Shown here: one piece after another, positions 1-64,000 of the stretch | How positions within the stretch are numbered: position 1 is the first letter of the stretch | Layout: each line of letters opens with the position of its first letter | NCBI RefSeq assembly: GCF_001677475.2 | Contig: NZ_CP015229.1 | DNA: 64,000 bases | Source of the DNA: Escherichia coli | GTDB lineage: Bacteria; Pseudomonadota; Gammaproteobacteria; Enterobacterales; Enterobacteriaceae | Direction: 5' to 3' (one strand) | Translations under genes and position numbers: made by a program | Notes under the pieces: generated by a model | Databases searched by the model: none | Told to the model about the DNA's origin: nothing | The model's input: the letters and a program-made list of their open reading frames with translations, nothing else

Positions 1-1
1 C

Positions 2-280
2 CGTGAATATCGCCGCCGCCAGAAACAACTGAAATCTGCAACTAAAGCAGCCATTAAGGCGCAGAAACAAATGGACGCGCTGGAAGTTGCTGAACTGCTG
101 CCGCAGATAGCCGAACCAGCAGCACCAGAATCAAGGGTTGTTGGTATTTTCCGGCCTGTGGGTAACACAGTACGGGTTAAATATCGCACCCCCGATGATA
201 AATACGAACCCGCTCGTGATGAATATCTGAATCAGTCACTGGATATTCTGGAACAGAAAAGACGTAAAAAAGCCATTTAA
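2..280 (+). CDS. A: Mu-type DDE transposase A, C-terminal fragment (5' end upstream of window)
   Basis: Frame open from window edge to stop at 278-280; C-terminus ...LDILEQKRRKKAI matches the MuA tail as recalled; B-like gene follows. Confidence 0.75.
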   Translation, partial: REYRRRQKQLKSATKAAIKAQKQMDALEVAELLPQIAEPAAPESRVVGIFRPVGNTVRVKYRTPDDKYEPARDEYLNQSLDILEQKRRKKAI

Positions 281-318
281 TTAACGTTTAAACAAAATTT
301 AATTACGAGGTTATTTAG

Positions 319-1278
319 ATGAATATTTCCGATATTCGCGCAGGACTGCGCACGCTTGTAGACAATGGAGAAACCACGCTGACACGCATCGCCAGTGAAT
401 CAGGCGTGGCCCTGAGCACAGTCAGTGGTTTTGTGAATGATAAATATAACGGCAACATGGAATCAGTCGGGCGCACACTGGAACGCTGGCTGGAAAACTA
501 TCACCGCGCAGAAGAACTGCCGGAACCCCCGCGTTTTGTGGAAACTGCAACAGCCCGTCAAATCTGGACAAGTATGCGTTTTGCTAATCTGACCGGAACC
601 ATTGCTGTTATCTGTGGCAATCCAGGAGTGGGTAAAAGCGAAGCAGCCCGTGAATTTTGTCGCACTAATAATAATGTCTGGATGATCACCATCGCGCCAT
701 CCCGTGCCAGTACGCTGGAATGTCTGACTGAACTTGCCGAAGAGTTGGGAATGAATAATGCACCCTGTCGCAAAGGGCCGCTTTCCCGTAATCTGCGTCG
801 CCGCCTGAAAGGGACGCAGGGACTGGTCATTGTTGACGAAGCTGATCACCTTGACACCGAAGCGCTGGAAGAGCTCCGTCTGTTACAGGAGTCCGCCTGT
901 ATTGGTCTGGTTCTGATGGGGAATCACCGTGTTTATTCAAATATGACCGCTAATGGCGACAGAACAATTGAGTTTGCCCGTCTGTTTTCCCGTATTGCAA
1001 AGCGCACAGCAATTAATAAAACCAAAGAAGACGATGTAAACGCAATTGCGGATGCCTGGCAGATTACCGGGAAAAATGAACGGGAATTATTACAGCAGAT
1101 TGCACAAACGCCTGGTGCGCTCCGCATTATGAATCAAACGCTGCGCCTTGCTGTTATGAATGCCTTCGGTAAAGGCGAACGTGTTAATGAGGATTATCTG
1201 CGTGAGGCTTACAAAGAGTTAGACCAGGACGTTGATGTTTCGATGCTGCTGGGTGTGCAAGGGGATGCTGAATCATGA
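319..1278 (+). CDS. B: Mu B-like ATP-dependent target-DNA activator
   Basis: 319 aa; GAGG RBS; Walker A GNPGVGKS and VIVDEADHL; N-terminus [14 protein letters not shown] as in Mu B. Confidence 0.9.
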
Positions 1279-1502
1279 TGTCACGGAATATCAAAATGGC
1301 AACGGAAGTAAAGAGCTGGTTACAGGAGCGCGGCAGCCACGTCAACGAATCCTGGCTGGGCGTGGCCCGCCCGGTGCTTGAAATCACCTGCCCACCACCG
1401 GAGCTTGTCAGGAATGCTGTCAGGATTATGGAGCGTAAATCAGGGGTTGCCCGTTCAGTCTGGACGGCCCGCCTTAATGGTTGCCAGATTATCTGGCGTT
1501 AA
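1275..1502 (+). CDS. small early protein at the kil position (Kil-like by position only)
   Basis: 75 aa ORF; ATG overlaps B stop (ATGATG); position equals Mu kil. Confidence 0.45.
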
Positions 1503-1534
1503 TAACGGCTTATTTATTTGTGAGGAATAACAAA

Positions 1535-1804
1535 ATGGCAAAAGTAATCTTTGAATTTAACCGCATGGAAGATGTTGAGTTTCAGAAAAAAGGAGGTTTC
1601 TTTGTAGGAATGAGTGTGCAACTGGAAGAACAGTCTCCTAAGGAGCAAACCGGACCGCATGACGTGATGGCAGTCATTATCAAGAGCATGGCTCCTGAAA
1701 TTATTGAAAAAGCAACCCAGGAGTTGTTGAAGTCAGCCAGAGAACTTGGGCTGGAAGCCGAAGGCGAGTTATTCCGGTATAACCCGGATGCAGCTAAATA
1801 TTAA
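1535..1804 (+). CDS. hypothetical early-region protein
   Basis: 89 aa from ATG 1535 with GAGGAA RBS. Confidence 0.55.
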   Translation: MAKVIFEFNRMEDVEFQKKGGFFVGMSVQLEEQSPKEQTGPHDVMAVIIKSMAPEIIEKATQELLKSARELGLEAEGELFRYNPDAAKY

Positions 1805-1824
1805 TTCGCAAAGGAACGCTGACA

Positions 1825-2244
1825 ATGAAAGCCAAAATCAGAAACGAAATTCAGGCATTAATTCGGATTAAAGAGCGTAATAGCAATGGTGGAGACTTGC
1901 GCGAATTTATTTGCGCGCGCGAAGTTGAGGGATATGGCGAAAAGACTTACCTGATTGCATTCGACCATTACAGCATTTGTGCGCGTTATTGCGGGGAGGC
2001 GGTATTCCGCGCCATTACGTTTGGCAATGCCTTCAATGTGGATTTATGGGAATACGTCATGGACCGCGAATACATCAGCGCGTCAGACCCGGACGCACGG
2101 GAGCAGTGGAAGAACATCTGGCGCGATTACCGGCAAATGGCGAAAGGCTGGACGCAGGGGACGTATTCTTCCCTTGCCCTGAAAGCGGTTCAGCTATCTG
2201 TGCGGCATATGCTGTCGGCACGATTCGAACTCCCGGTGCACTGA
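1825..2244 (+). CDS. hypothetical early-region protein
   Basis: 139 aa; AAAGGAA RBS before ATG 1825. Confidence 0.55.
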   Translation: MKAKIRNEIQALIRIKERNSNGGDLREFICAREVEGYGEKTYLIAFDHYSICARYCGEAVFRAITFGNAFNVDLWEYVMDREYISASDPDAREQWKNIWRDYRQMAKGWTQGTYSSLALKAVQLSVRHMLSARFELPVH

Positions 2245-2260
2245 TAAGGAGGGCATCATC

Positions 2261-2548
2261 ATGATAATCCCTCGCAAAAGATGGTCACGTGAAGACCGGG
2301 AATTTATCGAAGCCAGTGTCGGGAAAATGACAGTTGAAGAAATGGCGAAAAAACTGAACGTTGCCACAAGCGCCCTGCGGGCACATGCCAGAAGGTACGG
2401 AATATCGTTGTGTGTATACAAAATCAGTGAGCACGACAAATATTTGTGTCGAGAACTTTATAAAGAAGGGGTGGCTATTCATGTCATTGCCCAAAAGATG
2501 GAATTAAGCAATCGGGCTGTATCCAGCGTTGTATACAGTGAATATTAA
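2261..2548 (+). CDS. hypothetical early-region protein, possible HTH
   Basis: 95 aa; strong AAGGAGG RBS. Confidence 0.55.
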   Translation: MIIPRKRWSREDREFIEASVGKMTVEEMAKKLNVATSALRAHARRYGISLCVYKISEHDKYLCRELYKEGVAIHVIAQKMELSNRAVSSVVYSEY

Positions 2549-2568
2549 TTAACAGGAGCTTTATTTAT

Positions 2569-3093
2569 ATGGCTAAACCAGCAAAACGAATCAGGAATGC
2601 CGCAGCAGCTTATGTTCCTCAATCCCGCGATGCCGTGGTGTGTGATATTCGCTGGATTGGTGACCTGCAACGCGAAGCGGTACGACTTGAAACGGAAATG
2701 AATGACGCTATTGCTGAAATTACGGAGAAATACGCCTCACGGATTGCGCCGCTTAAAACCCGTATTGAAACCCTTTCAAAAGGCGTTCAGGGGTGGTGTG
2801 AAGCGAACCGTGACGAACTGACGAACGGCGGCAAGGTGAAGACGGCCAACCTGGTAACCGGTGATGTGTCATGGCGTCAGCGCCCACCATCAGTAAGTAT
2901 TCGCGGTGTGGATGCGGTGATGGAAACGCTGGAGCGTCTTGGCCTGCAACGCTTTATTCGCACGAAACAGGAAATCAACAAGGAAGCGATTTTACTGGAA
3001 CCGAAAGCGGTCGCAGGTGTTGCCGGAATTACAGTTAAATCAGGCATTGAAGATTTTTCTATTATTCCGTTTGAACAGGAAGCCGGTATTTAA
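2569..3093 (+). CDS. gam: Gam host-nuclease inhibitor (DNA end-binding)
   Basis: 174 aa, same length as Mu Gam; MAKPAKRI...IIPFEQEAGI closely matches Mu Gam as recalled. Confidence 0.9.
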   Translation: MAKPAKRIRNAAAAYVPQSRDAVVCDIRWIGDLQREAVRLETEMNDAIAEITEKYASRIAPLKTRIETLSKGVQGWCEANRDELTNGGKVKTANLVTGDVSWRQRPPSVSIRGVDAVMETLERLGLQRFIRTKQEINKEAILLEPKAVAGVAGITVKSGIEDFSIIPFEQEAGI

Positions 3094-3191
3094 TACCACC
3101 ACGAATATTTAATTAGTTCACTTTCTTTTAATTATGGCGCGATGCGTCAGGGGATTGCTCGCGCCTGAATCTGATATACGGGATATAAAAA

Positions 3192-3734
3192 ATGATTAAT
3201 ACAAAAGTTCTGAGCGGCGTCAGCACATTATTACAGGTTTACGGGCGTCTGACCTGCGGCGTACTGGCTGAAAAAATGAAGATGCCACCTTCCTCAATGG
3301 TGTATTTCCTGCGTGATGCGGTTGATGCCGGAGTTCTCACTGAATGCAACGGATTTTATGACGTTCCGCGCCCTCGTCCGACGCCGCCAGTAATACGAAA
3401 CGCAACAACGGAGCACCCCGATGTTGATGATGCTCAATGGTGCGCGTTCCGCCGCTCTTTGCCCTGGCTGGAAGGCAATGCCATTCCGGCACTGGCAAAA
3501 GAATTTGCGACAGGCGTACTGACCTGCGAGTCGGTTTACATCGTTGCTGAAGTGGATGACGATATGTGCAAACAGGGAATGCCCCGTTTTGTGATGGCTT
3601 ATATCGATATCCGGCTGGGTCGTTTTATTTGTGGCTCCAGTGGCTGGAATATCACCGACCACATCCTGCGCTATCTCATTCTTGATTATTCACCAGCTCC
3701 GGCAGCAACACAGGAAGTCAGTGAACATGATTAA
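3192..3734 (+). CDS. hypothetical early-region protein
   Basis: 180 aa ORF; weak RBS. Confidence 0.5.
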   Translation: MINTKVLSGVSTLLQVYGRLTCGVLAEKMKMPPSSMVYFLRDAVDAGVLTECNGFYDVPRPRPTPPVIRNATTEHPDVDDAQWCAFRRSLPWLEGNAIPALAKEFATGVLTCESVYIVAEVDDDMCKQGMPRFVMAYIDIRLGRFICGSSGWNITDHILRYLILDYSPAPAATQEVSEHD

Positions 3735-3909
3735 GTCAACTGGCTTTGTCCTGCTGGTTGGCACCTGCGGGAATGATGCCTGCGATGCCATTCCGGTAAC
3801 GGAAAAAATCTGGCCCACAGAGCAGGCATGTATGCAGGTGATGGAGCGCATACAAAAACGTTATCCCAGTGAAATCTTTTATTGCGAAGAGGTATTACGA
3901 AATGAATAA
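3727..3909 (+). CDS. small hypothetical protein
   Basis: 60 aa from ATG 3727, overlapping previous stop. Confidence 0.4.
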   Translation: MIKSTGFVLLVGTCGNDACDAIPVTEKIWPTEQACMQVMERIQKRYPSEIFYCEEVLRNE

Positions 3910-4228
3910 ACCAGAGAATAAAGAAATGAAATTCACACCAGTTGATATTGATGGCGTCATGGCTAATTTAAAGATGCTGGAACGTATGCACGATATCGTT
4001 AAATATGGTATTGAGCATGACCTCACCGCCAGAGAAGTCCGGAGCATTATTAACCGTGAAATGAACCAGGTGGAAGCTGCCGTGGCGCTACAAAATGAAG
4101 CAGCCCGCGAGGAATACATTCGTCGCAGGCTGGGACTATCAAATAAAGATATTCTTACGGATGCTCAGATGGCTGAGGCTTTTGATATTCATCAGAATCT
4201 TGGTCTAACAAACGGATGGTATCAGTGA
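3902..4228 (+). CDS. hypothetical early-region protein
   Basis: 108 aa from ATG 3902 with GAGG RBS. Confidence 0.5.
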   Translation: MNKPENKEMKFTPVDIDGVMANLKMLERMHDIVKYGIEHDLTAREVRSIINREMNQVEAAVALQNEAAREEYIRRRLGLSNKDILTDAQMAEAFDIHQNLGLTNGWYQ

Positions 4229-4421
4229 TTAGCTGTGATATTTGCAGAATGGGATTATTCGTTGTTCTCAATGCCGGAGCCTCTGCCGCTCCGCTTGCTG
4301 CGGCTTCGAGGATCGTTTTGCCTTCCTCTGCGGTAATCAGCCCCTTTCTGACAAGGAGTATCAGCAACCTTGAAGCAATGACATACCCTGCAACATCATA
4401 AGGCTGTTCACTGTTTTTCAT
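4155..4421 (-). CDS. small convergent ORF in early region (88 aa), unknown function
   Basis: Minus-strand ATG at 4421 with AGGA RBS about 9 nt upstream; opposite to all surrounding Mu genes; overlaps 3' end of 3902..4228. Confidence 0.4.
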   Translation of the reverse strand: MKNSEQPYDVAGYVIASRLLILLVRKGLITAEEGKTILEAAASGAAEAPALRTTNNPILQISQLITDTIRLLDQDSDEYQKPQPSEHP

Positions 4422-4494
4422 AAAAAGTTTCCTCTGTTTAGTGAGTGGATTCTGGCGGTGTTGCCGCACCGCCCCCTTTTCTGGAGGTACGATA

Positions 4495-5046
4495 ATGAAT
4501 CGCACATCCCTGATTAAATTAATTCATGTCGCCCGTCGTGATCTACAACTCGACGATGACACTTACCGCGCCTTTCTGGTGCAGTGCACAGGCAAGACCA
4601 GCTGCCGCGAGCTGTCCGTTGCACAACTGGAACGTGTGCTCGATGCCATGAAAGAGTGCGGTTTTAAAAAGCAGAAAAAACATCCCCGCCGTCGCTTTAA
4701 GGGGCATGTCACACCGCGCGAGAAGATTTATAAAATCTGGCAGCAGATGTTTCAGGATGGCTTTATCGCTGATGGCAGCGATGTCGCGCTGGACAAATAC
4801 GTTGCACGCCTGACGGCCAGACGTAATGGCGGTCAGGGGGTTTCCACGCTGGCCTGGTGTCACGGGGAATCGTTGCAGGTTGTGCTCGAAACGCTCAAGC
4901 AGTGGCACATGCGCTGCATCCGGGAAGCCTTTGCCCGACATGGTGTGCCGTTACCTGCAAGCCCATCCGGGCGGGAACTACGCGGATATGATGCACTGAC
5001 CAGTGCATATGCCCGCGCACGAAACAGCGGGAGAATTGCTGTATGA
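4495..5046 (+). CDS. gemA: GemA-like protein (Mu gp16 family)
   Basis: 183 aa; GGAGG RBS; position before mor. Confidence 0.75.
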   Translation: MNRTSLIKLIHVARRDLQLDDDTYRAFLVQCTGKTSCRELSVAQLERVLDAMKECGFKKQKKHPRRRFKGHVTPREKIYKIWQQMFQDGFIADGSDVALDKYVARLTARRNGGQGVSTLAWCHGESLQVVLETLKQWHMRCIREAFARHGVPLPASPSGRELRGYDALTSAYARARNSGRIAV

Positions 5047-5492
5047 AACAGATGAAAGAGCAGGATTTATTCGAAGACCTTCGGGACGACAGCGTTCTGG
5101 AATATCTTCATGATTACCAGGAAAACACCGCTTATCCGGCGTTACTTTCTGAACTGAACGCACTGCTGCGTAAAGAGCTGGCCCGGATTGGCGCAGACCC
5201 TGCTCATTCCCTTGAGCTGGTTGTGGCGATTTGTCGCCATATCGGCGGGATGCAGGTTTATGTTCCGAGGGGGAATATTCTGGAGAATCTTGTCCGGGAT
5301 ATGCGTATCTGGCGTGATTTTAACGGTCATAATATTCCTGAACTGGTTCAGCGTTACGGGGTGACGTATAAAACCGTCTACAAGGCCATCAAACGGATGC
5401 GACGTCTGGAGCGCAATAAATACCAGCCGGATTTGTTTTACCCCTCCCCGAACCTGCCTCACCCCGTTCGTCGTCCACCACGACGCCCTTAA
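5043..5492 (+). CDS. mor: Mor-like middle operon regulator
   Basis: 149 aa; ATG overlaps gemA stop; ...GGMQVYVPRG...YGVTYKTVYKAIKRMRRL resembles Mu Mor with longer C-terminus. Confidence 0.8.
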   Translation: MKQMKEQDLFEDLRDDSVLEYLHDYQENTAYPALLSELNALLRKELARIGADPAHSLELVVAICRHIGGMQVYVPRGNILENLVRDMRIWRDFNGHNIPELVQRYGVTYKTVYKAIKRMRRLERNKYQPDLFYPSPNLPHPVRRPPRRP

Positions 5493-5498
5493 TCAATG

Positions 5499-5522
5499 AA
5501 GCCGGTAAATCCGGCTTTTTTT
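5499..5522 (+). terminator. rho-independent terminator-like hairpin (AAGCCGG-TAAAT-CCGGCTT plus T7)
   Basis: 7-bp stem, 5-nt loop, run of 7 T; 7 nt after mor stop; identical copy at 13234-13257. Confidence 0.55.
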
Positions 5523-5577
5523 ATGCCTCCGGCACCATGAAGCAGACCACGTTTAAATCTGCTTCACAGGTGCTTTT

Positions 5578-6174
5578 ATGGAAAATCAAAAATTCTCCCC
5601 GGCCTTTGAACATGCGCTGAATTTCATTCTGCGTCCCGATATCGAAGGCGTCTATGCCAATGACCCCACTGACCGTGGCGGTGAAACCAAATACGGCATT
5701 TCTGACCGCCGCGACGGTGTGACTGACGGCAAAACCGATGTCAACGGCGACGGCAAACCGGATACCCGCATCAGGGATTTAACCCGCGAACAGGTTGCTC
5801 AGATTTACTGGCGCGATTACTGGCTGCCTGCCGGATGTGACCAGTGGCCTGATGGCGTGGCGATGTTTGTGTTCGATGCGGCGGTTCAGCATGGCGTTAA
5901 AAAAGCTATCAGGATTTTGCAGGAAGCCGCGGATGTGGATGCTGACGGCATCATCGGCCCCCGTACCCGTAAGGCCGTGAGCCTGTCCACCCCGGACTGG
6001 CTGCTGGCCCGCTGCATTGTCCGTCGTTCCCGCTTTTATGCCGACATCATCAAGTCCAAACCCGCCCAGGGCAAATACCTGAACGGCTGGTTTAACCGCA
6101 TGGAAAAGCTGACCGACGCCTGTCTGGAAATCATCGATACCCCTCCAGGCATCATGTCCGCCACGCGGGGGTGA
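5578..6174 (+). CDS. endolysin, GH108-like N-terminal domain plus peptidoglycan-binding domain
   Basis: 198 aa; motif EGVYANDPTDRGGETKYGIS typical of GH108 muramidases. Confidence 0.8.
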   Translation: MENQKFSPAFEHALNFILRPDIEGVYANDPTDRGGETKYGISDRRDGVTDGKTDVNGDGKPDTRIRDLTREQVAQIYWRDYWLPAGCDQWPDGVAMFVFDAAVQHGVKKAIRILQEAADVDADGIIGPRTRKAVSLSTPDWLLARCIVRRSRFYADIIKSKPAQGKYLNGWFNRMEKLTDACLEIIDTPPGIMSATRG

Positions 6175-6175
6175 T

Positions 6176-6427
6176 ATGGGCAAAGGCTGGGATGCCTCTC
6201 TGAAAGCCGGGCGGCGCGACCGCCTGCGTCAGGAGGTTCTGCACCGCATGGCCGGAGGTCCGCCCCCGAAACCGCTGGACTATACCGGCCATGACGGCAC
6301 ACACGCCAGCTACTACATGCGTGGCTGGAACTCCGTGGATACACGGGACATTTTCTGGCAGTGCCAGAAGTACAGGGAAAAATTCAATGTGGAAAAAGGT
6401 TATGAACAAAATTTTAAAACTGTGTGA
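6176..6427 (+). CDS. hypothetical protein in lysis region
   Basis: 83 aa; ATG 2 nt after endolysin stop. Confidence 0.45.
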   Translation: MGKGWDASLKAGRRDRLRQEVLHRMAGGPPPKPLDYTGHDGTHASYYMRGWNSVDTRDIFWQCQKYREKFNVEKGYEQNFKTV

Positions 6428-6812
6428 CTGGCTGATTTGTTCCCGACTGATGAGAACCCCATGGCCGCTGGCCGGACTGACGCTCTGTATGTTCATCATC
6501 AGCATGTTATGTGGCTGGCGATCGTTCGTGTTGATGTTGTTGTCCTTTGCCGGGGTGGTGTTGTTTTCATACAGCGCAAGCCTCGGGAATGTGCCATTTC
6601 GCCTGCTGCCTGAGGTCCGTTACCGGGCTTTTGGTCGCCACATCATCGTGTGGTCATGGGTGGTCTGGGCGCTGGGATATTTCTGCTGCGTCTTCAGCAC
6701 GCTGATGATGATGTCACCGGCACACCCGGTGTTCTGGCTGTGTGGTGGCGGTTGCGGCGCTCTGCTCTGTCTTCAGCGTTATCTGTATGGAGGTTTCCCG
6801 TGGATCCGTTAA
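6387..6812 (+). CDS. multi-pass membrane protein, possible holin-like
   Basis: 141 aa, several hydrophobic segments, Cys-rich; next to endolysin. Confidence 0.45.
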   Translation: MWKKVMNKILKLCDWLICSRLMRTPWPLAGLTLCMFIISMLCGWRSFVLMLLSFAGVVLFSYSASLGNVPFRLLPEVRYRAFGRHIIVWSWVVWALGYFCCVFSTLMMMSPAHPVFWLCGGGCGALLCLQRYLYGGFPWIR

Positions 6813-7408
6813 CCCTTTCAGGCATCGCCTCCGTTCTGCTGAAAGCCGGGCCGGGGCTGATTCGTTCCGTCGGGCGCTGGTTTGGTGGCGGTACATCTGC
6901 CGCCGCTGACTCGGTGGCCGGTATGGTGGAAAGCGTCCGGGAAAGCCTGCCGGTGGCTGAACAGCAGCGCGTTCTGGAACAGAAGATGGCGATGTTACCA
7001 CCGGAACAACAGATACAACTGGAAACCCTGAAAATTCAGCTGCAACAACTGGAGGTGGAGCGGCAGAAGCTGGTGCTGGCTGACCAGCAGGCCGCACACC
7101 ACGAACAGCAGGAAACCATCCGCAATGGTGACAACGCCACGGACAGCTATGTGCGCCAGACGCGCCCGCTGCTGGCCCGCCTTTCCTGTTACAGCGGTCT
7201 GGCCTATGTGCTGTTGCTCTCCTGCGGCCAGATTGCCGGAGCCGTTGCCGGTGCCAGAGGTATCACGCTGCATATGCCAACACCGGACTGGGATATCACG
7301 CTGATGTTGCTTACCCCTGCGCTGGGCTATCTCGGCGTGCGAACCCTTGACGGCTTTGCCCGTTACAGCAAATCAAGCCGTCACAAAATGTCTGCGGGGC
7401 TGAAATGA
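6800..7408 (+). CDS. coiled-coil membrane protein (lysis or morphogenesis associated)
   Basis: GTG 6800 after GGAGG RBS; coiled coil QQIQLETLKIQLQQLEVERQKL and C-terminal hydrophobic segments; start uncertain. Confidence 0.45.
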   Translation: MDPLTLSGIASVLLKAGPGLIRSVGRWFGGGTSAAADSVAGMVESVRESLPVAEQQRVLEQKMAMLPPEQQIQLETLKIQLQQLEVERQKLVLADQQAAHHEQQETIRNGDNATDSYVRQTRPLLARLSCYSGLAYVLLLSCGQIAGAVAGARGITLHMPTPDWDITLMLLTPALGYLGVRTLDGFARYSKSSRHKMSAGLK

Positions 7409-7632
7409 CCGATGAAATCGACCGCATCAGTGAAGTGGTTCTGAACGAGCGTCAGTGCGTCGTTAAAGCCTGGCAGACGCGGACAAAAGAAGCGCCCCAC
7501 AGTCGGGGCTTCTGCAATGACTGCGGGAACGTTATTCCGGCACAGCGCCTTGCGGCGCTGCCGGATGTGGTGACCTGTATTGACTGCCAGCAGATGCGTG
7601 AGCGCAGGAGGAAGACATGTCCTGGGAAGTGA
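7405..7632 (+). CDS. TraR/DksA-family C4 zinc-finger protein
   Basis: 75 aa; CNDCGN...(17 aa)...CIDCQ. Confidence 0.75.
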   Translation: MTDEIDRISEVVLNERQCVVKAWQTRTKEAPHSRGFCNDCGNVIPAQRLAALPDVVTCIDCQQMRERRRKTCPGK

Positions 7633-7922
7633 TCCGGGCCAACTGGCCCATTTTATGGGCGCTGTTGATGACAGCGATAAATTTGCTTCAGCTGATTCTG
7701 GCAAAGACTTACGTCAAACGCGAAGAGTTTGATTCGCTGCGTTCCCGTGTGTCGGTGATGGAAGGTCTGGTGAATCAGCTCCCCGACCGCAATGAATTTC
7801 ACCGCCTGCAACTGGATATCAGCAACCTGCGGGGCGAAATCCGGGAACTGGGGCCATCCATACGCCAGGTTTCCCGCATCAGTGATTTGTTATTAGAGAA
7901 CGAGTTAAAGGTAAAAAATTAA
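7617..7922 (+). CDS. membrane-anchored coiled-coil protein (DUF2730-like)
   Basis: 101 aa; GGAGG RBS; N-terminal TM then heptad-rich region. Confidence 0.55.
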   Translation: MSWEVIRANWPILWALLMTAINLLQLILAKTYVKREEFDSLRSRVSVMEGLVNQLPDRNEFHRLQLDISNLRGEIRELGPSIRQVSRISDLLLENELKVKN

Positions 7923-8215
7923 TGGCGATGAAAGAGATCCTCACTGAAGACCGTCGTCTGGTGTTGCTGCGTTCCCTGCTGGACTGTGGCGACAGCGCGA
8001 ATGAATCCGTGTTGCAGACCTGCCTTCAGGCTTATGGTCATAAGGTATCCCGTGATGTGGTGCGCACCCAGCTTGCATGGCTTCGCGAGCAGGGGTTGGT
8101 TCGTCTGTCTGATGTGGGCGGCTGTTACGTGGCTGAAATCACCGGCAGCGGCGAGGATGTGGCAAACGGCCTGTCCAGCGTTCCGGGCGTTAAAAAACCC
8201 CGTGCGAGGGGCTGA
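7922..8215 (+). CDS. hypothetical protein, possible winged-helix regulator
   Basis: 97 aa; ATG at previous stop. Confidence 0.5.
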   Translation: MAMKEILTEDRRLVLLRSLLDCGDSANESVLQTCLQAYGHKVSRDVVRTQLAWLREQGLVRLSDVGGCYVAEITGSGEDVANGLSSVPGVKKPRARG

Positions 8216-8217
8216 GC

Positions 8218-8517
8218 ATGGCCCGAAAACTGAAGCCGTTAAGTCGCGGAGAACGGGCCGTCGTGCGGCAACTGGCGTACTGCCTTGTGCTGGCAGATAT
8301 TGAGCAAAACGCCATTGTCCGTGCATACGAACAACAGACCGGAAAGCCCTGGAGCCCGGATGCACCGGACAGCCCCATGAAACGCTTTCTGCGGTCATCA
8401 CCGGCATGTGCGCGGCTGTGGAAGCTGCTGGGTAAGGATATCCGGTCCGTTCGCGAAGAAATATACGCCGGTCTGAAAACACCGGGAACTGAAGACGGGG
8501 GCCGTCGTGAACCGTAA
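8218..8517 (+). CDS. hypothetical protein
   Basis: 99 aa; GAGGGG RBS. Confidence 0.5.
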   Translation: MARKLKPLSRGERAVVRQLAYCLVLADIEQNAIVRAYEQQTGKPWSPDAPDSPMKRFLRSSPACARLWKLLGKDIRSVREEIYAGLKTPGTEDGGRREP

Positions 8518-8654
8518 AAAGAATCCGATAAGTAAAGCGTCCCGTGATGAACTCCGCCGTCTGGCGCACAACCTGACATGGCGGGAAATCCAGAGCGGCG
8601 CGCTGAAATCTGCATACGAAAGTTTACAGCGTAGTGAGCAACAGGAGGGCAAAC

Positions 8655-9236
8655 ATGGAAAATGAACAACGCCCCACCCGTGGCCGTCTTTCCAAAGTGG
8701 ATTTACTCCCGGACAGCATCCGGGAGCAGTTGCATCAGATGCTGCGGGAAAAGCGGCACACGCAGGAAGAAATCCGCGAAGCCATCAACGCCCTGATTGA
8801 CGAACACAACCTGCCGGAAGAGATGCAGTTAAGCCGGACGGGTTTAAACCGTTATGCCAGCCGCATGGAAAAAGTCGGGGCCAAAATCCGCGCCTCCCGC
8901 GAAATGGCCGAAGTCTGGGCGGCAAAGCTGGGTTCCGCGCCAACATCAGACGTCGGCAGGCTGCTGATGGAGTTTGTAAAAACGCTGGCCTTTGAAACGT
9001 CCATGTCGATGGCAGAAGACGACAAACCTGTAGCACCAAAGGCGCTGGGGCAACTGGCGCTGGTTGCCCAGCGTCTGGAAGCGGCAGCCATGACCAGCCA
9101 TAAACGCGAGAAAGCGATCCGCGATGCGTTTGCACAGGAGATGGCTGAGAAAACCGAAGAGCTGGTCAGAACGGGTGGTCTGTCAGGCGGTGCGGCTGAC
9201 ACCATCAAACGAGACATTCTGGGGATTAGCGCATGA
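8655..9236 (+). CDS. terminase small subunit-like protein (Mu gp27 family)
   Basis: 193 aa from ATG 8655 with AGGAGG RBS; directly upstream of large terminase. Confidence 0.7.
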   Translation: MENEQRPTRGRLSKVDLLPDSIREQLHQMLREKRHTQEEIREAINALIDEHNLPEEMQLSRTGLNRYASRMEKVGAKIRASREMAEVWAAKLGSAPTSDVGRLLMEFVKTLAFETSMSMAEDDKPVAPKALGQLALVAQRLEAAAMTSHKREKAIRDAFAQEMAEKTEELVRTGGLSGGAADTIKRDILGISA

Positions 9237-10768
9237 CACAGATGAACACGTTCAGTGAATCCGATGTTCTGCTGCCGTATCAGAAACGCTGGGTGGCGGA
9301 TGATTCAAAACTGAAAATCGCCGAGAAATCACGCCGTACCGGGTTAACCTGGGCGGAAGCGGCAGATGCAGCACTGACCGCATCACTGAAGAAGGAAAAC
9401 GGCGGGCGCGATCACTTTTATATCGGTTCGAATAAGGAGATGGCCCGCGAATTTATCGACGCCGTAGCGATGTGGGCGAAAGCGTTTAATGCGGCAGCGG
9501 AAGAAATCCGCGAGGAAGTGATCACCGACGAAGACATGGACATTCTGACGTTCGTCGTGTACTTCGCCAGCGGTTTTAAGGTCAAGGCGCTGTCCAGCAA
9601 TCCGGGCAACATTCGCGGGATGCAGGGGAATGTCACCATCGACGAAGCGGCGTTTCATGAAAAACTGGATGAGGTACTCAAGGCGGTCACACCACTGACC
9701 ACGTGGGGCGGTAAGGTTCGCCTTATCTCCACCCATGACGGCGTGGACAACCCGTTTAACCAGCTGATTCAGGAGAGCCGCGCAGGCAAAAAAGATTACC
9801 GTATTCACACCATCACGCTGGATGACGCCTGCAGTGACGGGCTGTACCGGCGTATCTGTCAGGTACGCGGCATGGAGTGGTCACCGGAGGCCGAGGCGGA
9901 ATGGAAAGAAGGCCTGCTGCGAAATACCGCCACCCGCGAAGACGCCCTGGAGGAATATTACTGCGTCCCGAAAAACGGCGGCGGCACGTATATCCCCCGC
10001 TCAATGCGTGAACGTGCAGCCCGTGGCACCGGAAAAGTGTTGCGCTTTACCGGCACACCGGAATTTAACGCACTGACGGAAAGCCAGCGCCGGGCAGATA
10101 TCCGGGAATGGCTGGAAACGGTGGTGCGCCCTGAACTGGAAAAACTCCCACAGAACCTGCGCCACTGTCTGGGGGAAGACTTTGCGCGTTCGGGTGACCT
10201 GACTGTGCTGGCCCCGGTGACGGTGAACGACGACACCACCCGCGAGGTGCCGTTCCTGGTTGAGCTTGCCAATGTGCCGTTTAAACAGCAGGAGCAGGTA
10301 CTGTTCTGGCTTTGCGATCGTCTGCCCCGTCGTGACGGCATCAAAATGGATGCGCGGGGGAATGGTCAGTATCTGGCAGAACAGGCGGCGGAGCGGTACG
10401 GCGACGAGGTGGAACAGGTGATGCTGTCCGTGGCGTTTTACCGTGAAAACATGCCCCGTTTCCGTGCGGCGTTTGAAGATGATGAGCTGATCCTTCCGAA
10501 GCATGAAGACGTGATCAATGACCTCGGGGCCATTCAGTTACTGCGTGGCGTTCCCGGCATTGATGATTCACGAACCAGAGGCAGCGACGGTCACAAACGT
10601 CACGGCGACGCCGCTGTGGCCATTTTCCTGGGCTTCCTTGCCAGTAAAGATGACTGCCACCGTTACGAACTGCACCGTCTGAACCGCCCGGCGAAACCGG
10701 AAGAACGCAACGCGCGCCGCCAGCTGAAGCTGACGCGCGGCCTGAAAAATGAGGGAGGTTTACTGTGA
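9233..10768 (+). CDS. terminase large subunit
   Basis: 511 aa; overlapping ATGA start; Walker-like FYIGSNKE and nuclease-like motifs. Confidence 0.85.
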   Translation: MTQMNTFSESDVLLPYQKRWVADDSKLKIAEKSRRTGLTWAEAADAALTASLKKENGGRDHFYIGSNKEMAREFIDAVAMWAKAFNAAAEEIREEVITDEDMDILTFVVYFASGFKVKALSSNPGNIRGMQGNVTIDEAAFHEKLDEVLKAVTPLTTWGGKVRLISTHDGVDNPFNQLIQESRAGKKDYRIHTITLDDACSDGLYRRICQVRGMEWSPEAEAEWKEGLLRNTATREDALEEYYCVPKNGGGTYIPRSMRERAARGTGKVLRFTGTPEFNALTESQRRADIREWLETVVRPELEKLPQNLRHCLGEDFARSGDLTVLAPVTVNDDTTREVPFLVELANVPFKQQEQVLFWLCDRLPRRDGIKMDARGNGQYLAEQAAERYGDEVEQVMLSVAFYRENMPRFRAAFEDDELILPKHEDVINDLGAIQLLRGVPGIDDSRTRGSDGHKRHGDAAVAIFLGFLASKDDCHRYELHRLNRPAKPEERNARRQLKLTRGLKNEGGLL

Positions 10769-12336
10769 ACCAGAAACAACAGGCCGGGGCCGCACGCCGT
10801 CTGCTGAACCCGGCAACCGGTGAGGAAGACACGCTGAAAAAAGAGGCGCTCAACGAAGCACAGGCCCGTCCGCGTCAGGCTGGCGTGCGTCCGGCCTCGC
10901 CGGGCATCAGCATCGCCTCCGGGCTGAATCCCGGCAGGCTGGCAGGCATTCTGCGCAATGCCGCCAACGGTATCACGCGTGATTTTTTTATCCTTGCCGA
11001 AGAGATGGAAGAACGCGATTTGCATTACGCCTCGGTGCTGCGCACCCGCAAGCTGACGGTGGCGGGTATTGAACCGGTGGTGGTGGCTGCCAGTGATGAC
11101 GATGCCGACGTACAGCTGGCGGATGCCATACGTGCGCTGATGGAAGCCCCGCAAATCCCCGAGCTGATGTTTGATTTGCTCGACGGGCTGGGAAAAGGCG
11201 TGGCGGTCTGTGAAATTTTGTGGAACACCCGCAACAACCACTGGGTGCCCCGTGATTATGAGTGGGTTGATCCCCGTTTTCTGAAAGCCGAAAAGCCCAC
11301 TCTGCGCCGGTTCCGCCTGCTGACTGACGATGAACCGGTGGATGGCGTACCGCTGACACCGGGAAAATTCATTGTTCACCAGCCGCGTCTGAAATCCGGT
11401 CTGCCGCTGCGTAACGGTCTGGCCCGTCTGGTGGCTGTGATGTATATGCTGAAATCCTTTACCGTGCGTGACTGGTGGGCATTTGCGGAAAAATTCGGCA
11501 TTCCGGTTACGGTGGGGAAATACGGTCCCAACGCCACGGAGGAGCAAATCCGCGTGCTGATTGATGCGATTGCCTCCATTGCCTCAGATGCCGGGTGTGC
11601 CATTCCGCAGTCCATGCAACTGGAGATGCAGGAAACCGCCAGCCGGAATAACGGCGGCGCGCTGTTCCGTGAAATGGCTGAATGGTGCGATGCGCAAATC
11701 AGTAAAGCCGTACTGGGGCAGACCATGACCACAGATAATGGCAGTTCGCGTTCACAGGCGGACGTGCACAATCAGGTGCGCATGGACATTGTGCGCTGGG
11801 ACGCGCGACAGCTGGCTAACACGCTGAATGAATATCTGGTGCGTCCCTACATCGAGGCCAACTACGGGCCACAGGCGCACTATCCCCGTGTTGTTCTGCG
11901 TATCAGTGAAGCCGAAGATCTGAAGGCGCTGACTGATGCTCTGGTGCCACTGATTGACCGGGGGATGCGGGTTCAGGAATCGGAGCTGCGGGATCGGTTC
12001 GGCCTGGCGGAACCGGACGAAGGGGCTGATGTTCTGCATCCGGTGTCTGCCGGAATGTCAGGTGATATGGCGATGAACCACGAGCGCGTCGCCCTGAACC
12101 GGGAACACCCCGACGAACTGGCACAGATGGTGGATGATGCCCTGCGTGACTGGCAGAAAACCGGCGAGGCGTTCACAAACCCGGTGCTGACACTGGCGCA
12201 GGAATGCGACAGTTTTGATGACTTTCTGAAACGCCTGCCTGAGCTTCAGGAAACGCTGAACGCGGACGACTTTGCCCTGCAACTGGCGGAGGTGTGCTTT
12301 AAGGCCCGTGCGCTGGGAGACACTGGTCATGCGTGA
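10765..12336 (+). CDS. portal protein (Mu gp29 / DUF935 family)
   Basis: 523 aa; GTG start after GAGGGAGG RBS; after terminase. Confidence 0.8.
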   Translation: MNQKQQAGAARRLLNPATGEEDTLKKEALNEAQARPRQAGVRPASPGISIASGLNPGRLAGILRNAANGITRDFFILAEEMEERDLHYASVLRTRKLTVAGIEPVVVAASDDDADVQLADAIRALMEAPQIPELMFDLLDGLGKGVAVCEILWNTRNNHWVPRDYEWVDPRFLKAEKPTLRRFRLLTDDEPVDGVPLTPGKFIVHQPRLKSGLPLRNGLARLVAVMYMLKSFTVRDWWAFAEKFGIPVTVGKYGPNATEEQIRVLIDAIASIASDAGCAIPQSMQLEMQETASRNNGGALFREMAEWCDAQISKAVLGQTMTTDNGSSRSQADVHNQVRMDIVRWDARQLANTLNEYLVRPYIEANYGPQAHYPRVVLRISEAEDLKALTDALVPLIDRGMRVQESELRDRFGLAEPDEGADVLHPVSAGMSGDMAMNHERVALNREHPDELAQMVDDALRDWQKTGEAFTNPVLTLAQECDSFDDFLKRLPELQETLNADDFALQLAEVCFKARALGDTGHA

Positions 12337-13093
12337 AACCCTCATCCCGAAAGAGGCGCTGGCGTGGCTGAAGGCGAAGAAGCTGCGCCCCGGTTTTGAT
12401 TACCGGGATGTGTGGCGGGAAGAACACCGGAACAGCTTCACCGTGGCAAAAATGCTGCAACTGGATTTGTTGTCGGATGTGAAATCCCTTGTGGAAGACG
12501 CCCTGCAAAGCGGGCAGACGTTCAGCGAGTTCCGGGAGATGCTGCAACCGCTGCTGATAAAACGCGGATGGTGGGGCGTACAGGAGATGGATGATCCGCT
12601 GACGGGCGAAAGGCGCACCGTGCAACTGGGCAGCGACCGCCGCCTCCGCACGATTTTTGACACCAACATGCGCACCGCCCGCGCGGCGGGCCAGTGGGAA
12701 CGCATTCAGCGGACAAAGCGGGCCATGCCGTATCTGATTTATGAGCTGGGGCCATCCCGCGAGCACCGGGCGGAGCATGTGAAATGGGCGCGTCTGTGTC
12801 TGCCTGTAGACCACCCGTTCTGGCAGACGCATTTCGCCCCTAACGGCTGGGGCTGCAAATGCACCATCCGTCAGGTCAGCCGTGGTGAGTATGCGCAACT
12901 GGCGGCACAGGGCACCATTCACACCGAAGCGCCGGAAATCAGGACTGTCCGCTGGGTGAACAAACGTACGGGCGAAGAGGAAGAGGTGCCGGAAGGGATT
13001 GATCCGGGCTGGAACTACAATCCCGGTATAAACCGTGAGCAGGAGCTGGCGCGCCAGCTGGCGACAAAACAGGCCCGTTTTGACAGTGAGTAA
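12329..13093 (+). CDS. head morphogenesis protein (Mu F family)
   Basis: 254 aa from ATG 12329; after portal. Confidence 0.8.
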   Translation: MRETLIPKEALAWLKAKKLRPGFDYRDVWREEHRNSFTVAKMLQLDLLSDVKSLVEDALQSGQTFSEFREMLQPLLIKRGWWGVQEMDDPLTGERRTVQLGSDRRLRTIFDTNMRTARAAGQWERIQRTKRAMPYLIYELGPSREHRAEHVKWARLCLPVDHPFWQTHFAPNGWGCKCTIRQVSRGEYAQLAAQGTIHTEAPEIRTVRWVNKRTGEEEEVPEGIDPGWNYNPGINREQELARQLATKQARFDSE

Positions 13094-13115
13094 CCCTCCC
13101 GCCGTAAATCCCCCT

Positions 13116-13141
13116 GAAACGCATCAGAAACGCGTTTTTTA
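13116..13141 (+). terminator. terminator-like hairpin after F
   Basis: GAAACGC...GCGTTTT stem followed by T-run, 23 nt after F stop. Confidence 0.4.
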
Positions 13142-13168
13142 TTCTGATGGCGTGAATGTGCATTCTGA

Positions 13169-13210
13169 CGTTTTTGAAGATGCTGTGGCGTTTTTGAAGG
13201 GGTTTTGAAG
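13169..13210. repeat. three direct repeats of CGTTTTTGAAG-like motif
   Basis: Copies at 13169, 13189, 13202 between F and I. Confidence 0.4.
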
Positions 13211-13231
13211 GGGGTATTTCCCCGTTTTCAG

Positions 13232-13257
13232 TGAAGCCGGTAAATCCGGCTTTTTTT
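13232..13257 (+). terminator. second identical copy of the 26-bp hairpin plus T7 element
   Basis: TGAAGCCGGTAAATCCGGCTTTTTTT identical to 5497-5522; 50 nt upstream of I start. Confidence 0.55.
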
Positions 13258-13306
13258 CTGCCTTCCGCATACTGACCGTCGGTAACCCCAGACGACGGAG
13301 ACTGAC

Positions 13307-14263
13307 ATGCAACCGGAACTGCTGGCGCTGTGTTTTTCCCTGCCAGAACCCATCCCTGAGCTGACACCTGCTCAACTGCCGGAATGGCTCGAACTTGTCC
13401 CTGCGGGTGAGTTCACCGGGCGCGATGGCCGGACGTGGATTAACCGCAATCCGCATGAGGTGGTTGCCCGTTCGTCCGGCATCAAAATTCCGGTGGATAT
13501 TGAACACGCCACCGAAATTAAAGGCCCGCGTGGTGAAGATGCTCCGGCGTATGGCTGGGTGGAAGAACTGCGGGTGACGGACAGCAGCACCATTGAAGGG
13601 CGTGTTGTCTGGAGCGAGTCCGCCCGCTGGATGCTGAGCGAGCGCCGCTACCGCTATTACAGCCCGGCGTTTTTCTTTGACGCGGAAGGCGTAGTGACGC
13701 GCCTGTCCAGCGTCGGGCTGACCAACAAACCTAACCTGGATTTTCCTGCACTGAATACGGAGAAAAACCTGATGACAGTACCTGTGCAAATCACCGGCCT
13801 GCTTGGGCTGGCTGAATCTGCCACGGTGGACGATACCGTGGCCGCCATTAAACAACTTCAGGAGAACGAACAGGTGGCGCTGAACCGCGCACAGACACCT
13901 GATCTGACGAAGTTTGTGCCGGTGGAAACCCACAATCTGGCCCTGAACCGTGCCGAAACCGCAGAACAACGCCTTCAGCAACTTGAAGAGAAGGAAGCAG
14001 AAGCGCTTGTGGATGCGGCCATCGAAGCCGGAAAAGTGGCCCCGGCAAACCGTGACATGTTCCTTGCCACCTGCCGCACGGAAGAAGGCCGCAAACAGTT
14101 TGCGGAGTACACCAGAGGCGCACAGCCGCTGGTGAACAACGACAAGCCCAGCCAGGGCAAGGATAAACCCGCGCAGACACTGACCGACACCGAACTGGCG
14201 ATGTGCCGCAGCATGGGTATTACCGGGGAAGAGTTCCTCGCCGCTAAACCGAAACAGGAGTAA
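13307..14263 (+). CDS. head protease/scaffold protein (Mu I family)
   Basis: 318 aa; GGAG RBS; between F and major head gene. Confidence 0.8.
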   Translation: MQPELLALCFSLPEPIPELTPAQLPEWLELVPAGEFTGRDGRTWINRNPHEVVARSSGIKIPVDIEHATEIKGPRGEDAPAYGWVEELRVTDSSTIEGRVVWSESARWMLSERRYRYYSPAFFFDAEGVVTRLSSVGLTNKPNLDFPALNTEKNLMTVPVQITGLLGLAESATVDDTVAAIKQLQENEQVALNRAQTPDLTKFVPVETHNLALNRAETAEQRLQQLEEKEAEALVDAAIEAGKVAPANRDMFLATCRTEEGRKQFAEYTRGAQPLVNNDKPSQGKDKPAQTLTDTELAMCRSMGITGEEFLAAKPKQE

Positions 14264-14270
14264 GTAACAC

Positions 14271-15176
14271 ATGTCACAGACTATCAGTTCTGAAATCCTT
14301 CATGCACTGACCACCTGCCTGAGCGCCGCCTTTACCCGTGGACTGAGTGGTGTCGAACCGCAGTGGAATCGTATTGCTTCTGAGGTGCCGAGTTCGTCCG
14401 CCTCCAACACCTACGGCTGGATGAAAGATTTACCGGACATCAAAGAATGGGTCGGTGAGCGTCAGCTGGCAACGCTGGACGGTTATGGTTACACCATCAC
14501 CAACAAACTCTGGGAAAGTTCCATTCGCGTTAAGCGCGAACACATTGAAGATGACCAGATAGGTCAGTACAGCATTACCGCCGAACGCTATGGCCGTATG
14601 ACTGCTGTGTTCCCGGACAAGCTGTGTTACGCCCTGTTGTGTGCCGGGTTTAACACCCTGTGCTTTGACGGCCAGAACTTCTTTGATGAAGACCACCCGC
14701 TGGGCGACGGCACCTACAGCAACGTTGTCGGTACACCAGGAACGGACCAGGGCGAACCGTGGTTTCTGATTGATGAGTCGCAGGTGCTGAAACCCATCAT
14801 CTGGCAGACGCGACGCGCCTTTAAATTTGAAGCCCTGGACGATCTGAACAGCGAGCACACCTTCAAGAACCACGAGTTCCTGTACGGCGTGGACGGTCGC
14901 TGTAATGCGGGCTTCGGCTTCTGGCAGACCGCCGTCGGTTCCCGTGCAGCACTGACGGTGGAGAACTACAAAAAAGCCAATGAGTTGCTGCGGGGCATGA
15001 AGGGCACCAACGGTGAGCCGCTGGGCATCCGCCCGACCACCCTTGTGGTGGGGCCGAAAAACCGTGCGGACGCGAAGCTCATTATTGACGCCATGCTGGT
15101 TAACGGCGGCGATTCCAACATCTGGTACAAGGATGTGGAGATCGTGGACAGCCCGTACATCACCACCCCGGCATAA
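14271..15176 (+). CDS. major head subunit (Mu T family)
   Basis: 301 aa; AGGAG RBS; synteny. Confidence 0.85.
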   Translation: MSQTISSEILHALTTCLSAAFTRGLSGVEPQWNRIASEVPSSSASNTYGWMKDLPDIKEWVGERQLATLDGYGYTITNKLWESSIRVKREHIEDDQIGQYSITAERYGRMTAVFPDKLCYALLCAGFNTLCFDGQNFFDEDHPLGDGTYSNVVGTPGTDQGEPWFLIDESQVLKPIIWQTRRAFKFEALDDLNSEHTFKNHEFLYGVDGRCNAGFGFWQTAVGSRAALTVENYKKANELLRGMKGTNGEPLGIRPTTLVVGPKNRADAKLIIDAMLVNGGDSNIWYKDVEIVDSPYITTPA

Positions 15177-15210
15177 CCCGTCATCCGTAATCTGTAACCC
15201 GCAGTTAAAA

Positions 15211-15250
15211 GGCGCTGCGAATGCCCTTTTAACTGCCTTTTAAAAGGCAG
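15211..15250 (+). terminator. hairpin attenuator/terminator after major head gene
   Basis: 11-bp perfect stem CAGTTAAAAGG/CCTTTTAACTG then CTGCCTTTTAAAAGGCAG palindrome. Confidence 0.4.
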
Positions 15251-15254
15251 AGTC

Positions 15255-15566
15255 ATGAGTGAAAAAGCAGGAACCAAAGGCGCGAAAGCCGCAAAGAACA
15301 GCGCTGCACAGGAAAACCCGGCACCGCTGGCAGACGTTATTGTGGCTGACGGTCAGGCGAATGAACCACGTCCGGCTGAAGACCCGGTTGCTGTACAGGG
15401 TGACGCCCCTGTCCGGCTGAACGTCCGGGCCGTGTCTGAAAACGGGTTCTGGCGCTGTGGCCGTTTCTGGTCACATGCCGGTGAGAATGTGGCGGTGATC
15501 GCTGCGGTTGCCACCCGCCTGATGGCAGAGCCGAATCTGATTGTCCGGGAAGCGGAGAAAGGCTGA
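15255..15566 (+). CDS. hypothetical head-associated protein
   Basis: 103 aa; Ala/Pro-rich N-terminus. Confidence 0.55.
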   Translation: MSEKAGTKGAKAAKNSAAQENPAPLADVIVADGQANEPRPAEDPVAVQGDAPVRLNVRAVSENGFWRCGRFWSHAGENVAVIAAVATRLMAEPNLIVREAEKG

Positions 15567-16003
15567 TGGGGTACATCACGCAGGAAGACCTGTTACGCGC
15601 GGACGGCAATCTTGTCTGGAACATGGCGATTAACCGGGAAACCAACGGGCTGGACGAGGACAAAATCCGTCAGGCCATCAGTGATGCCGAAGCGGAAATT
15701 GATTCGTTTCTGTCCCGCCGCTACCAGCTGCCGCTGGGAGTGACGGAAATCCCGCGCCCGCTGCAACGCGTGGCAGTATCGCTGGCGTTTTACTGGTTGT
15801 CAGAGCGTGACAATCAAATCACTGAGCTGATCCAGAAACGCTACGACGACGCCATTAAAACCCTGCGTGAGATGGCGAACGGCACCCGTGACCTGGGTCT
15901 GCCGACGTATGCCACCCCGGCAGAAACCGACCACGGGAAGATCATTGTAGTGGGTGCCAATGCCCGGCTGTTCACCCGTAACAACCTGAAAGGGGTGCTG
16001 TGA
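15566..16003 (+). CDS. head-tail joining protein (Mu gp36-like)
   Basis: 145 aa; ATG overlaps previous stop. Confidence 0.6.
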   Translation: MGYITQEDLLRADGNLVWNMAINRETNGLDEDKIRQAISDAEAEIDSFLSRRYQLPLGVTEIPRPLQRVAVSLAFYWLSERDNQITELIQKRYDDAIKTLREMANGTRDLGLPTYATPAETDHGKIIVVGANARLFTRNNLKGVL

Positions 16004-16545
16004 TGGGGATTTCTGTACAGGTCAGCGGTGACCAGCGTCTGGAGGATATCCGCCGCGCCGTTGAAAAGCTGGCAGATGGTTCATTGCAGGCAGAGCTGCT
16101 GGAAAGCATCGGTGCGGTGGTGGAATCACAGACCCGCCGCCGCATCATCGATGAGAAAACCAGTCCGGGTGGCGAACGCTGGCCGGACTGGTCTGACGGG
16201 TACAAAAAGACCCGCCACGGCAACCAGAGTCTGCTGCGCGGTGAAGGCCATCTGCTGGAGAGTATCCAGTACATCGTGGAAAACCGTGTGGTGCGTATCG
16301 GTTCACCGCTGGATTATGCCCGCATCATGAATGACGGCTTTTCCGGCAGTGTGCCGGTCAGCGCCCACAAACGGCTTATCTCGCAGTGTTTCGGGCGGGC
16401 GCTGAAATATCCGGTCTGGCAGACCGTCGGCGCACATAACCGCATGATGAACATTCCACAACGTGAATTTCTGGGGCTGTCTTCTGCCAACCAGCAGGAG
16501 CTGCAACAGGTTATCAGTCATTTCTGGAAGGAGGTTCTGCCATGA
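16003..16545 (+). CDS. virion morphogenesis protein (Mu G-like)
   Basis: 180 aa from ATG 16003. Confidence 0.6.
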   Translation: MGISVQVSGDQRLEDIRRAVEKLADGSLQAELLESIGAVVESQTRRRIIDEKTSPGGERWPDWSDGYKKTRHGNQSLLRGEGHLLESIQYIVENRVVRIGSPLDYARIMNDGFSGSVPVSAHKRLISQCFGRALKYPVWQTVGAHNRMMNIPQREFLGLSSANQQELQQVISHFWKEVLP

Positions 16546-17153
16546 CAGAACAACGCCCTGAACTGCGCACACCGGGGAGCACCGTTGCGGCCGCAGAGCG
16601 CATTGTGGCCTGGCTGAAAACAGCACTTCAGGGGAAAACCCCTGACCGGGCCGACGTGGTGGAGCGTCACATCGGCCAGTTCAACAGCCCGGAAGAAGTG
16701 AAGCGCTATCTGTCCGGTCGTACCGGCTGTATCCGGGTAGCTGCCCTGCGTGTCCGGGATATCAACCCGCGCGGCGGGCTGTCCGGTCTGGTCACCTGGG
16801 TGGCTTACATCATGGCAACGGATTCGTGGGGGTATTCCCGCGACGTGCGCTGTGAAGTGCTGGCCGAAAAGGTGATCAAACGCCTGCTGTCGTCGGATGC
16901 CACAGCGGGCATGGGGGCTGAACGCATGGCCGCTGATGTGCGGGCAGACAACATTTACTCCGCCAGCCTCGACGGGCTGGGTGTCACCATGTGGGCGGTG
17001 ACGTGGGAGCAGGAATTTCAGCTGGATGAAGAGATTGATCTCGCCGCGCTCCCGGACTTCCTGCGCCTCGGAGCGACGCTGCGCAGCGGTGAACATACTG
17101 AGATTAACGACGTGATCCATGTACGGGGTGACGATGGAACAGAAACTGATTAA
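16542..17153 (+). CDS. tail completion-like protein
   Basis: 203 aa; GGAGG RBS. Confidence 0.6.
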   Translation: MTEQRPELRTPGSTVAAAERIVAWLKTALQGKTPDRADVVERHIGQFNSPEEVKRYLSGRTGCIRVAALRVRDINPRGGLSGLVTWVAYIMATDSWGYSRDVRCEVLAEKVIKRLLSSDATAGMGAERMAADVRADNIYSASLDGLGVTMWAVTWEQEFQLDEEIDLAALPDFLRLGATLRSGEHTEINDVIHVRGDDGTETD

Positions 17154-17337
17154 GCCAGCGCGGGAAAACGTCCGTGTCCGTAAACCGGATGGCGCGCATT
17201 TATCCCCGGAAGGGGAACGTCTCGACGTCGGGGCGTACTGGCGACGTCGTGAAGCCGAGGGGGATGTGGTGATTGCTGATGTTCCGGCAGAAACATCCCT
17301 CCCTGAAACCAAAAATCAGAAACGAAAGAGGAAGTAA
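17134..17337 (+). CDS. small hypothetical protein
   Basis: 67 aa from ATG 17134. Confidence 0.4.
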   Translation: MEQKLIKPARENVRVRKPDGAHLSPEGERLDVGAYWRRREAEGDVVIADVPAETSLPETKNQKRKRK

Positions 17338-17341
17338 ATCT

Positions 17342-18817
17342 ATGTCGCTGGGTTCAATTCCTGATGATATCCGCGTCCCGCTCGTCGTGATCGATATTGA
17401 CAATTCACAGGCGCTGGACAGTGCATCCGCGCAAAGCCGAAAAATTCTGGTCATGGGCCATGCGGTATCGTCCGGCAGCGCAGACGCCCTGTCACTGACC
17501 CGCATCACCAGTGACAGCCAGGCAGAGCAGCTTTATGGCAAAGGGTCTATGCTGGCTGAAATGCTCAAAATACTGCGTCGTGCCAACACGTACACGGAAA
17601 CCTGGGCAATGCCGGTTGCCGCACCTGTTGGCGCTGCCGCAAAAGCCACGCTGACCGTGCTGGGGACAGCAACAGAGGCCGGAACGGTGGCACTACTGAT
17701 TAACGGTGTCTCCGTTCAGGTGGGCGTGAGCGCCGGGGATACCAAAGAAAACATTGCAAAAGCCATTGCTGATGCGGTGACGAAAAAGCCTGCCACGCAG
17801 GTGGCCGCTGCGGTGAAGGATGATGCCACGGATACCGTGGAGCTGACCGTGAACTGGCACGGCGTCACCGGCAACGGTGCCGACGTTCGCCTGAACTACT
17901 ACACCGGTGAAGCCTTCCCGGCAGGTGTGAAGGTGACCGCAACCGCGTTTACCGGCGGCACCGGGACACCGGAAATGGCAGACGCCGTTGCGGCCATCGG
18001 CCCGGAGTGGTTTACCGATATCATCGCCCCGTTCACCGACACGCAAAGCCTGAACACCCTGCGTGATGAACTGCTGAACCGCTGGGGGCCGCTCAGGATG
18101 ATGGAAGCGCAGCTATGGACGGCGTTTCGTGGCACGCACGGCGAGACAGGCACGTTTGGTGAAACCCGCAATGACTGGCTGATTAGCTGTATCGGCACCA
18201 ACCTGTCACCGCATCCGGCGTGGATGTGGGCCGCGTCATACGGCGCAACGGCAGCGTATCACCTTGCCATTGACCCGGCGCGTCCGCTTCAGACGCTGGT
18301 CCTGACCGGCATTCTGCCGCCTGCGCGTAATGTTCGCTGGGATATGCCGGAACGTAACCTGCTGCTGCATGACGGCATTGCCACGCACATGGTGGACGCC
18401 GGGGATAACGTCTGCATAGAGCGTGAAATCACCATGTACCGGGTTAATCAGTACGGTGATGCGGATGTGTCGTACCTGGATGTGCAGTCGCCCGCCACGC
18501 TGGGCCGTATCCGTTACATCATCAAAAACCGTTTCTCGAACCGTTATCCGCGCCACAAGCTGGCGGATGATGACGTGCTGGACTCGCTGGATGCGGGGCA
18601 GCCGGTGATGACGCCGAAGCTGTGCACCGCAGAGCTGCTGGATATCTGCCAGACCGAACTTATCCCGGCAGGCCTTGTGGAGAACTTCAGCGATTACAGG
18701 GACACGCTTCAGGTGACACGCGACAGCAGCGATAAAAACCGCCTGAACTTTATCTGCCACCCGAATCTGGTGAACCAGCTGCGTGTGCTGGCAGGCCTGA
18801 TTCAGTTCAGAGTTTAA
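17342..18817 (+). CDS. contractile tail sheath protein (Mu L family)
   Basis: 491 aa; AGAGGAAG RBS; followed by tube gene. Confidence 0.85.
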   Translation: MSLGSIPDDIRVPLVVIDIDNSQALDSASAQSRKILVMGHAVSSGSADALSLTRITSDSQAEQLYGKGSMLAEMLKILRRANTYTETWAMPVAAPVGAAAKATLTVLGTATEAGTVALLINGVSVQVGVSAGDTKENIAKAIADAVTKKPATQVAAAVKDDATDTVELTVNWHGVTGNGADVRLNYYTGEAFPAGVKVTATAFTGGTGTPEMADAVAAIGPEWFTDIIAPFTDTQSLNTLRDELLNRWGPLRMMEAQLWTAFRGTHGETGTFGETRNDWLISCIGTNLSPHPAWMWAASYGATAAYHLAIDPARPLQTLVLTGILPPARNVRWDMPERNLLLHDGIATHMVDAGDNVCIEREITMYRVNQYGDADVSYLDVQSPATLGRIRYIIKNRFSNRYPRHKLADDDVLDSLDAGQPVMTPKLCTAELLDICQTELIPAGLVENFSDYRDTLQVTRDSSDKNRLNFICHPNLVNQLRVLAGLIQFRV

Positions 18818-18826
18818 GGGGGCCGC

Positions 18827-19183
18827 ATGGCAAAAATTCTTGGCATGGCGACCATTCGCGTGAATGGCCGCGAAATTAAAACCGAGGGGAAATCCACGCT
18901 GAATCCAGGCGGCTTCAGTCGCACCCAGCATATGGGCGGCGGCAAGGTCTGGGGCATCTCCAGCAAGATGGCCTCGCCGTCCATCAAAGTGACCATTGCG
19001 GCGGCTGCGGATATGGACGTGATTGAAATCAGCAGCTGGGAAGACGTCACGGTGATGTTCTACGGCGACAACGGCCTGAACTACATGATGACGGGGTCCG
19101 CCACGGATAACCCGGCGGAGCTGGACGAGGATTCCGGCACCATCAGTGCAAACTTTATCGGTGAAAAATGCGTGAAGGTGTGA
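18827..19183 (+). CDS. tail tube protein (Mu M family)
   Basis: 118 aa; directly after sheath. Confidence 0.8.
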   Translation: MAKILGMATIRVNGREIKTEGKSTLNPGGFSRTQHMGGGKVWGISSKMASPSIKVTIAAAADMDVIEISSWEDVTVMFYGDNGLNYMMTGSATDNPAELDEDSGTISANFIGEKCVKV

Positions 19184-19184
19184 C

Positions 19185-19580
19185 ATGGCCGCGATGGAAT
19201 TTGAACTGAAACACGGGCTTCTGACCGGCAAAGGCACGGCAGATGAAACCCTGCATAAAACCGTGAAGCTGCGCGAACTGACTGCCAGTGATGTGATTGA
19301 TGCGCAACTGGCCGCAGAACGCGTCGTCATGGGCGGGAACGGAAAGGCGGTGGCCTACTGCTCTGAAGTGCTGATGGGGCTGGAGATGATGCGCCGTCAG
19401 GTTGCGGCCATCGGCAGTATTCCCGGCCCGCTGGACATGAAACAGTTGCGAATGCTCCACCCCGCAGACCTTGAGCTTATCAGCACGAAAGCTGCTGCGC
19501 TGGATGACATGCTTGAGGAGGTGGCAACGCGGGGGCGAACTGATGCCGCTGGCGGCGGCACTGATGAACCTGCTGGTTAA
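19185..19580 (+). CDS. tail assembly chaperone-like protein
   Basis: 131 aa between tube and tape measure; overlapping ORF 19471..19680 in +1 frame. Confidence 0.55.
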   Translation: MAAMEFELKHGLLTGKGTADETLHKTVKLRELTASDVIDAQLAAERVVMGGNGKAVAYCSEVLMGLEMMRRQVAAIGSIPGPLDMKQLRMLHPADLELISTKAAALDDMLEEVATRGRTDAAGGGTDEPAG

Positions 19581-19666
19581 CCTGTCTTCGAGATTCAGCA
19601 TTCAGTACCTGGAACAGCTGCCCCTGCGGCAGCTGTTCCGCCTGATAAAGCAACTGGAGAAACAGC

Positions 19667-21514
19667 ATGGCAACAGGTAACCGTCTCAGCACGGAAATCA
19701 TGATCAACCTTGCCGGGAACCTGACCGCCAAAGCCCGGCAGTACGGCGCAAATATGTCGCAGTTCGCCCGGAACCATCAGAAGGCTATGAGCCTTGTCAA
19801 AGCCACAACGGAGGCCGCAGGACGCGGCCTTGATACGCTTGGTAACCGCTACACGGCAATGATAGCCGGGCTTGGCAGTAGTCTTACCATCAAACAGGTT
19901 GCCGATTTTGATGCGCAGATGCGCCGGATGGGTACGGATGCCCAGTTAACCACTGAACAGGTAAAGACGCTTCACGACAAAATCAGGGATGTATCGAACC
20001 AGAAAGATATTCGTATTGATGCTTCTGCGCTTGGTCAGGGGGCCAGCGAACTTCTGGGGAAAACCGGTGATTATCAGTATGTGGTGGACAACCTCCGCAA
20101 CATGGGGTTGATGATGCAGGCGTTCGGTGTTGACGGACAGGTTGCAGCCGGGCTGATGGCCCAGTTCTGGGAAAAAAACGTCCGGGGTGCTGAGGCGGTC
20201 AATAACATGATGGACAGGCTGTATTCGCAGTTCGCAGTGGGGTCTGTTAGCGTTGCCGATGTTGCCCGCGCTGCCCCGAAACTGTTTTCCATCATTCAGG
20301 ATCAGGGACCGGAAGCCATTGCCCAGATGGGGGCATTTGCTCAGGTGTTCGCCAAAAACAAAGGCAGCATTGATGAGACGGTAACCAGTATTCAGGCCAT
20401 GTATGCTTCCCTGTCGGACAAAAAGAACATCGAGTTCCTGAAAAAAAACGGCATTGACGTTTTTGTCAAAGGCACAAAAGACATCAAAAAGCCCTATGAG
20501 CTGATGATGGAAATCCTTAAACGGGCCAAATACGATCCGCTGAAACTTCAGGATGTGTTTGATCTGACCGGAATGCAGGGGATTAAGGCGCTGCTTAACC
20601 CTGAAAACCGGCAACTGATGGAACAAATGATTTACGGCACGATTGAGCTGGGTTCCACGCAAAAGGCCGCACAGACCAATGCCGAAGGCTTTAATGCCGC
20701 AATACAGTCACTGAATAACGAATGGCAACGTTTTGCTGAAGGACAACTGGCAAAACCCGTTCAGGAGCTGGCGGATGCGCTCAACAGCGTGGACCAGCAT
20801 ACCGTCCAGAACTGGTTGCAGGTCGGTAAATATATGGCGATTGCTGTGGGCGGCATTATCGCCATCAGAAAAACGTACCAGTTAGGTAAAACCCTCCACG
20901 ACATCATGAATCCCAAAGGGAAAGGCAAAGGAATACCCGGTGCCATTACTGACGTTTTTGGTTCCGGCGTGATACCTGTTTATGTGGTCAATATGGGCAG
21001 CTTTGGTCCGGGTAAGGACGGTGGTCTGCCGGATCTCCCTGACCTCCCGGAGTTACCGGAAAACTCCGGCGGTTCAGGTAACGGTCGGGGACGTTTTATA
21101 GGGAAAATCCTCGGTCCTGTGCTGGGGGCAATGGCTGTAAAAGAGCGTCTGGAAACACTATACGCCCTGCCGGATGAAACAGACTCACTCACGAAATCTG
21201 TGGCTGCTGACCCCAGCGCCAGCCCGTGGGAGCGCGAGTTCGCGCAACAAAGTCAGGACAACCAGAAAGCGCTCGAGTCCGTCTGGCGTAAGGTAACGGA
21301 CTGGTTCAGTTCGCTGGGTGACAAGAACATTGCTGACCCGCGACCGTGGGCAGGTATGCAGGGCACACAGAATTATCCTTTCCTTCCGCAGCAGTTGCAG
21401 GGGGAAATCCGTGTGGTGGTGGAAGGTGACGCCCGCGTGAAAAGTGTCAGAGTGGATCAACCCGGCGTCAGACTCAGTGCGCAGGCTGGCGTCACCAGCG
21501 TGGAGCAAGGGTAA
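19667..21514 (+). CDS. tail tape measure protein
   Basis: 615 aa, Ala/Gln-rich helical, Gly-rich C-terminal stretch. Confidence 0.8.
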   Translation: MATGNRLSTEIMINLAGNLTAKARQYGANMSQFARNHQKAMSLVKATTEAAGRGLDTLGNRYTAMIAGLGSSLTIKQVADFDAQMRRMGTDAQLTTEQVKTLHDKIRDVSNQKDIRIDASALGQGASELLGKTGDYQYVVDNLRNMGLMMQAFGVDGQVAAGLMAQFWEKNVRGAEAVNNMMDRLYSQFAVGSVSVADVARAAPKLFSIIQDQGPEAIAQMGAFAQVFAKNKGSIDETVTSIQAMYASLSDKKNIEFLKKNGIDVFVKGTKDIKKPYELMMEILKRAKYDPLKLQDVFDLTGMQGIKALLNPENRQLMEQMIYGTIELGSTQKAAQTNAEGFNAAIQSLNNEWQRFAEGQLAKPVQELADALNSVDQHTVQNWLQVGKYMAIAVGGIIAIRKTYQLGKTLHDIMNPKGKGKGIPGAITDVFGSGVIPVYVVNMGSFGPGKDGGLPDLPDLPELPENSGGSGNGRGRFIGKILGPVLGAMAVKERLETLYALPDETDSLTKSVAADPSASPWEREFAQQSQDNQKALESVWRKVTDWFSSLGDKNIADPRPWAGMQGTQNYPFLPQQLQGEIRVVVEGDARVKSVRVDQPGVRLSAQAGVTSVEQG

Positions 21515-22788
21515 TGACAACAAGCAACGGCAAATGGGACGGGCTGCGCGACGCTTCGTTTCGTGGCGTCCCCTTCTTTCTGGTGGATACGGAAGGCACC
21601 GGTGGCCGTCGTGCCATTCCCCGTGCGTATCCCCGGCGTGAAACCGCCTGGACGGATGATAACGGGGCCGTTCCGGGGCAACAGCAGATTAACGCAAAGC
21701 TGTTGGGTAAAAACTTCCAGGATGATTTAAACGCCCTTTTAGATGCACTCAATACCCCCGGCCCCGGTGAGCTTATCCACCCGTGGTTCGGAATACAGAC
21801 CGTACAGGTTGGCAAGGTCACCCATCGCCTCAGCACGGAGGAAGATGGCATTGCATATGTCACCTTTGAAGTGTTTGAGGCAGGCGAGCGCCTGTTCCCG
21901 TCTGCGGCGGATAACACGCAGCAGGAGGTGCTGACGGGTATTGATGCGGTAAAAGCGGCTATTGATGCTGGCGACTGGTTCGGTGTACCTGACGGGCTGG
22001 GTGACATGGCCGACAGCTTTCTGGCCGATATGGAAAACCTTGTGGCTAACCTGCCCACGTTACCGGCAGCACTGAATCAGTGGATGGACAGGCTGAACCA
22101 TTTTAAGGAGATGGCCGGAACCATCATTGCCACGCCGGGGCGTCTGGTCAGTGAGCTGTCCTCGTTCATTAACGGCGTGGTTGATCTGGTGACGGAAGCA
22201 CCCGAAGCACTGGCGGTTTACACGACATTACGCAACCAGTGGGCCGGAGAACGCTCCCGACAGGTTGCCACCGGCGCACTGCCGGAAGATATCACAGTGA
22301 AGCCAGGCAGCGTGGCAGACGGCGAACCTGGCTTTGCTATCGGGCTGTCACCGGATTATCAGCCTGTATCTGACAGCCTGCAAAAGAACATTGACGACTT
22401 CCGCCTGGTGGTTGTGCTGGAAACTCTGCTGGGACAGGCAAATGCCGTGGCCTCGATGACGTTCGATACCAGTGATGCGGCATTATCTGCCGGTGACGTG
22501 CTGGCGGCTGAACTGCATGAGCAGGCGGTGGCAGCAGTGGAAAATAACCAGCGGGCATTGTGGCGAACGCTGCGCGATTTACGGCAGGCCGTGATTACGG
22601 ATGCCCGCGAGCGTGCCGCCCGTCTGCCGGAAACCCGGCAGGTGACGCTGACCACAACCACATCTGCCGCATTGCTGGCATGGCGCGAGCATGGGGATAC
22701 AAGCCGACGGGATGAAATCGTGCAGCGTAACCGCCTGCGCCATCCATCATTCATTCTGCCGACGCAACCTGTGGAGATCACCGACTGA
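21514..22788 (+). CDS. DNA circularisation protein (Mu N family)
   Basis: 424 aa; ATG overlaps tape-measure stop. Confidence 0.75.
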   Translation: MTTSNGKWDGLRDASFRGVPFFLVDTEGTGGRRAIPRAYPRRETAWTDDNGAVPGQQQINAKLLGKNFQDDLNALLDALNTPGPGELIHPWFGIQTVQVGKVTHRLSTEEDGIAYVTFEVFEAGERLFPSAADNTQQEVLTGIDAVKAAIDAGDWFGVPDGLGDMADSFLADMENLVANLPTLPAALNQWMDRLNHFKEMAGTIIATPGRLVSELSSFINGVVDLVTEAPEALAVYTTLRNQWAGERSRQVATGALPEDITVKPGSVADGEPGFAIGLSPDYQPVSDSLQKNIDDFRLVVVLETLLGQANAVASMTFDTSDAALSAGDVLAAELHEQAVAAVENNQRALWRTLRDLRQAVITDARERAARLPETRQVTLTTTTSAALLAWREHGDTSRRDEIVQRNRLRHPSFILPTQPVEITD

Positions 22789-23858
22789 TGGGATCCGTGA
22801 TTCTTACCGTTGACGGTAAACTGTGGGAAGGCTGGACGGAAATGTCCGTCAGCCGTTCCCTGAAGGCGATTGCCGGTGAGTTTGATCTCAGTGTGACAAC
22901 ACGCTGGTCAGCGGCGGCACCGCGCGTGATTCGTGAGGGGCAACCCTGTACGGTCAGGCTGGGTGCGGATACCGTGCTGACGGGGTATATCGATGATTTT
23001 ATTCCCAGCTATGACGCGGACAATGTGGAAATTCGTGTCATGGGGCGCGACAAAACCGGCGACCTGGTGGACTGCTCTGTGGTGCATTCGTCCGGGAAAT
23101 GGAAAGGCGTGCGGCTTGAACAGGTGGCGGCGGATGTCTGCCGCCCGTTCGGAATAACCGTCATCACGGAAACCCCGACCGGGGAGGCGTTTGCGTCCGT
23201 TGTTCTGGAACAGGGTGAAACGGGTTTTGAACTGCTCGACCGGCTGGCAAAACAGCGCGGTGTTCTGCTGACGTCTGACGGAGCGGGTAACCTGATTATC
23301 ACCCGCGCTTCTTCCGTTCGCGCGGGCGTGTCACTGGTGCTGGGAAAAAATATCCTCGCCGCCCGTGGGCGCTTCAGCTGGCGGGAGCGTAACAGTCAGT
23401 ACATCATCAAGGGCACCACCAGTGCCGGTGGCAAACTGTGGGACAGCCAGCCTGCCCCGATGGTGGGCGGTCGCCAGTACATCACCGAAGACCCGGAAAT
23501 TAACCGTTACCGCCCGCGCATTCTGGTCAATGAAGACAGTCTGACCGTGGGCGGTGCCAGCATTCGCGGGGAATGGTACAAAGCCCGGATGCTGGGAGAG
23601 GCCCGCACGACGGAAATCACGGTGGCAGGCTGGCGCGAACAGGGCGACAGCGGTCCGCTGTGGCAGACCAACCGCCTTGTCGATATCGACGACAGCATTC
23701 AGAACCTGAAAACCACCTGGCTGATATCCGGGGTGACCTGGACGGATGGTGCACAGGGGCGGATGACGGTTCTGGCGCTGGTTCCGCCTGAATCACTGGA
23801 TATGCCGGAAATGAAAGCGAAGACGAAGAAAACAAAGGCGGTGGCCACATGGGATTAA
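22788..23858 (+). CDS. baseplate hub / tail protein (Mu P family)
   Basis: 356 aa; overlapping start. Confidence 0.75.
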   Translation: MGSVILTVDGKLWEGWTEMSVSRSLKAIAGEFDLSVTTRWSAAAPRVIREGQPCTVRLGADTVLTGYIDDFIPSYDADNVEIRVMGRDKTGDLVDCSVVHSSGKWKGVRLEQVAADVCRPFGITVITETPTGEAFASVVLEQGETGFELLDRLAKQRGVLLTSDGAGNLIITRASSVRAGVSLVLGKNILAARGRFSWRERNSQYIIKGTTSAGGKLWDSQPAPMVGGRQYITEDPEINRYRPRILVNEDSLTVGGASIRGEWYKARMLGEARTTEITVAGWREQGDSGPLWQTNRLVDIDDSIQNLKTTWLISGVTWTDGAQGRMTVLALVPPESLDMPEMKAKTKKTKAVATWD

Positions 23859-24385
23859 ACGCCATTGCCCGCCGTCTGCGACTGATGGTTGACCGTGCCA
23901 TTGTCCGCATGGTGTCTGACAGTCTGGAGCGGCAGAACCTGCAAATCCAGACGCTGGCAGATGCCACCGACGACGACGTGGAACGCTTCCAGAACTACGG
24001 TTTTACATCCGTGCCGCCGGAAGGTTCTGAAGCCATAGTGCTGGCCGTTAGCGGGCGGCGTGACGGGCTGGTTGCCATCGCGGTGGAGGACAAGCGATGT
24101 CGCCCGAAAGGGCTGTCCCCCGGCGACGTCCGGCTGTATCACCAGGACGGCAAATCACATATCACGTTAAGGAAAGGCGGAATTATTGAAATCACAGGGG
24201 AACAATTAAACGTTTCAGGGAAAACGGTAAATCTCACCGCCGACGAATTACTGGCTATAAATGCAGGAAATATGAAATTCGTCGGTCCCTGTGAGTTTAC
24301 TGAAGATGTCAGAATCAACGGCAAATCTTTCAGCGAACACATTCATAAGGACGGCGACAATGAGAATACATCACCGCCCGTATGA
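23849..24385 (+). CDS. baseplate spike protein (gpV-like)
   Basis: 178 aa. Confidence 0.65.
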   Translation: MGLNAIARRLRLMVDRAIVRMVSDSLERQNLQIQTLADATDDDVERFQNYGFTSVPPEGSEAIVLAVSGRRDGLVAIAVEDKRCRPKGLSPGDVRLYHQDGKSHITLRKGGIIEITGEQLNVSGKTVNLTADELLAINAGNMKFVGPCEFTEDVRINGKSFSEHIHKDGDNENTSPPV

Positions 24386-24834
24386 CGACAGGAATCCGCT
24401 GGAATAACATGCTCTCACGGGGTGACATCACCGTCACCCATAACGGCCTCTCACTGGATGAGGGGCTGGTCACTCAGGTTCTTATCTGCCTTTTCACCGA
24501 TGCCCGTGCTGATGACGATGATGTCATTCCTGATGGTTCCGGCGACCCGCGCGGATGGCCGGGCGACACGTACAGCGATTTTTCGTGGGGTTCCCGCCTG
24601 TGGCTGCTTGAGCGCGAAAAACTGACGGAAGATGTCCGCCTGCGCGTGGAAGACTACGCGCGGTTGTCCATGCAACCGCTGCTGCGGGCCGGTTACGCCC
24701 GTAACGCCACCGTCACGGCCAGAATCATCGTCCCTGACCGTATTGCCTTTCAGGTGGTGTTAACCCGCCCGGACAAAACCACGCTCACAATTGAAATCAC
24801 CCGCCGATGGGAGGCCACCATTAATGCCGTATGA
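24382..24834 (+). CDS. baseplate protein (gpW/gp25-like)
   Basis: 150 aa. Confidence 0.65.
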   Translation: MTTGIRWNNMLSRGDITVTHNGLSLDEGLVTQVLICLFTDARADDDDVIPDGSGDPRGWPGDTYSDFSWGSRLWLLEREKLTEDVRLRVEDYARLSMQPLLRAGYARNATVTARIIVPDRIAFQVVLTRPDKTTLTIEITRRWEATINAV

Positions 24835-25900
24835 AATCCCCACGCTGGGCAAACTGATTGCCGACGGCGAAAAAGATATTGCGTATGAACTCGGCCTGCA
24901 AAAGCTGCCGCCTGTCAGTGTTGAGCAGGCACTGAACGTGTCATTCAGCAGTCAGGTCCGGGATTTATACGACCATCAGAGCTGGATTAAGGACCAGATA
25001 ATTCCGTCCACCGCGTCTGATGATGAAACCATTATCAAAACAGCAACGTATGAAGGGGTTATCCGCAAGCAGGCCACCTTTGCCAGCGGGCCGGTGACCT
25101 TCACCAGTCAGTCCCCCATTCCGGCAGAAACCCGGATGCAGTACGACACGAATCAGGTGTATCAGGTACTCACATCCGGCGAGGTACAGAACGGCGAGGT
25201 CACTGTCATCGTGCAGGCTGAAGAAGCCGGTGTTGCGGGCAATCTTGCTGCCGGTGCCGTGCTGACCCTGCTGTCCCCGTTGCCCGGAACGGGCAGCACA
25301 GGCGCGGTGACTGAAAGTGGCATCACCGGTGGCGCAGATATCGAATCCATCGCAGAGCTGCTGGACCGTCTGCTGTATGTGCGCCGTAATCCCCCGGTAG
25401 GTGGTGCGCTGCATGACTACGTGATATGGGCGCGTGAAGTGCCGGGCGTCAGCCGTGCGTGGGCGTGGGATGCGTGGCACGGCCCCGGCACGGTCGGGCT
25501 GGCATGGCTTTATGATGACCGTGAAGACATTATCCCCACACGGGACGACCTGAAGACCATGGAGCAGTATCTGTTCTGCCACAAACACCCGGCCACCGGC
25601 GTGATGGTGGGCAAACCGGGCGGCATCGAGGTCTGGCCGGTACAGGTCAGGCTGAAGAAAATCGACCTGTCCATCCGTCTGACACCGGACAGCCAGGCGA
25701 ACAGGAACGCCGTCCGGGCAAACCTGACCGCATTACAGAAAACGCTGGCCCCCGGTCAGATGCTGCCGGTGTCCTCGCTGCGCACGGCCATCGGTATGAC
25801 GTCCGGTATCACGGATTACTTTCTTAACATCGGGGAAGACACCACCAGTGATGTGGATGAGCTTATCACCATCGGGGAGGTGACATGGCTCACAGCGTGA
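24824..25900 (+). CDS. baseplate J-like protein
   Basis: 358 aa from ATG 24824 after GGGAGG. Confidence 0.75.
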   Translation: MPYEIPTLGKLIADGEKDIAYELGLQKLPPVSVEQALNVSFSSQVRDLYDHQSWIKDQIIPSTASDDETIIKTATYEGVIRKQATFASGPVTFTSQSPIPAETRMQYDTNQVYQVLTSGEVQNGEVTVIVQAEEAGVAGNLAAGAVLTLLSPLPGTGSTGAVTESGITGGADIESIAELLDRLLYVRRNPPVGGALHDYVIWAREVPGVSRAWAWDAWHGPGTVGLAWLYDDREDIIPTRDDLKTMEQYLFCHKHPATGVMVGKPGGIEVWPVQVRLKKIDLSIRLTPDSQANRNAVRANLTALQKTLAPGQMLPVSSLRTAIGMTSGITDYFLNIGEDTTSDVDELITIGEVTWLTA

Positions 25901-26469
25901 CGGAATGGCTGACCGCACTGCAACAGGTCATGCCACGGGGTAAGGCATGGCCTCGTGATAACGACGCGGATTTAAACCGCTTTTTAAGGGCACTGGCAGA
26001 GCGTTTAACCCGCGTTGAATACGATGCCTCGCGCCTGCATGTGGAGATGCGACCGGAAACCACGCTCCAGCTGCTGCCGGAGTGGGAGCAATATCTGGCG
26101 CTGCCGGAATGCGGAATTGCCGCCACCACAACGGAAGCCCGCCGCCGGGCCGTTGTGGAGAAATACCGCCGCAAAGGCGGGCTGGCAACCTGGCAGATTG
26201 AAGCCGCTGCGGCGGCGCTGGGCTTCACCATTAAGGTGACGGCCGTTCTGCCGCACCACTGCCTGCGTGACTGCATGTACCCGCTGCATCCGGCACGGTA
26301 TCGCTGGCTGCTGAAAGTGGAAGTCCCGGACAACGATGCCGGGCGGTTTACCTGTATTGATGACGTCATGACGCCATTAATCAGCGAACGTACCCGCGAG
26401 CTGGAATGCCTGCTGAAGCATTACCGGCTGGCGGGTACGGAATATGAATATTATTACACCGGAGAATAA
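25885..26469 (+). CDS. tail protein (Mu gp48-like)
   Basis: 194 aa. Confidence 0.65.
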   Translation: MAHSVTEWLTALQQVMPRGKAWPRDNDADLNRFLRALAERLTRVEYDASRLHVEMRPETTLQLLPEWEQYLALPECGIAATTTEARRRAVVEKYRRKGGLATWQIEAAAAALGFTIKVTAVLPHHCLRDCMYPLHPARYRWLLKVEVPDNDAGRFTCIDDVMTPLISERTRELECLLKHYRLAGTEYEYYYTGE

Positions 26470-26472
26470 TTT

Positions 26473-27468
26473 ATGTTTCACGTGGACAATAATACGGGTG
26501 TGCCTGTTATGCCGCCTGTTGCGGCTGAATTAAGCAAAACAACGCTTTATTTCACCGAAGGCGGGAACGGTATTCCACCCACTTATCCAGGACCAGACTG
26601 GTTTAATATTATTCAGTCTGAATTACTGAAAATTCTCGAAGAAGCCGGAATAACGCCGGATAAAGCAGATACCGGTCAGATAATGGCAGCCCTGAAAAAA
26701 CAGTTTATTACGAACAGTGGTTCAGCCGGAGCTATTGCCGGATTAACCGGTGAGAATAATACGTTCCCGTATTTTACCGGCGAAGACACAATGGCATTAA
26801 CGCCGCTCAGTGCGTTTGTGCGCAGTATTCTTGGAAAAAACAGCGGCAGTGAGTTTATTAAAGCAATTGGCCTGTCACCGGACACCCTTTTATCATCAGG
26901 GCGAATAACAGCATTAAGCGGTGGCTCACAGGGAGCAACCGGACTTCAGATGTACGAAGCGTATAACAACGGCTATCCCATTCCATACGGCAATGTGCTG
27001 CATCTGAAGGGGGGGACAGCGTCAGGTGAAGGCGAATTACTGATTGGCTGGAGTGGCACAAGTGGTGCACATGCCCCGGTTTACATCCGCTCAAGACGAG
27101 ACAATGACGAGGCGGAATGGTCTGAATGGGCACAGGTTTTTACCTCAAAAGACAGTTTCAACGCAGCAACTGCTACAAAACTCCAGACAGCCCGCAAGAT
27201 TAATAATGTGGCATTTGATGGCACCAGCGATATCACCATCAGCAGTACCGATTCTGGTGCTGTGCGTGATTTCAGATACACCAGCGAAGTGTTTCACAAT
27301 CCCGGAGGTAACGAAATCACCTGGACGTTTCGCGCGCCCTCAGGTTGCGTTTTGTCAGGTATTTACGTTCAGGAAACGGGAAGAAGTTCTTCGGATAACA
27401 TCGGCGGCGTGTATTACAAACAAACTCAGGTTTATATCAATGGCTCATGGCGCACCGTATCCGGTTAA
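26473..27468 (+). CDS. tail fibre protein (short)
   Basis: 331 aa; GGAG RBS; followed by chaperone-like gene. Confidence 0.7.
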   Translation: MFHVDNNTGVPVMPPVAAELSKTTLYFTEGGNGIPPTYPGPDWFNIIQSELLKILEEAGITPDKADTGQIMAALKKQFITNSGSAGAIAGLTGENNTFPYFTGEDTMALTPLSAFVRSILGKNSGSEFIKAIGLSPDTLLSSGRITALSGGSQGATGLQMYEAYNNGYPIPYGNVLHLKGGTASGEGELLIGWSGTSGAHAPVYIRSRRDNDEAEWSEWAQVFTSKDSFNAATATKLQTARKINNVAFDGTSDITISSTDSGAVRDFRYTSEVFHNPGGNEITWTFRAPSGCVLSGIYVQETGRSSSDNIGGVYYKQTQVYINGSWRTVSG

Positions 27469-27482
27469 TTAAGGAGAAAATA

Positions 27483-28013
27483 ATGGAACTCAGAAACGTC
27501 ACGCGTTATTACCCGGAAGAAATGCCTTATGGTGAAAACATTCAGTATTTCCGCAGTGAAGACGGACAGGATTTTTATGAATCACTGGATAAATTCACGA
27601 AGAAATACAAATTGTGTATTCACCCTGACACAGGCGTGATTTTTTCGATGGCGGAAGATGTGTCCCGTCTTTATCCGGCTGGTTTCACTATTGTGGAAGT
27701 GGACGAACTGCCGGAGGGTTTTGGCATTGAAGCCTGCTGGTATTACCTGGATGGCGAAGTGCTGCCGGTTCCGGTTGATTATTCGCAACTGGCAGAAAAG
27801 CAACGCCAGCGTCTTCTGGCTGAAGCCAGGGACATCACCTCCGACTGGCGAACCGAGCTGGATCTGGGCACCATCAGCGACGATGACAAAGCCCGTCTTA
27901 CGCAGTGGATGGCATATATCAAAGCGGTGAAGGCGCTGGATTTAAGCACCGTTACTGATGAAGCCTCCTTTAATGCCATCAACTGGCCGGAGCGTCCCGA
28001 TGCCGCAGCTTAA
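27483..28013 (+). CDS. tail fibre assembly chaperone
   Basis: 176 aa; AAGGAG RBS. Confidence 0.7.
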   Translation: MELRNVTRYYPEEMPYGENIQYFRSEDGQDFYESLDKFTKKYKLCIHPDTGVIFSMAEDVSRLYPAGFTIVEVDELPEGFGIEACWYYLDGEVLPVPVDYSQLAEKQRQRLLAEARDITSDWRTELDLGTISDDDKARLTQWMAYIKAVKALDLSTVTDEASFNAINWPERPDAAA

Positions 28014-30249
28014 AGGTGTGATTAAAACGCCCACGGGAGAAGCGCTGGGCGGCGCAACCATTACTCTGACCTCCCTGCACAACCGTGCAGGGATCCTGAA
28101 AGGTGTTTTCAGCCACGTAACCACACAGAGCGGGGAGTACGACTTTTCCGTTCAGCCGGGTGTGTACAGCGTTCGCCTGACACAAAGCGAACAGCGCCTT
28201 TCAGAAATCGGTGTCATTCGTGTTTATGAAGATTCACAGGACGGTTCACTGAATGATTTTCTGGGTGCAACCGATATTGACCTGCGCCCGGAAGCCCTGA
28301 AGAAATTCGAAGAACTGGCGCAACAGGCGCAGCAAAGCGCGGAAGAAGCCGGAGAGCACGCGGACGCGGCTGAACAGGCCCGCCAGGATACAGAAACCCT
28401 CGCCGGGGAAATACGGCAGGATGCAGAAGAAATTGCAGGCAATGTGCAGAAAGCTGAAGAGCTTGCCTCTGAAACCAGTCAGAATGCAGCCCGCGCAGAG
28501 CAGGCCGTTAAGGATGCCGACACGATAGTCCGGAAAGCGGTCGATAAACTTGCTGATGCTGCAACGCTGACCGGCGAGGCAAAAGCCAGTGCCAAAGCTG
28601 CCGCACAAAGCGAACAGAATGCGGAAAATCACGCTGATAATGCAGCACAAAGCGCACAGCAGACCGCACAGGATGTGCAGGCAACGGTAACAGCCCGCAG
28701 TGATGCGGAACGTTTTGCGGGTGAGGCAGAAAACAGCGCACAGTCATCAGGCACAGCGCGGGACGAATCAGTCGATGCCGCCGAACGCGCCCGCCTTTAT
28801 CATAATGCCGCATCATCAGCTGCAACCAGCGCGGAAAATGCAGCAAATGCTGCACTCGGGCATGAAAACAGCGCCGCCGAATACGCCCGACAGGCTAAAG
28901 CCAGCCAGGATGCAGGTGCAGACAATGCGCAGGAAGCGAAACAGTACAGGGATGAGGCGCAGCAGATAGTTGATGACCTGAATGCAACAAATGCCTCCAC
29001 GACAGAAAAAGGTCTGGTGCAACTGTGTAGTGATACGGACAACGACAGCGAGGAACTGGCTGCCACGCCAAAGGCTGTCAAAACCGTCATGGACGAGACG
29101 AAAACAAAAGCGCCACTGGACAGCCCGGCCTTCACCGGCACCCCAACCACCCCAACCCCACCGGATGATGCCGCCGGTCTGGAAGCAGCGAACGCAGCGT
29201 TTGTGCGCAAACTGCTTGCTGCGCTGGTTGGCTCATCGCCGGAAGTTCTGGACACCCTGAACGAGCTGGCAGCGGCGCTGGGCAATGACCCGAACTTTGC
29301 GACGACAATCACAAACGCGCTGGCAGGCAAACAACCGCTTAATGACGTCTTAACGGCAATCAGCGCACTGACGCAACGGGCAGATAATCTTCTGTACTTC
29401 AATACAGACGGGAATGCCTCACTGTCTCTGCTGTCAGAGAAGGGCCGCGCATTGCTGGCGCATGACACGGCTGAAGCCATGCGCACGGAGCTTGAGCTGA
29501 GCACGGCTGCGACGATGGAACCCCAGAGTGATATCCGTGACCGCACACCGGGCAGGCTGGCCCTGTCCGGGATGTATGGGTTTGGACAGGCATTCACCAG
29601 CGCCGAAGCTCTGTCATTTAACGGACAGGCTGATTTCGTTATATGGCTGCAGACAGTCACCCCGGGGCGTTATGCGGTCAGTATTGCGGACTCCTCCACG
29701 CTGCTGGTGGGCACCACGAAATTTAACGGTATCATTGATGTGATGTGGTCACCCTCTGATAACGATGGTTCAGACTCAGCGCGTAAATTCAAAACGCTGC
29801 TGTACTACAACCAGTATTACGAGGATGAGCACAGCATACATTGTATGCGTTATCGCTACAGTGGTAACAGCTGGAATGCAACATCAAGCCTTATTGTGTA
29901 TGACGGCAACTCCCTGGCATATCTGATGTCCTCAACCGCCGGTAATGGTCCGTTCTCATATTACCAATACCCGGCCGTCGGTGTGCCGATTATGGCGGTA
30001 TATCAGGGAGAAAGTTTTGGTGAAAATGCTTCTCTGGGACTCGGTGATACTGTGCCGGGTTCCCGTCTTGGTCCTCTGGCCATGAGTGCACAGGTTAGTG
30101 ATACAGGGACATACGCATCCTCACCGCAGGTTGTGATTGGCGGTGCCGGTGAATACAACTTCCCCGGTCGTTACACGGCGCTTTCGGGCCTGGGTAACAA
30201 TTATGGTACTCAGCGTGGCTTTATCGGTCTTTTTGTACGCATTGAGTAA
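28000..30249 (+). CDS. tail fibre protein (long, Ala-rich helical shaft)
   Basis: 750 aa from ATG 28000; long Ala/Glu/Gln-rich region and C-terminal receptor-binding-like region. Confidence 0.8.
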   Translation: MPQLKGVIKTPTGEALGGATITLTSLHNRAGILKGVFSHVTTQSGEYDFSVQPGVYSVRLTQSEQRLSEIGVIRVYEDSQDGSLNDFLGATDIDLRPEALKKFEELAQQAQQSAEEAGEHADAAEQARQDTETLAGEIRQDAEEIAGNVQKAEELASETSQNAARAEQAVKDADTIVRKAVDKLADAATLTGEAKASAKAAAQSEQNAENHADNAAQSAQQTAQDVQATVTARSDAERFAGEAENSAQSSGTARDESVDAAERARLYHNAASSAATSAENAANAALGHENSAAEYARQAKASQDAGADNAQEAKQYRDEAQQIVDDLNATNASTTEKGLVQLCSDTDNDSEELAATPKAVKTVMDETKTKAPLDSPAFTGTPTTPTPPDDAAGLEAANAAFVRKLLAALVGSSPEVLDTLNELAAALGNDPNFATTITNALAGKQPLNDVLTAISALTQRADNLLYFNTDGNASLSLLSEKGRALLAHDTAEAMRTELELSTAATMEPQSDIRDRTPGRLALSGMYGFGQAFTSAEALSFNGQADFVIWLQTVTPGRYAVSIADSSTLLVGTTKFNGIIDVMWSPSDNDGSDSARKFKTLLYYNQYYEDEHSIHCMRYRYSGNSWNATSSLIVYDGNSLAYLMSSTAGNGPFSYYQYPAVGVPIMAVYQGESFGENASLGLGDTVPGSRLGPLAMSAQVSDTGTYASSPQVVIGGAGEYNFPGRYTALSGLGNNYGTQRGFIGLFVRIE

Positions 30250-30263
30250 TGAGGAAATCAGGC

Positions 30264-30839
30264 ATGAAAATCAGAGCGGTGAAAGGTATCAGAAACGCAC
30301 ATTATCTTGAAAATGGTGCGGTTGACTGCGAGGTGTTATTTGAAGGTGAAACGGAGTTCGCCCTGTATACTGCCATACAGGATGATATGGCCCCGACAGG
30401 CCAGCACATCTGGCAGGAGCTGCAAAGCGGGAAATGGGGCGAAATCGCCCCGTTCACCGTCACGCCGGAACTTATTGCAGCGGCAAAGGATGCCAAAAGG
30501 CGGGAAATTGAGGCATGGCGCGACAGTCAGGAAAACGTTGAGTTTATTTTCACGTTTGATGGCCGTCGTTTTGATGGCGGAAAAACCTCGCAGTCACGCC
30601 TTGCCCCCGTGGTTGCAGCAGCGCAGGCCGGACTGCTTCCGGAGGGATTTTTCTGGACTGATGCGGATAATAACAACGTCGTACTGACCAGGGAGAAACT
30701 TATTGCGCTGAACGATGCCATGATGGTGGCCATGGTGGCGGAGGGCTTTAAAATCCACGAACGCCAGCGCGAGATGAAAGAGCAACTTTCCCTGCTGTCC
30801 ACACTGAGCGATATAAGAGCGTTAACGCCCGGTTATTAA
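30264..30839 (+). CDS. tail fibre assembly chaperone (second copy)
   Basis: 191 aa; GAGGAA RBS. Confidence 0.7.
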   Translation: MKIRAVKGIRNAHYLENGAVDCEVLFEGETEFALYTAIQDDMAPTGQHIWQELQSGKWGEIAPFTVTPELIAAAKDAKRREIEAWRDSQENVEFIFTFDGRRFDGGKTSQSRLAPVVAAAQAGLLPEGFFWTDADNNNVVLTREKLIALNDAMMVAMVAEGFKIHERQREMKEQLSLLSTLSDIRALTPGY

Positions 30840-30863
30840 GTCATCATTTTGTATAGTTTATAA

Positions 30864-30887
30864 CGATCGATACAATCGTATCGATCG
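30864..30887. promoter_or_regulatory. palindrome with two GATC sites upstream of com-mom (candidate Dam-sensitive operator)
   Basis: CGATCGATA-CAATCG-TATCGATCG, perfect 9-bp inverted repeat, GATC at 30865 and 30883. Confidence 0.5.
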
Positions 30888-30961
30888 TCAGTTTGCATCA
30901 TCTGTGATTAAATACCCTGGCCCTCAGGGCTATCGTATCTGGTTAATACACAGGTGGGATC

Positions 30962-31147
30962 ATGGATGCTGTTCGTTGTAAAAACTGCAATAAATTGCTG
31001 TTTAAAGGAAGTTTTAAGCATATAGAAATCAAATGCCCTCGTTGTAAACGTTACATTGTCATGTCGAGTGCCCGGGAGCATCCCACGGAGCTGTATTGTG
31101 GGAAAAGAGAAGAAATCACGCATCCTTACAAAACCCTGCGTTATTGA
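30962..31147 (+). CDS. com: Com zinc-finger translational activator of mom
   Basis: 61 aa; [33 protein letters not shown]...THPYKTLRY closely resembles Mu Com. Confidence 0.85.
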
Positions 31148-31793
31148 GTATGAAGGCCGTATTGTCGGCTATGGTTCAAGGGAACTGCGCGTTGAAACCA
31201 TATCCTGCTGGCTGGCCCGCACAATCATTCAGACAAAGCACTATTCCCGCCGTTTTGTGAATAACTCCTGGTTGCATCTGGGGGTATTCAGCGGACGTGA
31301 TCTGGTTGGCGTTCTCCAGTGGGGATACGCCCTTAATCCCAACTCAGGGCGTCGGGTCGTGCTGGAAACGGATAACCGGGGCTATATGGAACTGAACCGC
31401 ATGTGGTTACACGACGACATGCCCCGCAACTCTGAATCACGGGCTATCAGCTACGCACTGAAAACCATCAGGTTACTGTATCCATCAGTGGAGTGGGTTC
31501 AGTCCTTTGCAGACGAACGCTGCGGACGTGCAGGTGTTGTGTATCAGGCATCTAATTTTGATTTTATTGGTAGCCATGAAAGCACGTTCTACGAGCTGGA
31601 CGGCGAGTGGTATCACGAGATAACGATGAACGCGATTAAGCGTGGAGGACAACGAGGCGAGTATTTGCGGGCTAATAAGGAGCGGGCGGTGGTACACAAA
31701 TTTAATCAGTATCGCTACATCAGATTCCTGAACAAGCGCGCAAAAAAGCGACTAAATACTAAGCTATTCAGGATTCAGCCATACCCGAAGTGA
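31098..31793 (+). CDS. mom: Mom DNA adenine modification protein
   Basis: No in-frame ATG near 5' end; GTG 31098 (GGAG 9 nt upstream) gives 231 aa; overlaps com by 50 nt. Confidence 0.8.
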
Positions 31794-31814
31794 TCCCACG
31801 TAATGAATAAAAAA

Positions 31815-31837
31815 GCAGCGGCCAATGCCGCTGTTTT

Positions 31838-31838
<1 letters not shown>
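31815..31838 (+). terminator. rho-independent terminator after mom
   Basis: GCAGCGGC-CAAT-GCCGCTG then TTTT. Confidence 0.55.
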
Positions 31839-32244
<406 letters not shown>

Positions 32245-32356
32245 TTGTCATTTGTTACCGGTCAGTCTACACATTTCAGATGCTGCGTTAAAAAACCCAA
32301 GTACTTCAAGTAGCACATCGTCATCAACACCCAGCCCCAAGATACGGTGATAAAAT

Positions 32357-33390
32357 TCAAGCCTTAAGAGGCTTTGTGTATGTTCGTGTAATCCATCCAG
32401 TAATAAACTCGTCCCCTGATTTAACCTGCACGAAAAGCCATTGGCGATCTTTTTTATCTAAAACAGCCACTATAGTATTTTTGCCAATGCATTCAATCAC
32501 CTCACTATTTATAGAAGGACTGACGTGTAATCTTACGTTCTCACCAGTTATAAAACGAAAACCATTGAGATCTTCCCAACTAATTTCTTTGTTTTCTTTA
32601 ATTAATTGTTGTTTTGATATTGGTTTATCCTCAAACAGAGATATAAAATATGATTCTGCCTTGTGTATTCCCAGCAAGGTTTTCTCTTTTCCGTAATCAA
32701 TAAAAGCACCAAACACAACTTGAGAAAATATAACCATTAGTAACCATTGCAGTGGATAAGGAAGCTCTTTAAATGAATCAACAAACTTTGAGCTAGGTTT
32801 ATTTAATCCTTTATTTTGAACATTACTTTTGGTGTGTGATGTTTCAGTAGCACCTTCAGCATAAGCCTGCGCAATAGATGAAATCCCCTGCTCTATTATT
32901 TGATGTAATGAAGCATTTCTTGTTCTAGCATAGTGATCTAGTACTTTCTTTATGTCTTGGCTTACATCTGTTTTATAACTTGCACTTTGTTGTAATTCTT
33001 TAAGTATCGCTTGCATGTTATTTAAACCAGCTTGCTTATTAAGCACCTCAAGCTGTTTTCGTAATGGCATAGCTATTTCGGCCTGTTTCCTTAGCATTTG
33101 AATATATCTATTTGCGTCATGAGGGAAAAGAGCCTGAGTCTGTTTCTGTAAAATCGCGATATGTTCACGATACTTGCTGCCTATTCCAGCCAAGTTCGGC
33201 ATACTAGCCAATTGTTTTCGAAGAGAGTTACTAATTACAGCTTGTCTATTCAATCTTGTCATATTTTGAAAAGAATGTTTTTCTATTCCTAATTGTTTTT
33301 GCAAGATCGCTACGTGATCTTTGTATGATGGAATGAGCACTGACTGTTTATACAGTAACTTCAACTCATTAGAATTAGTAATTTTTGTCA
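32357..33390 (-). CDS. membrane protein with internal repeats and SH3-like C-terminal domain (sim-region)
   Basis: AT-rich; repeats HVAILQKQ / EHIAILQKQ, one TM, C-terminal beta-rich domain; start uncertain. Confidence 0.45.
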
Positions 33391-33465
33391 TATTATTCCA
33401 TTTATATAATAGAATATTACGCAACCAATGTTTTATTGATTGCGTTAATCTTTAACACAGAAAGA

Positions 33466-33942
33466 TCATTTGCCTCGTTTAATACATCCATCCATTTTGG
33501 CTTGTTGATACAACTTACTTAGCCCAGAAAGAGGGAATGTAGCAATTTTTTCATTATCAACATAAGCATCAATCATATTAGCATTTGAATCTGCTGCATC
33601 TTGCCAAAAGGCATACCACCAAGAATCTCCAACCATTGATCCAAGATTGCTAAAAGGATATTGCTCACCATCTATAGTTAATACTATTTTATTCTTGTCA
33701 GCATTATACTCTTTTTTATTATTCGACGAACTTAGCAACAAGCCTAAACTACCTGCACTATCTGGTGAACCATACATGAATCCCATATCACATAAAAAAC
33801 TTATCTTATCACCATTATGATTATGGATTGTATATTCTCTCCCCCCTCTCTCTTCAATTACATTCCATTGTAGAGGATCAATTTTTGCAAATGTTCCTGC
33901 TGAAACTAACGATACAAATAATAAAAACCATCTCATATTCAT
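33466..33942 (-). CDS. secreted protein with signal peptide (sim-region)
   Basis: 158 aa; N-terminus MNMRWFLLFVSLVSAGTFA; AT-rich. Confidence 0.55.
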   Translation of the reverse strand: MNMRWFLLFVSLVSAGTFAKIDPLQWNVIEERGGREYTIHNHNGDKISFLCDMGFMYGSPDSAGSLGLLLSSSNNKKEYNADKNKIVLTIDGEQYPFSNLGSMVGDSWWYAFWQDAADSNANMIDAYVDNEKIATFPLSGLSKLYQQAKMDGCIKRGK

Positions 33943-33964
33943 TCTTTTCGCTTCTTATCTGTAA

Positions 33965-34315
33965 TTATTCTGCAATATCATTTGCCCATTGCACGGCAGC
34001 AAAATGAGTACCCAAACCACTCAGGAAAGCAATTACCCCCAAAACAATACTTGCTGCTGTTGATTCAAACAAAGTACCAATACTATAGCCAATAGCTCCC
34101 CATACTAAGCTAAATACAATCATCAATGGTATTGCCAGAAATTTTATTCTTAAACTAAAAATCAGTCCAAGAAAAGAACCGCCAAAGGCCCACCATGATT
34201 TAGACATTAAACCTATCAGTATTGACAGAATTCCTATTTCAATAAAGAGAATATTAGATTGCTCTTCATTGAATTTCGCATTTGTTACACCTTTACGAAC
34301 ATGTTCAGATGACAT
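33965..34315 (-). CDS. small multi-pass membrane protein (sim-region)
   Basis: 116 aa; AGGAG RBS; 3 hydrophobic segments. Confidence 0.55.
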   Translation of the reverse strand: MSSEHVRKGVTNAKFNEEQSNILFIEIGILSILIGLMSKSWWAFGGSFLGLIFSLRIKFLAIPLMIVFSLVWGAIGYSIGTLFESTAASIVLGVIAFLSGLGTHFAAVQWANDIAE

Positions 34316-34453
34316 GATTAACTATCTCCTGCCACAGATAAAACGCCTTAAAATAACATTTTGTAGCATAAAGTTTCACCATGCAATGGTCAAAATCTTT
34401 GACCCATATCAATTAAACTCATACATTTTAGTTACCAGGGAAATAATTTACAT

Positions 34454-34470
34454 GGTTACAAGTTGCTCTA
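34454..34470. promoter_or_regulatory. C1 repressor operator-like 17-mer upstream of immI
   Basis: GTTGCTCTAATTATTTT versus P1 consensus ATTGCTCTAATAAATTT. Confidence 0.45.
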
Positions 34471-34654
34471 ATTATTTTATTTTTTTAGCTTCATATGCTA
34501 CATTAACTTGCTTGCGTGCTAATGCATTTTCGGTTTATCCTAAACAGGCATCTTAGTAAAATGGATGCCGGGATTGGAACCCCGGATAATGCAAAAGGCG
34601 ACACAGACGCCAAAAGCGTCTTTTTTTGTGTCATGCCATCGCACAGCCATACGT

Positions 34655-34745
34655 AGCACATAGCTCCGAGATCAATGGTAGTGCTGGCTGGGCTGCCGAA
34701 AGGCAGGCCGGTTCCCTTTTGCGCCGGTAGTTCCAACCCAGTCAG
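34655..34745 (+). ncRNA. c4: c4-like antisense regulatory RNA region of immI (boundaries approximate)
   Basis: Segments complementary to GATTGGAACC / CCATTGAG elements present upstream (34571) and at the icd RBS (34754-34770); position between operator and icd. Confidence 0.4.
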
Positions 34746-34812
34746 TGCTACCGCCATTGAGATTGGAACCTCACGCGGTAGCTCCTTAAATTAGCAAAAG
34801 GAGGCTGCCATT

Positions 34813-35034
34813 GTGGCTACTATCCCTACCCCTACTCATCCTGAATTTATCTGGCGCTTTTACTCCTGCCAAAAACACCACTATCACTTCGTTATCGCAG
34901 CAACAGAAGACGAAGCACGCTCTCAATTGCCTGATGGCCCCTGCATTTTTACTGCCCGTTTTTCAACTAACTCGCGCAATTCACTTAGTTACTGGAACCT
35001 CCCCTTCTCTGCCGACGTTCAGGGGGGTTTATGA
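34813..35034 (+). CDS. icd: Icd-like cell-division interference protein
   Basis: 73 aa; GTG start after AAAGGAGG; stop overlaps ant start. Confidence 0.6.
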   Translation: MATIPTPTHPEFIWRFYSCQKHHYHFVIAATEDEARSQLPDGPCIFTARFSTNSRNSLSYWNLPFSADVQGGL

Positions 35035-36074
35035 AAAAACCTCTCGTCACCCGGAATGAAATAGCCGAAGCGATCGCCCTGCATACTGCCTGTATGCCGA
35101 CACGGGAGATCCCCGGCGCAATTGCCAACTATTTCATGATAACCAAGCGTTTTTATACCCGGATAGATAAGGCTGTGATCAACAGGCTACTGATAGCCGA
35201 GATCAGGGATTATTTGATTGAACAAGGACGTCTACGTTACGCAACAGTGGCAGCAGAAATGAGAAAGGAGGCACATAGAATGACCGGTAATAATTTGAAT
35301 GTTGAAAAACCAGCACCTGTTGCTTCAGCTACGCCAGCACCAGCCGTGAATGTCATCCCCAACACCGGAGACACAATCGACAGCCAAACATTGTTGAAGA
35401 TGGTCAATGAGGCACGCAAGTTATGTGGAGAACCATTGGTTAGAAACAATAAATTCATCGAAAAAATACTCGACGAATTAGAAGGTGAGGACGGTTACAC
35501 AAAAAGTGCAACCGTGCCGCCAGGTGGCGGTACGCCTATGGTTGTCATAACCATGACCTACAAACAAGCCCTGCGAGTTGCCGCGCGCGAGTCAAAAGCG
35601 GTCCGCCGTTCGCTGATCGACAAACTGGAAGAATTGCAGCAGGCAAACTCCCCTGCCCCATCGATCCCCCAAACATTACCAGAAGCTCTACGCCTGGCTG
35701 CCGAGTTGGCAGAACAGAAAATGCAGTTGGAACAACAGCTGGTGGCCGCAGCCCCTAAAGTCGATTTTGCCGACCGGGTATCAGTGGCCAATGGAATCCT
35801 GATCGGGAACTTTGCAAAGGTCGTTGGACTTAAGCAAAACGCCCTTTTCTCATGGTTGCGCCAGAGCGGCATTCTCATGGCTTTTGGTGAGCGCAAAAAC
35901 GTACCGCGCCAGCAATACATTAATGCCGGGTATTTCACGGTGAAAGAAGTGGTGCTGGATGATGAAAATGGCTACCAGATACGGCTGACGCCCCAATTAA
36001 CGGGTAAAGGCCAGCAGTGGTTAACTCGCAAGCTACTTGATGCTGGTTTGTTAAAACCAGTAGCAATAGGTTAA
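35031..36074 (+). CDS. ant: antirepressor Ant (KilAC-type C-terminal domain)
   Basis: 347 aa; C-terminal block AAPKVDFADRVSVANGILIGNFAKVVGLKQN; in-frame internal Met for a shorter form. Confidence 0.75.
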   Translation: MKKPLVTRNEIAEAIALHTACMPTREIPGAIANYFMITKRFYTRIDKAVINRLLIAEIRDYLIEQGRLRYATVAAEMRKEAHRMTGNNLNVEKPAPVASATPAPAVNVIPNTGDTIDSQTLLKMVNEARKLCGEPLVRNNKFIEKILDELEGEDGYTKSATVPPGGGTPMVVITMTYKQALRVAARESKAVRRSLIDKLEELQQANSPAPSIPQTLPEALRLAAELAEQKMQLEQQLVAAAPKVDFADRVSVANGILIGNFAKVVGLKQNALFSWLRQSGILMAFGERKNVPRQQYINAGYFTVKEVVLDDENGYQIRLTPQLTGKGQQWLTRKLLDAGLLKPVAIG

Positions 36075-36085
36075 TAAAAGAAAAA

Positions 36086-36112
36086 AACCTGCCAGCAAAC
36101 TGGCAGGTTTCT
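36086..36112 (+). terminator. terminator after ant
   Basis: AACCTGCCAG-CAAA-CTGGCAGGTT then T-rich. Confidence 0.5.
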
Positions 36113-36152
36113 GAGCAGATCGTCCAACCCGATCTGGATCGAGTTAGAAAAA

Positions 36153-36169
36153 TTTGCTCTAATAAATTT
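36153..36169. promoter_or_regulatory. C1 operator-like 17-mer upstream of kilA-repL
   Basis: TTTGCTCTAATAAATTT, 16/17 to P1 consensus. Confidence 0.55.
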
Positions 36170-36238
36170 CGTTTTATAAGTGCAAATAATCACCATTTCG
36201 AGCTGGTGATTGAAGGTTGATGCAAATTTGGAGAAAAA

Positions 36239-37039
36239 ATGCAACAAACATTCAATGCGGATATGAATATATCAAACCTTCATCAAAATGTCGATCCTTC
36301 AACCACTCTGCCCGTTATTTGTGGTGTTGAAATTACGACCGACCGCGCTGGCCGTTACAACCTTAATGCTCTACACAGAGCGAGCGGACTCGGTGCCCAT
36401 AAAGCGCCAGCTCAATGGCTAAGAACGCTGTCAGCCAAACAGCTCATCGAAGAGCTTGAAAAAGAAACTATGCAGAATTGCATAGTTTCGTTCGAAGGCC
36501 GTGGCGGCGGCACGTTTGCCCATGAATTGCTCGCTGTGGAGTACGCAGGCTGGATTTCTCCCGCGTTTCGGCTGAAGGTAAACCAGACATTTATCGACTA
36601 TCGAGCCGGAAGATTACAACCTGCTATTCCGCAGAGTCTCCCTGAAGCTCTCCGTTTGGCTGCCGACCTGGCAGAGCAAAAGCAACGGCTGGAGCAAAAA
36701 ATGCTTATGGATGCACCTAAAGTCGAATTCGCCGAACGCGTTGCTACCGCCAGCGGGGTTCTAATCGGCAACTATGCCAAAGTGCTCGGCCTGGGCCAAA
36801 ACTATCTCTTCACCTGGTTGCGTGATAACGGAATTCTGATCGCAACCGGTGAACGCAGGAACGTCCCCAAACAAGAATACATATCCCATGGGTATTTCAC
36901 CCTTAAAGAAACCGTGATCGATACAAGCAATGGAAGCAGGATTTCTTTCACGACTCGTATAACCGGCAAAGGTCAGCAGTGGCTGATGAAGCGATTGCTT
37001 GATGCTGGTGTGCTGGTACCTGTCGCGGCAACGCGCTAA
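36239..37039 (+). CDS. kilA: KilA (KilA-N plus KilAC domains)
   Basis: 266 aa; C-terminal half paralogous to Ant C-terminus. Confidence 0.7.
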   Translation: MQQTFNADMNISNLHQNVDPSTTLPVICGVEITTDRAGRYNLNALHRASGLGAHKAPAQWLRTLSAKQLIEELEKETMQNCIVSFEGRGGGTFAHELLAVEYAGWISPAFRLKVNQTFIDYRAGRLQPAIPQSLPEALRLAADLAEQKQRLEQKMLMDAPKVEFAERVATASGVLIGNYAKVLGLGQNYLFTWLRDNGILIATGERRNVPKQEYISHGYFTLKETVIDTSNGSRISFTTRITGKGQQWLMKRLLDAGVLVPVAATR

Positions 37040-37068
37040 CAGACGTAGTAAGAACCACCAGCATTGTA

Positions 37069-37914
37069 ATGCTGGCTAAAGTCACTTTCCTGAGCTGTAT
37101 AACGATGAGCGATTTTACTTTTTCTGGCTATGAATTGGCCTGCTTTGTAACACACTCCGGTCTATCCCGTAGCGCCGGGCATATCCTGTCGCAATGTGCA
37201 AATCTCGCGGCAACAACCAGTGAATACTTCATTCACAAGCCTCACCGCCTGATCGCGGCAGAAACTGGTTATAGCCAATCAACCGTCGTTCGTGCATTCC
37301 GTGAAGCTGTAAACAAAGGAATCCTGTCGGTAGAGATTGTTATCGGCGATCACCGTGAACGCCGCGCTAACCTGTACCGGTTTACACCATCCTTTTTAGC
37401 CTTTGCTCAACAAGCCAAAAATGCGCTAATTGAAAGCAAATTAAAGATCTCTTCAGCCGCAACCAAGGTTAAAGCTGTTCTCGCTAACACATTGGCTTTA
37501 TTTGATTTTTTATCCACACCCCCATGTCAAAATGATACCCCCTCCCCCTGTCAGGATGACGTGGCAATAAAGAATAAGAAGTCACAAATTAAAAAAACAA
37601 AAAGATCAGTTTCCGGCGGTACCGGAACGACCAGCCTCAAAAAACTGACTTCATGGATCGCTGAGGCAAAAGCAAAGGCTGACAATCTGCGGTTATCCAA
37701 AAAACGCGCTCAAAAACATGAGTTCAAGCAGAAAGTAGAGGCGGCAGCGCGGAAATATGCTTACCTGAAGAACAAGCGTTCTCCTGATATTGGCGGGATA
37801 TCAAACTTCGATAATCTGCCGCATTGCATGACGGTAAACGAAGCTCTTAATGAGGTTTTAGCCAAAAATAAAGATAACGAACAATGGGGTATACCGGCAG
37901 GATTCAGAGGTTAA
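37069..37914 (+). CDS. repL: RepL-like lytic replication initiator
   Basis: 281 aa; follows kilA; start uncertain (alternative ATG 37105). Confidence 0.65.
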   Translation: MLAKVTFLSCITMSDFTFSGYELACFVTHSGLSRSAGHILSQCANLAATTSEYFIHKPHRLIAAETGYSQSTVVRAFREAVNKGILSVEIVIGDHRERRANLYRFTPSFLAFAQQAKNALIESKLKISSAATKVKAVLANTLALFDFLSTPPCQNDTPSPCQDDVAIKNKKSQIKKTKRSVSGGTGTTSLKKLTSWIAEAKAKADNLRLSKKRAQKHEFKQKVEAAARKYAYLKNKRSPDIGGISNFDNLPHCMTVNEALNEVLAKNKDNEQWGIPAGFRG

Positions 37915-38082
37915 TGAATTGCTCTAATTAGAACTATACATACTTTCAACACTTCTAGTTTGCCATGAGGCAAACTCATAGGCGTCTTGGTAAGAGGACA
38001 CAGTTGCCAAAACTGGACGTCCCATTATTGCAATTAATAAACAACTAACGGACAATTCTACCTAACAATAAGTGGAGTTAAC

Positions 38083-38787
38083 ATGTTGAACCGAAGAACA
38101 TTTAATGTATTCTGCGATGAATCCTGTCACCTACTAAATGATCATAATAAAGTCATGGTATTGGGTGCGCTTTGGTGTCCAGGCACTATCACAAAAAAAA
38201 TTGCTAGAGACATCAAGGAATTAAAATTAAAACACAATCTAAAACCTGATTTCGAAATCAAGTGGACTAAAGTATCTGCGTCCAAAGTTGAATTTTACTT
38301 AGATGTCGTAGATTACTTCTTCAGCAACCCAGCATTGCGCTTTAGAGGTGTTGTTGTTCCTGATAAAGAGCAACTGGACCATGCTCGATTCCATCAAGAT
38401 CATAATACTTTCTATTATAAGATGTTTTTTTATGTCTTAAAAAACATAATAGAAAGTAACAACACATACAATATCTACCTAGATATAAAAGATACTTTAG
38501 GTATTGAAAAAATTGAGAAATTAAGAGGGGTTCTTCACAATGATCGCTATGATTACAATCATGAGTCGATAAACAGAATTCAACATATACGATCTCATGA
38601 AGTGCAACAATTGCAGCTAACGGATCTTTTCATTGGTGCGTTAGGCTACGTTCATCGAGGAATGAATAGCAACGCGGGAAAAATCCAAGTCATAAACAGG
38701 ATAAAATCACATACAAACAGGGAGTTACTAAAAAGCACTCTTCCAACAGAAAGTAAATTTAATATTTTCGTGTGGGAGGCTCGCTGA
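38083..38787 (+). CDS. DUF3800-like protein with N-terminal DES motif (rlfA position)
   Basis: 234 aa; GGAG RBS; MLNRRTFNVFCDESCHLLND; strongly AT-rich. Confidence 0.65.
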   Translation: MLNRRTFNVFCDESCHLLNDHNKVMVLGALWCPGTITKKIARDIKELKLKHNLKPDFEIKWTKVSASKVEFYLDVVDYFFSNPALRFRGVVVPDKEQLDHARFHQDHNTFYYKMFFYVLKNIIESNNTYNIYLDIKDTLGIEKIEKLRGVLHNDRYDYNHESINRIQHIRSHEVQQLQLTDLFIGALGYVHRGMNSNAGKIQVINRIKSHTNRELLKSTLPTESKFNIFVWEAR

Positions 38788-39251
38788 TGCTTCAAATGCC
38801 AGATTTATTGTACTTCAATGGAAGTTGGCAAGAGTATATAGACGATGTATATGATGTTGTCAGAGAAGATATTTTAATCTCTAATATAACGTTTAAGGGT
38901 CTCCCTGTTCGATTACGTTATTCACCGGAATATGATGGGAAAGAGTTCGGATTTTGGCATTTAGTATCAGAGGGAAAAATAGAAGAAGAACGTATACCCG
39001 ATCTTGAACGGTGCAAACGAATTCGCTGGATCGCGCATATGATAAGGAATTATAACCATTGCGATATATCATGTTGGTCTGAAAGACGAGGACCAACTGA
39101 AGAGTGGGTAATCTGGAATGAGTATGAAAACTACGTTGTTGTGCTATCCGCACGTAGAGACTATTGGCTTCTCAAAACAGCCTATGTTGTAACCTATGAC
39201 AGTAAAATCAGAACACTCAAACAAAGCAGAAAAAGAGCACTTGGGACATAA
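38787..39251 (+). CDS. partner protein of the DUF3800-like gene (rlfB position)
   Basis: 154 aa; ATG overlaps upstream stop (TGATG); GGGAGG RBS. Confidence 0.6.
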   Translation: MLQMPDLLYFNGSWQEYIDDVYDVVREDILISNITFKGLPVRLRYSPEYDGKEFGFWHLVSEGKIEEERIPDLERCKRIRWIAHMIRNYNHCDISCWSERRGPTEEWVIWNEYENYVVVLSARRDYWLLKTAYVVTYDSKIRTLKQSRKRALGT

Positions 39252-39257
39252 AAAGCT

Positions 39258-39289
39258 GAACCCGACACATATTACTATGTATCGGGTTC
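39258..39289. terminator. stem-loop between convergent genes
   Basis: GAACCCGA...TCGGGTTC 8-bp stem, 16-nt loop, no clear T-run. Confidence 0.35.
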
Positions 39290-39416
39290 GATCGCTCTTT
39301 CTACACATGGTAGATGAGTAAGGCAAATCTAACCGATCTACTTTAGCTTTTCAATAGCTAGCTATAACTTTCCGCACATATTCTTCTGATAATTACGGGA
39401 GAGCGGTTGGGTTTTC

Positions 39417-39713
39417 TCATGCTTTTCTGCGCAGAGAAGCACACTTATTCAGCAATAATAAATGCAATTCTTTGTTATCACTAAGTATTTCTACACACCA
39501 ATATCGTAACGTGTTCACTTCAAGTGTAGCCAGCACCTTATGTCGAAAAGCCCCCTCCCCTACACATAACGATGCCTGACATTCTGCTAAGGCACATAAC
39601 CATGTATTGGCATCATAGAGAATCCAATAATGCTCATCTGAAATAGTTATGCATCCAATTATTTCGAATCTTCTTTCTATCGTCTCAGGAGAGTATGAAA
39701 AATCAATTTCCAT
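39417..39713 (-). CDS. hypothetical small protein
   Basis: 98 aa ORF convergent with the AT-rich module. Confidence 0.45.
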   Translation of the reverse strand: MEIDFSYSPETIERRFEIIGCITISDEHYWILYDANTWLCALAECQASLCVGEGAFRHKVLATLEVNTLRYWCVEILSDNKELHLLLLNKCASLRRKA

Positions 39714-39796
39714 AACATGCTCAAAATCTATCTATACCGGCATAATTTAAGCACAAAAAAGCTCCCGTAGGAGCTTTAAAATACAAGGGATGACTT

Positions 39797-40306
39797 TTAA
39801 TCCCACTCAATCCAGTTGTAGACGATACGAAGTGACGGGCGCACAGCAGCATTCACATCTTCGGTACTAAAGTCGATTGCATCACTGTAGATTTTGCAGT
39901 CCAACATTTCAATTGTTGTAGCAGCTTTTGTCACGGCGTTAACCCCGGAAGATTTGGATTCAGGGGTCGCAGCCATCGTGATATCAACATAGTCCTTCGC
40001 CGCAATGCGATCTTTAATGAACTGAAGAATATCGCCTTCGATAGTCTCCACGCACTGGACCTGGATTTCCCCGGAGTTACGGATTGGACCGTGCTGGTTG
40101 AACTTCACACCATTCGGGCCATAGTCCTCCACATCCTCGCGGGTCATTTCAGGGATTTGCGACGTGCGAACCAGTACGCTGATATCTTCATGGCCTGCAA
40201 AAGTGAGCTGGAATTCAGAAGATACCAGTCGTTCGCCTTTGGCCGCGTTGGCAGTATAGCGGCCCTTAATAAATTTACGGTTTCCCTTAGTGTTATTGTG
40301 CCCCAT
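39797..40306 (-). CDS. virion structural protein, tail-tube candidate
   Basis: 169 aa; same operon and strand as sheath. Confidence 0.45.
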   Translation of the reverse strand: MGHNNTKGNRKFIKGRYTANAAKGERLVSSEFQLTFAGHEDISVLVRTSQIPEMTREDVEDYGPNGVKFNQHGPIRNSGEIQVQCVETIEGDILQFIKDRIAAKDYVDITMAATPESKSSGVNAVTKAATTIEMLDCKIYSDAIDFSTEDVNAAVRPSLRIVYNWIEWD

Positions 40307-40317
40307 ATAAAATCCTT

Positions 40318-40899
40318 TTACTGGAACGCCCGAACAATATCGGAGCTGTTATATATCGAAGAACCGGTCAACTGGAGGTTGACGGTGTTTTTCAGGAAAT
40401 ATCCATTACTGTCCCTTGGCGCATCGAGATCAAAACTTAAGTCCTGGATGGCGACATCGGTGATGTTGATCCGGCGACCAATGTTTAGCGTCACGCGCTC
40501 CGGGATTCGACCACCAACATTGGCCGCTTTTAGTTCCGGGCTAATCATGGCTGTCAACGCGGCGATAGCGCCTGAAACTTCAATGAATGGATTGTTCAAA
40601 GCAATGAAAGTTACAGGCAGCGTGAACGTCGGCGGAGTCCCCCCTTCCCAAACCATTAAGCTATTCCAACGGGCAACCGACGTTGTTTCAGTACCTACTT
40701 GCACAAAACCACCCAGAGCACCAGAAACAGATCCCATGGACATACCGGTAAACGGCGCTTCCCAATTCTGGGCCATGTTCATTGCCGCTCCCTGGCTGAT
40801 ATATCCGGTAACCTGGTACTGAGAGTTCGTTAAAGTAACTTTCAGATATGGCGATACACCGTCAGCCTGGCTGTAAACCCCATAAGCTATAGGAGCCAT
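40318..40899 (-). CDS. virion structural protein
   Basis: 193 aa; beta-rich, Gly/Ser/Thr-rich. Confidence 0.5.
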   Translation of the reverse strand: MAPIAYGVYSQADGVSPYLKVTLTNSQYQVTGYISQGAAMNMAQNWEAPFTGMSMGSVSGALGGFVQVGTETTSVARWNSLMVWEGGTPPTFTLPVTFIALNNPFIEVSGAIAALTAMISPELKAANVGGRIPERVTLNIGRRINITDVAIQDLSFDLDAPRDSNGYFLKNTVNLQLTGSSIYNSSDIVRAFQ

Positions 40900-40934
40900 T
40901 CAAGTTAAAGGCCGGAGTTCTCCGGCCTCCTCCT

Positions 40935-41750
40935 TTAGCCAAGGCGCTTACGGCGCAGTTTCATTGACTTTTTGCGGGCAAGTTTTGCCGCGCCGGTCTG
41001 GGCTTTTCGACGAGCTTTTTTCAGCGCCGATTTTTGAGCCGCAGTCAGACGTTTTTTACGCAGGCGTTTACGGATGAGTTTGATCTCACCGTTACGAACA
41101 ACCTTCTTAAATGCTTCAGTCAGCATTTCATCAGAAGTGCCAGCAACAACAAACGCCGCTTCCAGTTCGTCGCGGTCGTCGCTATCTAAACCAGCGATAG
41201 AGGCACCAACATCAGCAGCTGCGTCGTCGTCCTCATCGTCAGCCAGTGCTTCGATCAGGTCATCATCTACACCGCATGCTGCGAGGAAGTCAGCAACATT
41301 TGCCCATGCTTCGTTATAGGCATCGTCCTGTTCTTCTGTAACTTCGGAGTCGTCGTCGTCAGAGATACCAGCGATAGCTTGAACGAAACCATCAAGGGAG
41401 TCGAAAGTCAGATCACCGCTATCAGCCCAGGCGAAAACGGCGTCGGCCGCATCACTCAACGCATTCTGCATAGCACTTCGATTTGCAGCTTCCAGAATCA
41501 TCTGGTGCGCCTGTTCGACGGTCCATTCTTTACCGTCTTTCCCTTCCAGAATTTGCTCAGGAGCCGGGTCAGATGGAACGTTATCGTTAGTCTGTGCCGC
41601 CGGTTCCGGATTATTATTAATAACAGGATCTGTTAGCGGTTCGGCGCTTGCTCGGGCAGACTCCATCAGCTGCACAGGATCAGAGTTCAAAGCGAAACGG
41701 GACAGTCCATTCCCCAAAAATGCCCCGGATTGAAAAAAGTTTTTGCTCAT
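40935..41750 (-). CDS. acidic protein with highly basic C-terminus
   Basis: 271 aa; AGGGA RBS; Asp/Glu-rich centre, C-terminal KRLRKKRL...RRKRLG. Confidence 0.55.
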   Translation of the reverse strand: MSKNFFQSGAFLGNGLSRFALNSDPVQLMESARASAEPLTDPVINNNPEPAAQTNDNVPSDPAPEQILEGKDGKEWTVEQAHQMILEAANRSAMQNALSDAADAVFAWADSGDLTFDSLDGFVQAIAGISDDDDSEVTEEQDDAYNEAWANVADFLAACGVDDDLIEALADDEDDDAAADVGASIAGLDSDDRDELEAAFVVAGTSDEMLTEAFKKVVRNGEIKLIRKRLRKKRLTAAQKSALKKARRKAQTGAAKLARKKSMKLRRKRLG

Positions 41751-41759
41751 TGTATTCCC

Positions 41760-43349
41760 TTACTTAATAAGCAGCGGTACGCCCTGGATACGACGGGCTA
41801 CGCCAGTCGGGCAGCAGGCCCAGACTACTTCCCATTTATCGAATTCCGCCTGCGTAACTTTCAGCACATACGGTTCTGTACCGTCAGCATCAGGATCACG
41901 AGGAGCCACCAGAGCGCCGGAGGCGACAAAGCGATCTAAAAGTTTGGTCATCCCTTTAGTCAGTCCAGACTCAGTAATGCCGTCCGGGTTATGCTTCATC
42001 TGTCGGGCTAACTGGACAAAGAAACGGCTGATTGCGTTCATCAGGGATGGTACGTGCTGGAAATGCAGATAGTTGTCCTGCGTGCAACAAGTTAAAGCAT
42101 CATCGATGATCATCTGGCCCGAAGTACCTACAGATACTTTATTGAGTCGGCCCTTGACCATAGCTTCTTCGTCCGGGGTGTCTTCAGGATACAGCGGCTG
42201 AAGTGATGCACGAGCAATGACGGCACGTTCTTCACCAGCCGGTGAGTAATGCCAACCGCCGACATCGGAGTTTTTCTTAACGCCACGAGCTTTCGCCGCA
42301 TACGCCGCGCCAGACAGACCGAAGACCACACGGGATTGGGTCCATTTGTCTTTGCAGGAGAACGGGAAGTGATAGACAGAACAGCTTACATAATCGGTAC
42401 CAAGTAAACCGGTATCCTCAACAGCTGGTAGTGCTTCTGCGTACGTTAATGTCGGTTTGACATCAAAGAAGCCATCAATCAGGCGATCTGCACAGATTTT
42501 ACCTAATGCGGTGATAGCCGCATTGTCATAGCAGCCCAGGCCAAGAACAGCGGTGTACATGTACGGCGCATTGTTCAGCACTTTCACCGCACGCAGGTAC
42601 GCAGCGGTTGAGATTTTCGACTGATCACCGTTGGTACCACCAGTGAACGCCAACGATTTTTTATTTGTTACTTTCGCCGTCGAAATCAGCTCTTCATTAA
42701 CAACCGCGCGCAGATATTTAGAACGGGCTTCCAGAGCCGTAGGCAGATAACACAAGCGGCCCATGTCATCTTTCGCTTCTTCCGCCAAAGACACAGTGTG
42801 TGTCTCCAGGGTCGTTACCACGCCGAGCGAAGTCGTCTGGGTCAGTTTCAGGAGGAAGCGTTCATTACCTGCGCTGTCCGCTGTTGCCGTTTCGATGGTT
42901 AACTCACGGGTAGGTGAAATACACGGATCACCATCATCAACGTAGATAGCAAAGGCTTCGCCGCTATCAAGTTCAATTTCAGAACCGTATGGCAACGCAC
43001 TGTAAGCCGGTTCGCCTGATTCATCGAACATAATAACCGGGAACTTCGCATCATCCGGAACAGCACGGACAACATAACCAGACGTTTGCTGAATAGCTTC
43101 GTATACATGGCGAATTGGTTCGAACTGTGAGCCGGAAGACGGCTTCAGCGGTTCGCCGAGAACATCTTCGTAATTGGACTCAGTAACCGCAAGAACAGTA
43201 AACGGCTTGCCACGCGCAAATACGCCAATACCAGCCCACAAGCTGCTATTTAATGCAACACCGGTAGATAACGTCGCATCTGCATTGATCGGGCTAACCG
43301 CGACGCCGGATGCATTACCTAATGACTGTTGAATTGAATATTGAGACAT
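41760..43349 (-). CDS. contractile tail sheath protein (P1 gene 22 position)
   Basis: 529 aa; AGGGA RBS; size and position as P1 sheath. Confidence 0.7.
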   Translation of the reverse strand: MSQYSIQQSLGNASGVAVSPINADATLSTGVALNSSLWAGIGVFARGKPFTVLAVTESNYEDVLGEPLKPSSGSQFEPIRHVYEAIQQTSGYVVRAVPDDAKFPVIMFDESGEPAYSALPYGSEIELDSGEAFAIYVDDGDPCISPTRELTIETATADSAGNERFLLKLTQTTSLGVVTTLETHTVSLAEEAKDDMGRLCYLPTALEARSKYLRAVVNEELISTAKVTNKKSLAFTGGTNGDQSKISTAAYLRAVKVLNNAPYMYTAVLGLGCYDNAAITALGKICADRLIDGFFDVKPTLTYAEALPAVEDTGLLGTDYVSCSVYHFPFSCKDKWTQSRVVFGLSGAAYAAKARGVKKNSDVGGWHYSPAGEERAVIARASLQPLYPEDTPDEEAMVKGRLNKVSVGTSGQMIIDDALTCCTQDNYLHFQHVPSLMNAISRFFVQLARQMKHNPDGITESGLTKGMTKLLDRFVASGALVAPRDPDADGTEPYVLKVTQAEFDKWEVVWACCPTGVARRIQGVPLLIK

Positions 43350-43409
43350 AACTTTCCCTGTTATGCGCCCCGCACGGGGGCGCTATGTTAAACGGAGAAC
43401 TTCCCCTGA

Positions 43410-45137
43410 TTACTCAGAGTCACCGGCATCAATCGTGTCGCCGCTTATGAAGTTAAGCCCGCCTTTTTTGGCCATTGTCAGCGTTACACGAGTGAAGTAA
43501 TCAGCGCCGTTGCGTGGGTGCATATCGTTGATAGCCGAACCCCACAGCGTGGTACGGTTGACCAGCGCCGGAGTGGTCGGATGCTGGAACGGGATGGCCG
43601 GGACAGCATCACCAGTCACGAAGCCTGCTTTACCCGGATTTTCATCACGGACGTAGCACAGCACATCCATCGAGCTGAACTGAATGTTCTCTGTCGTTAA
43701 GTTCTTACAAATACCAGCAGGTACTTCGTACACTTTCACGTTACCGAACAGGGTACCGATGTAGTGAACATACGGAGTCTGGATATAGTCTTCGGCTGGC
43801 TGGAAGAAATCCTTCGGCAACTGTTTGAAGAAAGATGCTGCATCAGCACCAGCAAACATCCCCATCGCACCAGAAGATTTAACGCGCTCAATAATGTCGC
43901 GATATACAGTCTGGAATTTGCCACGAATGATGGTTGCCCATACATCAAAGGACTGGTTAACCGGCAGAGCGATGTCAAAGGTGTCGGTCGCAAGAGTGCG
44001 CCAGATCATGATGCGAAGACGCAGCATATCCTGTTCATGAGACAGGTATTCCTTCAGGGTGCGGAACTGTAGGGAACCCAGGTCCAGACCAAATTCACGC
44101 TGTGCTTCATACGCCGCCTGTACCGTGTGCTCAGCCGCGATAACGAACTGGCTTGGGAACAGGGTGTATTTCTTCATTTCGTGGTTGATCAGCGGGATCA
44201 GCTCAGGAGCGGCTTCAATATTGATTTCCGTCTCAATTGCGATCTCAGTGCCTTTATCCGGCGCTTTGGAGAACGACAGGGCAATCTGACCAATGTTGTA
44301 GTTCAGAGAGCAAGTAACAGTGATTTGCTCACCAGCAGCATTAGTAAACGAGTGAAGTAGGCTGCCGGAACCGTTATCAACAACAGACTTAATACGGTTA
44401 ACGTAGATGTTAGTGCGACCTTTTCGGATTGGTACATTCTGGCCTTCGAAGTCTTCCATCTTGAAGGTTGCGGTTTTGCTGGTGCCATCGGAGCTTGCCA
44501 CCAGCACATAGCGGCGGCGTAACTGGCTGTACACACCGACGGATTGCATGTCCAGAACATCACCAGCAGCATAAGAACCAAAAGAGGAACCTGCCACGTT
44601 AAAGACTTCATAGATGTCGGACTGGTCACGCGTAACCGGAATGAAGGTACACGCATCAGCGGTAGCTGCCCCCAACTGAACAGGCAGGATCATCGCGAGG
44701 AATAAAGGCAGACGCATAACACCGTCAGAAACGCTCATCATCTCTGCTGCGACGGATTCCAGCATCGCTTTATTAGTGGCATCCATGCTATTGCGGGTGG
44801 ACTCAATCAGGCAGTTTTCCAGCGTCTGGTGGCAGGAGGCCAGAATTTCCGGACGCGGCATAGATTTATGTGCTGCGGCGTAGTCAGCCAGTGCACTTGC
44901 CCACGCTGTAGCGATTTGAGCGGTGGCATTATCAGAGATACCCGCAAAAATCGGGTCTTTGCGTGCAGCTTCAAGGATAGATGCGGCACGCGCGGCATCA
45001 TCTTTGATGAATTGGTTATCAGTACCGAACTGTGCTGCACTTGCCCAGCCAAGAACGGCTTTAGAGCGTTTTGCGATATCTGCAATACGATTCTGGTATT
45101 CGCGTAAGTTACTCAAGTTACTCTTCCTTAAACACAA
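43410..45137 (-). CDS. major structural protein, capsid candidate (P1 gene 23 position)
   Basis: 575 aa ORF next to par locus; start is TTG, true start uncertain. Confidence 0.55.
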   Translation of the reverse strand: MCLRKSNLSNLREYQNRIADIAKRSKAVLGWASAAQFGTDNQFIKDDAARAASILEAARKDPIFAGISDNATAQIATAWASALADYAAAHKSMPRPEILASCHQTLENCLIESTRNSMDATNKAMLESVAAEMMSVSDGVMRLPLFLAMILPVQLGAATADACTFIPVTRDQSDIYEVFNVAGSSFGSYAAGDVLDMQSVGVYSQLRRRYVLVASSDGTSKTATFKMEDFEGQNVPIRKGRTNIYVNRIKSVVDNGSGSLLHSFTNAAGEQITVTCSLNYNIGQIALSFSKAPDKGTEIAIETEINIEAAPELIPLINHEMKKYTLFPSQFVIAAEHTVQAAYEAQREFGLDLGSLQFRTLKEYLSHEQDMLRLRIMIWRTLATDTFDIALPVNQSFDVWATIIRGKFQTVYRDIIERVKSSGAMGMFAGADAASFFKQLPKDFFQPAEDYIQTPYVHYIGTLFGNVKVYEVPAGICKNLTTENIQFSSMDVLCYVRDENPGKAGFVTGDAVPAIPFQHPTTPALVNRTTLWGSAINDMHPRNGADYFTRVTLTMAKKGGLNFISGDTIDAGDSE

Positions 45138-45189
45138 GGCACTTGTGTGAATCCCTTTTCGGAAGAGATTTTATTGAAAGTCACTTGTT

Positions 45190-45345
45190 GACTTTCTCGC
45201 GAAAAGTAATTTTTTAAATTTTTTATGCGGGGAAGTGGACGGTGAAAGCAGGCGTTAAATCGTGGGAATTTCAGTCTGAAATTTTTCTAAAAAATATATT
45301 TAAATCATAATGTTATCAATGAAATTGGCGCAGGACATTTTAGGC
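45190..45345. other. parS: parS-like centromere region
   Basis: AT-rich region downstream of parB with ATTTCAG/CTGAAAT heptamers and TGGCGC box; boundaries approximate. Confidence 0.4.
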
Positions 45346-45381
45346 AGGGGAGGAGGCTAAAACCACCTCCCACCAGCGGGA

Positions 45382-46347
45382 TTATTCCCCAGCAGACATT
45401 TTCCCAATGATTTTTTTTATTGCTTCGTCAATTTCAGTTTGCACTTCAGACGGGAGTCTGGAGAACTCGTAGGCGACTACCCGTTTTTTCGGATCGGACT
45501 TCTTTCTGGCGTATTGACGACGGTCAGAGAAGTCTCGCAGCTTCTCAATCACCACAGATTTAACCGGCGCGGGCTTCAGGCTTTTGCTTTCCGCTTTGAA
45601 GATAGCCAGTATCTTCGATTTATCCTCTTTCGCGCCCTCAGTCTCTGCAATTCGTTCGCGCACCGTATCAACCAGCTCTTCAATCGGCACGCTTTTAGCG
45701 TTAGCATCCTCGGCGATCTGGAGCAGTAACTGGTAATCTGGCAGGGCGAGATCGCTGGCAACAGGGAAGACAGCAATCATCTCATCCGGCACCGCGGCAG
45801 CCTGGAAAGCTCGCGTCACTTTAGCCTTTGAGATGTTCTCAGCTCGGGCGATCTCTTCTTTGGTCATATTCTTACCGTACATAACCTCGAAGCGTTTACC
45901 CAGCTCGCGCAGAGTGTGTTCGCGGGCTGTCTGGATATCAATGGCCAGCTGGCGGGCATCTGCCAGGCTGATCTCATCTTTCGTCACCAGAATCTCAAAT
46001 TTCGTTTCATTGAAGATACACGCAGCGCGGCGACGTGATCCGTCCAATACCTCAATGCGCTCCCCAACCATACGACCGATAGCCGGGAAGAACTGTTGCA
46101 ATTTAATGGTGCGGGAAATATCGCTTACCGACTCAGGGGTGAGCAGAGACTGATCGCGGCCGTTAACTGCCGGGTCAACGAACGTGCGCGACTCAATCTC
46201 ACCACTCAGCACAACGGTAAGCAAAAATTTAGCCTGGCGGCCAGATTTTAGGGTAAAGGTTTTGGTGCCTTCACTGCCTTCAAGCATGCGAGCAAACTCG
46301 GAGCTATTCTTGCCCAGCACTCGTCCACGGGAAACTATTTTTTTCAT
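45382..46347 (-). CDS. parB: partition protein ParB
   Basis: 321 aa; ParB/Spo0J-like; overlaps parA stop. Confidence 0.8.
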   Translation of the reverse strand: MKKIVSRGRVLGKNSSEFARMLEGSEGTKTFTLKSGRQAKFLLTVVLSGEIESRTFVDPAVNGRDQSLLTPESVSDISRTIKLQQFFPAIGRMVGERIEVLDGSRRRAACIFNETKFEILVTKDEISLADARQLAIDIQTAREHTLRELGKRFEVMYGKNMTKEEIARAENISKAKVTRAFQAAAVPDEMIAVFPVASDLALPDYQLLLQIAEDANAKSVPIEELVDTVRERIAETEGAKEDKSKILAIFKAESKSLKPAPVKSVVIEKLRDFSDRRQYARKKSDPKKRVVAYEFSRLPSEVQTEIDEAIKKIIGKMSAGE

Positions 46348-47555
46348 GCCGCCTCACCCCTAACAAACTCAATTCGATCAAACACAGCCTTAGTGAAACG
46401 CTCGGCCTCGGTTCGTGCCTTCTTCAGCGCCTCTGCACTGCCTGGATACGATTGCGGGTTGGCACTGATTACGGTGTCGAAAGACTCGCCGCATCGCTCA
46501 AAGCCATCCAGACGAGGCAGAGAAGAGTCCAGAATGTTGCTGGCGTAAACCTCACGCGCAAGGCTGTGTGATGTCTCGTGATCGCGCTTGCCGGTCATCT
46601 TCGACATAAAACCAATGCTGGCGCTCAAACGCGGTTCTACGCCTTCCTCCTCCAGTTGCTCCAGCATTTCTGGCAGACGGGTGAGATATTTCAGTGTTGA
46701 GTGGAAGTCAACCTGGGCTGGTGGGGTAGGGGTAAGCAGCAAATCGCTGGCCGCCAGACCGTTGAGCAGGAACGGATCCAGGTGTGGACCGGTATCAATA
46801 AAGATAAAGTCATAATCATCCGCAACACGATCAATGATATTGCGTCGAAGGATTTCGTACTGATTTTGTCCGGGAAGATGCTCTTCAACCAGCTCTTTCC
46901 ATTGGCTGGCAACAAAGCCATCGTCGATAGAGGCTGGAATCACGTCTACGCCAGGAACGATGGTCGGACGAATCACCTCTTTGCGTAGCGTCTCCGCGTC
47001 CAGGTCGTTCAGCATCGCCTGCGCGGCGGTTTCCAGGATGGAACCAATACTGTGAGTATGGTCGAGGAACATTGTGCTGGATGCCTGAGGGTCAAGGTCA
47101 ATTACCAGAATGCGCAGATCGTGACGCAGTAAATCCTGATGCACACGCAGAGCGTGCGCCAACGTAACTGTGGAAACCGTTTTGGATACGCCACCCTTCA
47201 GGTTTACGACAAAAATAACGTAAGGCGATTTGTGAATGTCGCGATATTTGGGGATCTTACGGTGGGCATAGATATCAATGACGTTCTGGATGGTCAGCGC
47301 GTACTGTTCAACGTTACCGACCTGTTTCTTGTTGAACTGGTACCCATCATCTTCCATCTCTTTGATGGCCTGCTCCACAATGCGGCGGCTCAGCTTCGGC
47401 AACTTTGCCACAGCGTTACGAGTGAACGTCTGATAATACTCGGTCTGATTGAACTCTTTGCGCTGATCTTCAATATCCTGACTCATGGCCTTAAGTAATG
47501 CGCTTGCACGAAGAGCTATGGTGCCAACACCGCCGTAATCGCGTTTCATCATCAT
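46344..47555 (-). CDS. parA: partition ATPase ParA (type Ia, N-terminal extension)
   Basis: 403 aa; deviant Walker A NLKGGVSKT; architecture as P1 ParA but sequence divergent. Confidence 0.85.
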   Translation of the reverse strand: MMMKRDYGGVGTIALRASALLKAMSQDIEDQRKEFNQTEYYQTFTRNAVAKLPKLSRRIVEQAIKEMEDDGYQFNKKQVGNVEQYALTIQNVIDIYAHRKIPKYRDIHKSPYVIFVVNLKGGVSKTVSTVTLAHALRVHQDLLRHDLRILVIDLDPQASSTMFLDHTHSIGSILETAAQAMLNDLDAETLRKEVIRPTIVPGVDVIPASIDDGFVASQWKELVEEHLPGQNQYEILRRNIIDRVADDYDFIFIDTGPHLDPFLLNGLAASDLLLTPTPPAQVDFHSTLKYLTRLPEMLEQLEEEGVEPRLSASIGFMSKMTGKRDHETSHSLAREVYASNILDSSLPRLDGFERCGESFDTVISANPQSYPGSAEALKKARTEAERFTKAVFDRIEFVRGEAA

Positions 47556-47659
47556 CTCCTTATCATTTCGTATGAGTGAATTGTACGTTTGATTCTGCTA
47601 CGTGCAACTTTTTTTGATTCGTGCGTCAATTATTGCACGTAAAGAAATGGCGATGAGGC

Positions 47660-47952
47660 TATTAGATGTGTGCTGGAGGGATGATGCAGGACCAGAATGT
47701 GCGATAGAGGGAAGTCGCATTGAATTATGTGCTGTGGAGGGATCGCTGGTATCAAATATGTGTGCTGGAGGGAAAGGCAGAGAATTACATGTGCACTGGA
47801 GGGAAAAACGGATGGACAGATGTGTGCTGGAGGGAAAGTCTGGGCAAACTGCGGGGCGTCCCCCTCCAGCGCACATCAAAAACAGGAAATTGGACAAGCC
47901 TTCCCGTCAGCACACATTTTTTTAATGCAGCTTCCCTCCAGCACACACTTAT
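47660..47952. repeat. incA-like iteron array downstream of repA
   Basis: About 8-9 copies of GATGTGTGCTGGAGGGAAA-type 19-mers in both orientations. Confidence 0.7.
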
Positions 47953-48809
47953 TCGGGAAGTTTCAGCTTTGGATTGCGAGAATGGACGATTACAAAACTT
48001 TCCCGGCCTTTCTTCTCAATTGAACAGTCGAGATAGCCGATTGTTTTAAGCTGTTCTATCGCTTTCTTAATGATACGGTTTTGCTCGCCAACAGCTGACT
48101 GCAAAGCCAAGCGCTCACGGATTCGCGCGAACGATAGGGGCAACGGGTTCTGCGGAAGGCTTTCGATGAAAGTGTAAATGGCTTGTGCAGCTTCTTTCTT
48201 CGGAAGGGCACGCAAGGCGTGGTGTTGCAACAGAACGCGATAATCAAGCTGGAACAGCTCCCACAGCTTCGAATCAGCCTCCAGCTCTATCAGATCAAGG
48301 TCAGCATCAAAACGCCCGACCTTCAGCAGACCAGTCTGATAGCCGCCTTTAGCATCTTTTCCGCGCTTAAAGGCGATACCCTTGTTACGCAAGCGACCAA
48401 GTGATTCATGAATGGTTAAACGCAGTTTCGCATCCAGACGTTTTGAGGGGAAACCACAGGCTTTAGCGAATTCCTGAAACGATAACTGGATGGTGTTTGA
48501 GGACAAGCCGTATTTGCTGAACGCGTAGATGACACCGATCCACGTTTTGAAATCAGTATCCATATCGAGTCGAGGACCAGTGATTTTAATATCATCGTAA
48601 CCCTCGGCTTTAGCTATCTCCAGCTGGGAAAACGCTTTGGTGGCATCAATCTCTTTACTTTCTCCTTTGCTCTTTGATGGCTTCGGCACGAATACCCCCA
48701 AGCGCATCAACGCTACAGGCTGCACAGTGTTGTTTGAATTAACTGTTAGTTCTTTTGCCTTACTTTCAATGTCTGCGTAAAGAATATCGGAGATAAATGA
48801 TTGATTCAT
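47949..48809 (-). CDS. repA: plasmid replication initiator RepA
   Basis: 286 aa; flanked by iteron arrays; matches P1 RepA as recalled. Confidence 0.85.
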   Translation of the reverse strand: MNQSFISDILYADIESKAKELTVNSNNTVQPVALMRLGVFVPKPSKSKGESKEIDATKAFSQLEIAKAEGYDDIKITGPRLDMDTDFKTWIGVIYAFSKYGLSSNTIQLSFQEFAKACGFPSKRLDAKLRLTIHESLGRLRNKGIAFKRGKDAKGGYQTGLLKVGRFDADLDLIELEADSKLWELFQLDYRVLLQHHALRALPKKEAAQAIYTFIESLPQNPLPLSFARIRERLALQSAVGEQNRIIKKAIEQLKTIGYLDCSIEKKGRESFVIVHSRNPKLKLPE

Positions 48810-48865
48810 ATTACTTTTTCCGAATTATGTGGATAGTTTTTATTAGTGGTGATAACTACCCAGGC

Positions 48866-48972
48866 TTTCCCGTCAGCACACATCCTATATCCCGCCAGCA
48901 CACATTAGCAACCCGTCAGCACACATTTTTATCCCTCCAGCACACATCGTTTTCCCTCCAGCACACATCGCG
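48866..48972. repeat. incC-like iterons (5 direct copies) within origin
   Basis: CCCKYCAGCACACAT repeated 5 times at 21-22 bp spacing. Confidence 0.7.
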
Positions 48973-48999
48973 ATACACTTCTAAGCCAGACGTGACGCG

Positions 49000-49090
49000 G
49001 CCTGCAACGATCAGGGATCTATATGGATCTAATTGGGATCTGTATGGACCTAATTATTGGATCTACCCAGTGGATAATGTGGATAAGTGA
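49000..49090. other. oriR-like plasmid origin core: five GATC sites plus tandem DnaA boxes
   Basis: GATC at 49009, 49016, 49026, 49037, 49060; TGTGGATAA at 49078-49086 with a second box adjacent. Confidence 0.6.
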
Positions 49091-49113
49091 AAAACCGGCC
49101 AACATAGCCGGTT
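49086..49113 (-). terminator. rho-independent terminator of minus-strand operon
   Basis: AACCGGC-CAACATA-GCCGGTT with T-run on minus strand. Confidence 0.45.
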
Positions 49114-49126
49114 GGAAGGAAGGGTA

Positions 49127-49519
49127 TTATTCTACGCTTTCGATAAGAAGACCATGTTCATAACATTTAAGCTCATCGCCTTCGTACAGGAATTGGTATC
49201 CAATACCACCATTTTCATGGACATTAGGGAATAACTCATAACTCACTGAAGAGCAAATCACACCAATGCAACGATCAACGCCTTCTCGTTCTTCAGTGCT
49301 GAAAAAATCCTCTTCGGTAAGAACATGAGTACATTGCTCATCAGCATAGGTCGGAAATACATGCTCGATGCAATCCGGGTGTTTTAAACCAAGCTGATCG
49401 GCAAGCTCGAAAGCATGACGGTATTGTTCAGATCCTGGCTTGCCAACAGTGATGTGCTCAATTTTGTAGATTGAAGTCGCTTTGTTGATAGTTTGCTTTA
49501 CTGTTACTTTATCAGACAT
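49127..49519 (-). CDS. hypothetical protein
   Basis: 130 aa ORF. Confidence 0.55.
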   Translation of the reverse strand: MSDKVTVKQTINKATSIYKIEHITVGKPGSEQYRHAFELADQLGLKHPDCIEHVFPTYADEQCTHVLTEEDFFSTEEREGVDRCIGVICSSVSYELFPNVHENGGIGYQFLYEGDELKCYEHGLLIESVE

Positions 49520-49530
49520 AAAAATCCCTT

Positions 49531-49782
49531 TTAGTTACCGCTGATAGCGCGGTTGTAATCATTAACGTTGCGATTCTTCCTGTTAATCCCCATCAGCATC
49601 GTTTCTGTATCGAGGATATACGCTGGCAGATCATCAAAATATTCACTGCTAAACTCTGGCATTCTGCACATAAATGCACTTTTGGGGGCAGGGTGGTTAA
49701 CCTTTGTCGGCGTCGGCGTTAAATTCGCTGATCGACTCCCGGAGCAACCGCTGAGTGTCAGCAGGAATGCGCTGGCGAACAT
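49531..49782 (-). CDS. putative lipoprotein
   Basis: ATG 49782; MFASAFLLTLSGC with lipobox LSGC. Confidence 0.5.
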   Translation of the reverse strand: MFASAFLLTLSGCSGSRSANLTPTPTKVNHPAPKSAFMCRMPEFSSEYFDDLPAYILDTETMLMGINRKNRNVNDYNRAISGN

Positions 49783-50119
49783 TACCCGCCGCAACCAGTT
49801 GTTTCTGAACTTCAGCTTTTCGTTCCATTTGCCTGTCAGCATATTTGGCTTGTTCTGATTCATTTTTCACTTCCTGGCTGTGAAAATGTTGCTCTGCTTT
49901 GTTCATCGTCTCAATGGTCTGGTTAAGATCCATTATTGACTTATCACGTTCCTTAACAGCCTGATCAAGACTGCCAATTTTCTCCATGGCTTGCTTTAGC
50001 TGATGACGTTCCCATGCAAACCCAGCACCAACAAGTGCGCAAATCAGAACAAGAACACCAGTAGCAGCAAGTTTCTCCTTCAAAGACAAAGCTGTTTTTA
50101 ACGTAGAAAAGAATGACAT
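49697..50119 (-). CDS. membrane-anchored coiled-coil protein
   Basis: ATG 50119 after AGGAGGA RBS; TM then helical region; overlaps lipoprotein gene out of frame. Confidence 0.55.
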   Translation of the reverse strand: MSFFSTLKTALSLKEKLAATGVLVLICALVGAGFAWERHQLKQAMEKIGSLDQAVKERDKSIMDLNQTIETMNKAEQHFHSQEVKNESEQAKYADRQMERKAEVQKQLVAAGNVRQRIPADTQRLLRESISEFNADADKG

Positions 50120-50418
50120 GTCTTCCTCCTGAAGAAAAATTATCAATGAAGTCCTTTGTTACTGTGCCGCTTTGTTTAATTCATCAAGAACAGAATCAGG
50201 AACCAAAGCGGCGACTGCGCTGGCTGTGCTGGTCTTATTTGCTGATGCTTCCGCAAGCGCGGTACCAATAGCATGGCCATAAGCAGTTATGGCTATGCTG
50301 GCGCTTTCCTTCGCCCGTTCATACTGCTGTTGCAATGCAACAGTGGGCGCTGTTGTTTGGTTGAAAACTCCCCCAAACTGTTCAGTTGCTACTTTCAGAG
50401 CTTCAATTTGCTTTTCTG

Positions 50419-50946
50419 TTAGTGCTGGTGGGGGAATGGCAGTGCCGCCGCCTGAACCAGTGCCTGACGAGCTTTCAGAGCCAGTGTTAAGGGTCTGGTT
50501 AATCTCCCCATAGCAGCGACTAAACTTGATGTATTAAGCGCGTTTACAGCGTCCTCAAGCGATTTAGTAATAGTCACATCACCAATGGCAATAGAGATTG
50601 GCAGTTCTGAAACTTCTCGCTCATTAGCACGGCAGTAAACATCCCAACCAATATCGAGTTGAAGCAGCATTGACAGATCTGCATAACCAGCCAACAGGTC
50701 CGCGTGCTTAGTTGCCAGTTCTCCAATGTTCGTTAAGCCGGTTGTGGTTGTTCTGATCGTTGAAACATAGCTGGTAATAGTGTCAGGATAGACAATTGTA
50801 TCCAAAATTAATCCGGTCAATTCTTCTGCAAGCTGTTTTGCCGTGTTAGCACTGCTTCGTGCCGATGTTATGGCACCTGGTGTTTTCATCCCACCGGCTG
50901 CGGCCAATTTTTTATATGCGGATAATTGGTAGTCTTTTTCCAGCAT
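50419..50946 (-). CDS. hypothetical protein, possibly frameshifted with downstream open frame to 50159
   Basis: 175 aa ORF; the -1 frame stays open about 124 further codons with no start codon. Confidence 0.45.
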   Translation of the reverse strand: MLEKDYQLSAYKKLAAAGGMKTPGAITSARSSANTAKQLAEELTGLILDTIVYPDTITSYVSTIRTTTTGLTNIGELATKHADLLAGYADLSMLLQLDIGWDVYCRANEREVSELPISIAIGDVTITKSLEDAVNALNTSSLVAAMGRLTRPLTLALKARQALVQAAALPFPHQH

Positions 50947-50954
50947 GATATCTC

Positions 50955-51239
50955 CTAACTTACCTGAACCAGGCCGTCACCTGACGCTACGGTAGAGCCG
51001 CATGAAACAGGGTCACCAACGCATACGATCCCTTTACCATTGACGGTAAACCATGCCCTGGTTGATATAGCTTGCCCACCGTGCGTACTGTTTCCATCGG
51101 TATGCTGTGCATATTGCTTACCATCAACTAACACTTCGACTCCGTTGACTTTAAGTAGTGGTTCACTCTCTACAGGAGGCCTGGATGGGAATCCTCCGTG
51201 CCCCGAACAAATGCTGTCTTTTGTTGCAATACTTGCCAC
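50955..51239 (-). CDS. PAAR-like small protein
   Basis: 94 aa; Gly/His/Cys-rich with ...VCVGDPVSCGSTVASGDGLVQV resembling PAAR repeats. Confidence 0.6.
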   Translation of the reverse strand: MASIATKDSICSGHGGFPSRPPVESEPLLKVNGVEVLVDGKQYAQHTDGNSTHGGQAISTRAWFTVNGKGIVCVGDPVSCGSTVASGDGLVQVS

Positions 51240-51319
51240 GTAATCACCAATTATTTGCTCTGGTTTTCGTTATTTTAACCTATGTTACTTGTGGTCTACA
51301 TAGCGTTCACTATTGCATA

Positions 51320-51336
51320 ATTGCTCTAATGAATAT
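51320..51336. promoter_or_regulatory. C1 operator-like 17-mer in divergent promoter region
   Basis: ATTGCTCTAATGAATAT, 15/17 to consensus. Confidence 0.45.
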
Positions 51337-51407
51337 TGTTTTTTATGTAGTATTTTCGGTACCATTCAGCCATCGCCCTTCAATGGGCATTTGTTTGGAG
51401 TCGTCAG

Positions 51408-51692
51408 ATGCAGATGGAGCTAATAAGCCGCAAGGAGTTCGATAGCCGTGTAACCAGCGGTGAACTCGACAACTTGCAGGCTATCAAGGTGAAAGAAGGC
51501 TTTTGCCTCATTGGGAATCAGAGCGGAACAAATCGCGTTTTTATGCTTCGCCGTACGGATTTGAAGCCATTTGTCTGGAAGAACGAAATTGGTCCCAGCT
51601 CATACGCTCAAACGAGGGGGTGCCACAACTTGGCCTTTTTCTACAAAGACGAGCTTTCTGTGGTTGATATTCAAGGGTTACAACATGTTTAA
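51408..51692 (+). CDS. hypothetical protein
   Basis: 94 aa ORF upstream of RdgC-like gene. Confidence 0.45.
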
Positions 51693-52590
51693 GCACTGGA
51701 AAAACATTACTATTTATAAACTTTCTCGTGAGGCGGATCTGACCGACTTAGAAGATAAAAAGAAAATGATCCTTTTCACGCCATGCGGTAGTCAGGATAT
51801 GGCCAAGTTCGGTTTTGTATCGCCATTTGGTGATAATTCCGAAGTTATCGCTATGCATGGAAATGGTTTTATCCTTGTTGAAGCAAAGCGCGAAACAAAA
51901 ATTCTTCCCCCGCCGGTTATCCAGCGAGCTATTCAAGAAAAAATTGAAAAACTTGAGCAAGAACAAGCGCGTAAACTGAAGAAAACAGAGAAGGATTCCC
52001 TGAAAGACGAAGTTCTGCATTCTCTTCTGCCACGGGCTTTTTCAAAGTTTTCTGTTATCCAGGCGATCTACGATGGTTCAACTAAACGTATCTATATCAA
52101 TGCCAGCGCGCGGCAGGCAGAGGATATGCTCGCACTTATGCGTAAGTCTCTGGGTTCTCTTCCTGTTGTTCCCCTAAGTGTTGAAAATCCCATTGAATTA
52201 ACGCTGACCGACTGGGTACGTGATGGTAGTGCTCCACAGGGATTTCAAATGGGGGATGCGGCAGAACTTAAGGCAGTGCTTGAGGATGGCGGTATTGCCC
52301 GAGTGAAAAAGCAGGATTTGGGAAGCGATGAAATTTCCACACACCTGGAAGCTGGCAAGCTCGTCACTAAGTTGGCACTCGACTGGCAGAACCGCATTAA
52401 ATTTACACTGGACCATAACTTCAGCCTTACCAGCGTCAAATTTGCGGATGAATTGCTTGAGCAGAACTCTGATATTGATAGTGAAGATGTTGCGCAGCGA
52501 CTGGACGCAGATTTCTTCCTGTTGACCAGTGAAATTTCGTGCCTGGTTGATGCTCTGGTAAATGCCCTTGGCGGAGAGGCTAAGCAGTGA
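51685..52590 (+). CDS. RdgC-like recombination-associated protein (hrdC position)
   Basis: 301 aa from ATG 51685; N-terminus [15 protein letters not shown] like RdgC MLWFKNLMVYRL. Confidence 0.7.
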
Positions 52591-55500
52591 AAGAGCTGTG
52601 CTATGGATCTGTTTGCAGTGGAATTGAAGCCGCGAGTATTGCCTGGGAACCGTTGGGTATGCGTCCGGCGTGGTTTGCTGAAATCGAGCCTTTTCCATCT
52701 GCCGTTCTTGCGCTCCGCTGGCCCCATGTCGCCAACCTTGGCGACATGACAAAACTTGCCAAAAAAGTCTTGGCTGGGGAAATCGAATCCCCTGACGTGC
52801 TCGTCGGGGGAACACCATGTTTTACCGCGGGGCATATGGTTCTTTGTAAAAATGGTTATAAACCAATAGAAGATGTTTGCCCTGGCGATTACGTAGTCAG
52901 TCATCTCGGGCGGTTACAACAAGTAAAAAGAGTTGGTTCAAAAATAGCTAATACGGGGTTACTTAATGCCGTTGGGCAGCCTTTAGGTATAAGAACAACC
53001 AATGACCATCCCTTCCTGGCTGTTCGGTGGAAAGCCCAAAACACCCGGAAAAATGGCACATATTTTAAGAGAGAGTTGTTGTCTGAACCGGAATGGCGAG
53101 CAGCATGTGATATGCCGGGATATCAATGGTGCGCTCTAACTAATTTCAATATTGCATCTCCAGATATTTGTTCTCGGTTCTTGTCTGAAGAACAGGCTAT
53201 GTATCTTGCGGGCGCTTATGTTGGCGATGGATATATTAGGAGATGGAGAGGTAAATCTAAGAAGGCGGTTGTTTTTGGCATAAATTGCCAGAAATTGAGA
53301 AAGTTTCATTGCCGCATACCAGAAAACATATTTTCCGTGGCAAGCGAAATCCGAGGGAGCATCAAAGTAACCTTGAATGATACGTGTTATGCCAATTGGC
53401 TTAATGAACATTTTGGCGAGTTAAGCCATGCTAAGCGTATCCCTGCATGGGTGATGTCGCATCCATTGCGTCATGTGTTTTTACAAGGCTATCTTGATAC
53501 TGATGGGACACCAAGTGGTAAAGCGGGATTTAGAATTAATAGTGTTAGTCCTGCGCTTGCTTGGGGCGTTGCGGGGTTGTCACAGACTTGTGGTTATGTT
53601 TCTTCGGTCAGCTTTATTGAAGTTGAGCCCAAAAAAGTGATCGAGGATCGCGTGGTAAATCAACGGAATTATTATCAGGTAACAATCTGCCCGCAGAAAT
53701 TGTCACGTAAATCAAGATTGGCTCATGGAATGCTTTTACGAACAGTCAAAGAGTTTAAATCGGTAGGCCTAGATACTGTATACAACATAGAAGTCGAAGG
53801 TGATCATTCCTATATCCTCAATGGTGCGGTGGTCCATAACTGTCAGGCATTCAGTATCGCGGGCTTACGTGGTGGGCTTGATGATGAACGCGGCGCGCTA
53901 ACTTTGAAGTATGTGGAGCTTGCAAATGCAATTGACGACAAACGGTCTGAGTCCTTCCTCAAACCGACAGTTATCGTCTGGGAAAATGTCCCAGGAGTCC
54001 TGTCATCGGCAGATAACGCCTTCGGATGTTTCCTTGCCGGATTGGCTGGAGAAGATGCGCCATTTGAACCAGGTGATCGACCTGAATCAGGAAAAAGTAA
54101 CGCGTTCTGGCGGTGGGATGGCAAAACCGGTTGCCATGCTCCAAAGTGGCCGCAGTGTGGTTGTATTTATGGACCGCAGCGAAAGGTGGCCTGGAGAATC
54201 CTTGATGCCCAATACTTCGGAGTGGCACAACGACGCCGACGCGTGTTTGTTGTCGCAAGTGCTCGAACAGACCTCGATCCCGCAACGGTACTTTTTGAGT
54301 TCGAAGGCGTGCGCCGGAATATTGCGCCGAGCCGAAAAAAGAAGGAAATCGCTTCCGCCATTATTGCAAATGGCGCTGCAATCAGTGGCGAAAGCCTAAA
54401 TCCATGCCTACACGCTGACATGCCACCCGGTATGAAATCGACGAAAGCCGTAAACGCTTTCAGGATGGCGGCATTTGGGGAATATATTGACGATGAAACC
54501 GCATCGACAGTAAAGGCAAGAGATTTTAAAGATGCCACTGACCTTGCCGTTTTTAGCAGCACAGGAGCAGGTTTTTGGTCAGAAGGGCATGGTACATTGC
54601 GGGCACGTGAGCAAGAAAGCCATGAGCATCTTGTTACATTGGCTTTTCCTGAGCGTATGAGCGGTACACAACATGCTGCAACTAAGAATACTTCACCATC
54701 TCTAATGGCTAAAAATCCAACAGCTGTTTGCTATGAAGTAAGAAACGCAGAAGTAGCTGTCCGCCGTCTTACCCCTGTCGAATGTGAAAGGCTGCAAGGT
54801 TTTCCTGATGGGCATACGTTGATCCCGACGGAAAAGCGTAAAAAAGTTAATTCAGATGAACTGGCATATCTTCGCAATCACTATCCAGATTTAAGCGAAG
54901 AAGAGGCCGCGATGCTTGCAGCTGACGGACCGCGTTACAAAGCGATCGGCAATAGTATGGCAATACCAGTAATGCGCTGGATTGGCGATCGGATTACTAA
55001 GGCCGTATGTCGGCAGAAAGAAGGAAGTGAAACAAAAGAGCGAAAAGTTAAACCAGCGGCAGAATTCGAACGGTCCATATTCAAATGGGCTGGTGGAAAA
55101 TTTGGTGTTCTGGAACAAATCTTTCGCTATTTGCCAGAAGGGAAGCGCCTGATTGAACCTTTCGTTGGTGGCGGAGCTGTCTTCATGAATGCCGGATACC
55201 AGGAAAATCTGCTAAATGATGTGAATGCTGACCTGATTAACTTTTACAAGACTCTGCAACGCGAGGCGCATTCACTTATCACTCTGGCACATCGTTTCTT
55301 CCAGGACTACAACACACAGGAAGGATACCTGGCAGTACGGAATGCGTTTAACAAACAAGTCTATGATGATTTACATCGCGCAGCGGCGTTTTTGTTCCTG
55401 AACCGACATTGTTTTAACGGATTGACGCGTTACAACCAGGCCGGTGAGTTCAATGTCGGTTACGGGAAGTATAAAACTCCGTATTTCCCATTACAGGAGA

Positions 55501-55844
55501 TGGAAGCCTTCCTCGGTGCGGAAGGGCGGTCTGAGTTTGTATGCGGTGATTTTGCAGCGGTGATTGAAGCTGCCGGAGAAGGAGATGTCATCTTTTGCGA
55601 TCCGCCGTATGAACCGCTTCCAAATACAGAGGGATTCACGAACTATTCCGGTCATGACTTTAAGTTTGAAGAGCAAAAACGCCTGGTGTCTCTGTTGACG
55701 GATGCTCATCGTCGAGGTGCAAAGGTTCTCATTACTAACAGTGGCGCGCCAAACATCAGAGAGCTTTATCATGACAGTGGCTTCAGAGTGGAACCTCTTT
55801 TTGCCAGACGTTCTGTGTCTTGTAAGGGGACACTCGAGGTGTAG
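52587..55844 (+). CDS. bifunctional DNA methyltransferase: C5-cytosine domain (interrupted by intein) fused to Dam-like N6-adenine domain
   Basis: 1085 aa; C5 motifs GGTP/CQAFS, ENV, QRRRR, RLQGFP, GNS; Dam motifs [10 protein letters not shown] and DPPY. Confidence 0.8.
52818..53840 (+). other. intein with LAGLIDADG homing-endonuclease domain inside the methyltransferase
   Basis: 341 aa from CFTAGHMV to GAVVHN followed by +1 Cys; TTNDH block; [11 protein letters not shown] and [11 protein letters not shown]. Confidence 0.7.
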
Positions 55845-55863
55845 CTCATGACGTTTTGGGTAT

Positions 55864-55880
55864 ATTGCTCTAATAAATTT
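55864..55880. promoter_or_regulatory. C1 operator 17-mer, perfect consensus, upstream of tRNA-tci-ban operon
   Basis: ATTGCTCTAATAAATTT. Confidence 0.55.
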
Positions 55881-56053
55881 ATTAGTGTAATATCGCCTCA
55901 ATGAATCGTGATTTATAGAGCGATTTAGCTGTTAGCCGCGACAGGCGCGGCGGTAAGCATGGCTGGGCCTAGTCCTCCCAGACAAACCACCGAGTTGCCA
56001 GGTTGACCATGCGCCTAAGTGGCAACGCCGAAGTGCGTTACGAGCTTCCAGTT

Positions 56054-56080
56054 TGCCCATCTTCGGGTGGGCGTTTTTTT
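56054..56080 (+). terminator. terminator-like hairpin in operon leader
   Basis: GCCCATC-TTCG-GGTGGGC then T7. Confidence 0.4.
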
Positions 56081-56545
56081 CAGGGTTTTCGTCATAGTTA
56101 GCGACTTTGCGGCGGTTTAGAAACTGACCATTAAAGTAAATGCAAACGATGATCTGATGATGGTAGCGGCCTAAGAAGCCAGATGCCACGGGGTATGAGT
56201 CGTCCCCCGTCAAAAAATCGACCGCAGAGTGTCCCCGTCTGTGTATTAGGGAACGGGGAGGCACAACAGGTAAGGGCGCTGGTGTGATTAACCAGATGAA
56301 CGAGAAGGGGCCATCTGTTGGTCAGCGTCCTTTCCTGTTGCGTTTTCTTTTCAGCGTAACAGCGGTGCTTAACAGCACTTTGGGTACAGTTCCACGAATT
56401 TACGGGTATATCCCGTCATGCTGAAGGCGCTAATCACGCTGGAAGCCAGGGTTGTGCATCCCCTGTTACCGAATTGCAGCCAGGGCGCGGTGCGCCGAAA
56501 AGCATACGGAGGTGGAAGCCCTCGCCGGAGACGTACCCGGCAAGT

Positions 56546-56621
56546 GATGGTGTAGCTCAGCGGTTAGAGCGGTTGACTGTTAATCAACGGGTCGATGGTT
56601 CAAATCCATCCACCATCGCCA
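56546..56621 (+). tRNA. tRNA-Asn (anticodon GTT)
   Basis: Cloverleaf folded by hand; anticodon loop CTGTTAA; T-loop GGTTCAAATCC; encoded CCA. Confidence 0.85.
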
Positions 56622-56623
56622 AT

Positions 56624-56699
56624 GCCGGTTTAGCTCAGTTGGTAGAGCGCCTGCCTTGTAAGCAGGATGTCAGCGGTTCGAGTCCGTTAATCGGCACCA
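56624..56699 (+). tRNA. tRNA-Thr (anticodon TGT)
   Basis: Cloverleaf folded by hand; anticodon loop CTTGTAA; T-loop GGTTCGAGTCC; encoded CCA. Confidence 0.85.
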
Positions 56700-57626
56700 G
56701 CACAACAGGTAAGGGTATTTTGCGACGTCGGAGATCGCCGAGCTTGGCAGAGGGTTCGAATCCCTACGAAGTACCCTTACCGTTGTGATGAATGCGCAGG
56801 CTGATGCGCGAAAGACATTGCAGCTATTGCGGAAAAGAGCTGTTCGGCGGGGCAATTAAACGCCCGTGAGAGTCTGAAATAACCGCAAGCCGGAGATCAG
56901 CACCGGTCATCACAACACAACAGGTAAGGGCATTCTCCCTTATGGGGCTTGGCTTAAATGCATCGAGTGCTCTTACCGTTGTGATGAAGTGCAGCTCTTT
57001 GAAGCAACCAGAAGATAAGCATCTGGCTTCACAACATAAACCGCAGGAACGACCAATAAACGGTAGTCCGTATGGAGAACACCCCGTTGAGGAAGAGGCC
57101 TGGCCGGAACCGTAACCGGCACTACAACGTTGAGAACACTGGCGTAACGGGGTCATATCCCAATCTACGAATAAATGTTGCGTTGCAGCGTGACAACCAG
57201 TGTTCTCAACATTGTGGTGAATGCACAGGCTGATGTGCCGCAACTACAGTAGTGCGCGCTTTGCGGGGCTTGCTACAACCCTGTGTCGGAGTTCAGCACC
57301 GACCATCACAGTTTGATTCTCTGGCATGAGCATAACGCTGAAATAAGTCCAGTCTGGTGCGGCCCGATCACCCGCCGTTAGCTCCACGAAACGGAGCACG
57401 TAACAGGTAAGAGCATTCTCCTGTAACGGGTTCATATCCCAATCTACAGGTCCACCAGGAATGCTCTTTCCGTTGCGGTGAATGCGGCTAAGCGCACGCG
57501 GGGAAATGGTTATATCTGTCCATTATTTCTCCTTATTTCCCCGTCCACGGTGGATAACCAGCCAAAGGACACCGGGAGGCACCCGGCACCGCAACCTTAT
57601 TTCCCAACCAGTAATGAGGTTAATAA

Positions 57627-58052
57627 ATGCTCGGTATTCTCAAAAAGAAATTCCGCAAAGCGGCTGGCGGAGTCAAGAAGATGGAAAACCGTGATGCGGT
57701 GGAAGCGACTGTCTGGGGCGCATATTCCATTGCATACTCTGACGGCACCTGCGATGCGAAAGAAATTGCAGTATTGGAAAAAACCATTGCAGCACTTCCT
57801 GCCTTTGCGCCGTTCTCCGGTGAAATTGCCCAGATGAGCGCCAATATTCGCGCTCAATATGAAGCCTCGCCGCGCCGAGCGAATGCCCAGGCTTTACGTG
57901 AACTGGCTGACGTGTCTGGAACTAATGATGCGGTAGATGTTCTGTGCCTATGCATTGATATTGCTGACCAGGATGGCATTGGGGCAGAAGAGCAGGAGCA
58001 ATTGAAGAAAATTGCCCAGGCTCTTCAATTGCCACTGGAACAGTATATCTGA
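57627..58052 (+). CDS. TerB-like domain protein (tciA position)
   Basis: 141 aa; GAGG RBS; helical, acidic. Confidence 0.65.
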   Translation: MLGILKKKFRKAAGGVKKMENRDAVEATVWGAYSIAYSDGTCDAKEIAVLEKTIAALPAFAPFSGEIAQMSANIRAQYEASPRRANAQALRELADVSGTNDAVDVLCLCIDIADQDGIGAEEQEQLKKIAQALQLPLEQYI

Positions 58053-58216
58053 TGGTTATAAAAGCACGTCTAATTCTGGCTTTGGTTTTTCTCGTGCTAT
58101 CTGTGCTGGTGGATTTCACCAGCACAATCCTGTCGGTTTTATCCGACGGGGCGTTGGTAGCAGTAGCTGTAACATTGGTATGGCCGATATTTAAACCAGC
58201 CTCGAAGGATCAGTGA
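58052..58216 (+). CDS. small hydrophobic membrane peptide
   Basis: 54 aa; ATG overlaps previous stop; two hydrophobic helices. Confidence 0.45.
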   Translation: MVIKARLILALVFLVLSVLVDFTSTILSVLSDGALVAVAVTLVWPIFKPASKDQ

Positions 58217-58323
58217 TGAGCTTCTGGGATTTTGCAGATAAGTATCCAATTGTTCTCATTATCATTGTTGCCATAGTTGTAGGCGGTATTGTTAGCGCCA
58301 TTGAAGCACTTAGGAAACAGTAA
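58216..58323 (+). CDS. small hydrophobic membrane peptide
   Basis: 35 aa; ATG overlaps previous stop (TGATG); one TM. Confidence 0.4.
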   Translation: MSFWDFADKYPIVLIIIVAIVVGGIVSAIEALRKQ

Positions 58324-58326
58324 TCC

Positions 58327-58402
58327 GGCCCTTTAGCTCAGTGGTTAGAGCTGGCGACTCATAATCGCACGGTCACCGGTTCAAGTCCGGTAGGGGCCAC
58401 CA
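58327..58402 (+). tRNA. tRNA with CAT anticodon (Met or lysidine-dependent Ile)
   Basis: Cloverleaf folded by hand; anticodon loop CTCATAA; T-loop GGTTCAAGTCC; encoded CCA. Confidence 0.8.
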
Positions 58403-58687
58403 TATTTGGTTGTAACACGGCGTCTGGCACATGCGTCGTTAGCGGTCTGGTAACGTTAAAGGGGTTACCTTTTCCCCTAGCTCAGGCAACAAACCAGGTA
58501 GCCGAAATGTGCAAGTCACCGTTGGAGGGATAGCGGATACAGGGACTCACCATCCTGGCGATTCGGTGTGACAGCCGGGAAGAGTCCGGCGCATTAATCC
58601 TGATTTTCTGGTGATGACTCATATCGTTAGGAGTGATTTGAGTATGCCGATTATATCTGACATTCAGCACGCCTGGGTGGAGTGCTA

Positions 58688-60052
58688 ATGTCTGCATCCC
58701 CTCTTGAATCCATGCCAAATTCCCTTAGTGCAGAACAAGCTGTACTTGGTGGCTTAATGCTTGATAACTGCCGCTGGGATGAAGTTGCAGATCGTATAGT
58801 TGCTGATGATTTTTATACCAGTGCTCATCGTGAAATTTTCAGTGAGATGGAGAGGTTATTAAGTCATGGCAAACCGATTGATTTGATAACACTTGCTGAA
58901 GCACTTGAACAGAACGGTAAATTAGAACGCGCCGGTGGTTTTGCGTACCTTGCGGAGATGTCAAAGAACACGCCCAGCGCGGCAAATATTTGTGCTTATG
59001 CGGATATCGTTCGTGAACGCGCGGTTGTTCGTGAAATGATTTCCGTCGCAAATGAAATAGCTGAAGCTGGATATGCGCAGGATGGCAGGGGCAGCAATGA
59101 ATTGCTGGATATGGCCGAGCGCCGCGTTTTTGAAATAGCTGAAAAACGACAAAAGAGCGGTAGTGGTCCAAAAGATATCGCCAGCATTCTCGATGCAACG
59201 GTATCTCGCATAGAAGAGTTGTTTCAGCGACCGCATGATGGTGTAACGGGGCTTGATACCGGATTTACCGATCTCAATAAGAAGACGGCAGGACTTCAGG
59301 CGTCCGATCTCATTATTGTCGCCGCCCGCCCATCGATGGGGAAGACTACGTTTGCGATGAATCTCGTCGAAAATGCCGCAGTCCGTAACGATAAGCCCGT
59401 ATTGGTTTTTAGCCTTGAGATGCCGAGCCACCAGCTGATGATGCGCTCACTGGCTTCTCTTGCACGCGTTGATCAGACTCGTATTCGAACAGGGCAACTT
59501 AACGACGAGGATTGGGCGCGGGTTTCTGGCGCAATGGGGATTCTGTTGGACAAGCAGAATATTTTTATTGATGACTCAAGCGCCCTGACACCTACAGAGC
59601 TTCGTTCCCGCGCTCGTCGTGTTTATAAAGAAAATGGTGGTTTGAGCATGATTATGATCGACTACCTGCAACTTATGCGCGTCCCCGAGCTGCAAGATAA
59701 CCGAACGCTGGAAATTGCCGAGATTTCTCGCTCACTGAAGGCTTTGGCGAAGGAATTACAAGTACCGGTGGTGGCATTGTCACAACTTAATCGATCGCTT
59801 GAACAGCGTGCGGACAAACGACCGGTAAATTCAGATTTACGTGAATCAGGAGCAATTGAGCAGGACGCAGACCTGATCATGTTTCTGTATCGTGACGAAG
59901 TTTATCACCCGGATAGCGAAATGAAGGGCATTGCCGAGGTAATTATCGGTAAGCAACGAAATGGCCCAATTGGCACGGTGAGATTGGCTTTTAACGGCCA
60001 ATACTCACGGTTTGATAACTATGCCGGTGCTGACTGGCAAGAGGATTATTAA
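58688..60052 (+). CDS. ban: DnaB-like replicative helicase Ban
   Basis: 455 aa from ATG 58688; Walker A GKT, DnaB-family C-terminal motifs. Confidence 0.85.
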   Translation: MSASPLESMPNSLSAEQAVLGGLMLDNCRWDEVADRIVADDFYTSAHREIFSEMERLLSHGKPIDLITLAEALEQNGKLERAGGFAYLAEMSKNTPSAANICAYADIVRERAVVREMISVANEIAEAGYAQDGRGSNELLDMAERRVFEIAEKRQKSGSGPKDIASILDATVSRIEELFQRPHDGVTGLDTGFTDLNKKTAGLQASDLIIVAARPSMGKTTFAMNLVENAAVRNDKPVLVFSLEMPSHQLMMRSLASLARVDQTRIRTGQLNDEDWARVSGAMGILLDKQNIFIDDSSALTPTELRSRARRVYKENGGLSMIMIDYLQLMRVPELQDNRTLEIAEISRSLKALAKELQVPVVALSQLNRSLEQRADKRPVNSDLRESGAIEQDADLIMFLYRDEVYHPDSEMKGIAEVIIGKQRNGPIGTVRLAFNGQYSRFDNYAGADWQEDY

Positions 60053-60075
60053 TGCAATGGAATGAGGAAAAGCCG

Positions 60076-61050
60076 ATGAACATCCTGATCATTGGGCGAA
60101 AATTTGAAGCTATCAGTGATGTGAAAACATATACGGAAATGTGGGCTTATAACCTGGCCTGCGCCTTTAGTGAGGCAGGGGTAACATTGCAATACCATCG
60201 TCCATATTCCCCCAGCGTCGAAAGCCCGGAGGATTATGTTGAAGCTGTGTTGACCGCTGCGACCTCGTGTTCTGCGAAAGCCATTTTAGCGCCAGGATTG
60301 CGGTATTTTACTACGGTGCCCAGGGAAATAGGCGTGCAACTGCGTCGTCGATTCACTGGATGGGTAGCCCAGGTATACGACGGTTCTATGCTGGATTCGG
60401 CACCAGTCGATATTACTTTTACTGTCCGCGATGATACCTGGCGGTACCTGGATAATCCCGGCAGGTTAGAGCGTCATAATCGCTTTAACAAACATGTTGG
60501 ATGGGCAGCGAATCAGGATCTGTTCCATCTGGAAACCAAAACAGACGATGTTCTGCGTATTTTTGTAGACCACGCTGCATTTGATGTTAGTGGTTTTGAT
60601 CACTCCTTAAGTATCCTTATGAACCTTCAGCGTCTGACCGTTCCGTATGAGGCCAGAACGTTGACTGATGACGGATTGGTTACCATTGATCCGGGGAATA
60701 TTTCGGTAATTCCATACAGACGGACGCCGGTGCCAGCAACCGAATTTGCAGCTGAATTGCGTAAGAGTGACGTTTTTATCGTTACGCATCCCGAAAGCCT
60801 TGGATTAACTGTTCTTGAGGCGGCAATGTGCGGGGCGTTGGTATTAACGCCTCCCGATTGCCTTCCGCCAGATCGCCTGGCTTTGGTGAACCATATGGTT
60901 ATCAAGTCGCGGATTGATTGGGATGAGGTTATTGCTCGCGTTGATCGCGTGAAAAATGCTGAAAAGGTCCAGTGTCACACCTGGTCGGCAATTGCGGAAA
61001 AGATGCTTGAGACGTTTATCACGCAGAAACCGTCGTGCGGTAACGGATAA
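60076..61050 (+). CDS. glycosyltransferase-like protein (GT-B C-terminal domain), downstream of ban
   Basis: 324 aa from ATG 60076 with GAGGAA RBS (alternative ATG 60052); motif HPESLGLTVLEAAMCGALVLTPP. Confidence 0.55.
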   Translation: MNILIIGRKFEAISDVKTYTEMWAYNLACAFSEAGVTLQYHRPYSPSVESPEDYVEAVLTAATSCSAKAILAPGLRYFTTVPREIGVQLRRRFTGWVAQVYDGSMLDSAPVDITFTVRDDTWRYLDNPGRLERHNRFNKHVGWAANQDLFHLETKTDDVLRIFVDHAAFDVSGFDHSLSILMNLQRLTVPYEARTLTDDGLVTIDPGNISVIPYRRTPVPATEFAAELRKSDVFIVTHPESLGLTVLEAAMCGALVLTPPDCLPPDRLALVNHMVIKSRIDWDEVIARVDRVKNAEKVQCHTWSAIAEKMLETFITQKPSCGNG

Positions 61051-61071
61051 AAATTGAACCCATTATAAAAG

Positions 61072-61095
61072 AAAAGCCCGATCGCCGGGCTTTTC
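61072..61095. terminator. bidirectional rho-independent terminator
   Basis: AAAAGCCCG-ATCGC-CGGGCTTTT between convergent genes. Confidence 0.5.

Positions 61096-64000
<2,905 letters not shown>

Follow-up and report, generated by a model that had tools for sequence, protein, structure and literature searches.

A predicted immI immunity module with a c4 recognition code unlike those of P1 and P7 in a P1-like plasmid prophage of Escherichia coli

The region from 34454 to 35034 of the window (the whole 64-kb stretch of Escherichia coli DNA that was analyzed) holds, all on one strand, a C1-operator-like site, the counterparts of two promoters, a short leader RNA of the IsrK type, a c4-type antisense RNA with complementary sequences on both of its sides, and the gene icd, the end of which overlaps the start of the anti-repressor gene ant1 (Table 1). 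ORFs of the size of kilA and repL follow downstream of ant. This layout corresponds, element for element, to the annotation of P1, the GenBank record of which gives the order Oc4/Op51, P2c4/P51a, P1c4/P51b, “putative” a1 and b1, the 77-nt C4, a2 and b2, icd, ant1, ant2, and kilA, with a2/b2 labeled “repression of icd ant translation.” The roles that we assign to the promoters, the operator, and the a/b elements come from that annotation and from the P1 literature.

Table 1. Features of the locus, with positions in the window
Feature	Position	Strand	Basis or remark
C1-operator-like 17-mer GTTGCTCTAATTATTTT	34462..34478	+	14/17 consensus positions; counterpart of P1 Oc4/Op51
P2c4/P51a promoter counterpart	34476..34504	+	−35 TTTATT 34476-81, −10 TACATT 34499-504; assigned by homology only, weak match to consensus
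P1c4/P51b promoter counterpart	34512..34541	+	−35 TTGCGT 34512-17, 18-nt spacer, −10 TATCCT 34536-41; aligned to P1 annotation
Predicted IsrK / c4-a1b1-type leader RNA, 80 nt	34548..34627	+	Rfam isrK, fold, terminator scan
a1 = TTGGAAC	34574-80	+	Upstream target copy, in leader hairpin loop
b1 = GCAAAAGG	34591-98	+	Upstream target copy, single-stranded in leader
Predicted mature c4 antisense RNA, 79 nt	34677..34755	+	Ends transferred from the annotated 77-nt C4 of P1 (L001:1347-1423)
b' = CCTTTTGC	34715-22	+	Exact complement of b1 and b2
a' = GTTCCAA	34730-36	+	Exact complement of a1 and a2
a2 = TTGGAAC	34763..34769	+	Loop of a small GAG/CUC hairpin (fold); aligns with annotated a2 of P1
GCGGTAGC	34775..34782	+	Inverted repeat, complementary to the 3' strand of the c4 stem (GCTACCGC, 34747-54)
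b2 = GCAAAAGG	34794-801	+	Exact complement of b'; aligns with annotated b2 of P1; overlaps icd Shine-Dalgarno
icd, 73 aa, GTG start	34813..35034	+	NCBIfam phage_ICD_like, E = 2e-14
ant1, 347 aa	35031..36074	+	Pfam ANT/KilAC, E = 3e-30; ATG overlaps icd stop as ATGA

The initial annotation had recognized a C1-operator-like 17-mer at the left of the region, and this site indeed aligns column for column with the annotated operator of P1 (L001:1144-1160 in our locus set). The window contains six such operator-like sites against 0.16 expected, and the one considered here marks the left boundary of a cassette common to the elements JL22 and RCS47. By analogy to P1, C1 would exert its control at this operator. 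Both promoters are weak when measured against the consensus, and a promoter scan did not call the P51b counterpart. From this counterpart, we predict a transcription start near 34548; its −10-like TATCCT, a weak consensus match, lies 6 nt before 34548, which is also position 1 of the isrK model, and the same spacing between the −10 element and the model start recurs in D6, in the locus L017, in Gifsy-1, and in the Stx phage F039.

The central RNA is recovered over its full length by the Rfam C4 model (RF01695), which matches 34671-34758 (model positions 1-87 of 87) with 76.7 bits against a gathering score of 45 and an E value of 3e-13, in agreement with the immI/c4 reading first given to the region. 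At the gathering threshold, Rfam finds only one C4 and one isrK in the window and thus gives no sign of a second c4 locus. The predicted fold (minimum free energy, −46.6 kcal/mol; z, −5.3) has a 16-bp, acceptor-like terminal stem, a GAAA hairpin, a second hairpin bearing b', a single-stranded joint bearing a', and a 3' GCC tail followed by an A; within it, a' remains unpaired and most of b' falls in the loop of hairpin 2. This tRNA-like architecture, in which a long terminal stem encloses two hairpins, is supported by covariation: of the 22 consensus pairs, 12 are changed on both sides and yet still pair when 11 alleles, taken from P1-like phages, Gifsy-1, and an Stx phage, are compared. The stem with the succeeding GCC-A resembles the 3' end of a tRNA, and the modeled form would fit the RNase P processing known for P1. 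The initial annotation held that the ends of the RNA cannot be set from sequence; they can nevertheless be predicted, though not proven, by homology to the mapped C4 of P1, which places them at 34677 and 34755.

The 64-kb window contains exactly two copies of the 10-mer GATTGGAACC (chance expectation, 0.21), at 34572-34581 and 34761-34770, and these are the repeats that had been reported at 34571 and 34762; indeed, all of the elements named by the initial annotation were found, with positions off by no more than 1 nt. Each copy spans an a element and is followed by a copy of GCAAAAGG (b1 and b2). The central segment had likewise been described as complementary to the repeats and to the ribosome-binding region of icd, and the two parts of c4 responsible for this, CCTTTTGC and GTTCCAA, are exact complements. 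When the two flanks were shuffled, none of 20,000 trials placed two complementary runs of 7 nt or more on each side. The downstream target is placed upon the translation initiation region of icd: the Shine-Dalgarno sequence AAGGAGG (34798-804), 8 nt ahead of the GTG at 34813, is overlapped by b2. Hence, c4 presents exposed a' and b' segments that are complementary to a downstream a2/b2 pair, of which b2 falls on the ribosome-binding site of the gene that follows, and a second complementary copy, a1/b1, lies upstream within the same predicted transcript and covaries with a'/b' across alleles. The complementarity is conserved in P1 and P7, as had been asked of it, and coordinated changes preserve it in P1, P7, and at least 10 other alleles. 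A further complement to the c4 stem, at 34775-82, has counterparts of covarying sequence at the same position in D6-type, L017-type, Gifsy-1, and Stx loci, and no perfect run of this kind was found in P1/P7.

The 73-aa icd joins ant in the manner originally described, with the icd stop and the ant ATG sharing ATGA, and a start internal to ant1, at 35280, corresponds to ant2. The ant region is 96% identical in nucleotide sequence to ant1/ant2 of P1. The icd gene itself is a mosaic: its first ~9 codons are D6/JL22-like, and the remainder is P1-like. The antisense RNA, icd, and ant are arranged as one operon downstream of the C1 operator, an arrangement expected of the C4 RNA of P1/P7 immI.

The upstream copy of the targets lies within an RNA of its own, a point beyond the initial annotation. 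Rfam isrK (RF01394) matches 34548-34626 along its entire model (positions 1-77 of 77) with 58.9 bits against a gathering score of 50. This leader comprises a first hairpin, a hairpin with a1 in its loop, a single-stranded b1, and an intrinsic terminator (stem 34605-21 plus a U-run), and this three-hairpin layout is common to the window, D6, JL22, P1, P7, Gifsy-1, and the Stx phage. The defining context of isrK, a Rho-independent terminator with a downstream antirepressor operon, is present in the form of c4, icd, and ant, as judged from the predicted genes and signals. The features of the C4 family and of isrK that can be looked for in sequence are found here, with the promoter of the leader as a weakly matching candidate. 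Rfam also models the upstream a1/b1 of such loci as c4-a1b1 (RF03163; Weinberg et al. 2010, PMC2864571), a member of the C4 clan that matches P1, P7, and Gifsy-1 at the corresponding position. P1 and P7 score above the threshold for c4-a1b1 and below that for isrK at this place; in contrast, the leader in the window has no c4-a1b1 match at the gathering threshold and scores as isrK instead, a family that Rfam keeps outside that clan.

Taken with the layout, these features make it very probable that a P1-like plasmid prophage carries an intact immI immunity module at 34454-35034. The switch itself is known biology: in phages of the P1 type, a small antisense RNA, c4, blocks the production of an anti-repressor, and the P1-type c4/immI module is a textbook case that is caught by a curated RNA family. 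With immI of P1 and P7 (RF01695; Citron & Schuster 1990), the locus has in common the order of parts (operator, two promoters, a1/b1, c4, a2/b2, icd, ant1/2, kilA, repL), the c4 fold, the placement of a' in the 3' joint and of b' in the loop of hairpin 2 with elements of 7 and 8 nt, the position of b2 on the icd ribosome-binding site, and the ATGA overlap of icd and ant.

The RNA cassette itself differs from the P1/P7 allele, which the initial annotation, in calling the locus known P1 biology, had not anticipated; the module type stands, but the cassette is not of P1 or P7 sequence. By megablast, near-identity to P1/P7 (96%) begins only at 34840, within icd. Upstream of this mosaic junction, the stretch 34463-34840, running from the operator to about codon 9 of icd, has no near match in P1/P7, and its nearest relatives are D6 (94%), JL22 (89%), and RCS47 (87%). 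The c4 RNA is 97% identical to that of D6, but its identity to the c4 of P1 and P7 is only 49-51%, and its a/b sequences also differ from theirs: the specificity types of P1 (TTGACAG / TTAGTG) and P7 (TTAGCAG / ATTGTG) are both absent, and the window has TTGGAAC / GCAAAAGG, with an a specificity of its own. What is new in this copy is therefore a recognition code unlike those of both studied phages, and the locus is an uncharacterized specificity within a well-known kind.

The c4-icd cassettes of D6 and JL22/RCS47, which are 87-94% identical to the query 34440-34840 over the aligned stretch, have the same b element, leader, terminator, and 5' end of icd; they differ in a dinucleotide of the a element (GGA in the window, GAG in the others) at all three of its sites. 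In JL22, the cassette follows pacB and precedes a Roi-type protein, off the canonical immI site; in the window, an icd body and ant of the P1 type are fused to it. Across 34548-34812, the window and D6 show 16 differences, 6 of which are this same swap at a1 (34577-78), a' (34732-33), and a2 (34766-67), and another 2 form a compensatory pair in the first leader hairpin. Such coordinated changes at three sites indicate continuing selection. They thereby speak against the reading of the locus as an inactive remnant with decayed promoters and operator and an unmade or irrelevant RNA, which the three operator mismatches and the two weak promoters might suggest and which we consider very improbable, given also that all six a/b sites match perfectly, that icd and ant are intact, and that copies at least 99% identical occur in 26 E. 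coli records.

To place this code among its relatives, we compared 86 regions: 80 icd-linked loci collected from viral contigs, the window, P1, P7, D6, and JL22. A c4 is present in 80 of the 80 loci from viral contigs. The regions carry 17 a/b combinations, 14 of which are matched at all six sites; the remaining three are apparent recombinants with one mismatched site each (L011, L013, and L049). The type in the window is the second most frequent (15 of the 86 regions). We then estimated the pairing of a'+b' with a2+b2 from the short exposed segments, with kinetics, Hfq, and tertiary structure ignored, and on these terms cognate pairs reach −21 to −24 kcal/mol, whereas cross-pairs of the heteroimmune phages P1 and P7 reach −12 to −14 kcal/mol. 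Duplex energies of whole c4 and flanking RNAs were uninformative, with cognate and non-cognate pairs scoring alike because c4's own fold is ignored, and were replaced by the exposed-segment values. The c4 of the window gives only −5.6 and −4.8 kcal/mol on the P1 and P7 targets, respectively; hence, its pairing to them is predicted to be negligible. The strongly diagonal pattern of these energies leads us to predict immI heteroimmunity towards P1 and P7, and, with no predicted recognition of their targets, the window would represent a separate immI immunity type. With D6, the case is different: the c4 of the window scores −14.7 kcal/mol on the D6 target, and the c4 of D6 scores −20.2 kcal/mol on that of the window, against −21.5 for the cognate pair. 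In light of this near-equal pairing and of the b element common to both, heteroimmunity between the window and D6 is doubtful.

Taking these findings together, we propose the following course of events. Transcription would start downstream of the C1 operator, most likely near 34548, as the isrK match, the fold, and the alignment of the P1 promoters suggest, and a leader of ~80 nt would be made first, exposing a1 in a hairpin loop and a single-stranded b1 and ending at the intrinsic terminator. Transcripts that read through would carry c4, and, if the processing of P1 applies, RNase P would cut at 34676/34677 and trimming near 34755 would leave a stable, tRNA-like RNA of ~79 nt. The a' and b' segments of c4 would then base-pair with a2 and b2 within the leader of icd, as the observed complementarity and the mechanism established in P1 imply. 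As b2 overlaps the icd ribosome-binding site, icd would remain untranslated; the anti-repressor Ant would then be absent and C1 repression would hold, because ant expression depends, by homology to P1, on the translation of icd. Specificity is predicted to reside in the a/b sequences, with a as TTGGAAC and b as GCAAAAGG on a D6-type scaffold. We place considerable confidence in this sequence of transcription, c4 production, repression, and specificity as a whole, as far as it can be read from the DNA.

One alternative to the block of translation is that c4 acts mainly like the CI RNA of phage P4, bringing about premature transcription termination through its flanking elements. A terminator does stand directly after a1/b1, and the paper on IsrK calls that RNA a structural homologue of P4 seqA and likens the processed RNA STnc1160 to CI (PMC4825925). 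The P4 system, with CI and the elements seqA/seqB/seqC, also has a processed small RNA between two complementary copies of its target in the control of immunity, but it works, according to the description in the same paper, through premature termination in the replication genes and not through a translational block on an anti-repressor (PMC4825925). The overlap of b2 with the icd Shine-Dalgarno sequence and the translational role given to a2/b2 in the P1 annotation render a mechanism of the P4 kind improbable for immI. In P1, termination reportedly follows from the translational block (Biere et al. 1992).

The closest parallel to the leader is provided by the Salmonella prophage Gifsy-1, where Rfam places an isrK (also above the c4-a1b1 threshold) and then a full C4 (69 bits), and where the antirepressor gene, anrP, comes next. 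Its a1/a'/a2 are ATTGGCGT / ACGCCAA, and its b1/b'/b2 are TCACCG / CGGTGA, with b2 on the ribosome-binding site of the antirepressor gene. The published work describes a 77-nt terminated IsrK with partial read-through and, downstream, an ~80-nt processed RNA, STnc1160, from the region named orf45 (PMC4825925), so that both systems would have a terminated leader followed by a processed RNA. Gifsy-1 differs from the window in its lack of icd, its lambdoid context, and its a/b sequences. In that paper, P1 goes unmentioned, and the c4 region is regarded as an mRNA (“orf45”; PMC4825925). It also reports the compensatory mutants G28A/C162U and G31A/C159U (PMC4825925); counting from L085:34316, our mapping puts G28 and G31 in a1, C159 and C162 in a' of the Rfam C4 match, and “A107” at the AUGG of the c4 5' end. 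Hence, the published genetics tests a1:a' pairing in a homologous module. On this comparison of elements, the IsrK locus of Gifsy-1 is the same module as the immI leader and c4. The “orf45” region therefore appears to be a c4 RNA, inviting a re-reading of that system, and the role of a1/b1, only “putative” targets in the P1 annotation, becomes testable through IsrK experiments. A 2025 review gives IsrK and c4 as separate entries, and our literature search, limited in scope and no proof of absence, found no paper equating IsrK with a1/b1 of P1.

By this analogy, the likeliest role of the upstream RNA is to modulate c4, be it by pairing in cis within the precursor or by serving as a decoy in trans. 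We tentatively entertain the latter: a1/b1 in the free leader may titrate c4 and so lift repression, in the manner of IsrK over-expression in Gifsy-1, where IsrK, which binds Hfq, raises antirepressor translation ~140-fold in trans, an activity reported for Gifsy-1 only (PMC4825925). A simple decoy fits poorly with the report that constitutive STnc1160/orf45 does not counteract the growth arrest by IsrK in Gifsy-1 and makes it stronger (PMC4825925). The other possibility is that a1/b1 acts only in cis, pairing with a'/b' in the unprocessed read-through transcript (“structure A”) and thereby controlling the folding or processing of c4 or holding the leader inactive. The IsrK paper describes a cis helix between mid-IsrK and the region that we map as a', and the cis mutants G28A and G31A raise basal expression (PMC4825925); the covariation of a1/b1 with a'/b' in nearly all loci would be explained equally well, and the P1 annotation goes no further than calling a1/b1 putative. 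Against a purely cis action speak the conserved intrinsic terminator and the sRNA-like, three-hairpin form of the leader, and in Gifsy-1 the free 77-nt IsrK accumulates and acts in trans (PMC4825925). Further, the natural recombinants L011 and L013 have a mismatched a1, and a match at a1 is therefore not strictly required. We accordingly regard a function in cis only as rather unlikely.

If the decoy is retained, the observations might be joined in a single reading, which we offer as a conjecture that is somewhat doubtful in its entirety: the upstream copy would be a terminated, IsrK-type, allele-matched anti-c4 decoy; immI would be a switch of three RNAs (decoy, antisense, and target); IsrK/STnc1160 of Gifsy-1 and a1b1/c4 of P1 would be a single system; and the a/b elements would form a combinatorial code of many mutually blind types, with that of the window heteroimmune to P1/P7.

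A small ORF runs through c4 (34675-34794, 39 codons) and is labeled “ash family protein.” One could suppose that the conserved segment acts at least partly through this ORF, with translation of a leader peptide opening up the start of icd, as has been put forward for orf45 of Gifsy-1. Pfam Phage_ASH matches it with 33 bits against a cutoff of 26, PGAP annotates it, and the frame is open up to the region of the downstream start in the window, P1, Gifsy-1, and the Stx phage; in Gifsy-1, orf45 shares this start, the AUGG at the 5' end of c4; its product was detected with an SPA tag, and its translation is required for the expression of anrP (PMC4825925). No NCBIfam model matched the ORF. Against a coding role, the product has no amino acid similarity to that of orf45, the frame differs in P1, the observed changes are compensatory pairs of the kind expected of an RNA, and the AUG is buried in the 16-bp stem of a highly stable structure; the authors of the IsrK work themselves remark on a conserved nucleotide sequence with a variable amino acid sequence (PMC4825925). 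We therefore think it quite improbable that a leader peptide governs icd even in part, and the “ash family protein” label that genome pipelines set on the c4 RNA gene is probably an annotation artifact. A minus-strand ORF (34503-34757) was also considered as the bearer of this label; it has no Pfam/NCBIfam match, and the annotation refers to the plus-strand ORF through c4.

ImmI has been described as a variable hotspot (Venturini 2019), and c4 homologues in D6-like prophages, as well as two c4-icd regions within one element, were already known; our search of the literature, again limited in scope and no proof of absence, turned up no typing of c4 a/b alleles in P1-like plasmids. Many c4 recognition types besides those of P1 and P7 occur in P1-like plasmid prophages, which are present in ~5% of complete E. 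coli genomes, and typing of the a/b elements would predict coexistence versus exclusion among them. The cassette family of the window was recovered from 302 of 5,426 complete E. coli genomes, nearly always on plasmids, and 339 records of a plasmid collection match the 401-nt query 34440-34840.

The immI locus in the window combines a D6-type cassette with a P1-type icd body, fused at the canonical site, and the same hybrid recurs in the compared c4 loci L005-L013. Pairs of c4-icd loci, one on a P1-type scaffold and the other on a D6/L017-type scaffold, are present in several P1-like contigs (L022 with L057, L024 with L078, L027 with L080, L019 with L083, and L047 with L061). One member of these pairs, L057, has the same a/b type, i.e., the same sequences of the elements setting predicted c4 specificity, as the window and a JL22-like icd. 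The hybrid arrangement in the window looks like the result of an exchange between such paralogous loci with P1-type and D6/L017-type scaffolds. Apparent natural recombinants are also seen in L011, L013, and L049, in each of which one element is no longer complementary to the c4 antisense RNA: in the first two, a1 of the upstream leader belongs to an “a” type other than that of a' (in c4) and a2 (in the icd leader), and in L049 a P1-type b2 accompanies b1 and b' of the CGAATG type. Their breakpoints would fall in the stretch that separates the leader from c4 or in that separating c4 from the icd leader.

The predicted cross-pairing between the window and D6 (L002) is asymmetric, with the D6 c4 pairing with the window target at a predicted -20.2 kcal/mol and the window c4 with the D6 target at -14.7 kcal/mol; if real, this would mean one-way cross-immunity. 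D6 also has a second, sub-threshold C4-like match (L002 1074-1153; 40 bits) about 470 nt upstream of its main c4.

A third complementarity involves GCGGTAGC (window 34775-34782), located between a2 and b2, whose complement is found in the 3' strand of the terminal stem of c4 (34747-34754). In the L017-type, Gifsy-1, and Stx loci, a complement to the c4 stem that differs in sequence occupies the equivalent position, +16 to +18 after c4; the pairing therefore covaries, being retained in place despite the changed sequence. In P1 and P7, the complement to the 3' strand of the stem is only imperfect. In the transcript before processing, pairing of 34775-34782 with 34747-34754 could give rise to an alternative helix.

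In the Salmonella prophage Gifsy-1 (L085), “orf45” coincides with a full match to Rfam C4 (69 bits), and IsrK, encoded before it, also scores above the threshold for Rfam c4-a1b1. The published mutant positions, when mapped on the Gifsy-1 sequence, fall within a1 and a'. The P1 c4 goes unmentioned in the IsrK paper (PMC4825925).

The c4 RNA gene of the window is itself spanned by an ORF whose PGAP label is applied to the c4-spanning ORF in hundreds of plasmids, and which scores 33 bits with Pfam Phage_ASH (PF10554), above the cutoff of 26. It shows no amino acid similarity to its positional counterpart, “orf45” of Gifsy-1, and in P1 the frames across c4 differ from that of the window ORF; thus, the Phage_ASH family may in part be a translation of c4/CI-type RNA genes.

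Features of the window and of Gifsy-1 (L085)
Feature	Position	Strand	Remark
C1-operator-like 17-mer	26851-67	-	
355-aa protein gene	within 32357-34315	-	borderline SH3_3 match
39-codon ORF through c4 RNA gene	34675-34794	+	PGAP label “ash family protein”
C1-operator-like 17-mer	36153-69	+	1 mismatch; upstream of kilA
C1-operator-like 17-mer	51320-36	+	
C1-operator-like 17-mers, overlapping pair	55864-80 / 55875-91	+ / -	opposite strands
tRNA gene	56546-56618	+	
tRNA gene	56624-56696	+	
tRNA gene	58327-58399	+	
Gifsy-1 isrK-“orf45” region	L085 34131-34316	-	Rfam matches

Elsewhere in the window, three different genes (32357-34315, minus strand) stand in place of P1 simABC and P7 upf50.0/50.5; family searches with the 158-aa and 116-aa proteins encoded there gave no matches. 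Besides the C1-operator-like 17-mer of immI, the window has five others, of which the one preceding kilA is placed like P1 Op53. The three tRNA genes are consistent with those of P1-like phages.

Follow-up and report, generated by a model that had tools for sequence, protein, structure and literature searches.

A P1-like plasmid prophage of Escherichia coli carries the baseplate gene upfB as a probable pseudogene, one G short in a five-G run

In a stretch of Escherichia coli DNA of 64,000 nucleotides, referred to below as the window, a 175-aa open reading frame (ORF) on the minus strand runs into an open -1 frame without a usable start of its own. Homology identifies the two frames as the two halves of one known baseplate gene of phage P1, upfB. 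The arrangement is very probably that of an ordinary pseudogene, in which a genuine and heritable deletion of one base from a run of five Gs has broken the P1 gene. The gene and its parts are laid out as follows.

50159 to 50946, minus strand: upfB, frameshifted, 788 nt, assigned by homology and by the UpfB annotation; the intact gene has 789 nt and encodes 262 aa
50419 to 50946, minus strand: 175-aa ORF, consisting of native UpfB residues 1-147, 28 out-of-frame residues (RLTRPLTLALKARQALVQAAALPFPHQH) and a TAA
50159 to 50506, minus strand: segment in the -1 frame, encoding UpfB residues 148-262 (Gly/Ser linker and Ala-rich C-terminal region) with the native TAA
50506 to 50509, minus strand: run of four Gs (G4), the site of the one-base deletion, at nt 434-438 of the intact gene (codons Gly147 and Glu148)
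50430 to 50434, minus strand: run of five Cs (C5), identical in both intact alleles of a three-way alignment

The layout of the two frames is largely the one described in the initial annotation. The 175-aa ORF (50946..50419) starts with the ATG at 50946, which has AGGAG just before it, and is terminated by the TAA at 50421-50419; the ORF list and the translation bear out this end as well as the continuation of the -1 frame down to 50159, with 124 codons free of stops from 50533 to 50162 and a stop codon at 50161-50159. On the minus strand, the codons of the 0 frame start at 0 mod 3 and those of the downstream frame at 1 mod 3, hence the -1 relation between the two. The frames overlap by 115 nt (50533-50419), and the CCCCC run (50434-50430) does lie within this overlap, as had been reported. 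In translation, the -1 frame gives GSESSSGTGSGGGT and then an Ala-rich segment, and GEINQTLNTGSESSSGTGSGGGTAIPPPALTEKQIEALK likewise stands ahead of the Ala-rich tail, in agreement with the Gly/Ser linker and Ala-rich segment noticed earlier. The further claim that this frame has no ATG, GTG or TTG start is correct for its first 66 codons and fails beyond them, where a TTG at 50335 opens a mechanical 58-aa ORF. Independent translation of the C-terminal part was considered and rejected: this TTG is the sole start in the -1 frame, and it has no Shine-Dalgarno-like sequence upstream. The openness of the -1 frame is not a product of chance, since only 46 of 20,000 shuffles of its 372 nt remained open and since the frame matches the protein family PHROG 1559 with an E value of 4e-50.

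The assignment to upfB is drawn from several comparisons. In a tblastn search, UpfB aa 147-262 matched the second frame. The repaired protein covers positions 1-263 of PHROG 1559 (263 positions; E=1.6e-133), and the same match is divided in the window as it stands, with the 175-aa ORF taking positions 1-154 and the -1 frame taking positions 148-263. The initial annotation had proposed a comparison with intact homologues from other P1-family genomes, on the reasoning that two separate genes, each with its own start, would speak against a single broken gene. That comparison has now been run, and the intact homologues are one gene, a single coding sequence (CDS) of 789 nt and 262 aa. This is how upfB is annotated in the P1 isolate OP279344 (UYD72460.1); among the best 60 plasmid matches, 59 span the 789 nt within one annotated CDS, and the RefSeq E. 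coli genomes do likewise. In the reference P1 genome AF234172 (AAQ14037.1), upfB is annotated from an earlier start and has 846 nt. The residues encoded downstream of the break are conserved in 10 intact homologues.

The position of the gene is also that of upfB in P1 (AF234172 and OP279344), between upfC and ppfA/mlp and near the repA/oriR region, and its nucleotide identity to the phage and plasmid copies is 91-96%. Both neighbors are intact:

50955 to 51239, minus strand: upfC (PAAR-like spike tip), intact, upstream of upfB
49697 to 50146, minus strand: ppfA, intact, downstream of upfB, with mlp embedded out of frame at 49531-49863

The upfC product matched PF05488 with E=8.5e-6 and 26.4 bits, just below the 27-bit cut-off. 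What sets the window copy of upfB apart from that of P1 is that it is one G short, with the frame broken after residue 147. At 788 nt it lacks the uninterrupted frame of ~262 codons, and because of the stop at codon 176 it is to be regarded as a pseudogene copy of the PHROG 1559 family and not as a functional full-length member.

A 2026 cryo-EM study placed UpfB at the distal tip of the P1 tail, where it forms three trimeric "tripods" beside the gp5/UpfC spike (PMC12810830). A sequence search of the PDB with UpfB gave no match, and a Pfam search with it gave no family. An AlphaFold2 model of the repaired protein was set aside as unusable (mean pLDDT 32.9, from an alignment of 10 sequences that are all at least 90% identical).

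The parent of the broken gene is found in a public protein collection. When one G is restored to the window copy, it encodes a 262-aa protein that matches the entry P0016 exactly, and P0016 is encoded on a Logan contig from the sequencing run ERR6099504. The window allele is the intact allele minus one base, since the ERR6099504 gene is identical to it at all 788 shared positions, without a substitution, and the sole gap is an extra G at nt 438. The DNA flanking upfB on that contig is only ~97.6% identical to that in the window. One missing base at a homopolymer, in a gene that otherwise equals its intact counterpart, is what homopolymer slippage would be expected to leave. The three-way alignment likewise has one gap, where the intact alleles read CTATGGGGGAGATT and the window reads CTATGGGGAGATT. 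Reference P1 has GGAGG at the deletion site, which is not a homopolymer, whereas the other intact alleles have GGGGG.

The initial annotation had put its emphasis on the CCCCC run. In the alignment, the two frames diverge instead at the G run at 50506-50509, which lies ~72 nt upstream of the Cs. The C run was ruled out both as the lesion and as a slip site because it is unchanged in both intact alleles of the three-way alignment; CP148313, which is intact at this site, reads CCACC there. The possibility of a frameshifted gene or pseudogene, which had been raised among other options, is the one that these comparisons uphold, given a window sequence that is an intact allele minus one G and homologues that are single coding sequences. 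The broken allele is rare. Among the plasmids (PLSDB) that have this local sequence, an allele-specific search gave 454 copies with five Gs (G5) and 2 with four at upfB, and the complete E. coli genomes of RefSeq, 5426 in number, yielded no G4 copy.

The deletion is not confined to the window's own allele. Several other P1-like plasmids have an upfB that was broken independently. Three of these alleles (CP121349.1, CP043240.1 and P0002), 39-47 substitutions away from the window, have the identical G5-to-G4 change and continue into an identical out-of-frame tail. Judged from these alleles, the recurrence is consistent with a minor hot spot of mutation in a gene that is dispensable. It could also be taken for a mutational switch, by which the tripod protein would gain or lose its C-terminal part, with the G tract as a contingency locus. 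A frame that changes as a G or C run grows or shrinks by one base, and does so repeatedly in several backgrounds, is indeed reminiscent of contingency loci; the change is present in at least four upfB backgrounds that differ by ~40 substitutions (the window, CP121349, CP043240 and P0002), and another allele, P0003, found on 11 contigs, encodes a 150-aa form of UpfB that ends in GEIN. The resemblance does not go far, however. Known phase-variable loci usually have tracts of ~7 or more bases, and the tract of upfB has only five. The OFF state accounts for 2 of 456 plasmid records (~0.4%), and two of the four G4 cases come from records whose quality is in doubt. In addition, the upfB of CP148313.1 is broken elsewhere, by a deletion in a run of As close to codon 20, as one would expect from the random loss of a dispensable gene. 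We regard a switch as very unlikely.

It is worth considering whether the missing G could be an error of sequencing or assembly, one in which G5 was under-called as G4 in the window's record and the true gene is intact. A contraction by one base in a five-base homopolymer lends itself to such a reading, and there is a second contraction of the same kind in the window:

55826 to 55829, plus strand: G5-to-G4 contraction in dmt (ORF 52587-55844), by which the last 14 residues are replaced by 4 (TLEV) and a stop

The 14 residues lost from Dmt are the conserved end of its Dam-like domain, and the contracted allele is again rare among plasmids (371 with G5 and 2 with G4). Furthermore, both of the PLSDB records with G4 at upfB are found in GenBank only and neither has a CDS at upfB; one of them has no annotation at all, and one differs from its nearest relative by deletions in T runs. 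Counts of small indels against several references were too noisy in the divergent intergenic stretches, and only the comparison of CP121349 with SJ46 was suggestive. The contraction in dmt at first favored a sequencing error, an explanation that lost its footing once these alleles had been seen in many further samples. An identical 175-aa product is present in at least 15 other samples from three separate assemblies, namely GCA_018683295.1 (2 samples), a Logan contig of SRR25942434 (common to 12 samples) and SRR3929499, and over 6.6-12.5 kb these carrier contigs match the window with an identity of 99.98-100%. All of them have G4 at upfB; the contig common to 12 samples also has G4 at dmt, and the GCA_018683295.1 contig has G5 there. 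This nested pattern, with the upfB deletion in all carriers and the dmt deletion in a subset, looks like that of real mutations. In a comparison with 34 P1 proteins, UpfB alone was split over two frames, and none of the 38 proteins compared in the adjoining Mu-like prophage was split. As read from these assemblies, then, the upfB lesion is heritable and identical across independent data sets. The sequencing indel that the initial annotation had allowed for is thus very unlikely. The carrier lineage is clonal (100% identity), and so it offers no evolutionary depth from which decay or conservation after the frameshift could be read.

The dmt gene of the window has one more feature, separate from its frameshift. 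Its product has 1085 aa, compared with 754 aa in reference P1, and intein signatures (Hint_2, LAGLIDADG_3 and Intein_splicing) are seen at residues ~77-418, inside the C5-methylase part.

Equally unlikely is a programmed -1 frameshift or other recoding, by which the ribosome would slip back in the overlap and make a regulated amount of full-length UpfB beside the 175-aa form. The arrangement does have some likeness to E. coli dnaX and to G/GT of phage lambda, with an upstream ORF, an overlapping -1 frame that lacks a start of its own and, in this case, a location in a phage structural region. The downstream frame is in the -1 register, the sequence G GGG AGA permits a perfect re-pairing of tRNA-Gly ahead of AGA, a rare codon in E. 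coli, and a slip at this site would yield the exact native sequence of UpfB; the G4 allele has also been maintained in a lineage. Programmed -1 sites such as those of dnaX and lambda G/GT, however, contain a slippery heptamer that is conserved and in most cases accompanied by stimulators, and their two-frame layout is kept across homologues. Matters are different for upfB. No slippery heptamer of the form X XXY YYZ was found in the 0 frame of the 115-nt overlap, where the only sites for re-pairing by a single tRNA are U UUA, G GGG and C CCC. The predicted RNA fold of the overlap (minimum free energy -31.3 kcal/mol) is comparable to that of shuffled sequences (mean -27.7 kcal/mol; z=-1.1), and the same sequence is present in alleles that are in frame. 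The split itself is not conserved, as seen from the plasmid counts given above, and there is an in-frame allele that equals the window's in all other respects. The G GGG site for re-pairing arises of itself when the homopolymer loses one base. The programmed option of the initial annotation consequently finds no support, the split being rare, the heptamer absent and the in-frame twin at hand. Trace rescue of full-length UpfB through a -1 slip at G GGG AGA could still give some product, and there is no sign of an evolved site. Conceivably, the G5 tract, which lies where the N-terminal region of UpfB meets the linker, is a recurrent switch that removes the C-terminal part of the tripod and keeps residues 1-147, or the slip at G GGG AGA gives a low level of full-length protein. 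In either case the tip of the P1 tail would vary in a regulated way and the gene would not simply be decaying; we attach only a very slight probability to this.

The surroundings of the gene deserve a description of their own. The window from 34.8 to 64 kb is a P1-like plasmid prophage in which the gene order of P1 is kept, from ant1, kilA, repL, gp21-23, parBA, repA, upfA, mlp/ppfA, upfB and upfC on to uhr, hrdC, dmt, ban and others, with protein identities of 93-100%. The pair formed by ppfA and the embedded mlp (49531-50146, minus strand) resembles an embedded spanin pair of the Rz/Rz1 type, and in several phage records ppfA bears the name "outer membrane lytic protein Rz" and its embedded partner is listed as a lipoprotein. 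At the tciA position (57627-58052, plus strand) there is a divergent allele with ~30% protein identity to P1 TciA, next to neighbors with 71-99%. A T4-to-T5 difference in tciB was examined as a candidate frameshift and rejected, as it lies at the edge of the divergent tciA allele and tciB is not split. At 32357-33942 (minus strand), two unrelated genes stand in place of P1 simC and simB, one for a 355-aa protein with a weak SH3_3 match and the other for a 158-aa protein of the YfjT family (from precomputed Pfam matches on identical contigs); the site looks like a replacement in a variable region.

On its other side, the P1-like prophage meets a second prophage. Positions 1-31918 of the window belong to a divergent Mu-like transposable prophage, which has genes for the C-terminus of MuA, MuB, Gam, GemA, Mor, lysis, terminase, portal and gpT, as well as sheath, tape measure, baseplate, fibre and com/mom genes. 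Over the matched stretches it is 72-75% identical in nucleotides to Mu-like prophages of Enterobacter and Klebsiella, and its com/mom genes are ~89% identical to those of Mu. The com/mom side is the right end of the prophage and abuts pmgC, with the junction at ~31919:

31871 to 32203, minus strand: truncated pmgC, encoding aa 1-95 of 188 and then running into the Mu-like right end, which gives a 110-aa junction ORF

It seems that a Mu-like phage has inserted into the P1-like plasmid prophage. That this was a simple insertion is an inference only, as a single pmgC/Mu-like junction lies within the window. The junction ORF recurs on the NCBI contig that has G4 at upfB, and in SRR3929499.

Taken together, these observations are best accounted for by the loss of one G from upfB in a prophage that probably does not depend on the gene. 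Replication slippage on the G run would be the most likely origin of the deletion. Translation from the normal ATG at 50946 would then proceed through the native residues 1-147 and 28 codons out of frame to the TAA at 50421-50419, leaving residues 148-262, with the Gly/Ser linker and the Ala-rich region, cut off in the -1 frame, where they have no usable start. The truncated product would presumably have lost its function. In a genome-wide CRISPRi screen, both upfB and upfC were non-essential for P1 and pmgC was essential (PMC10695390). The broken allele may persist because upfB is dispensable for plaque formation. Selection on the gene may also be relaxed, for the P1-like lineage probably makes no virions any longer, given that the essential pmgC is cut off at the end of the Mu-like prophage. 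The P1-like element would in this case survive as a plasmid, with its virion and accessory genes starting to decay.

The upfB of the window is, in the end, a known gene with a textbook lesion. What it offers in practice concerns annotation: the 175-aa ORF is best entered together with the open -1 frame as one upfB pseudogene with its lesion at 50506-50509, and the recurrent G5-to-G4 hot spot is one that annotators will meet again. Some features of the context, such as the Mu-like prophage at pmgC and the intein of Dmt, are of more interest than upfB itself. The P1-like prophage is probably defective, and with pmgC cut off and frameshifts in both upfB and dmt, this P1-like plasmid lineage appears to be decaying as a phage.

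Follow-up and report, generated by a model that had tools for sequence, protein, structure and literature searches.

UpfC of a P1-like phage-plasmid: a PAAR-repeat protein that very probably forms the tip of the gp5 tail spike

The short open reading frame between positions 50955 and 51239 of the 64,000-nucleotide stretch of DNA analyzed here, referred to as the window throughout, is almost certainly upfC of a P1-like phage-plasmid, and its product a PAAR-repeat tip that caps the gp5 tail spike. The role of UpfC as the spike tip of P1 is already known and upfC itself holds nothing new in this element. An identity of 31% to T4 ORF5.4 was already recorded in the 2004 GenBank annotation of P1, the link to T4 gp5.4 was predicted with HHpred in 2022 (PMC9024508), and the protein was visualized in 2025-2026 (PDB 9VYI, 9VZK). 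UpfC is the single BLAST-detectable match between the tail proteins of T4 and P1 (T4 spike-tip preprint, PMC12407873). The initial annotation had delimited the reading frame of the 94-residue product exactly, and the start region is laid out as follows:

50955..51239, minus strand: upfC, 94-aa PAAR-repeat spike-tip protein, GTG start at 51239..51237, TAG stop at 50957..50955
51244..51248, minus strand: Shine-Dalgarno-like GGTGA, read from the sequence, 4 nt 5' of the upfC GTG

The same GGTGA is present in P1 AF234172, P1 OP279344 and pLH50-c-C when the sequences are compared.

The region 50000..52000 is 95-97% identical at the nucleotide level to P1, P7 and other Punavirus genomes and has 615 matches among plasmid records, most of which come from E. 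coli. These two sets of matches identify the window, at the level of sequence, as a P1-like phage-plasmid (Punavirus). It aligns collinearly with P1 in this region with 96% column identity, and the homologous reading frame in the P1 record AF234172 is upfC (64779..65063), which is labeled there as 'unknown protein function; 31 pct identical to phage T4 product of ORF5.4'. In a phmmer search, 93 of the 94 residues of the window protein were identical to chain A ('UpfC') of the cryo-EM structure of the P1 baseplate, PDB 9VYI. This identity together with the shared synteny places the protein in the orthologue group of P1 UpfC within Punavirus. Complete identity was found with the product of the upfC reading frame of P1 isolate OP279344. 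The gene is unannotated in that record and also absent from the PLSDB gene table of pLH50-c-C, a table that is incomplete by design.

When upfC is compared with the P1 gene, 15 nucleotide differences over 285 nt fall into 14 codons, 13 of which are synonymous, while a single one is non-synonymous (S86 here, A86 in the reference). The gene is under purifying selection. A protein search with UpfC returned 71 homologues, nearly all of exactly 94 residues and many of them encoded on contigs of 80-120 kb, in Escherichia, Salmonella, Cronobacter, Enterobacter, Serratia, Xenorhabdus, Pantoea and Buttiauxella. Most of them carry a precomputed match to PF05488. The label 'alanine racemase' is attached to the homologues P0005, P0007, P0009, P0011, P0015, P0028, P0038 and P0042. 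Judged by sequence comparison, the near-identity to a structurally solved protein, the constant length of the homologues and the excess of synonymous differences together mark the reading frame as a real, constrained gene that did not arise by chance.

The PAAR-repeat-like segments pointed out in the initial annotation are borne out by profile and pairwise searches. The Pfam PAAR_motif profile matches UpfC with E=8.5e-6 and 26.4 bits, which is 0.6 short of the gathering score of 27, and PHROG 281 ('PAAR motif') matches with E=2e-30. Among proteins of known structure, phmmer retrieved the tip of Klebsiella phage KP1 (9f4b_BA, E=4.8e-10), T4 gp5.4 (5IV5, 4KU0; E about 1e-7, 8.6e-8) and VCA0105 (E=3.7e-4). 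UpfC is thereby matched to the PAAR family (PF05488 / cd14671) by profile and by individual members. An AlphaFold2 model based on an alignment of 26 sequences is all-beta, with a pLDDT of 96.8 and a pTM of 0.85. A Foldseek search of the PDB with this model yielded the P1 protein in 9VYI (baseplate cryo-EM, TM 0.96), the KP1 tip 9f4b_BA (TM 0.93), VCA0105 (TM 0.88), c1882 (TM 0.87), T4 gp5.4 (4ku0_D, TM 0.86) and phiKZ gp163.1 (TM 0.69), whereas the best non-PAAR match reached a TM of only 0.31. The model agrees with five solved PAAR tips (TM 0.86-0.96) in the cone-shaped all-beta fold of three intertwined hairpins, so that UpfC is predicted with high confidence to be a PAAR cone; the similarity to the PAAR fold, for which a Pfam search and structure prediction had been proposed as a check, turned out to be strong.

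The description of the protein as rich in glycine, histidine and cysteine was correct for glycine only. Glycine makes up 14.9% of the residues, followed by valine with 13.8% (the GTG start counted as valine) and serine with 11.7%, while there are just three histidines and three cysteines (3.2% each). These few residues nevertheless include the ones that matter for the predicted metal site. H14, H46, H53 and C80 are invariant in 26 aligned homologues down to 40% identity and, in the phmmer alignment, coincide with the histidines and the cysteine of T4 gp5.4, in which three histidines and one cysteine bind iron in a tetrahedral site that links the tips of the hairpins (PMC12407873). Exchange of H14 for alanine in T4 gp5.4 abolishes binding to gp5 (PMC12407873). 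At the level of residues, UpfC thus possesses the apical site of three histidines and one cysteine, although the site itself is a predicted one. In the structure that we propose, three beta-hairpins would wrap into a small cone whose apex would be held by a tetrahedral metal site formed by H14, H46, H53 and C80.

The window also encodes the spike on which such a cone would sit:

61096..61728, minus strand: gene 5, trimeric beta-helix spike/needle capped by UpfC, identified by phmmer to 9vzk_q 'Gp5', 210 aa
61721..62737, minus strand: gene 6, trimeric hub, upstream of gene 5, identified by position and P1 annotation, hub role according to PMC12810830

The initial annotation had predicted a spike at precisely the coordinates of gene 5, and a full-length match of the product to PDB 9VZK chain q ('Gp5'; E=1.6e-136) confirms this. 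An OB domain of the Pfam family Phage_base_V (22.9 bits) forms its N-terminus. Where the C-terminus of a spike contains an HxH motif, the spike possesses its own iron-bound apex and has been proposed to need no tip protein (PMC12407873); a search of the window gp5 for an HxH apex motif found none. By the rule quoted in that work, gp5 would be expected to be a blunt spike of the type that takes a separate tip, and a cognate blunt, trimeric beta-helical spike with a Phage_base_V N-terminus is accordingly encoded in the same element as UpfC. The distance between upfC and gene 5 is about 10 kb.

Cryo-EM of P1 places a UpfC monomer on trimeric gp5, together with a tripod of UpfB (PMC12810830; 10.1101/2025.07.21.665459), although in one of these two studies the spike is an AlphaFold2 multimer model that was put into the map unrefined (bioRxiv 10.1101/2025.07.21.665459). 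The tripod, described as novel, consists of three UpfB trimers anchored at the distal tip of the spike (PMC12810830). An experimental complex of UpfC and gp5 that consists of proteins 99-100% identical to those of the window is already available. The initial annotation had considered, besides some other role, that the protein might be the tip of the virion spike with its gene outside the baseplate cluster, and both the PAAR fold and the cryo-EM of the 99%-identical P1 protein bear this out. The separation from the baseplate cluster as such is correct as well, yet upfC does have a structural gene of related function beside it, since the product of the neighboring gene upfB is reported as the tripod at the spike tip. 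UpfC was missing from LC-MS/MS data of P1 virions, which the authors of that study ascribed to its presence as one copy per virion and to its small size (PMC9024508).

According to the mechanism that we propose, one UpfC monomer would cap the gp5 trimer at the flat C-terminal face of its beta-helix and give the central tail spike a sharp tip, with the three UpfB trimers reported for P1 arranged around it. Upon contraction of the sheath, this tip would be the first part driven through the outer membrane. Deletion of upfC in P1 left plaquing unchanged (PMC9024508), and the gene was scored as non-essential after CRISPRi knock-down, again with unchanged plating (PMC10695390). In the laboratory T4 does not need gp5.4 either, but phages that have it compete much better, and on hldD hosts it is indispensable (PMC12407873). 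By analogy with gp5.4, the UpfC tip would make envelope penetration and DNA delivery more efficient rather than serve assembly, and it may be needed on certain hosts alone, such as those with defective LPS.

The genes around upfC are arranged as follows:

46344..47555: parA, left of the upfC block, followed by the incA iterons
47949..48809: repA, with oriR next to it; repA, oriR and parA lie 2-4 kb to the left of upfC
49093..49113, minus strand: terminator-like stem-loop, 9-bp stem with 5 GC pairs, then TTTTCACTTAT
49127..49519, minus strand: upfA, last gene of the block (PHROG 1453, E=2.4e-61, and P1 annotation)
49531..49863, minus strand: mlp, membrane lipoprotein precursor in P1, Rz1-like partner (PHROG 30284, E=2.2e-77)
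49697..50146, minus strand: ppfA, Rz-like, inner-membrane spanin (PHROG 89, E=1.5e-25, and P1 annotation)
50159..50335, minus strand: C-terminal 58 codons of upfB in another frame, rejoined to the rest of the gene when the missing G is added
50419..50946, minus strand: upfB, 'tripod' protein reported at the spike tip, 175 aa here (P1 alignment; PHROG 1559, E=5.9e-79)
51320..51336, plus strand: C1 repressor operator ATTGCTCTAATGAATAT between upfC and uhr, homologous to the annotated Odmt and equivalent to P1 Odmt/Op68

The closeness of upfC to repA and par had been recognized from the start. It is the normal position of the gene in P1. However, upfC stands outside the plasmid-maintenance module and heads a leftward block of its own, upfC-upfB-ppfA/mlp-upfA, that merely abuts oriR and repA. 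Within this block mlp and the 3' part of ppfA share sequence read in different frames. A scan for hairpins placed the terminator-like stem-loop with its T run 3' of upfA, where it ends the block before oriR. To the right of upfC follow the divergent genes uhr-hrdC-dmt with a C1-controlled promoter (P1 annotation), and the operator Odmt/Op68 is annotated in P1 as controlling the rightward Pdmt and not upfC. The upfB ATG lies 8 nt after the upfC stop codon and its AGGAG overlaps this stop codon, an arrangement which suggests that upfC and upfB are translated together. As a side aspect, the block headed by upfC joins envelope functions for entry (tip, tripod) with those for exit (spanin) beside oriR.

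In the window upfB is interrupted by a frameshift. A run of four G residues (50505..50508) replaces the five found in relatives, and this 1-nt deletion leads to a product of 175 residues; translation after restoration of the missing G yields 262 residues. In pLH50-c-C and P1 OP279344 the run consists of five G and upfB is intact at 262 residues. None of the best 25 of the 615 plasmid matches exceeds 96.5% identity, and in these the aligned stretch surpasses the query in length by 1-2 nt. The sequence does not distinguish a homopolymer sequencing error from real slippage. Should the frameshift be real, particles would carry the PAAR tip and lack a complete tripod, and the element would be a natural variant bearing on the share of the tripod in penetration or host range.

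Expression of upfC was approached with a position weight matrix derived from the 11 annotated late promoters of P1, which follow the pattern AAGTNACTT-N4-TANNNT, and with a consensus scan for sigma-70 promoters. Two overlapping candidates emerged upstream of upfC:

51272..51290, minus strand: candidate P1 late-promoter-like site, AAGTAACAT (-22 box), AGGT, TAAAAT (-10), 32 nt upstream of the GTG
51250..51278, minus strand: sigma-70-like match TTAAAA-17-AATAAT, 9/12 in the consensus scan, overlapping the candidate late promoter

The late-promoter-like site ranks fourth among about 128,000 positions in the 64-kb window. Its score of 12.6 equals that of the weakest real late promoter (LPpmgL, 12.64), the other ten scoring 17.6-23, and was reached by 79 of 5000 shuffles (1.6%) of the intergenic region. 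The homologous site in the P1 reference scores lower, with 8.6 or, when a slightly different matrix is applied, 6.9. The -10 element and the spacing are kept in P1 AF234172, P1 OP279344 and pLH50-c-C, while the -22 box is degenerate there; it reads AAATAATCT in the P1 reference, and the version present in the window is nearer to the late-promoter consensus. No comparable late-promoter site was detected in the diverged relative L007, an 87-kb metagenome scaffold that is described below, and the P1 annotation contains no promoter for upfC. The site at 51272..51290 is therefore best treated as a weak and unproven lead. Sigma-70-like sites are not more numerous in the region upstream of upfC than in shuffled versions of it. 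A literature search on expression of upfB and upfC found no transcript data, most matches being unrelated acronyms. Only three sites in the window score above 14 with the late-promoter matrix (45186..45168, which is identical to P1 LP23, 37087..37069 and 32253..32235). A window collinear with P1 should contain more late-promoter sites, so its left part may deviate from P1 in the genes or the promoter sequences present there.

A PAAR protein in an element that persists as a plasmid could also act in the lysogen, either by capping a VgrG of the host in the manner of type VI secretion systems or by altering the envelope as a 'moron'. In line with such a role, PHROG 281 belongs to the category 'moron, auxiliary metabolic gene and host takeover', some UpfC homologues bear the JGI name 'Zn-binding protein involved in type VI secretion', the T6SS proteins VCA0105 and c1882 match the fold with TM values of about 0.88, and upfC adjoins repA and par with no strong late promoter found. 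On the other hand, UpfC scores only 36.3 bits with the NCBIfam model T6SS_PAAR_dom (NF033420), for which the cut-off is 124. Between 47000 and 55000 and between 58000 and 64000 the window showed no T6SS genes, and the neighbors of upfC are phage and plasmid genes rather than a T6SS context. In sequence the protein is nearest to phage tips, as T4 gp5.4 and KP1 are matched with E values of 1e-7 to 5e-10 compared to 4e-4 for VCA0105. Moreover, the homologues reside on contigs of phage-plasmid size or in a tail cluster beside a spike gene, and a 99%-identical protein has been modelled on gp5 in the virion. With an NCBIfam score this far under the cut-off, the phage context and the placement by cryo-EM, the T6SS or moron role was rejected as highly improbable.

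It is hardly more credible that upfC is a dispensable, decaying remnant that contributes nothing to the phage. The unchanged plating of P1 after upfC deletion and CRISPRi and the frameshift in the neighboring upfB would fit decay, but a remnant should not differ from its P1 counterpart by 13 synonymous codons and only one non-synonymous codon, nor should its length be fixed at 94 residues and its metal ligands be invariant down to 40% identity. In addition, T4 gp5.4 illustrates how a tip that can be dispensed with in the laboratory may still confer a competitive advantage and be needed on hldD hosts (PMC12407873). The name 'alanine racemase', borne by several homologues of 94 residues, would make UpfC an enzyme. 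This idea can be dismissed, as 94 residues that form an all-beta PAAR cone matched no racemase family in Pfam or NCBIfam, and the name was rejected as an evidently propagated annotation error on the basis of the fold and family results. A PAAR-repeat tip on the gp5 spike thus stands as the preferred reading of UpfC.

Two relatives of this spike tip illustrate how the surroundings of the gene vary. In a P2-like tail cluster (L005), a 43%-identical homologue (P0067) is encoded between a gpV-like spike gene and gpW/gp25. In L007 (ENA metagenome scaffold, 87 kb; 4430..7546), which is P1-like, a 56%-identical UpfC homologue is directly followed by a UpfB homologue of 262 residues, and homologues of gp6 and gp5 are located about 5 kb from the upfC homologue. 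Directly upstream of upfC-upfB, L007 carries a partition module of the ParM/StbA and StbB type, not ParA/ParB, and farther upstream rdgC-dmt genes on the same strand. The upfC-upfB pair is kept while its neighbors change (ParA/RepA here, ParM/StbB in L007), and the maintenance module adjoining the upfC block appears to be exchangeable. One may speculate that upfC and upfB form a portable 'envelope-penetration' pair which, like T4 gp5.4, is essential only on particular hosts, e.g. those with truncated LPS, but we regard this proposal as rather unlikely.

A further observation concerns a gene of the divergent group to the right of upfC:

52587..55844, plus strand: dmt, bifunctional methyltransferase, 1085 aa compared to 754 aa in P1

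Residues about 77-418 of the Dmt protein match Hint_2, LAGLIDADG_3 and Intein_splicing. The insert starts with a cysteine after GGTP and ends with HN before CQAFS (GGTP-C...HN-CQAFS). These matches and boundaries mark the insert as an intein that contains a homing-endonuclease domain and interrupts the catalytic PCQ motif in the C5-cytosine methylase half of Dmt.

The value of the present assignment lies in annotation. With its GTG start and a product of 94 residues, upfC is often unannotated in P1-like plasmids or mislabelled as 'alanine racemase' or 'moron', and naming it as the spike tip corrects the annotation of these plasmids.

The closest known system is P1 itself. P1 UpfC (GenBank AAQ14038; 9VYI chain A) is the product of the same gene, with the same GTG start and length, and the synteny upfA-mlp-ppfA-upfB-upfC / uhr-hrdC-dmt is as in the window. 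The window deviates from the reference in the one conservative substitution and the 15 nucleotide differences, nearly all synonymous, in a -22-like box that is nearer to the consensus, and in the frameshifted upfB. T4 gp5.4 (4KU0, 5IV5) resembles UpfC in size (97 residues), in its cone fold and in its site of three histidines and one cysteine; like UpfC it is a monomer capping a trimeric gp5 beta-helix and is non-essential for plaques. The two proteins share about 28-31% identity. The T4 gene 5.4 adjoins gene 5, whereas upfC and gene 5 are about 10 kb apart. Furthermore, P1 gp5 is devoid of the lysozyme domain present in T4 gp5, and P1, unlike T4, adds the UpfB tripod around the tip (PMC12810830). 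The T6SS PAAR proteins VCA0105 (4JIV) and c1882 (4JIW) share the fold (TM 0.87-0.88) and likewise sharpen a beta-helical spike of the VgrG or gp5 type, but they are only 14-22% identical to UpfC, which is without an effector extension and belongs to a phage virion. The PAAR protein of the P2-like tail cluster (P0067 in L005) also has 94 residues, is 43% identical and shares the conserved residues. Genes of this P2-like type occupy the usual, expected position between a gpV-like spike gene and gpW/gp25, whereas in P1-like elements the tip gene has been relocated along with upfB.

Follow-up and report, generated by a model that had tools for sequence, protein, structure and literature searches.

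A very likely class-1 intein with a LAGLIDADG endonuclease domain in the catalytic loop of the bifunctional DNA methyltransferase of P1-like elements

The window analyzed here is a 64,000-nucleotide stretch of the Escherichia coli contig NZ_CP015229.1, and the gene under study is the dmt precursor, an open reading frame of 1085 aa with a GTG start (52587..55844) that lies, like every feature described below unless stated otherwise, on the plus strand. It shares 99% identity with the dmt genes found in P1-family phages, its exact product is deposited as NCBI WP_244585985.1, and it encodes in order the N-terminal half of a C5-cytosine methyltransferase, an insert of 341 aa and a Dam-type N6-adenine methyltransferase half. 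In Pfam the precursor is matched by PF00145 in three pieces and by PF02086 at residues 834-1066 (E = 2.9e-56).

The part of the C5-methyltransferase module that follows the insert (53841..55067) carries the motifs ENV (53976-53996), QRRRR (54225-54248), RLQGFP (54786-54806) and GNS (54942-54962), all of them intact and 99% identical to those of intein-free alleles, as well as a variable target-recognition region (about 54341-54900) that comes in two types, about 28% diverged. The Dam domain forms a separate C-terminal module (55068..55829, residues 828-1081), which scores 245 bits (8e-73) against TIGR00571 dam and contains a further motif at 55155-55184 and the DPPY motif at 55596-55610. In P1 itself, the C5 half of Dmt is a putative enzyme, whose activity is noted in the GenBank record as "perhaps at C5 cytosine". 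The reference P1 protein has Trp74 instead of the conserved Gly74 in motif IV.

The insert (52818..53840) splits motif IV between Pro77 and the catalytic cysteine (GGTP/CQAFS). The 77-aa N-extein (52587..52817) ends in the first half of the motif, VLVGGTP (52797-52817), with CCA as the proline codon, and the C-extein resumes with CQAFSIAG (53841..53864). A sequence-only reading of the window had placed a 341-aa intein exactly at this Pro-Cys motif, and its coordinates and boundary residues proved exact on translation: the segment is in frame, free of stop codons and precisely 341 aa long (CFTAGHMV...GAVVHN), and all the motifs quoted in that reading were located within the open reading frame at window coordinates. 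The GC content of the insert is 43%, compared with 55% and 49% for the two exteins.

The same reading called for a comparison with intein-free P1-family homologs, and such homologs do exist. Alignment of the precursor with the reference P1 Dmt (YP_006537.1) leaves a clean gap of 341 columns between exteins that are 99% identical, and the P7 protein (Dam, AAQ07538.1) shows a clean 341-aa gap likewise; taken over both proteins, the exteins are 97-99% identical to those of the present precursor. The P1 and P7 genes lie at the same place, with hrdC/rdgC on one side and the ban operator and tRNA genes on the other, but they are without the 1023-bp insert and have CCT rather than CCA as the proline codon. 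The insert divides the PF00145 match so that both halves end or start at model position 71, and splicing in silico restores a continuous match over residues 8-135 that reaches 75.6 bits, whereas the two separated halves score 25.5 and 28.4 bits. In the spliced product the Pro-Cys loop, ENV, QxRxR and GN motifs of C5-cytosine DNA methyltransferases follow each other in order. The spliced loop GGTPCQAFS aligns with the PCQ catalytic loop of M.HhaI, and the first residue of the C-extein (Cys+1) takes the place of the M.HhaI cysteine, which agrees with the earlier proposal that this residue would serve both as splicing nucleophile and as catalytic cysteine.

A closer examination of the insert revealed each of the intein hallmarks that had been noticed from the letters alone, namely Cys1, TxxH, two LAGLIDADG motifs and a terminal His-Asn followed by Cys. 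Splicing block A (52818..52856), which begins with Cys1 as the presumed first nucleophile, aligns with residues 1-43 of PI-SceI; block B (52986..53015) contains the TxxH motif as TTNDH, with T61-N-D-H64 in intein numbering; and the last splicing blocks, F among them (53778..53840), end in His340-Asn341, the junction with Cys+1 (HN/C) lying at 53820-53843. In an alignment of 11 inteins, C1, F2, A4, G5, T61, H64 and N341 are invariant, and C1, T61, H64 and N341 are so across inteins that are only 24-52% identical. Profile searches matched the insert to the Pfam models Hint_2 (5.7e-6, precursor residues 77-126), LAGLIDADG_3 (2e-3) and Intein_splicing (9e-3), and the C-terminal region to NCBIfam TIGR01443 with 28.9 bits (cutoff 15.6), so that the search with intein models suggested in the earlier reading also came out in its favor. 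Cys1, TxxH, the terminal His-Asn, Cys+1 and an in-frame insertion with intein-less homologs, that is, the features by which a class-1 intein is recognized, are thus found together. Proline at position -1 hinders the first splicing step in some engineered inteins; Pro-1 is kept throughout this family of C5-methyltransferase inteins.

The central part of the insert has two LAGLIDADG helices, each of which ends in a catalytic acidic residue. The first motif, LAGAYVGDG with D137 (53199..53237), aligns with LLGLWIGDG of PI-SceI, and the second, LQGYLDTDG with D229 (53475..53510, within the LAGLIDADG_3 match at residues 298-361), aligns with FLAGLIDSDG; between them, a conserved region around K206 (53424..53453) aligns with the lysine of GVKNIPSF in PI-SceI (chain residue 301). 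Over the alignment of 11 inteins, K206 is invariant and D137 and D229 nearly so, and we take the counterparts of these two aspartates to be D218 and D326 of PI-SceI in its published numbering. When 11 related inteins are combined in a profile, it matches PI-PkoII (6.9e-14) and PI-SceI (1.6e-12), with both catalytic Asp residues and the Lys aligned.

The AlphaFold2 (AF2) model of the insert (pLDDT 92.1, pTM 0.89) has as its best matches in the PDB the folds of PI-SceI (E = 2.7e-17), the TliVMA intein (TM 0.63), PI-PfuI and PI-PkoII, and it also matches the Prp8 mini-inteins, while Foldseek matches its central domain to I-DmoI, I-SceI and I-OnuI-type enzymes. As modeled, the insert has the horseshoe β fold of a Hint domain together with the pseudo-dimeric αββαββα fold of a LAGLIDADG endonuclease. 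The four best structural matches are likewise two-domain proteins, combining Hint splicing and LAGLIDADG endonuclease domains, and PI-SceI also shares Cys1 and Cys+1. However, they are only 11-16% identical to the present intein and reside in other host proteins of other organisms, and PI-SceI is also the larger protein, with 454 aa against 341.

Much closer relatives are found in other C5 methyltransferases. About 100 further clusters of C5 methyltransferases have a related intein at this site, and of the 150 representatives closest to the present protein about 96 carry, between the same Pro and Cys, an intein with intact termini. Among them, allelic inteins at GGxP/CQxxS of proteobacterial C5 methyltransferases (P0007, P0009, P0010, P0012 and, from Mannheimia haemolytica, P0011) share the insertion point, the termini CFTAGH...VVHN/CQ and the block structure, at 47-52% identity over the whole intein. 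Their hosts are single-function C5 methyltransferases of other taxa, in contrast to the bifunctional Dmt described here, and several of these database entries are truncated or decayed (P0011, P0024); we found no paper describing any of them. Actinobacterial relatives are about 30% identical at the equivalent position (SPE/C...N/CTNHS). A survey of actinobacteriophages lists C-5 methylases as intein hosts (bioRxiv 10.1101/2025.01.02.630785), in passages that, as far as term searches retrieved them, give no insertion site; these inteins share with the present one the host family (IPR001525 / PF00145), the phage setting and LAGLIDADG endonucleases, and differ in belonging to phages of Actinobacteria, whereas the present element resides in enterobacterial P1-family phage-plasmids with a bifunctional C5 and Dam host. 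Since related inteins occupy the same Pro/Cys in many other C5 methyltransferases, the insertion site is not unusual for inteins, and the element belongs to an already known kind.

Taken together, these data make it very likely that 52818-53840 is a canonical class-1 intein with a LAGLIDADG homing endonuclease in the catalytic PCQ loop of Dmt, for which we infer splicing, endonuclease activity and target. The 1085-aa precursor would be translated first, and Cys1 would then undergo an N-S acyl shift at the Pro77-Cys78 bond. Cys+1, residue 419 of the precursor, would attack the thioester, and Asn341, helped by His340, would cyclize and release the 341-aa intein. In a final S-N shift the two exteins would be joined, giving a Dmt of 744 aa in which the loop GGTPCQAFS is whole again, so that one and the same cysteine would act first as splicing nucleophile and later as nucleophile on cytosine C6. 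When two P1-like elements share a cell, the excised intein or the precursor would cut the intein-free dmt at the predicted site GGAACACCT/TGTCAGGC, and repair from the intein-bearing copy would spread the element by homing. The sequence-only reading had further proposed that methylation depends on splicing, and this proposal needs to be divided between the two halves of the enzyme. C5-cytosine methylation should indeed require splicing because Cys+1 doubles as the catalytic cysteine, but Dam activity probably does not, as its separate module at residues 828-1081 is probably active in the unspliced precursor.

The distribution of the intein bears on the homing part of this mechanism. It is present in 132 PLSDB plasmids; of the dmt junctions, 363 of 496 in PLSDB and 339 of 491 in complete E. 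coli genomes are uninterrupted, which puts the intein-bearing fraction of P1-like dmt genes at about 27-31% over the two collections. The intein-free junction reads GTCGGGGGAACACCT/TGTCAGGCATTCAGT, with a GGTACGCCT variant in P1 and P7, and one P1vir laboratory stock (OP279344) bears the intein. Both types of target-recognition region are found with the intein, and each occurs without it too. Among seven intein-bearing alleles the divergence is 0.83% in the intein, 4.0% in the adjoining N-extein and 2.3% in the proximal C-extein, so that the sequence directly beside the intein is 3-5 times as diverged as the intein itself. The intein reading frame is intact in 7/7 alleles, and nearly all PLSDB hits are annotated as a single CDS. 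The proline codon next to the insertion is CCA in 7/7 intein-bearing and CCT in 8/8 intein-free alleles. This adjacent third base is the only position strictly linked to the intein, and the more distal flank SNPs are unlinked, a pattern that variable co-conversion tracts would give. Three fixed left-flank SNPs that had seemed linked were lost when more alleles were included, leaving the third base of the proline codon alone. Presence and absence, low intein divergence and adjacent-base linkage are consistent with homing.

The most serious alternative, which we consider possible but distinctly the less favored account, is that the intein splices while its endonuclease is inactive, the element spreading only vertically and by ordinary homologous recombination at a late stage of the homing cycle. 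Ordinary recombination rather than endonuclease-driven homing could explain the low intein divergence because P1-like elements are mosaic, with neighboring segments that differ widely, and hrdC is itself only 1.0% diverged while the Dam domain reaches up to 9%. An intein-bearing fraction that is intermediate and not near fixation points the same way, as does the lack of a synonymous excess among intein substitutions in the P1-like population, where a pair of alleles differs by 3 nonsynonymous and 2 synonymous changes, although five per pair are too few to inform dN/dS. Against an inactive endonuclease stand the two LAGLIDADG aspartates and the conserved lysine, which are intact here and kept across relatives at 24-52% identity, and an endonuclease domain that AF2 models with high confidence. 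The sequence backgrounds around the intein are moreover several on either side, left and right, and the crossovers lie from a few bases to about 24 nt from its ends, as double-strand-break repair at the insertion site produces.

We regard it as rather improbable that splicing is defective or very slow, in which case the C5 half would be permanently disabled and the gene kept for the Dam domain alone, with its role in methylation of the P1 pac site and packaging. Dam, as a separate module, has the sole Dmt activity with a documented role, and a late promoter predicted inside the P7 gene might allow it to be made independently. The unfavorable Pro-1 mentioned above could be added to this, and Trp74 of the reference P1 protein suggests that C5 activity is dispensable in the laboratory. 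However, C1, T61, H64, H340, N341 and C+1 are all canonical and conserved, and same-site inteins with intact termini in about 96 of the 150 closest cluster representatives would be unexpected if the insertion killed the host enzyme. The intact downstream C5-methyltransferase motifs also speak against a dead C5 half.

A variation on the canonical intein that we mention as a long shot is conditional splicing, for example redox- or temperature-sensitive through Cys1 and Cys+1, by which a Dam-only precursor would gain C5 methylation after splicing. If true, P1-like elements would possess a post-translational switch by which adenine methylation related to packaging is uncoupled from cytosine methylation directed against restriction, and the intein would be a domesticated regulator and not a pure parasite.

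That the segment is no intein at all, but a lineage-specific methyltransferase subdomain, a bacterial intein-like (BIL) or Hint domain, an insertion sequence or something intron-like, is hardly credible: the individual Pfam E-values of LAGLIDADG_3 and Intein_splicing are weak, but alleles that lack the insert share 99% identity over the junction, inteins of the PI-SceI type are matched strongly in both profile and fold, and the insert is an in-frame segment without stop codons in which Rfam finds no group I/II intron. A methyltransferase subdomain or target-recognition region was rejected on the identity of intein-free alleles on both sides and on the position of the variable region, which lies downstream. 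BIL domains are Hint domains that lack an endonuclease, usually have no +1 nucleophile and occur in variable, non-conserved proteins; the present segment has both an endonuclease domain and Cys+1, and the loop that it interrupts is the most conserved one of its host enzyme. At gathering thresholds, Rfam reported two tRNAs and neither a group I/II intron nor any other structured RNA in 52000-57000. On the opposite strand, two open reading frames of at least 100 aa (52245..52904 and 52198..52818) extend no further than the first 87 nt of the insert, the rest of which has none; we regard them as non-coding frames that overlap hrdC and the start of dmt.

In the open-access literature we found no description of an intein in P1-family elements, nor any annotation of one, in keeping with the earlier remark that none is known to have been described for P1-family methyltransferases. 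The words methylase and methyltransferase are absent from a survey of bacterial inteins (PMC4760082), and the methylases listed in a mycobacteriophage survey are N6/N4 methylases only (PMC5050341). P1 is among the classic phages of E. coli genetics, and P1-like phage-plasmids commonly carry resistance genes. An unannotated intein sits in roughly one quarter to one third of the dmt genes of these elements, and the names under which the proteins are deposited, such as "Dam family ... methyltransferase" (1013-1095 aa), conceal the mobile element and make the mature protein look larger than it would be. The known workings of inteins are unchanged by this finding. Intein-bearing and intein-free alleles are both at hand, and E. 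coli together with P1 is a natural system, open to genetics, in which intein homing and splicing in vivo can be studied. The coincidence of the +1 nucleophile with the catalytic cysteine of the host makes it a clear-cut example in which to ask if the activity of an enzyme is governed by splicing.

At the other end of the gene, the present dmt has a run of four G (55826..55829) where P1 and RCS47 have five. Through this 1-bp deletion Dmt has 4 aa in place of its final 14, and the protein ends in KGTLEV.

The 1085-aa open reading frame at 52587..55844 on the plus strand of the window, whose GTG start overlaps the stop codon of the upstream gene rdgC/hrdC, is identified by sequence as the dmt gene of P1-family phages. 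In a DNA search of phage genomes it matched dmt of phage RCS47 over the full length at 99.5% identity and that of vB_EcoM-Ro157c2YLVW at 99.0%, while the reference P1 (NC_005856) aligned in two pieces covering only 69% of the query. The gene order is also that of P1: uhr, hrdC/rdgC, dmt, then the ban operator region, tRNA-Asn and tRNA-Thr. Pfam places a D12-class N6-adenine methyltransferase domain at Dmt residues 834-1066 (E 2.9e-56) and a C-5 cytosine methylase match in three pieces in the precursor, with model position 71 marking both the end of the first at residue 78 and the start of the second at residue 419. NCBIfam also assigns the dam and dcm families to Dmt.

The interrupting segment (window 52818-53840) is exactly 341 aa in translation, CFTAGHMV...GAVVHN, preceded by 77 aa ending in VLVGGTP and followed by CQAFSIAG. 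A previous sequence-only reading had described it as a LAGLIDADG intein at the Pro-Cys motif of a bifunctional C5/N6 methyltransferase; its coordinates and description were right, every motif it quoted being present and now mapped to the window. Alignment to the intein-free, 754-aa Dmt of reference P1 leaves a clean gap of 341 columns between ...GTP and CQAFSIAG.... The insert is matched by the Pfam families Hint_2 (5.7e-6), Intein_splicing (9e-3) and LAGLIDADG_3 (2e-3) and by the NCBIfam model of the intein C-terminal splicing region, TIGR01443 (28.9 bits against a curated cutoff of 15.6); in PHROGs it matches only the intein-bearing part of a ribonucleotide reductase family.

When aligned with ten related database inserts (24-52% identity), Cys1, Thr61 and His64 of block B, Lys206 and Asn341 are invariant, and Asp137, Asp229 and His29 nearly so. 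A profile built from this alignment finds the solved structures of PI-PkoII (6.9e-14) and PI-SceI (1.6e-12), pairing LAGAYVGDG and LQGYLDTDG with the two dodecapeptide motifs of PI-SceI and Lys206 with the lysine of its GVKNIPSF segment. The AlphaFold2 model from the same alignment (mean pLDDT 92.1, pTM 0.89) has as its best PDB matches only intein homing endonucleases, namely PI-SceI (E 2.7e-17), the TliVMA intein (TM 0.63), PI-PfuI and PI-PkoII, and its central domain matches free-standing LAGLIDADG enzymes. No intron was detected by Rfam. The clean gap, the sequence models, the relatives, the PI-SceI-like predicted fold and the lack of an intron match identify the insert as the intein first proposed, of canonical class 1 and with an endonuclease domain of the LAGLIDADG type. 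It is predicted to splice and to cleave DNA at a putative target site, and the C5 specificity of Dmt is likewise a prediction.

In-silico removal of the 341 aa restores an unbroken PF00145 match over residues 8-135 (75.6 bits), compared with 25.5 and 28.4 bits for the split halves in the precursor. The 28-residue spliced loop aligns with the catalytic loop of M.HhaI, in which the equivalent cysteine, Cys81, is the catalytic nucleophile. Because of this alignment, the +1 Cys would have two roles, first in the trans-thioesterification step of splicing and afterwards in the attack on cytosine C6. That the splicing nucleophile and the catalytic cysteine of the host enzyme (putative C5 activity) coincide is one point of interest here. 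The proposal that methylation depends on splicing is thus sound for the putative C5 activity but not for the Dam module, a separate C-terminal domain that should be independent of splicing. The P7 record (2489-2507) carries a predicted late promoter, LPdam2, within the gene and upstream of the Dam domain; such a promoter, if genuine, could drive the Dam half alone, independent of the intein.

Inteins at the same site, GGxP|C...HN|CQxxS, occur in other C5 methyltransferases at 47-52% identity, one of them a Mannheimia haemolytica protein found on 578 contigs, and actinobacterial enzymes carry relatives about 30% identical at SPE|C...N|CTNHS. When 1.84 billion cluster representatives were searched exhaustively with the intein profile, 4280 proteins matched at E <=1e-30. 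Among the 150 best, 96 have the intein ~70-90 residues from the N-terminus with ...P|C...N|C(Q/T) at its borders, a position that is motif IV of a C5 methyltransferase; the Pro|Cys site of motif IV is thus one that inteins use heavily for insertion. Two Pasteurellaceae homologues of this intein, again at the Pro|Cys site, appear to be mis-called copies or copies in decay: the extein of the M. haemolytica protein P0011 ends 20 aa past the intein, and the annotated methyltransferase of Rodentibacter pneumotropicus (P0024) begins within the C-terminal part of the intein. Some top matches (P0152, P0068, P0050 and others) are very long, up to 4920 aa, contain 6-12 distinct intein-like segments each and appear to be many-intein proteins in metagenomic data.

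C-5 DNA methylases appear in a recent survey as known intein hosts of actinobacteriophages (bioRxiv 10.1101/2025.01.02.630785); an older mycobacteriophage survey gives only N6/N4 methylases (PMC5050341), and an older bacterial survey does not mention methylases (PMC4760082). We found no open-access paper tying an intein to P1, Dmt or P1-like phage-plasmids, in agreement with the earlier remark that none is known to have been described in P1-family methyltransferases. The intein in P1-family dmt is real and unannotated, of an already known kind of element, and its mechanism is not new; the setting is a classic model phage family and a working laboratory stock.

In PLSDB, intein DNA is present in 132 plasmids of E. 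coli, Salmonella, E. albertii, E. fergusonii and Shigella, full length in 125 and at >=99% identity in nearly all. An empty-site query of 300 nt (150 nt from each side) matched 496 plasmids with the junction uninterrupted in 363, and among 5426 complete E. coli genomes the junction is present in 491 and uninterrupted in 339; by these counts the intein is present in roughly 27-31% of P1-like dmt genes. GenBank OP279344, a sequenced P1vir laboratory stock, has it too: there a P7-type dmt (OP279344.1, 1501-4542; 1013 aa) contains intein DNA identical to that of the window, so this widely used transducing stock differs from reference P1 in both the intein and the target-recognition region. Product names in all records are "Dam family site-specific DNA-(adenine-N6)-methyltransferase", "Dmt" or "DNA methyltransferase", and no annotation source among the records examined names the intein.

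At 43% GC the intein lies below the two exteins (55% and 49%). Both types of recognition region, P1 (window, RCS47) and P7 (OP279344, exteins 97% identical to P7 Dam), are found with the intein and also without it. Between the window and OP279344 the intein DNA has 0/1023 differences, against a divergence of 3.8% in the proximal C-extein and ~27% in the recognition region; over seven intein-bearing alleles, mean pairwise divergence is 0.83% in the intein, 4.0% in the N-extein and 2.3% in the first 500 nt of the C-extein. The junction Pro codon is CCA in 7/7 intein-bearing and CCT in 8/8 intein-free alleles. Outer SNPs (left -7 to -48, right +21 to +66) lack strict linkage to the intein, and the right flank in the window is of the intein-free P1 type. 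Repeated gene conversion that starts at the insertion site and leaves short co-conversion tracts of differing lengths would be expected to give such a pattern. Given the strong mosaicism of P1-like genomes and a divergence of only 1.0% in hrdC, we regard homing among P1-like dmt alleles as likely rather than proven; the intein being polymorphic there, it can be tested in E. coli. Intein substitutions per pair (3 nonsynonymous, 2 synonymous) are too few to reveal selection.

The dmt gene itself reads as a mosaic of exchangeable modules. The target-recognition region of the C5-methyltransferase (window ~54341-54900) has two forms, P1 type and P7 type, of unequal length and ~28% diverged in DNA (window; L003, L011, L012 and L014, of which L003 is OP279344.1 and L011 is P7), and the Dam domain is ~9% diverged in one E. 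albertii allele. In reference P1 (c1-100 mod749::IS5), codon 74 (window equivalent 52806-52808) encodes Trp where motif IV otherwise has its conserved second Gly, giving VWGTPC against VGGTPC in all other alleles examined, which may impair the C5 activity of this laboratory phage. A G run at window 55826-55829 has four G against five in P1 and RCS47, and the frameshift from this 1-bp deletion replaces the last 14 aa of Dmt by 4, giving an end that reads ...SCKGTLEV; as an identical 1085-aa protein exists in NCBI (WP_244585985.1), the deletion is either genuine or a homopolymer sequencing error that has recurred.

As in P1, tRNA-Asn(GTT) and tRNA-Thr(TGT) lie 3' of dmt (window 56546-56621 and 56624-56699), and a third tRNA with anticodon CAT is located ~1.6 kb beyond the pair (58327-58402). 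P1-like sequence, from the par/rep region onward, runs from ~31,920 to 64,000. Window 1-~31,900 is a Mu-like prophage with GC of 57-59% over much of its length and genes for a DUF935 portal, a DNA circularization protein, tail sheath and tape-measure. Among complete E. coli genomes this Mu-like part matches chromosomes only, and a contig of 5.5 Mb encodes a protein identical to the window's Dmt. The P1-like element may therefore be linked to a chromosome or inserted into one, beside or by means of a Mu-like phage.

Follow-up and report, generated by a model that had tools for sequence, protein, structure and literature searches.

The operators controlled by the C1 repressor of phage P1 are asymmetric sequences of 17 bp that match ATTGCTCTAATAAATTT and share the near-invariant core TGC(T/A)CTAAT. 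In the window, by which we mean the whole analysed stretch of 64,000 nucleotides of Escherichia coli DNA, a perfect copy of this sequence lies between the methyltransferase gene dmt and a unit of tRNA, tci and ban genes, and related 17-mers occur elsewhere in the same stretch. This arrangement raised the question of whether these 17-mers are C1 operators, and which transcription units they would control. The window was scanned for mismatches against the consensus and with a position weight matrix (PWM) derived from 13 P1 operators, all of which lie outside the P1 region homologous to the window. The following matches were found (scores in bits of the PWM):

55864..55880, plus strand: ATTGCTCTAATAAATTT, the perfect consensus (0 mismatches; 28.3 bits); Op72a (Obana), equal to P1 68667-68683, the first half of the bivalent ban operator
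55875..55891, minus strand: ATTACACTAATAAATTT (2 mismatches; 23.2 bits); Op72b (Obanb), equal to P1 68678-68694 (minus)
36153..36169, plus strand: TTTGCTCTAATAAATTT (1 mismatch; 24.8 bits); Op53 (OrepL), identical in sequence to P1 OrepL 49810-49826
51320..51336, plus strand: ATTGCTCTAATGAATAT (2 mismatches; 24.5 bits); Op68 (Odmt), P1 Odmt 65145-65161, adjoining the -35 of Pdmt
34462..34478, plus strand: GTTGCTCTAATTATTTT (3 mismatches; 20.2 bits); Op51 (Oc4) analogue that heads a variant form of the immI unit (IsrK-like RNA, C4 RNA, icd, ant1/2)
37918..37934, plus strand: ATTGCTCTAATTAGAAC (15.3 bits; bases 1-11 as in the consensus, 3' half poor); Op55 (Orlf), P1 Orlf 51575-51591, 3 bp past the repL stop
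26851, minus strand: operator-like 17-mer (3 mismatches; 15.5 bits), antisense in the Mu-like ORF 26473-27468
60042-60058, minus strand: operator-like ATTGCATTAATAATCCT (13.7 bits) at the junction of the ban stop and the dbn start

The first-pass annotation had placed a perfect 17-mer downstream of the methyltransferase at the head of the tRNA-tci-ban unit, and an exact match was found there. Its near-match before kilA-repL at 36153 departs from the consensus at a single base and equals P1 OrepL/Op53, and its weaker site at 37918 is P1 Orlf/Op55. The near-match that it reported before immI is real, but the site begins at 34462 and not at 34454, a difference of 8 bases; the second 17-mer at 55875-55891 on the minus strand was absent from that annotation. 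In terms of score, five of these sites (28.3, 24.8, 24.5, 23.2 and 20.2 bits) fall within the range of the P1 operators used for the matrix (15.5-28.3 bits), and Op55 is borderline at 15.3 bits. On the sequence evidence presented below, the 17-mers are very probably operators of the phage P1 C1 repressor on a P1-like plasmid prophage. As such, the operators of the window are already known, that is, they are textbook P1 C1 sites placed as in P1.

Relation of the window to phage P1

A megablast search found window positions 54000-58000 to be 99.5% identical to phage P1. AF234172.1, whose annotation comes from the authors who published the P1 genome (Lobocka et al. 2004), served as the reference record for P1, and BLAST against this record aligned 31920-64000 collinearly with P1 46293-76608 at 96-99.5% identity, with the following gaps in the homology:

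32256-34840: the sim/immI region
45285-47662: the par region
52820-53841: an insertion in dmt
56799-56966: a further gap

Judged by this alignment, the stretch 31920-64000 is a P1-like (IncY) plasmid prophage. The P1-family assignment proposed in the first-pass annotation is thereby upheld for this part of the window, but it does not extend to positions 1-31919, which are a Mu-like transposable prophage. Positions 1-5000 of the latter are ~83% identical to Mu, SfMu and D108 (B, gam, gemA), and the com/mom region at 30972-31845 is 88% identical to SfMu. The right end of the Mu-like sequence at 31919 (...TTTTGCGCGCTTTA) adjoins P1 coordinate 46293 inside pmgC, and the P1-like plasmid appears from its sequence to carry a Mu-like insertion that disrupts pmgC, a putative morphogenetic gene. 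Chromosomal Mu-like prophages of E. coli have the same end up to 31919/31920 and different adjoining host genes, and the last ~70 bp differ from the R-end of Mu and SfMu, with the terminal dinucleotide TA in place of the CA at the SfMu right end. A 41-mer across the Mu/P1 junction had no match in genome_contigs or viral_contigs, and no record that spans the junction was found in ecoli_genomes and plasmids. Given its absence from every collection searched, the junction may be an assembly chimera.

The AF234172.1 annotation contains 20 monovalent C1 operator 17-mers, and for the P1 operators between 46.3 and 76.6 kb, six of six positions have a site in the window. Op53, Op55, Op68, Op72a and Op72b map one-to-one onto P1 through the 96-99.5% identity, and for the immI site the correspondence is one of position only. 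The P7 record likewise annotates the corresponding operators and promoters. With respect to the overlap or adjacency of operators and promoters, P1ban, Pdmt and PkilA were transferred from the P1 annotation to sequence that is identical or nearly so, and the immI promoter was obtained from an independent scan.

Several side observations concern the P1 record itself. Previous work has described the binding of C1 to an asymmetric 17-bp consensus, with 22 operators in each genome, and the functions of Lxc and Coi (PMC8546580). Unannotated PWM sites are present in AF234172.1 at 1485-1501 and 17166-17182, of which one is upstream of c8 and the other within the 5' end of darB; neither falls in the stretch covered by the window, and the same two sites score higher in the relative CP099272.1 (positions 56022 and 44925; 19.5 and 21 bits). 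These two sites may account for the 22 operators of the literature against the 20 annotated. In addition, P1 Omat (2628-2645) is annotated on the minus strand with a length of 18 bp, whereas the operator-like CATGCACTAATAAATAT occupies plus-strand positions 2628-2644; the annotation therefore looks like a slip of strand or length.

The genes for C1 and its partners were also sought, and tblastn located neither c1 nor coi nor lxc within the 64-kb window. Such a result, together with the Mu-like prophage end that adjoins P1 46293 inside pmgC at a junction found in no collection searched, and with the many P1-like plasmids known to carry deletions (PMC6906374), would agree with the view that the operators are intact but unused, as relics in a defective or rearranged P1-like plasmid without c1. 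This view is improbable, however. In P1, c1 is found at 93.2-94.1 kb, beyond the covered stretch, so that no c1 would be expected in the window. Moreover, loss of C1 would lift the repression of kilA and repL, and KilA is annotated in the P1 record as capable of killing the host, so that an element without C1 is unlikely to be stable. Furthermore, all six operator positions are preserved, and close relatives retain the repressor: CP099272.1 encodes a C1 that is 99.6% identical to P1 C1, and has the full operator set, in which ~20 sites reach 15 bits or more and occupy places that correspond to those of the P1 operators. The reading of the 17-mers as operators of a presumably working C1 circuit is thus preferred, and, judged by sequence, the element seems to retain an intact regulon alongside an intein in dmt and a Mu-like prophage in pmgC.

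The bivalent ban operator and the unit behind it

The two 17-mers at 55864-55891 are inverted relative to each other and overlap by the 6 bp of the self-complementary AAATTT, and together they form a near-palindrome of 28 bp (24/28 self-complementary) with the half-site cores TGCTCTAAT. Both P1 and P7 annotate Op72a and Op72b as the divalent Obanab. Bivalent operators of the Op72ab/Op99ab type consist of inverted 17-mers with a 6-bp overlap that cover 28 bp across a promoter, and this is the structure found here, with the operator spanning P1ban from -35 to -10:

55865..55893, plus strand: promoter P1ban (-35 TTGCTC at 55865-55870, 17-bp spacer, -10 TAATAT at 55888-55893)

P1ban was placed from the P1 annotation "sigma 70 promoter P1ban" through identical sequence, since window 55829-55961 corresponds base for base to P1 68633-68764. 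A consensus promoter scan reported neither P1ban nor PkilA; this was given no weight against them, since the -35 of P1ban matches the consensus at only 3 of 6 bases. No variation in Op72ab or the -10 of P1ban was seen among P1, P7 and SJ46, in contrast to the flanks. The dmt stop codon of the window lies at 55842-55844, 20 bp upstream of Op72a, whereas it lies inside Op72a in P1, P7, SJ46 and CP099272.1. The stop codon was shifted by a 1-bp deletion in the G run at 55826-55829, which has 4 G here and 5 G in P1 and SJ46. Either a genuine variant or a sequencing error in the homopolymer could account for the missing G.

The inverted repeat starts 20 nt past the dmt stop codon, and when 55845-55910 was folded as RNA, a hairpin of -19.4 kcal/mol was obtained (z = -5.1 vs shuffles). 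These properties could suggest that 55864-55891 functions chiefly as RNA, with the 28-bp repeat folding into a hairpin that stabilises or terminates the dmt transcript at its 3' end. Such a role is very unlikely, however: the stem is AT-rich and not followed by a T-run, the terminator scan gave no match, and the hairpin leaves unexplained why four other promoters carry the 17-mer as a single, non-palindromic copy. An inverted overlap of two operator half-sites folds in any case, which would make the hairpin a by-product of the operator. A terminator function of the Op72ab palindrome was also considered separately, and was rejected because of the missing T-run.

With Op72ab taken as a bivalent operator, two C1 molecules would be expected to bind to it, and in a lysogen the bound C1 would keep the leader-tRNA-tci-tRNA-ban(-dbn) unit shut. 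The components of this unit are as follows:

55936..61050, plus strand: the unit behind Op72ab, from the P1 annotation and from tRNA, terminator and ORF evidence
55936-56075: leader, 'dicF-like' in the P1 annotation
56054-56073: strong terminator-like hairpin after the leader (terminator scan)
56546-56621: tRNA-Asn
56624-56699: tRNA-Thr
57627-58052: tciA, followed by tciB
58327-58402: tRNA(CAT)
58682-60052: ban
60052-61050: dbn

The leader is ~76% identical over ~95 nt to many lambdoid and Stx phage sequences, and a search of Rfam at E <= 0.1 yielded no DicF match for it. Two possible readings of the leader are a short sRNA and an attenuator placed before the tRNAs and ban.

The remaining 17-mers and their transcription units

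With at most 3 mismatches to ATTGCTCTAATAAATTT, six matches were present in the window against 0.16 expected from dinucleotide-preserving shuffles, and the PWM scan was in agreement: six sites scored 15 bits or more, whereas 200 first-order Markov runs averaged 0.47 and never exceeded 4. The enrichment over shuffled sequence on which the first-pass annotation had made its operator set depend was thus borne out for the window. In addition, the 10-mer core TTGCTCTAAT occurs five times, always on the plus strand and always after 34000, in the P1-like half, where ~0.12 occurrences would be expected. That all of these matches are chance occurrences of an AT-rich word has next to no probability, even though chance alone would give ~2.8 PWM matches of 12 bits or more and two of the eight above 13 bits look like chance, because the observed count of six was attained in none of 100 shuffles of the window and the five sites of at least 20 bits fall at four loci, of which three (four sites) are orthologous to annotated P1 operators and the fourth is a positional analogue, all in one orientation except for the inverted partner Op72b. 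For the strong sites, chance is excluded.

The two minus-strand matches at 26851 and 60042 are probably chance. The former was considered as a possible cross-talk between C1 and the Mu-like prophage, and this was rejected because the match is antisense in ORF 26473-27468 and one chance match is expected at that score. The 17-mer at 60042-60058 falls within coding sequence and is identical in P1 (72649-72665), where it is unannotated.

At kilA-repL, the TCTAAT within Op53 is the -10 of PkilA (P53), which in P1 is located at 49815-49820, and PkilA controls kilA-repL (36239-37914). At Op55, no overlapping promoter was found, and the predicted PrlfA of P1 lies ~100 bp downstream of Orlf; Op55 may control rlfA/rlfB or may act as a roadblock.

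At Op68, the associated promoter was taken from the P1 annotation:

51336..51365, plus strand: promoter Pdmt (-35 TTGTTT, -10 TACCAT)

Pdmt drives uhr-hrdC-dmt (51408-55844). A divergent promoter had been proposed for the site at 51320. The operator itself stands as a 2-mismatch match corresponding to Odmt/Op68, but the divergence is not supported, as P1 annotates the rightward Pdmt only; in the leftward direction, the sole promoter-like match (51278->51250) does not overlap the operator. The suggestion that the methyltransferase and the tRNA/tci/ban genes belong to separately repressed units agrees with the P1 annotation, in which dmt lies behind Op68/Pdmt and tRNA-tci-ban behind Op72ab/P1ban. 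The terminator scan found no terminator between dmt and the ban promoter, so that read-through is possible after derepression. From the sequence, the dmt and ban units would each have an operator of their own, but they may not be insulated from one another.

The methyltransferase was also correctly described as intein-bearing. An in-frame intein of 341 aa is present in the C5-methyltransferase domain of Dmt, at window 52818-53840 (dmt ORF 52587-55844), and the insert carries Hint_2 and LAGLIDADG_3 (Pfam). It splits the catalytic PCQ motif (GGTP|C...VVHN|CQAFS). This intein is absent from P1, P7 and CP099272.1. Phage JL22 is 99.6% identical across 54000-58000, a query which begins past the intein.

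The operator-like site before immI lies in a module that differs from that of P1:

34447-34475, plus strand: promoter-like TTTACA-17-AATTAT, with the -10 inside the GTTGCTCTAATTATTTT 17-mer
34548-34626: IsrK-like leader RNA (Rfam isrK, 58.9 bits, above the gathering threshold)
34671-34758: C4 antisense RNA (Rfam)
34813 and 35031: icd and ant1, respectively

The Op51 analogue is located 70 bp upstream of the IsrK-like leader and ~190 bp upstream of the C4 RNA. The 2.6 kb of 32256-34840 gave no nucleotide alignment to P1 or P7, and the immI promoter region was considered non-homologous to that of P1 because a global alignment of the two aligned nothing. The layout of the module, in turn, was considered homologous, since the P1 leader gives a weaker isrK match together with the c4-a1b1 family at the equivalent place. 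Hundreds of E. coli IncY plasmids share the immI region at 99.3-99.9% identity, and the 17-mer GTTGCTCTAATTATTTT is also found in CP099272.1. Previous investigations have outlined that immI is a hot-spot of variation among P1-like plasmids (PMC6906374). It is conceivable, though rather unlikely, that the immI site marks an experimentally unstudied immunity-I specificity type, in which the strength of the coupling to C1 might differ from that in P1 and P7. If this were true, heteroimmunity would be affected among the many IncY phage-plasmids with this immI variant.

Proposed mode of control and comparison with P1 and P7

From the literature on P1, we infer that C1 would bind and repress at the sites of the window. 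C1 would recognise sites of the ATTGCTCTAATAAATTT type scattered over the genome, and as these sites overlap or adjoin the -35 and -10 elements of sigma-70 promoters, the bound C1 would exclude RNA polymerase. The binding of C1 is tightened by the corepressor Lxc (Bof). Apart from the ban unit, dmt would be controlled by its own operator Op68 at Pdmt, kilA-repL by Op53, and c4-icd-ant by the Op51 analogue. Coi and Ant1/2 are known to inactivate C1 (PMC8546580), upon which all of the units would be released together. In P1, thermal inactivation of C1 has been documented to induce ssb, dmt, kilA, ban and ref to differing degrees, with RT-qPCR for dmt and ban (PMC4713147).

The sites confirm a P1-type phage-plasmid at 31920-64000 that displays the standard layout of the C1 regulon, with immI, kilA-repL, dmt and ban each behind an operator of its own, which allows the transcription units to be labelled with confidence. 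The findings are of little importance beyond annotation; mildly useful are the bivalent nature of the ban operator and the position of the immI operator in a widespread variant module of IncY elements.

In comparison with P1 Op72ab (AF234172.1, 68667-68694), the ban operator of the window has the same 28 bp, with identity that extends over no fewer than 35 bp on the upstream side and 70 bp on the downstream side, occupies the same place between dmt and tRNA-tci-ban, and has the same 6-bp overlap. The monovalent operators Op53, Op55 and Op68 are found at positions orthologous to those in P1 and in the same orientation; Op53 is identical, whereas Op68 carries A12G and Op55 carries T14G. The Op51 analogue, which differs from the consensus by G1, T12 and T14, shares with Op51 of P1 and P7 a single co-oriented 17-mer at a promoter that heads a leader RNA, C4, icd and ant1/2. 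However, the 17-mer itself reads GTTGCTCTAATTATTTT here, whereas P1 has AATGCTCTAATAAATTT and P7 has TCTGCTCTAATAAATTT, the element that it overlaps is the -10 of the predicted promoter here and the -35 of P2c4 in P1, and the leader scores 58.9 bits against isrK here and 35 bits in P1.
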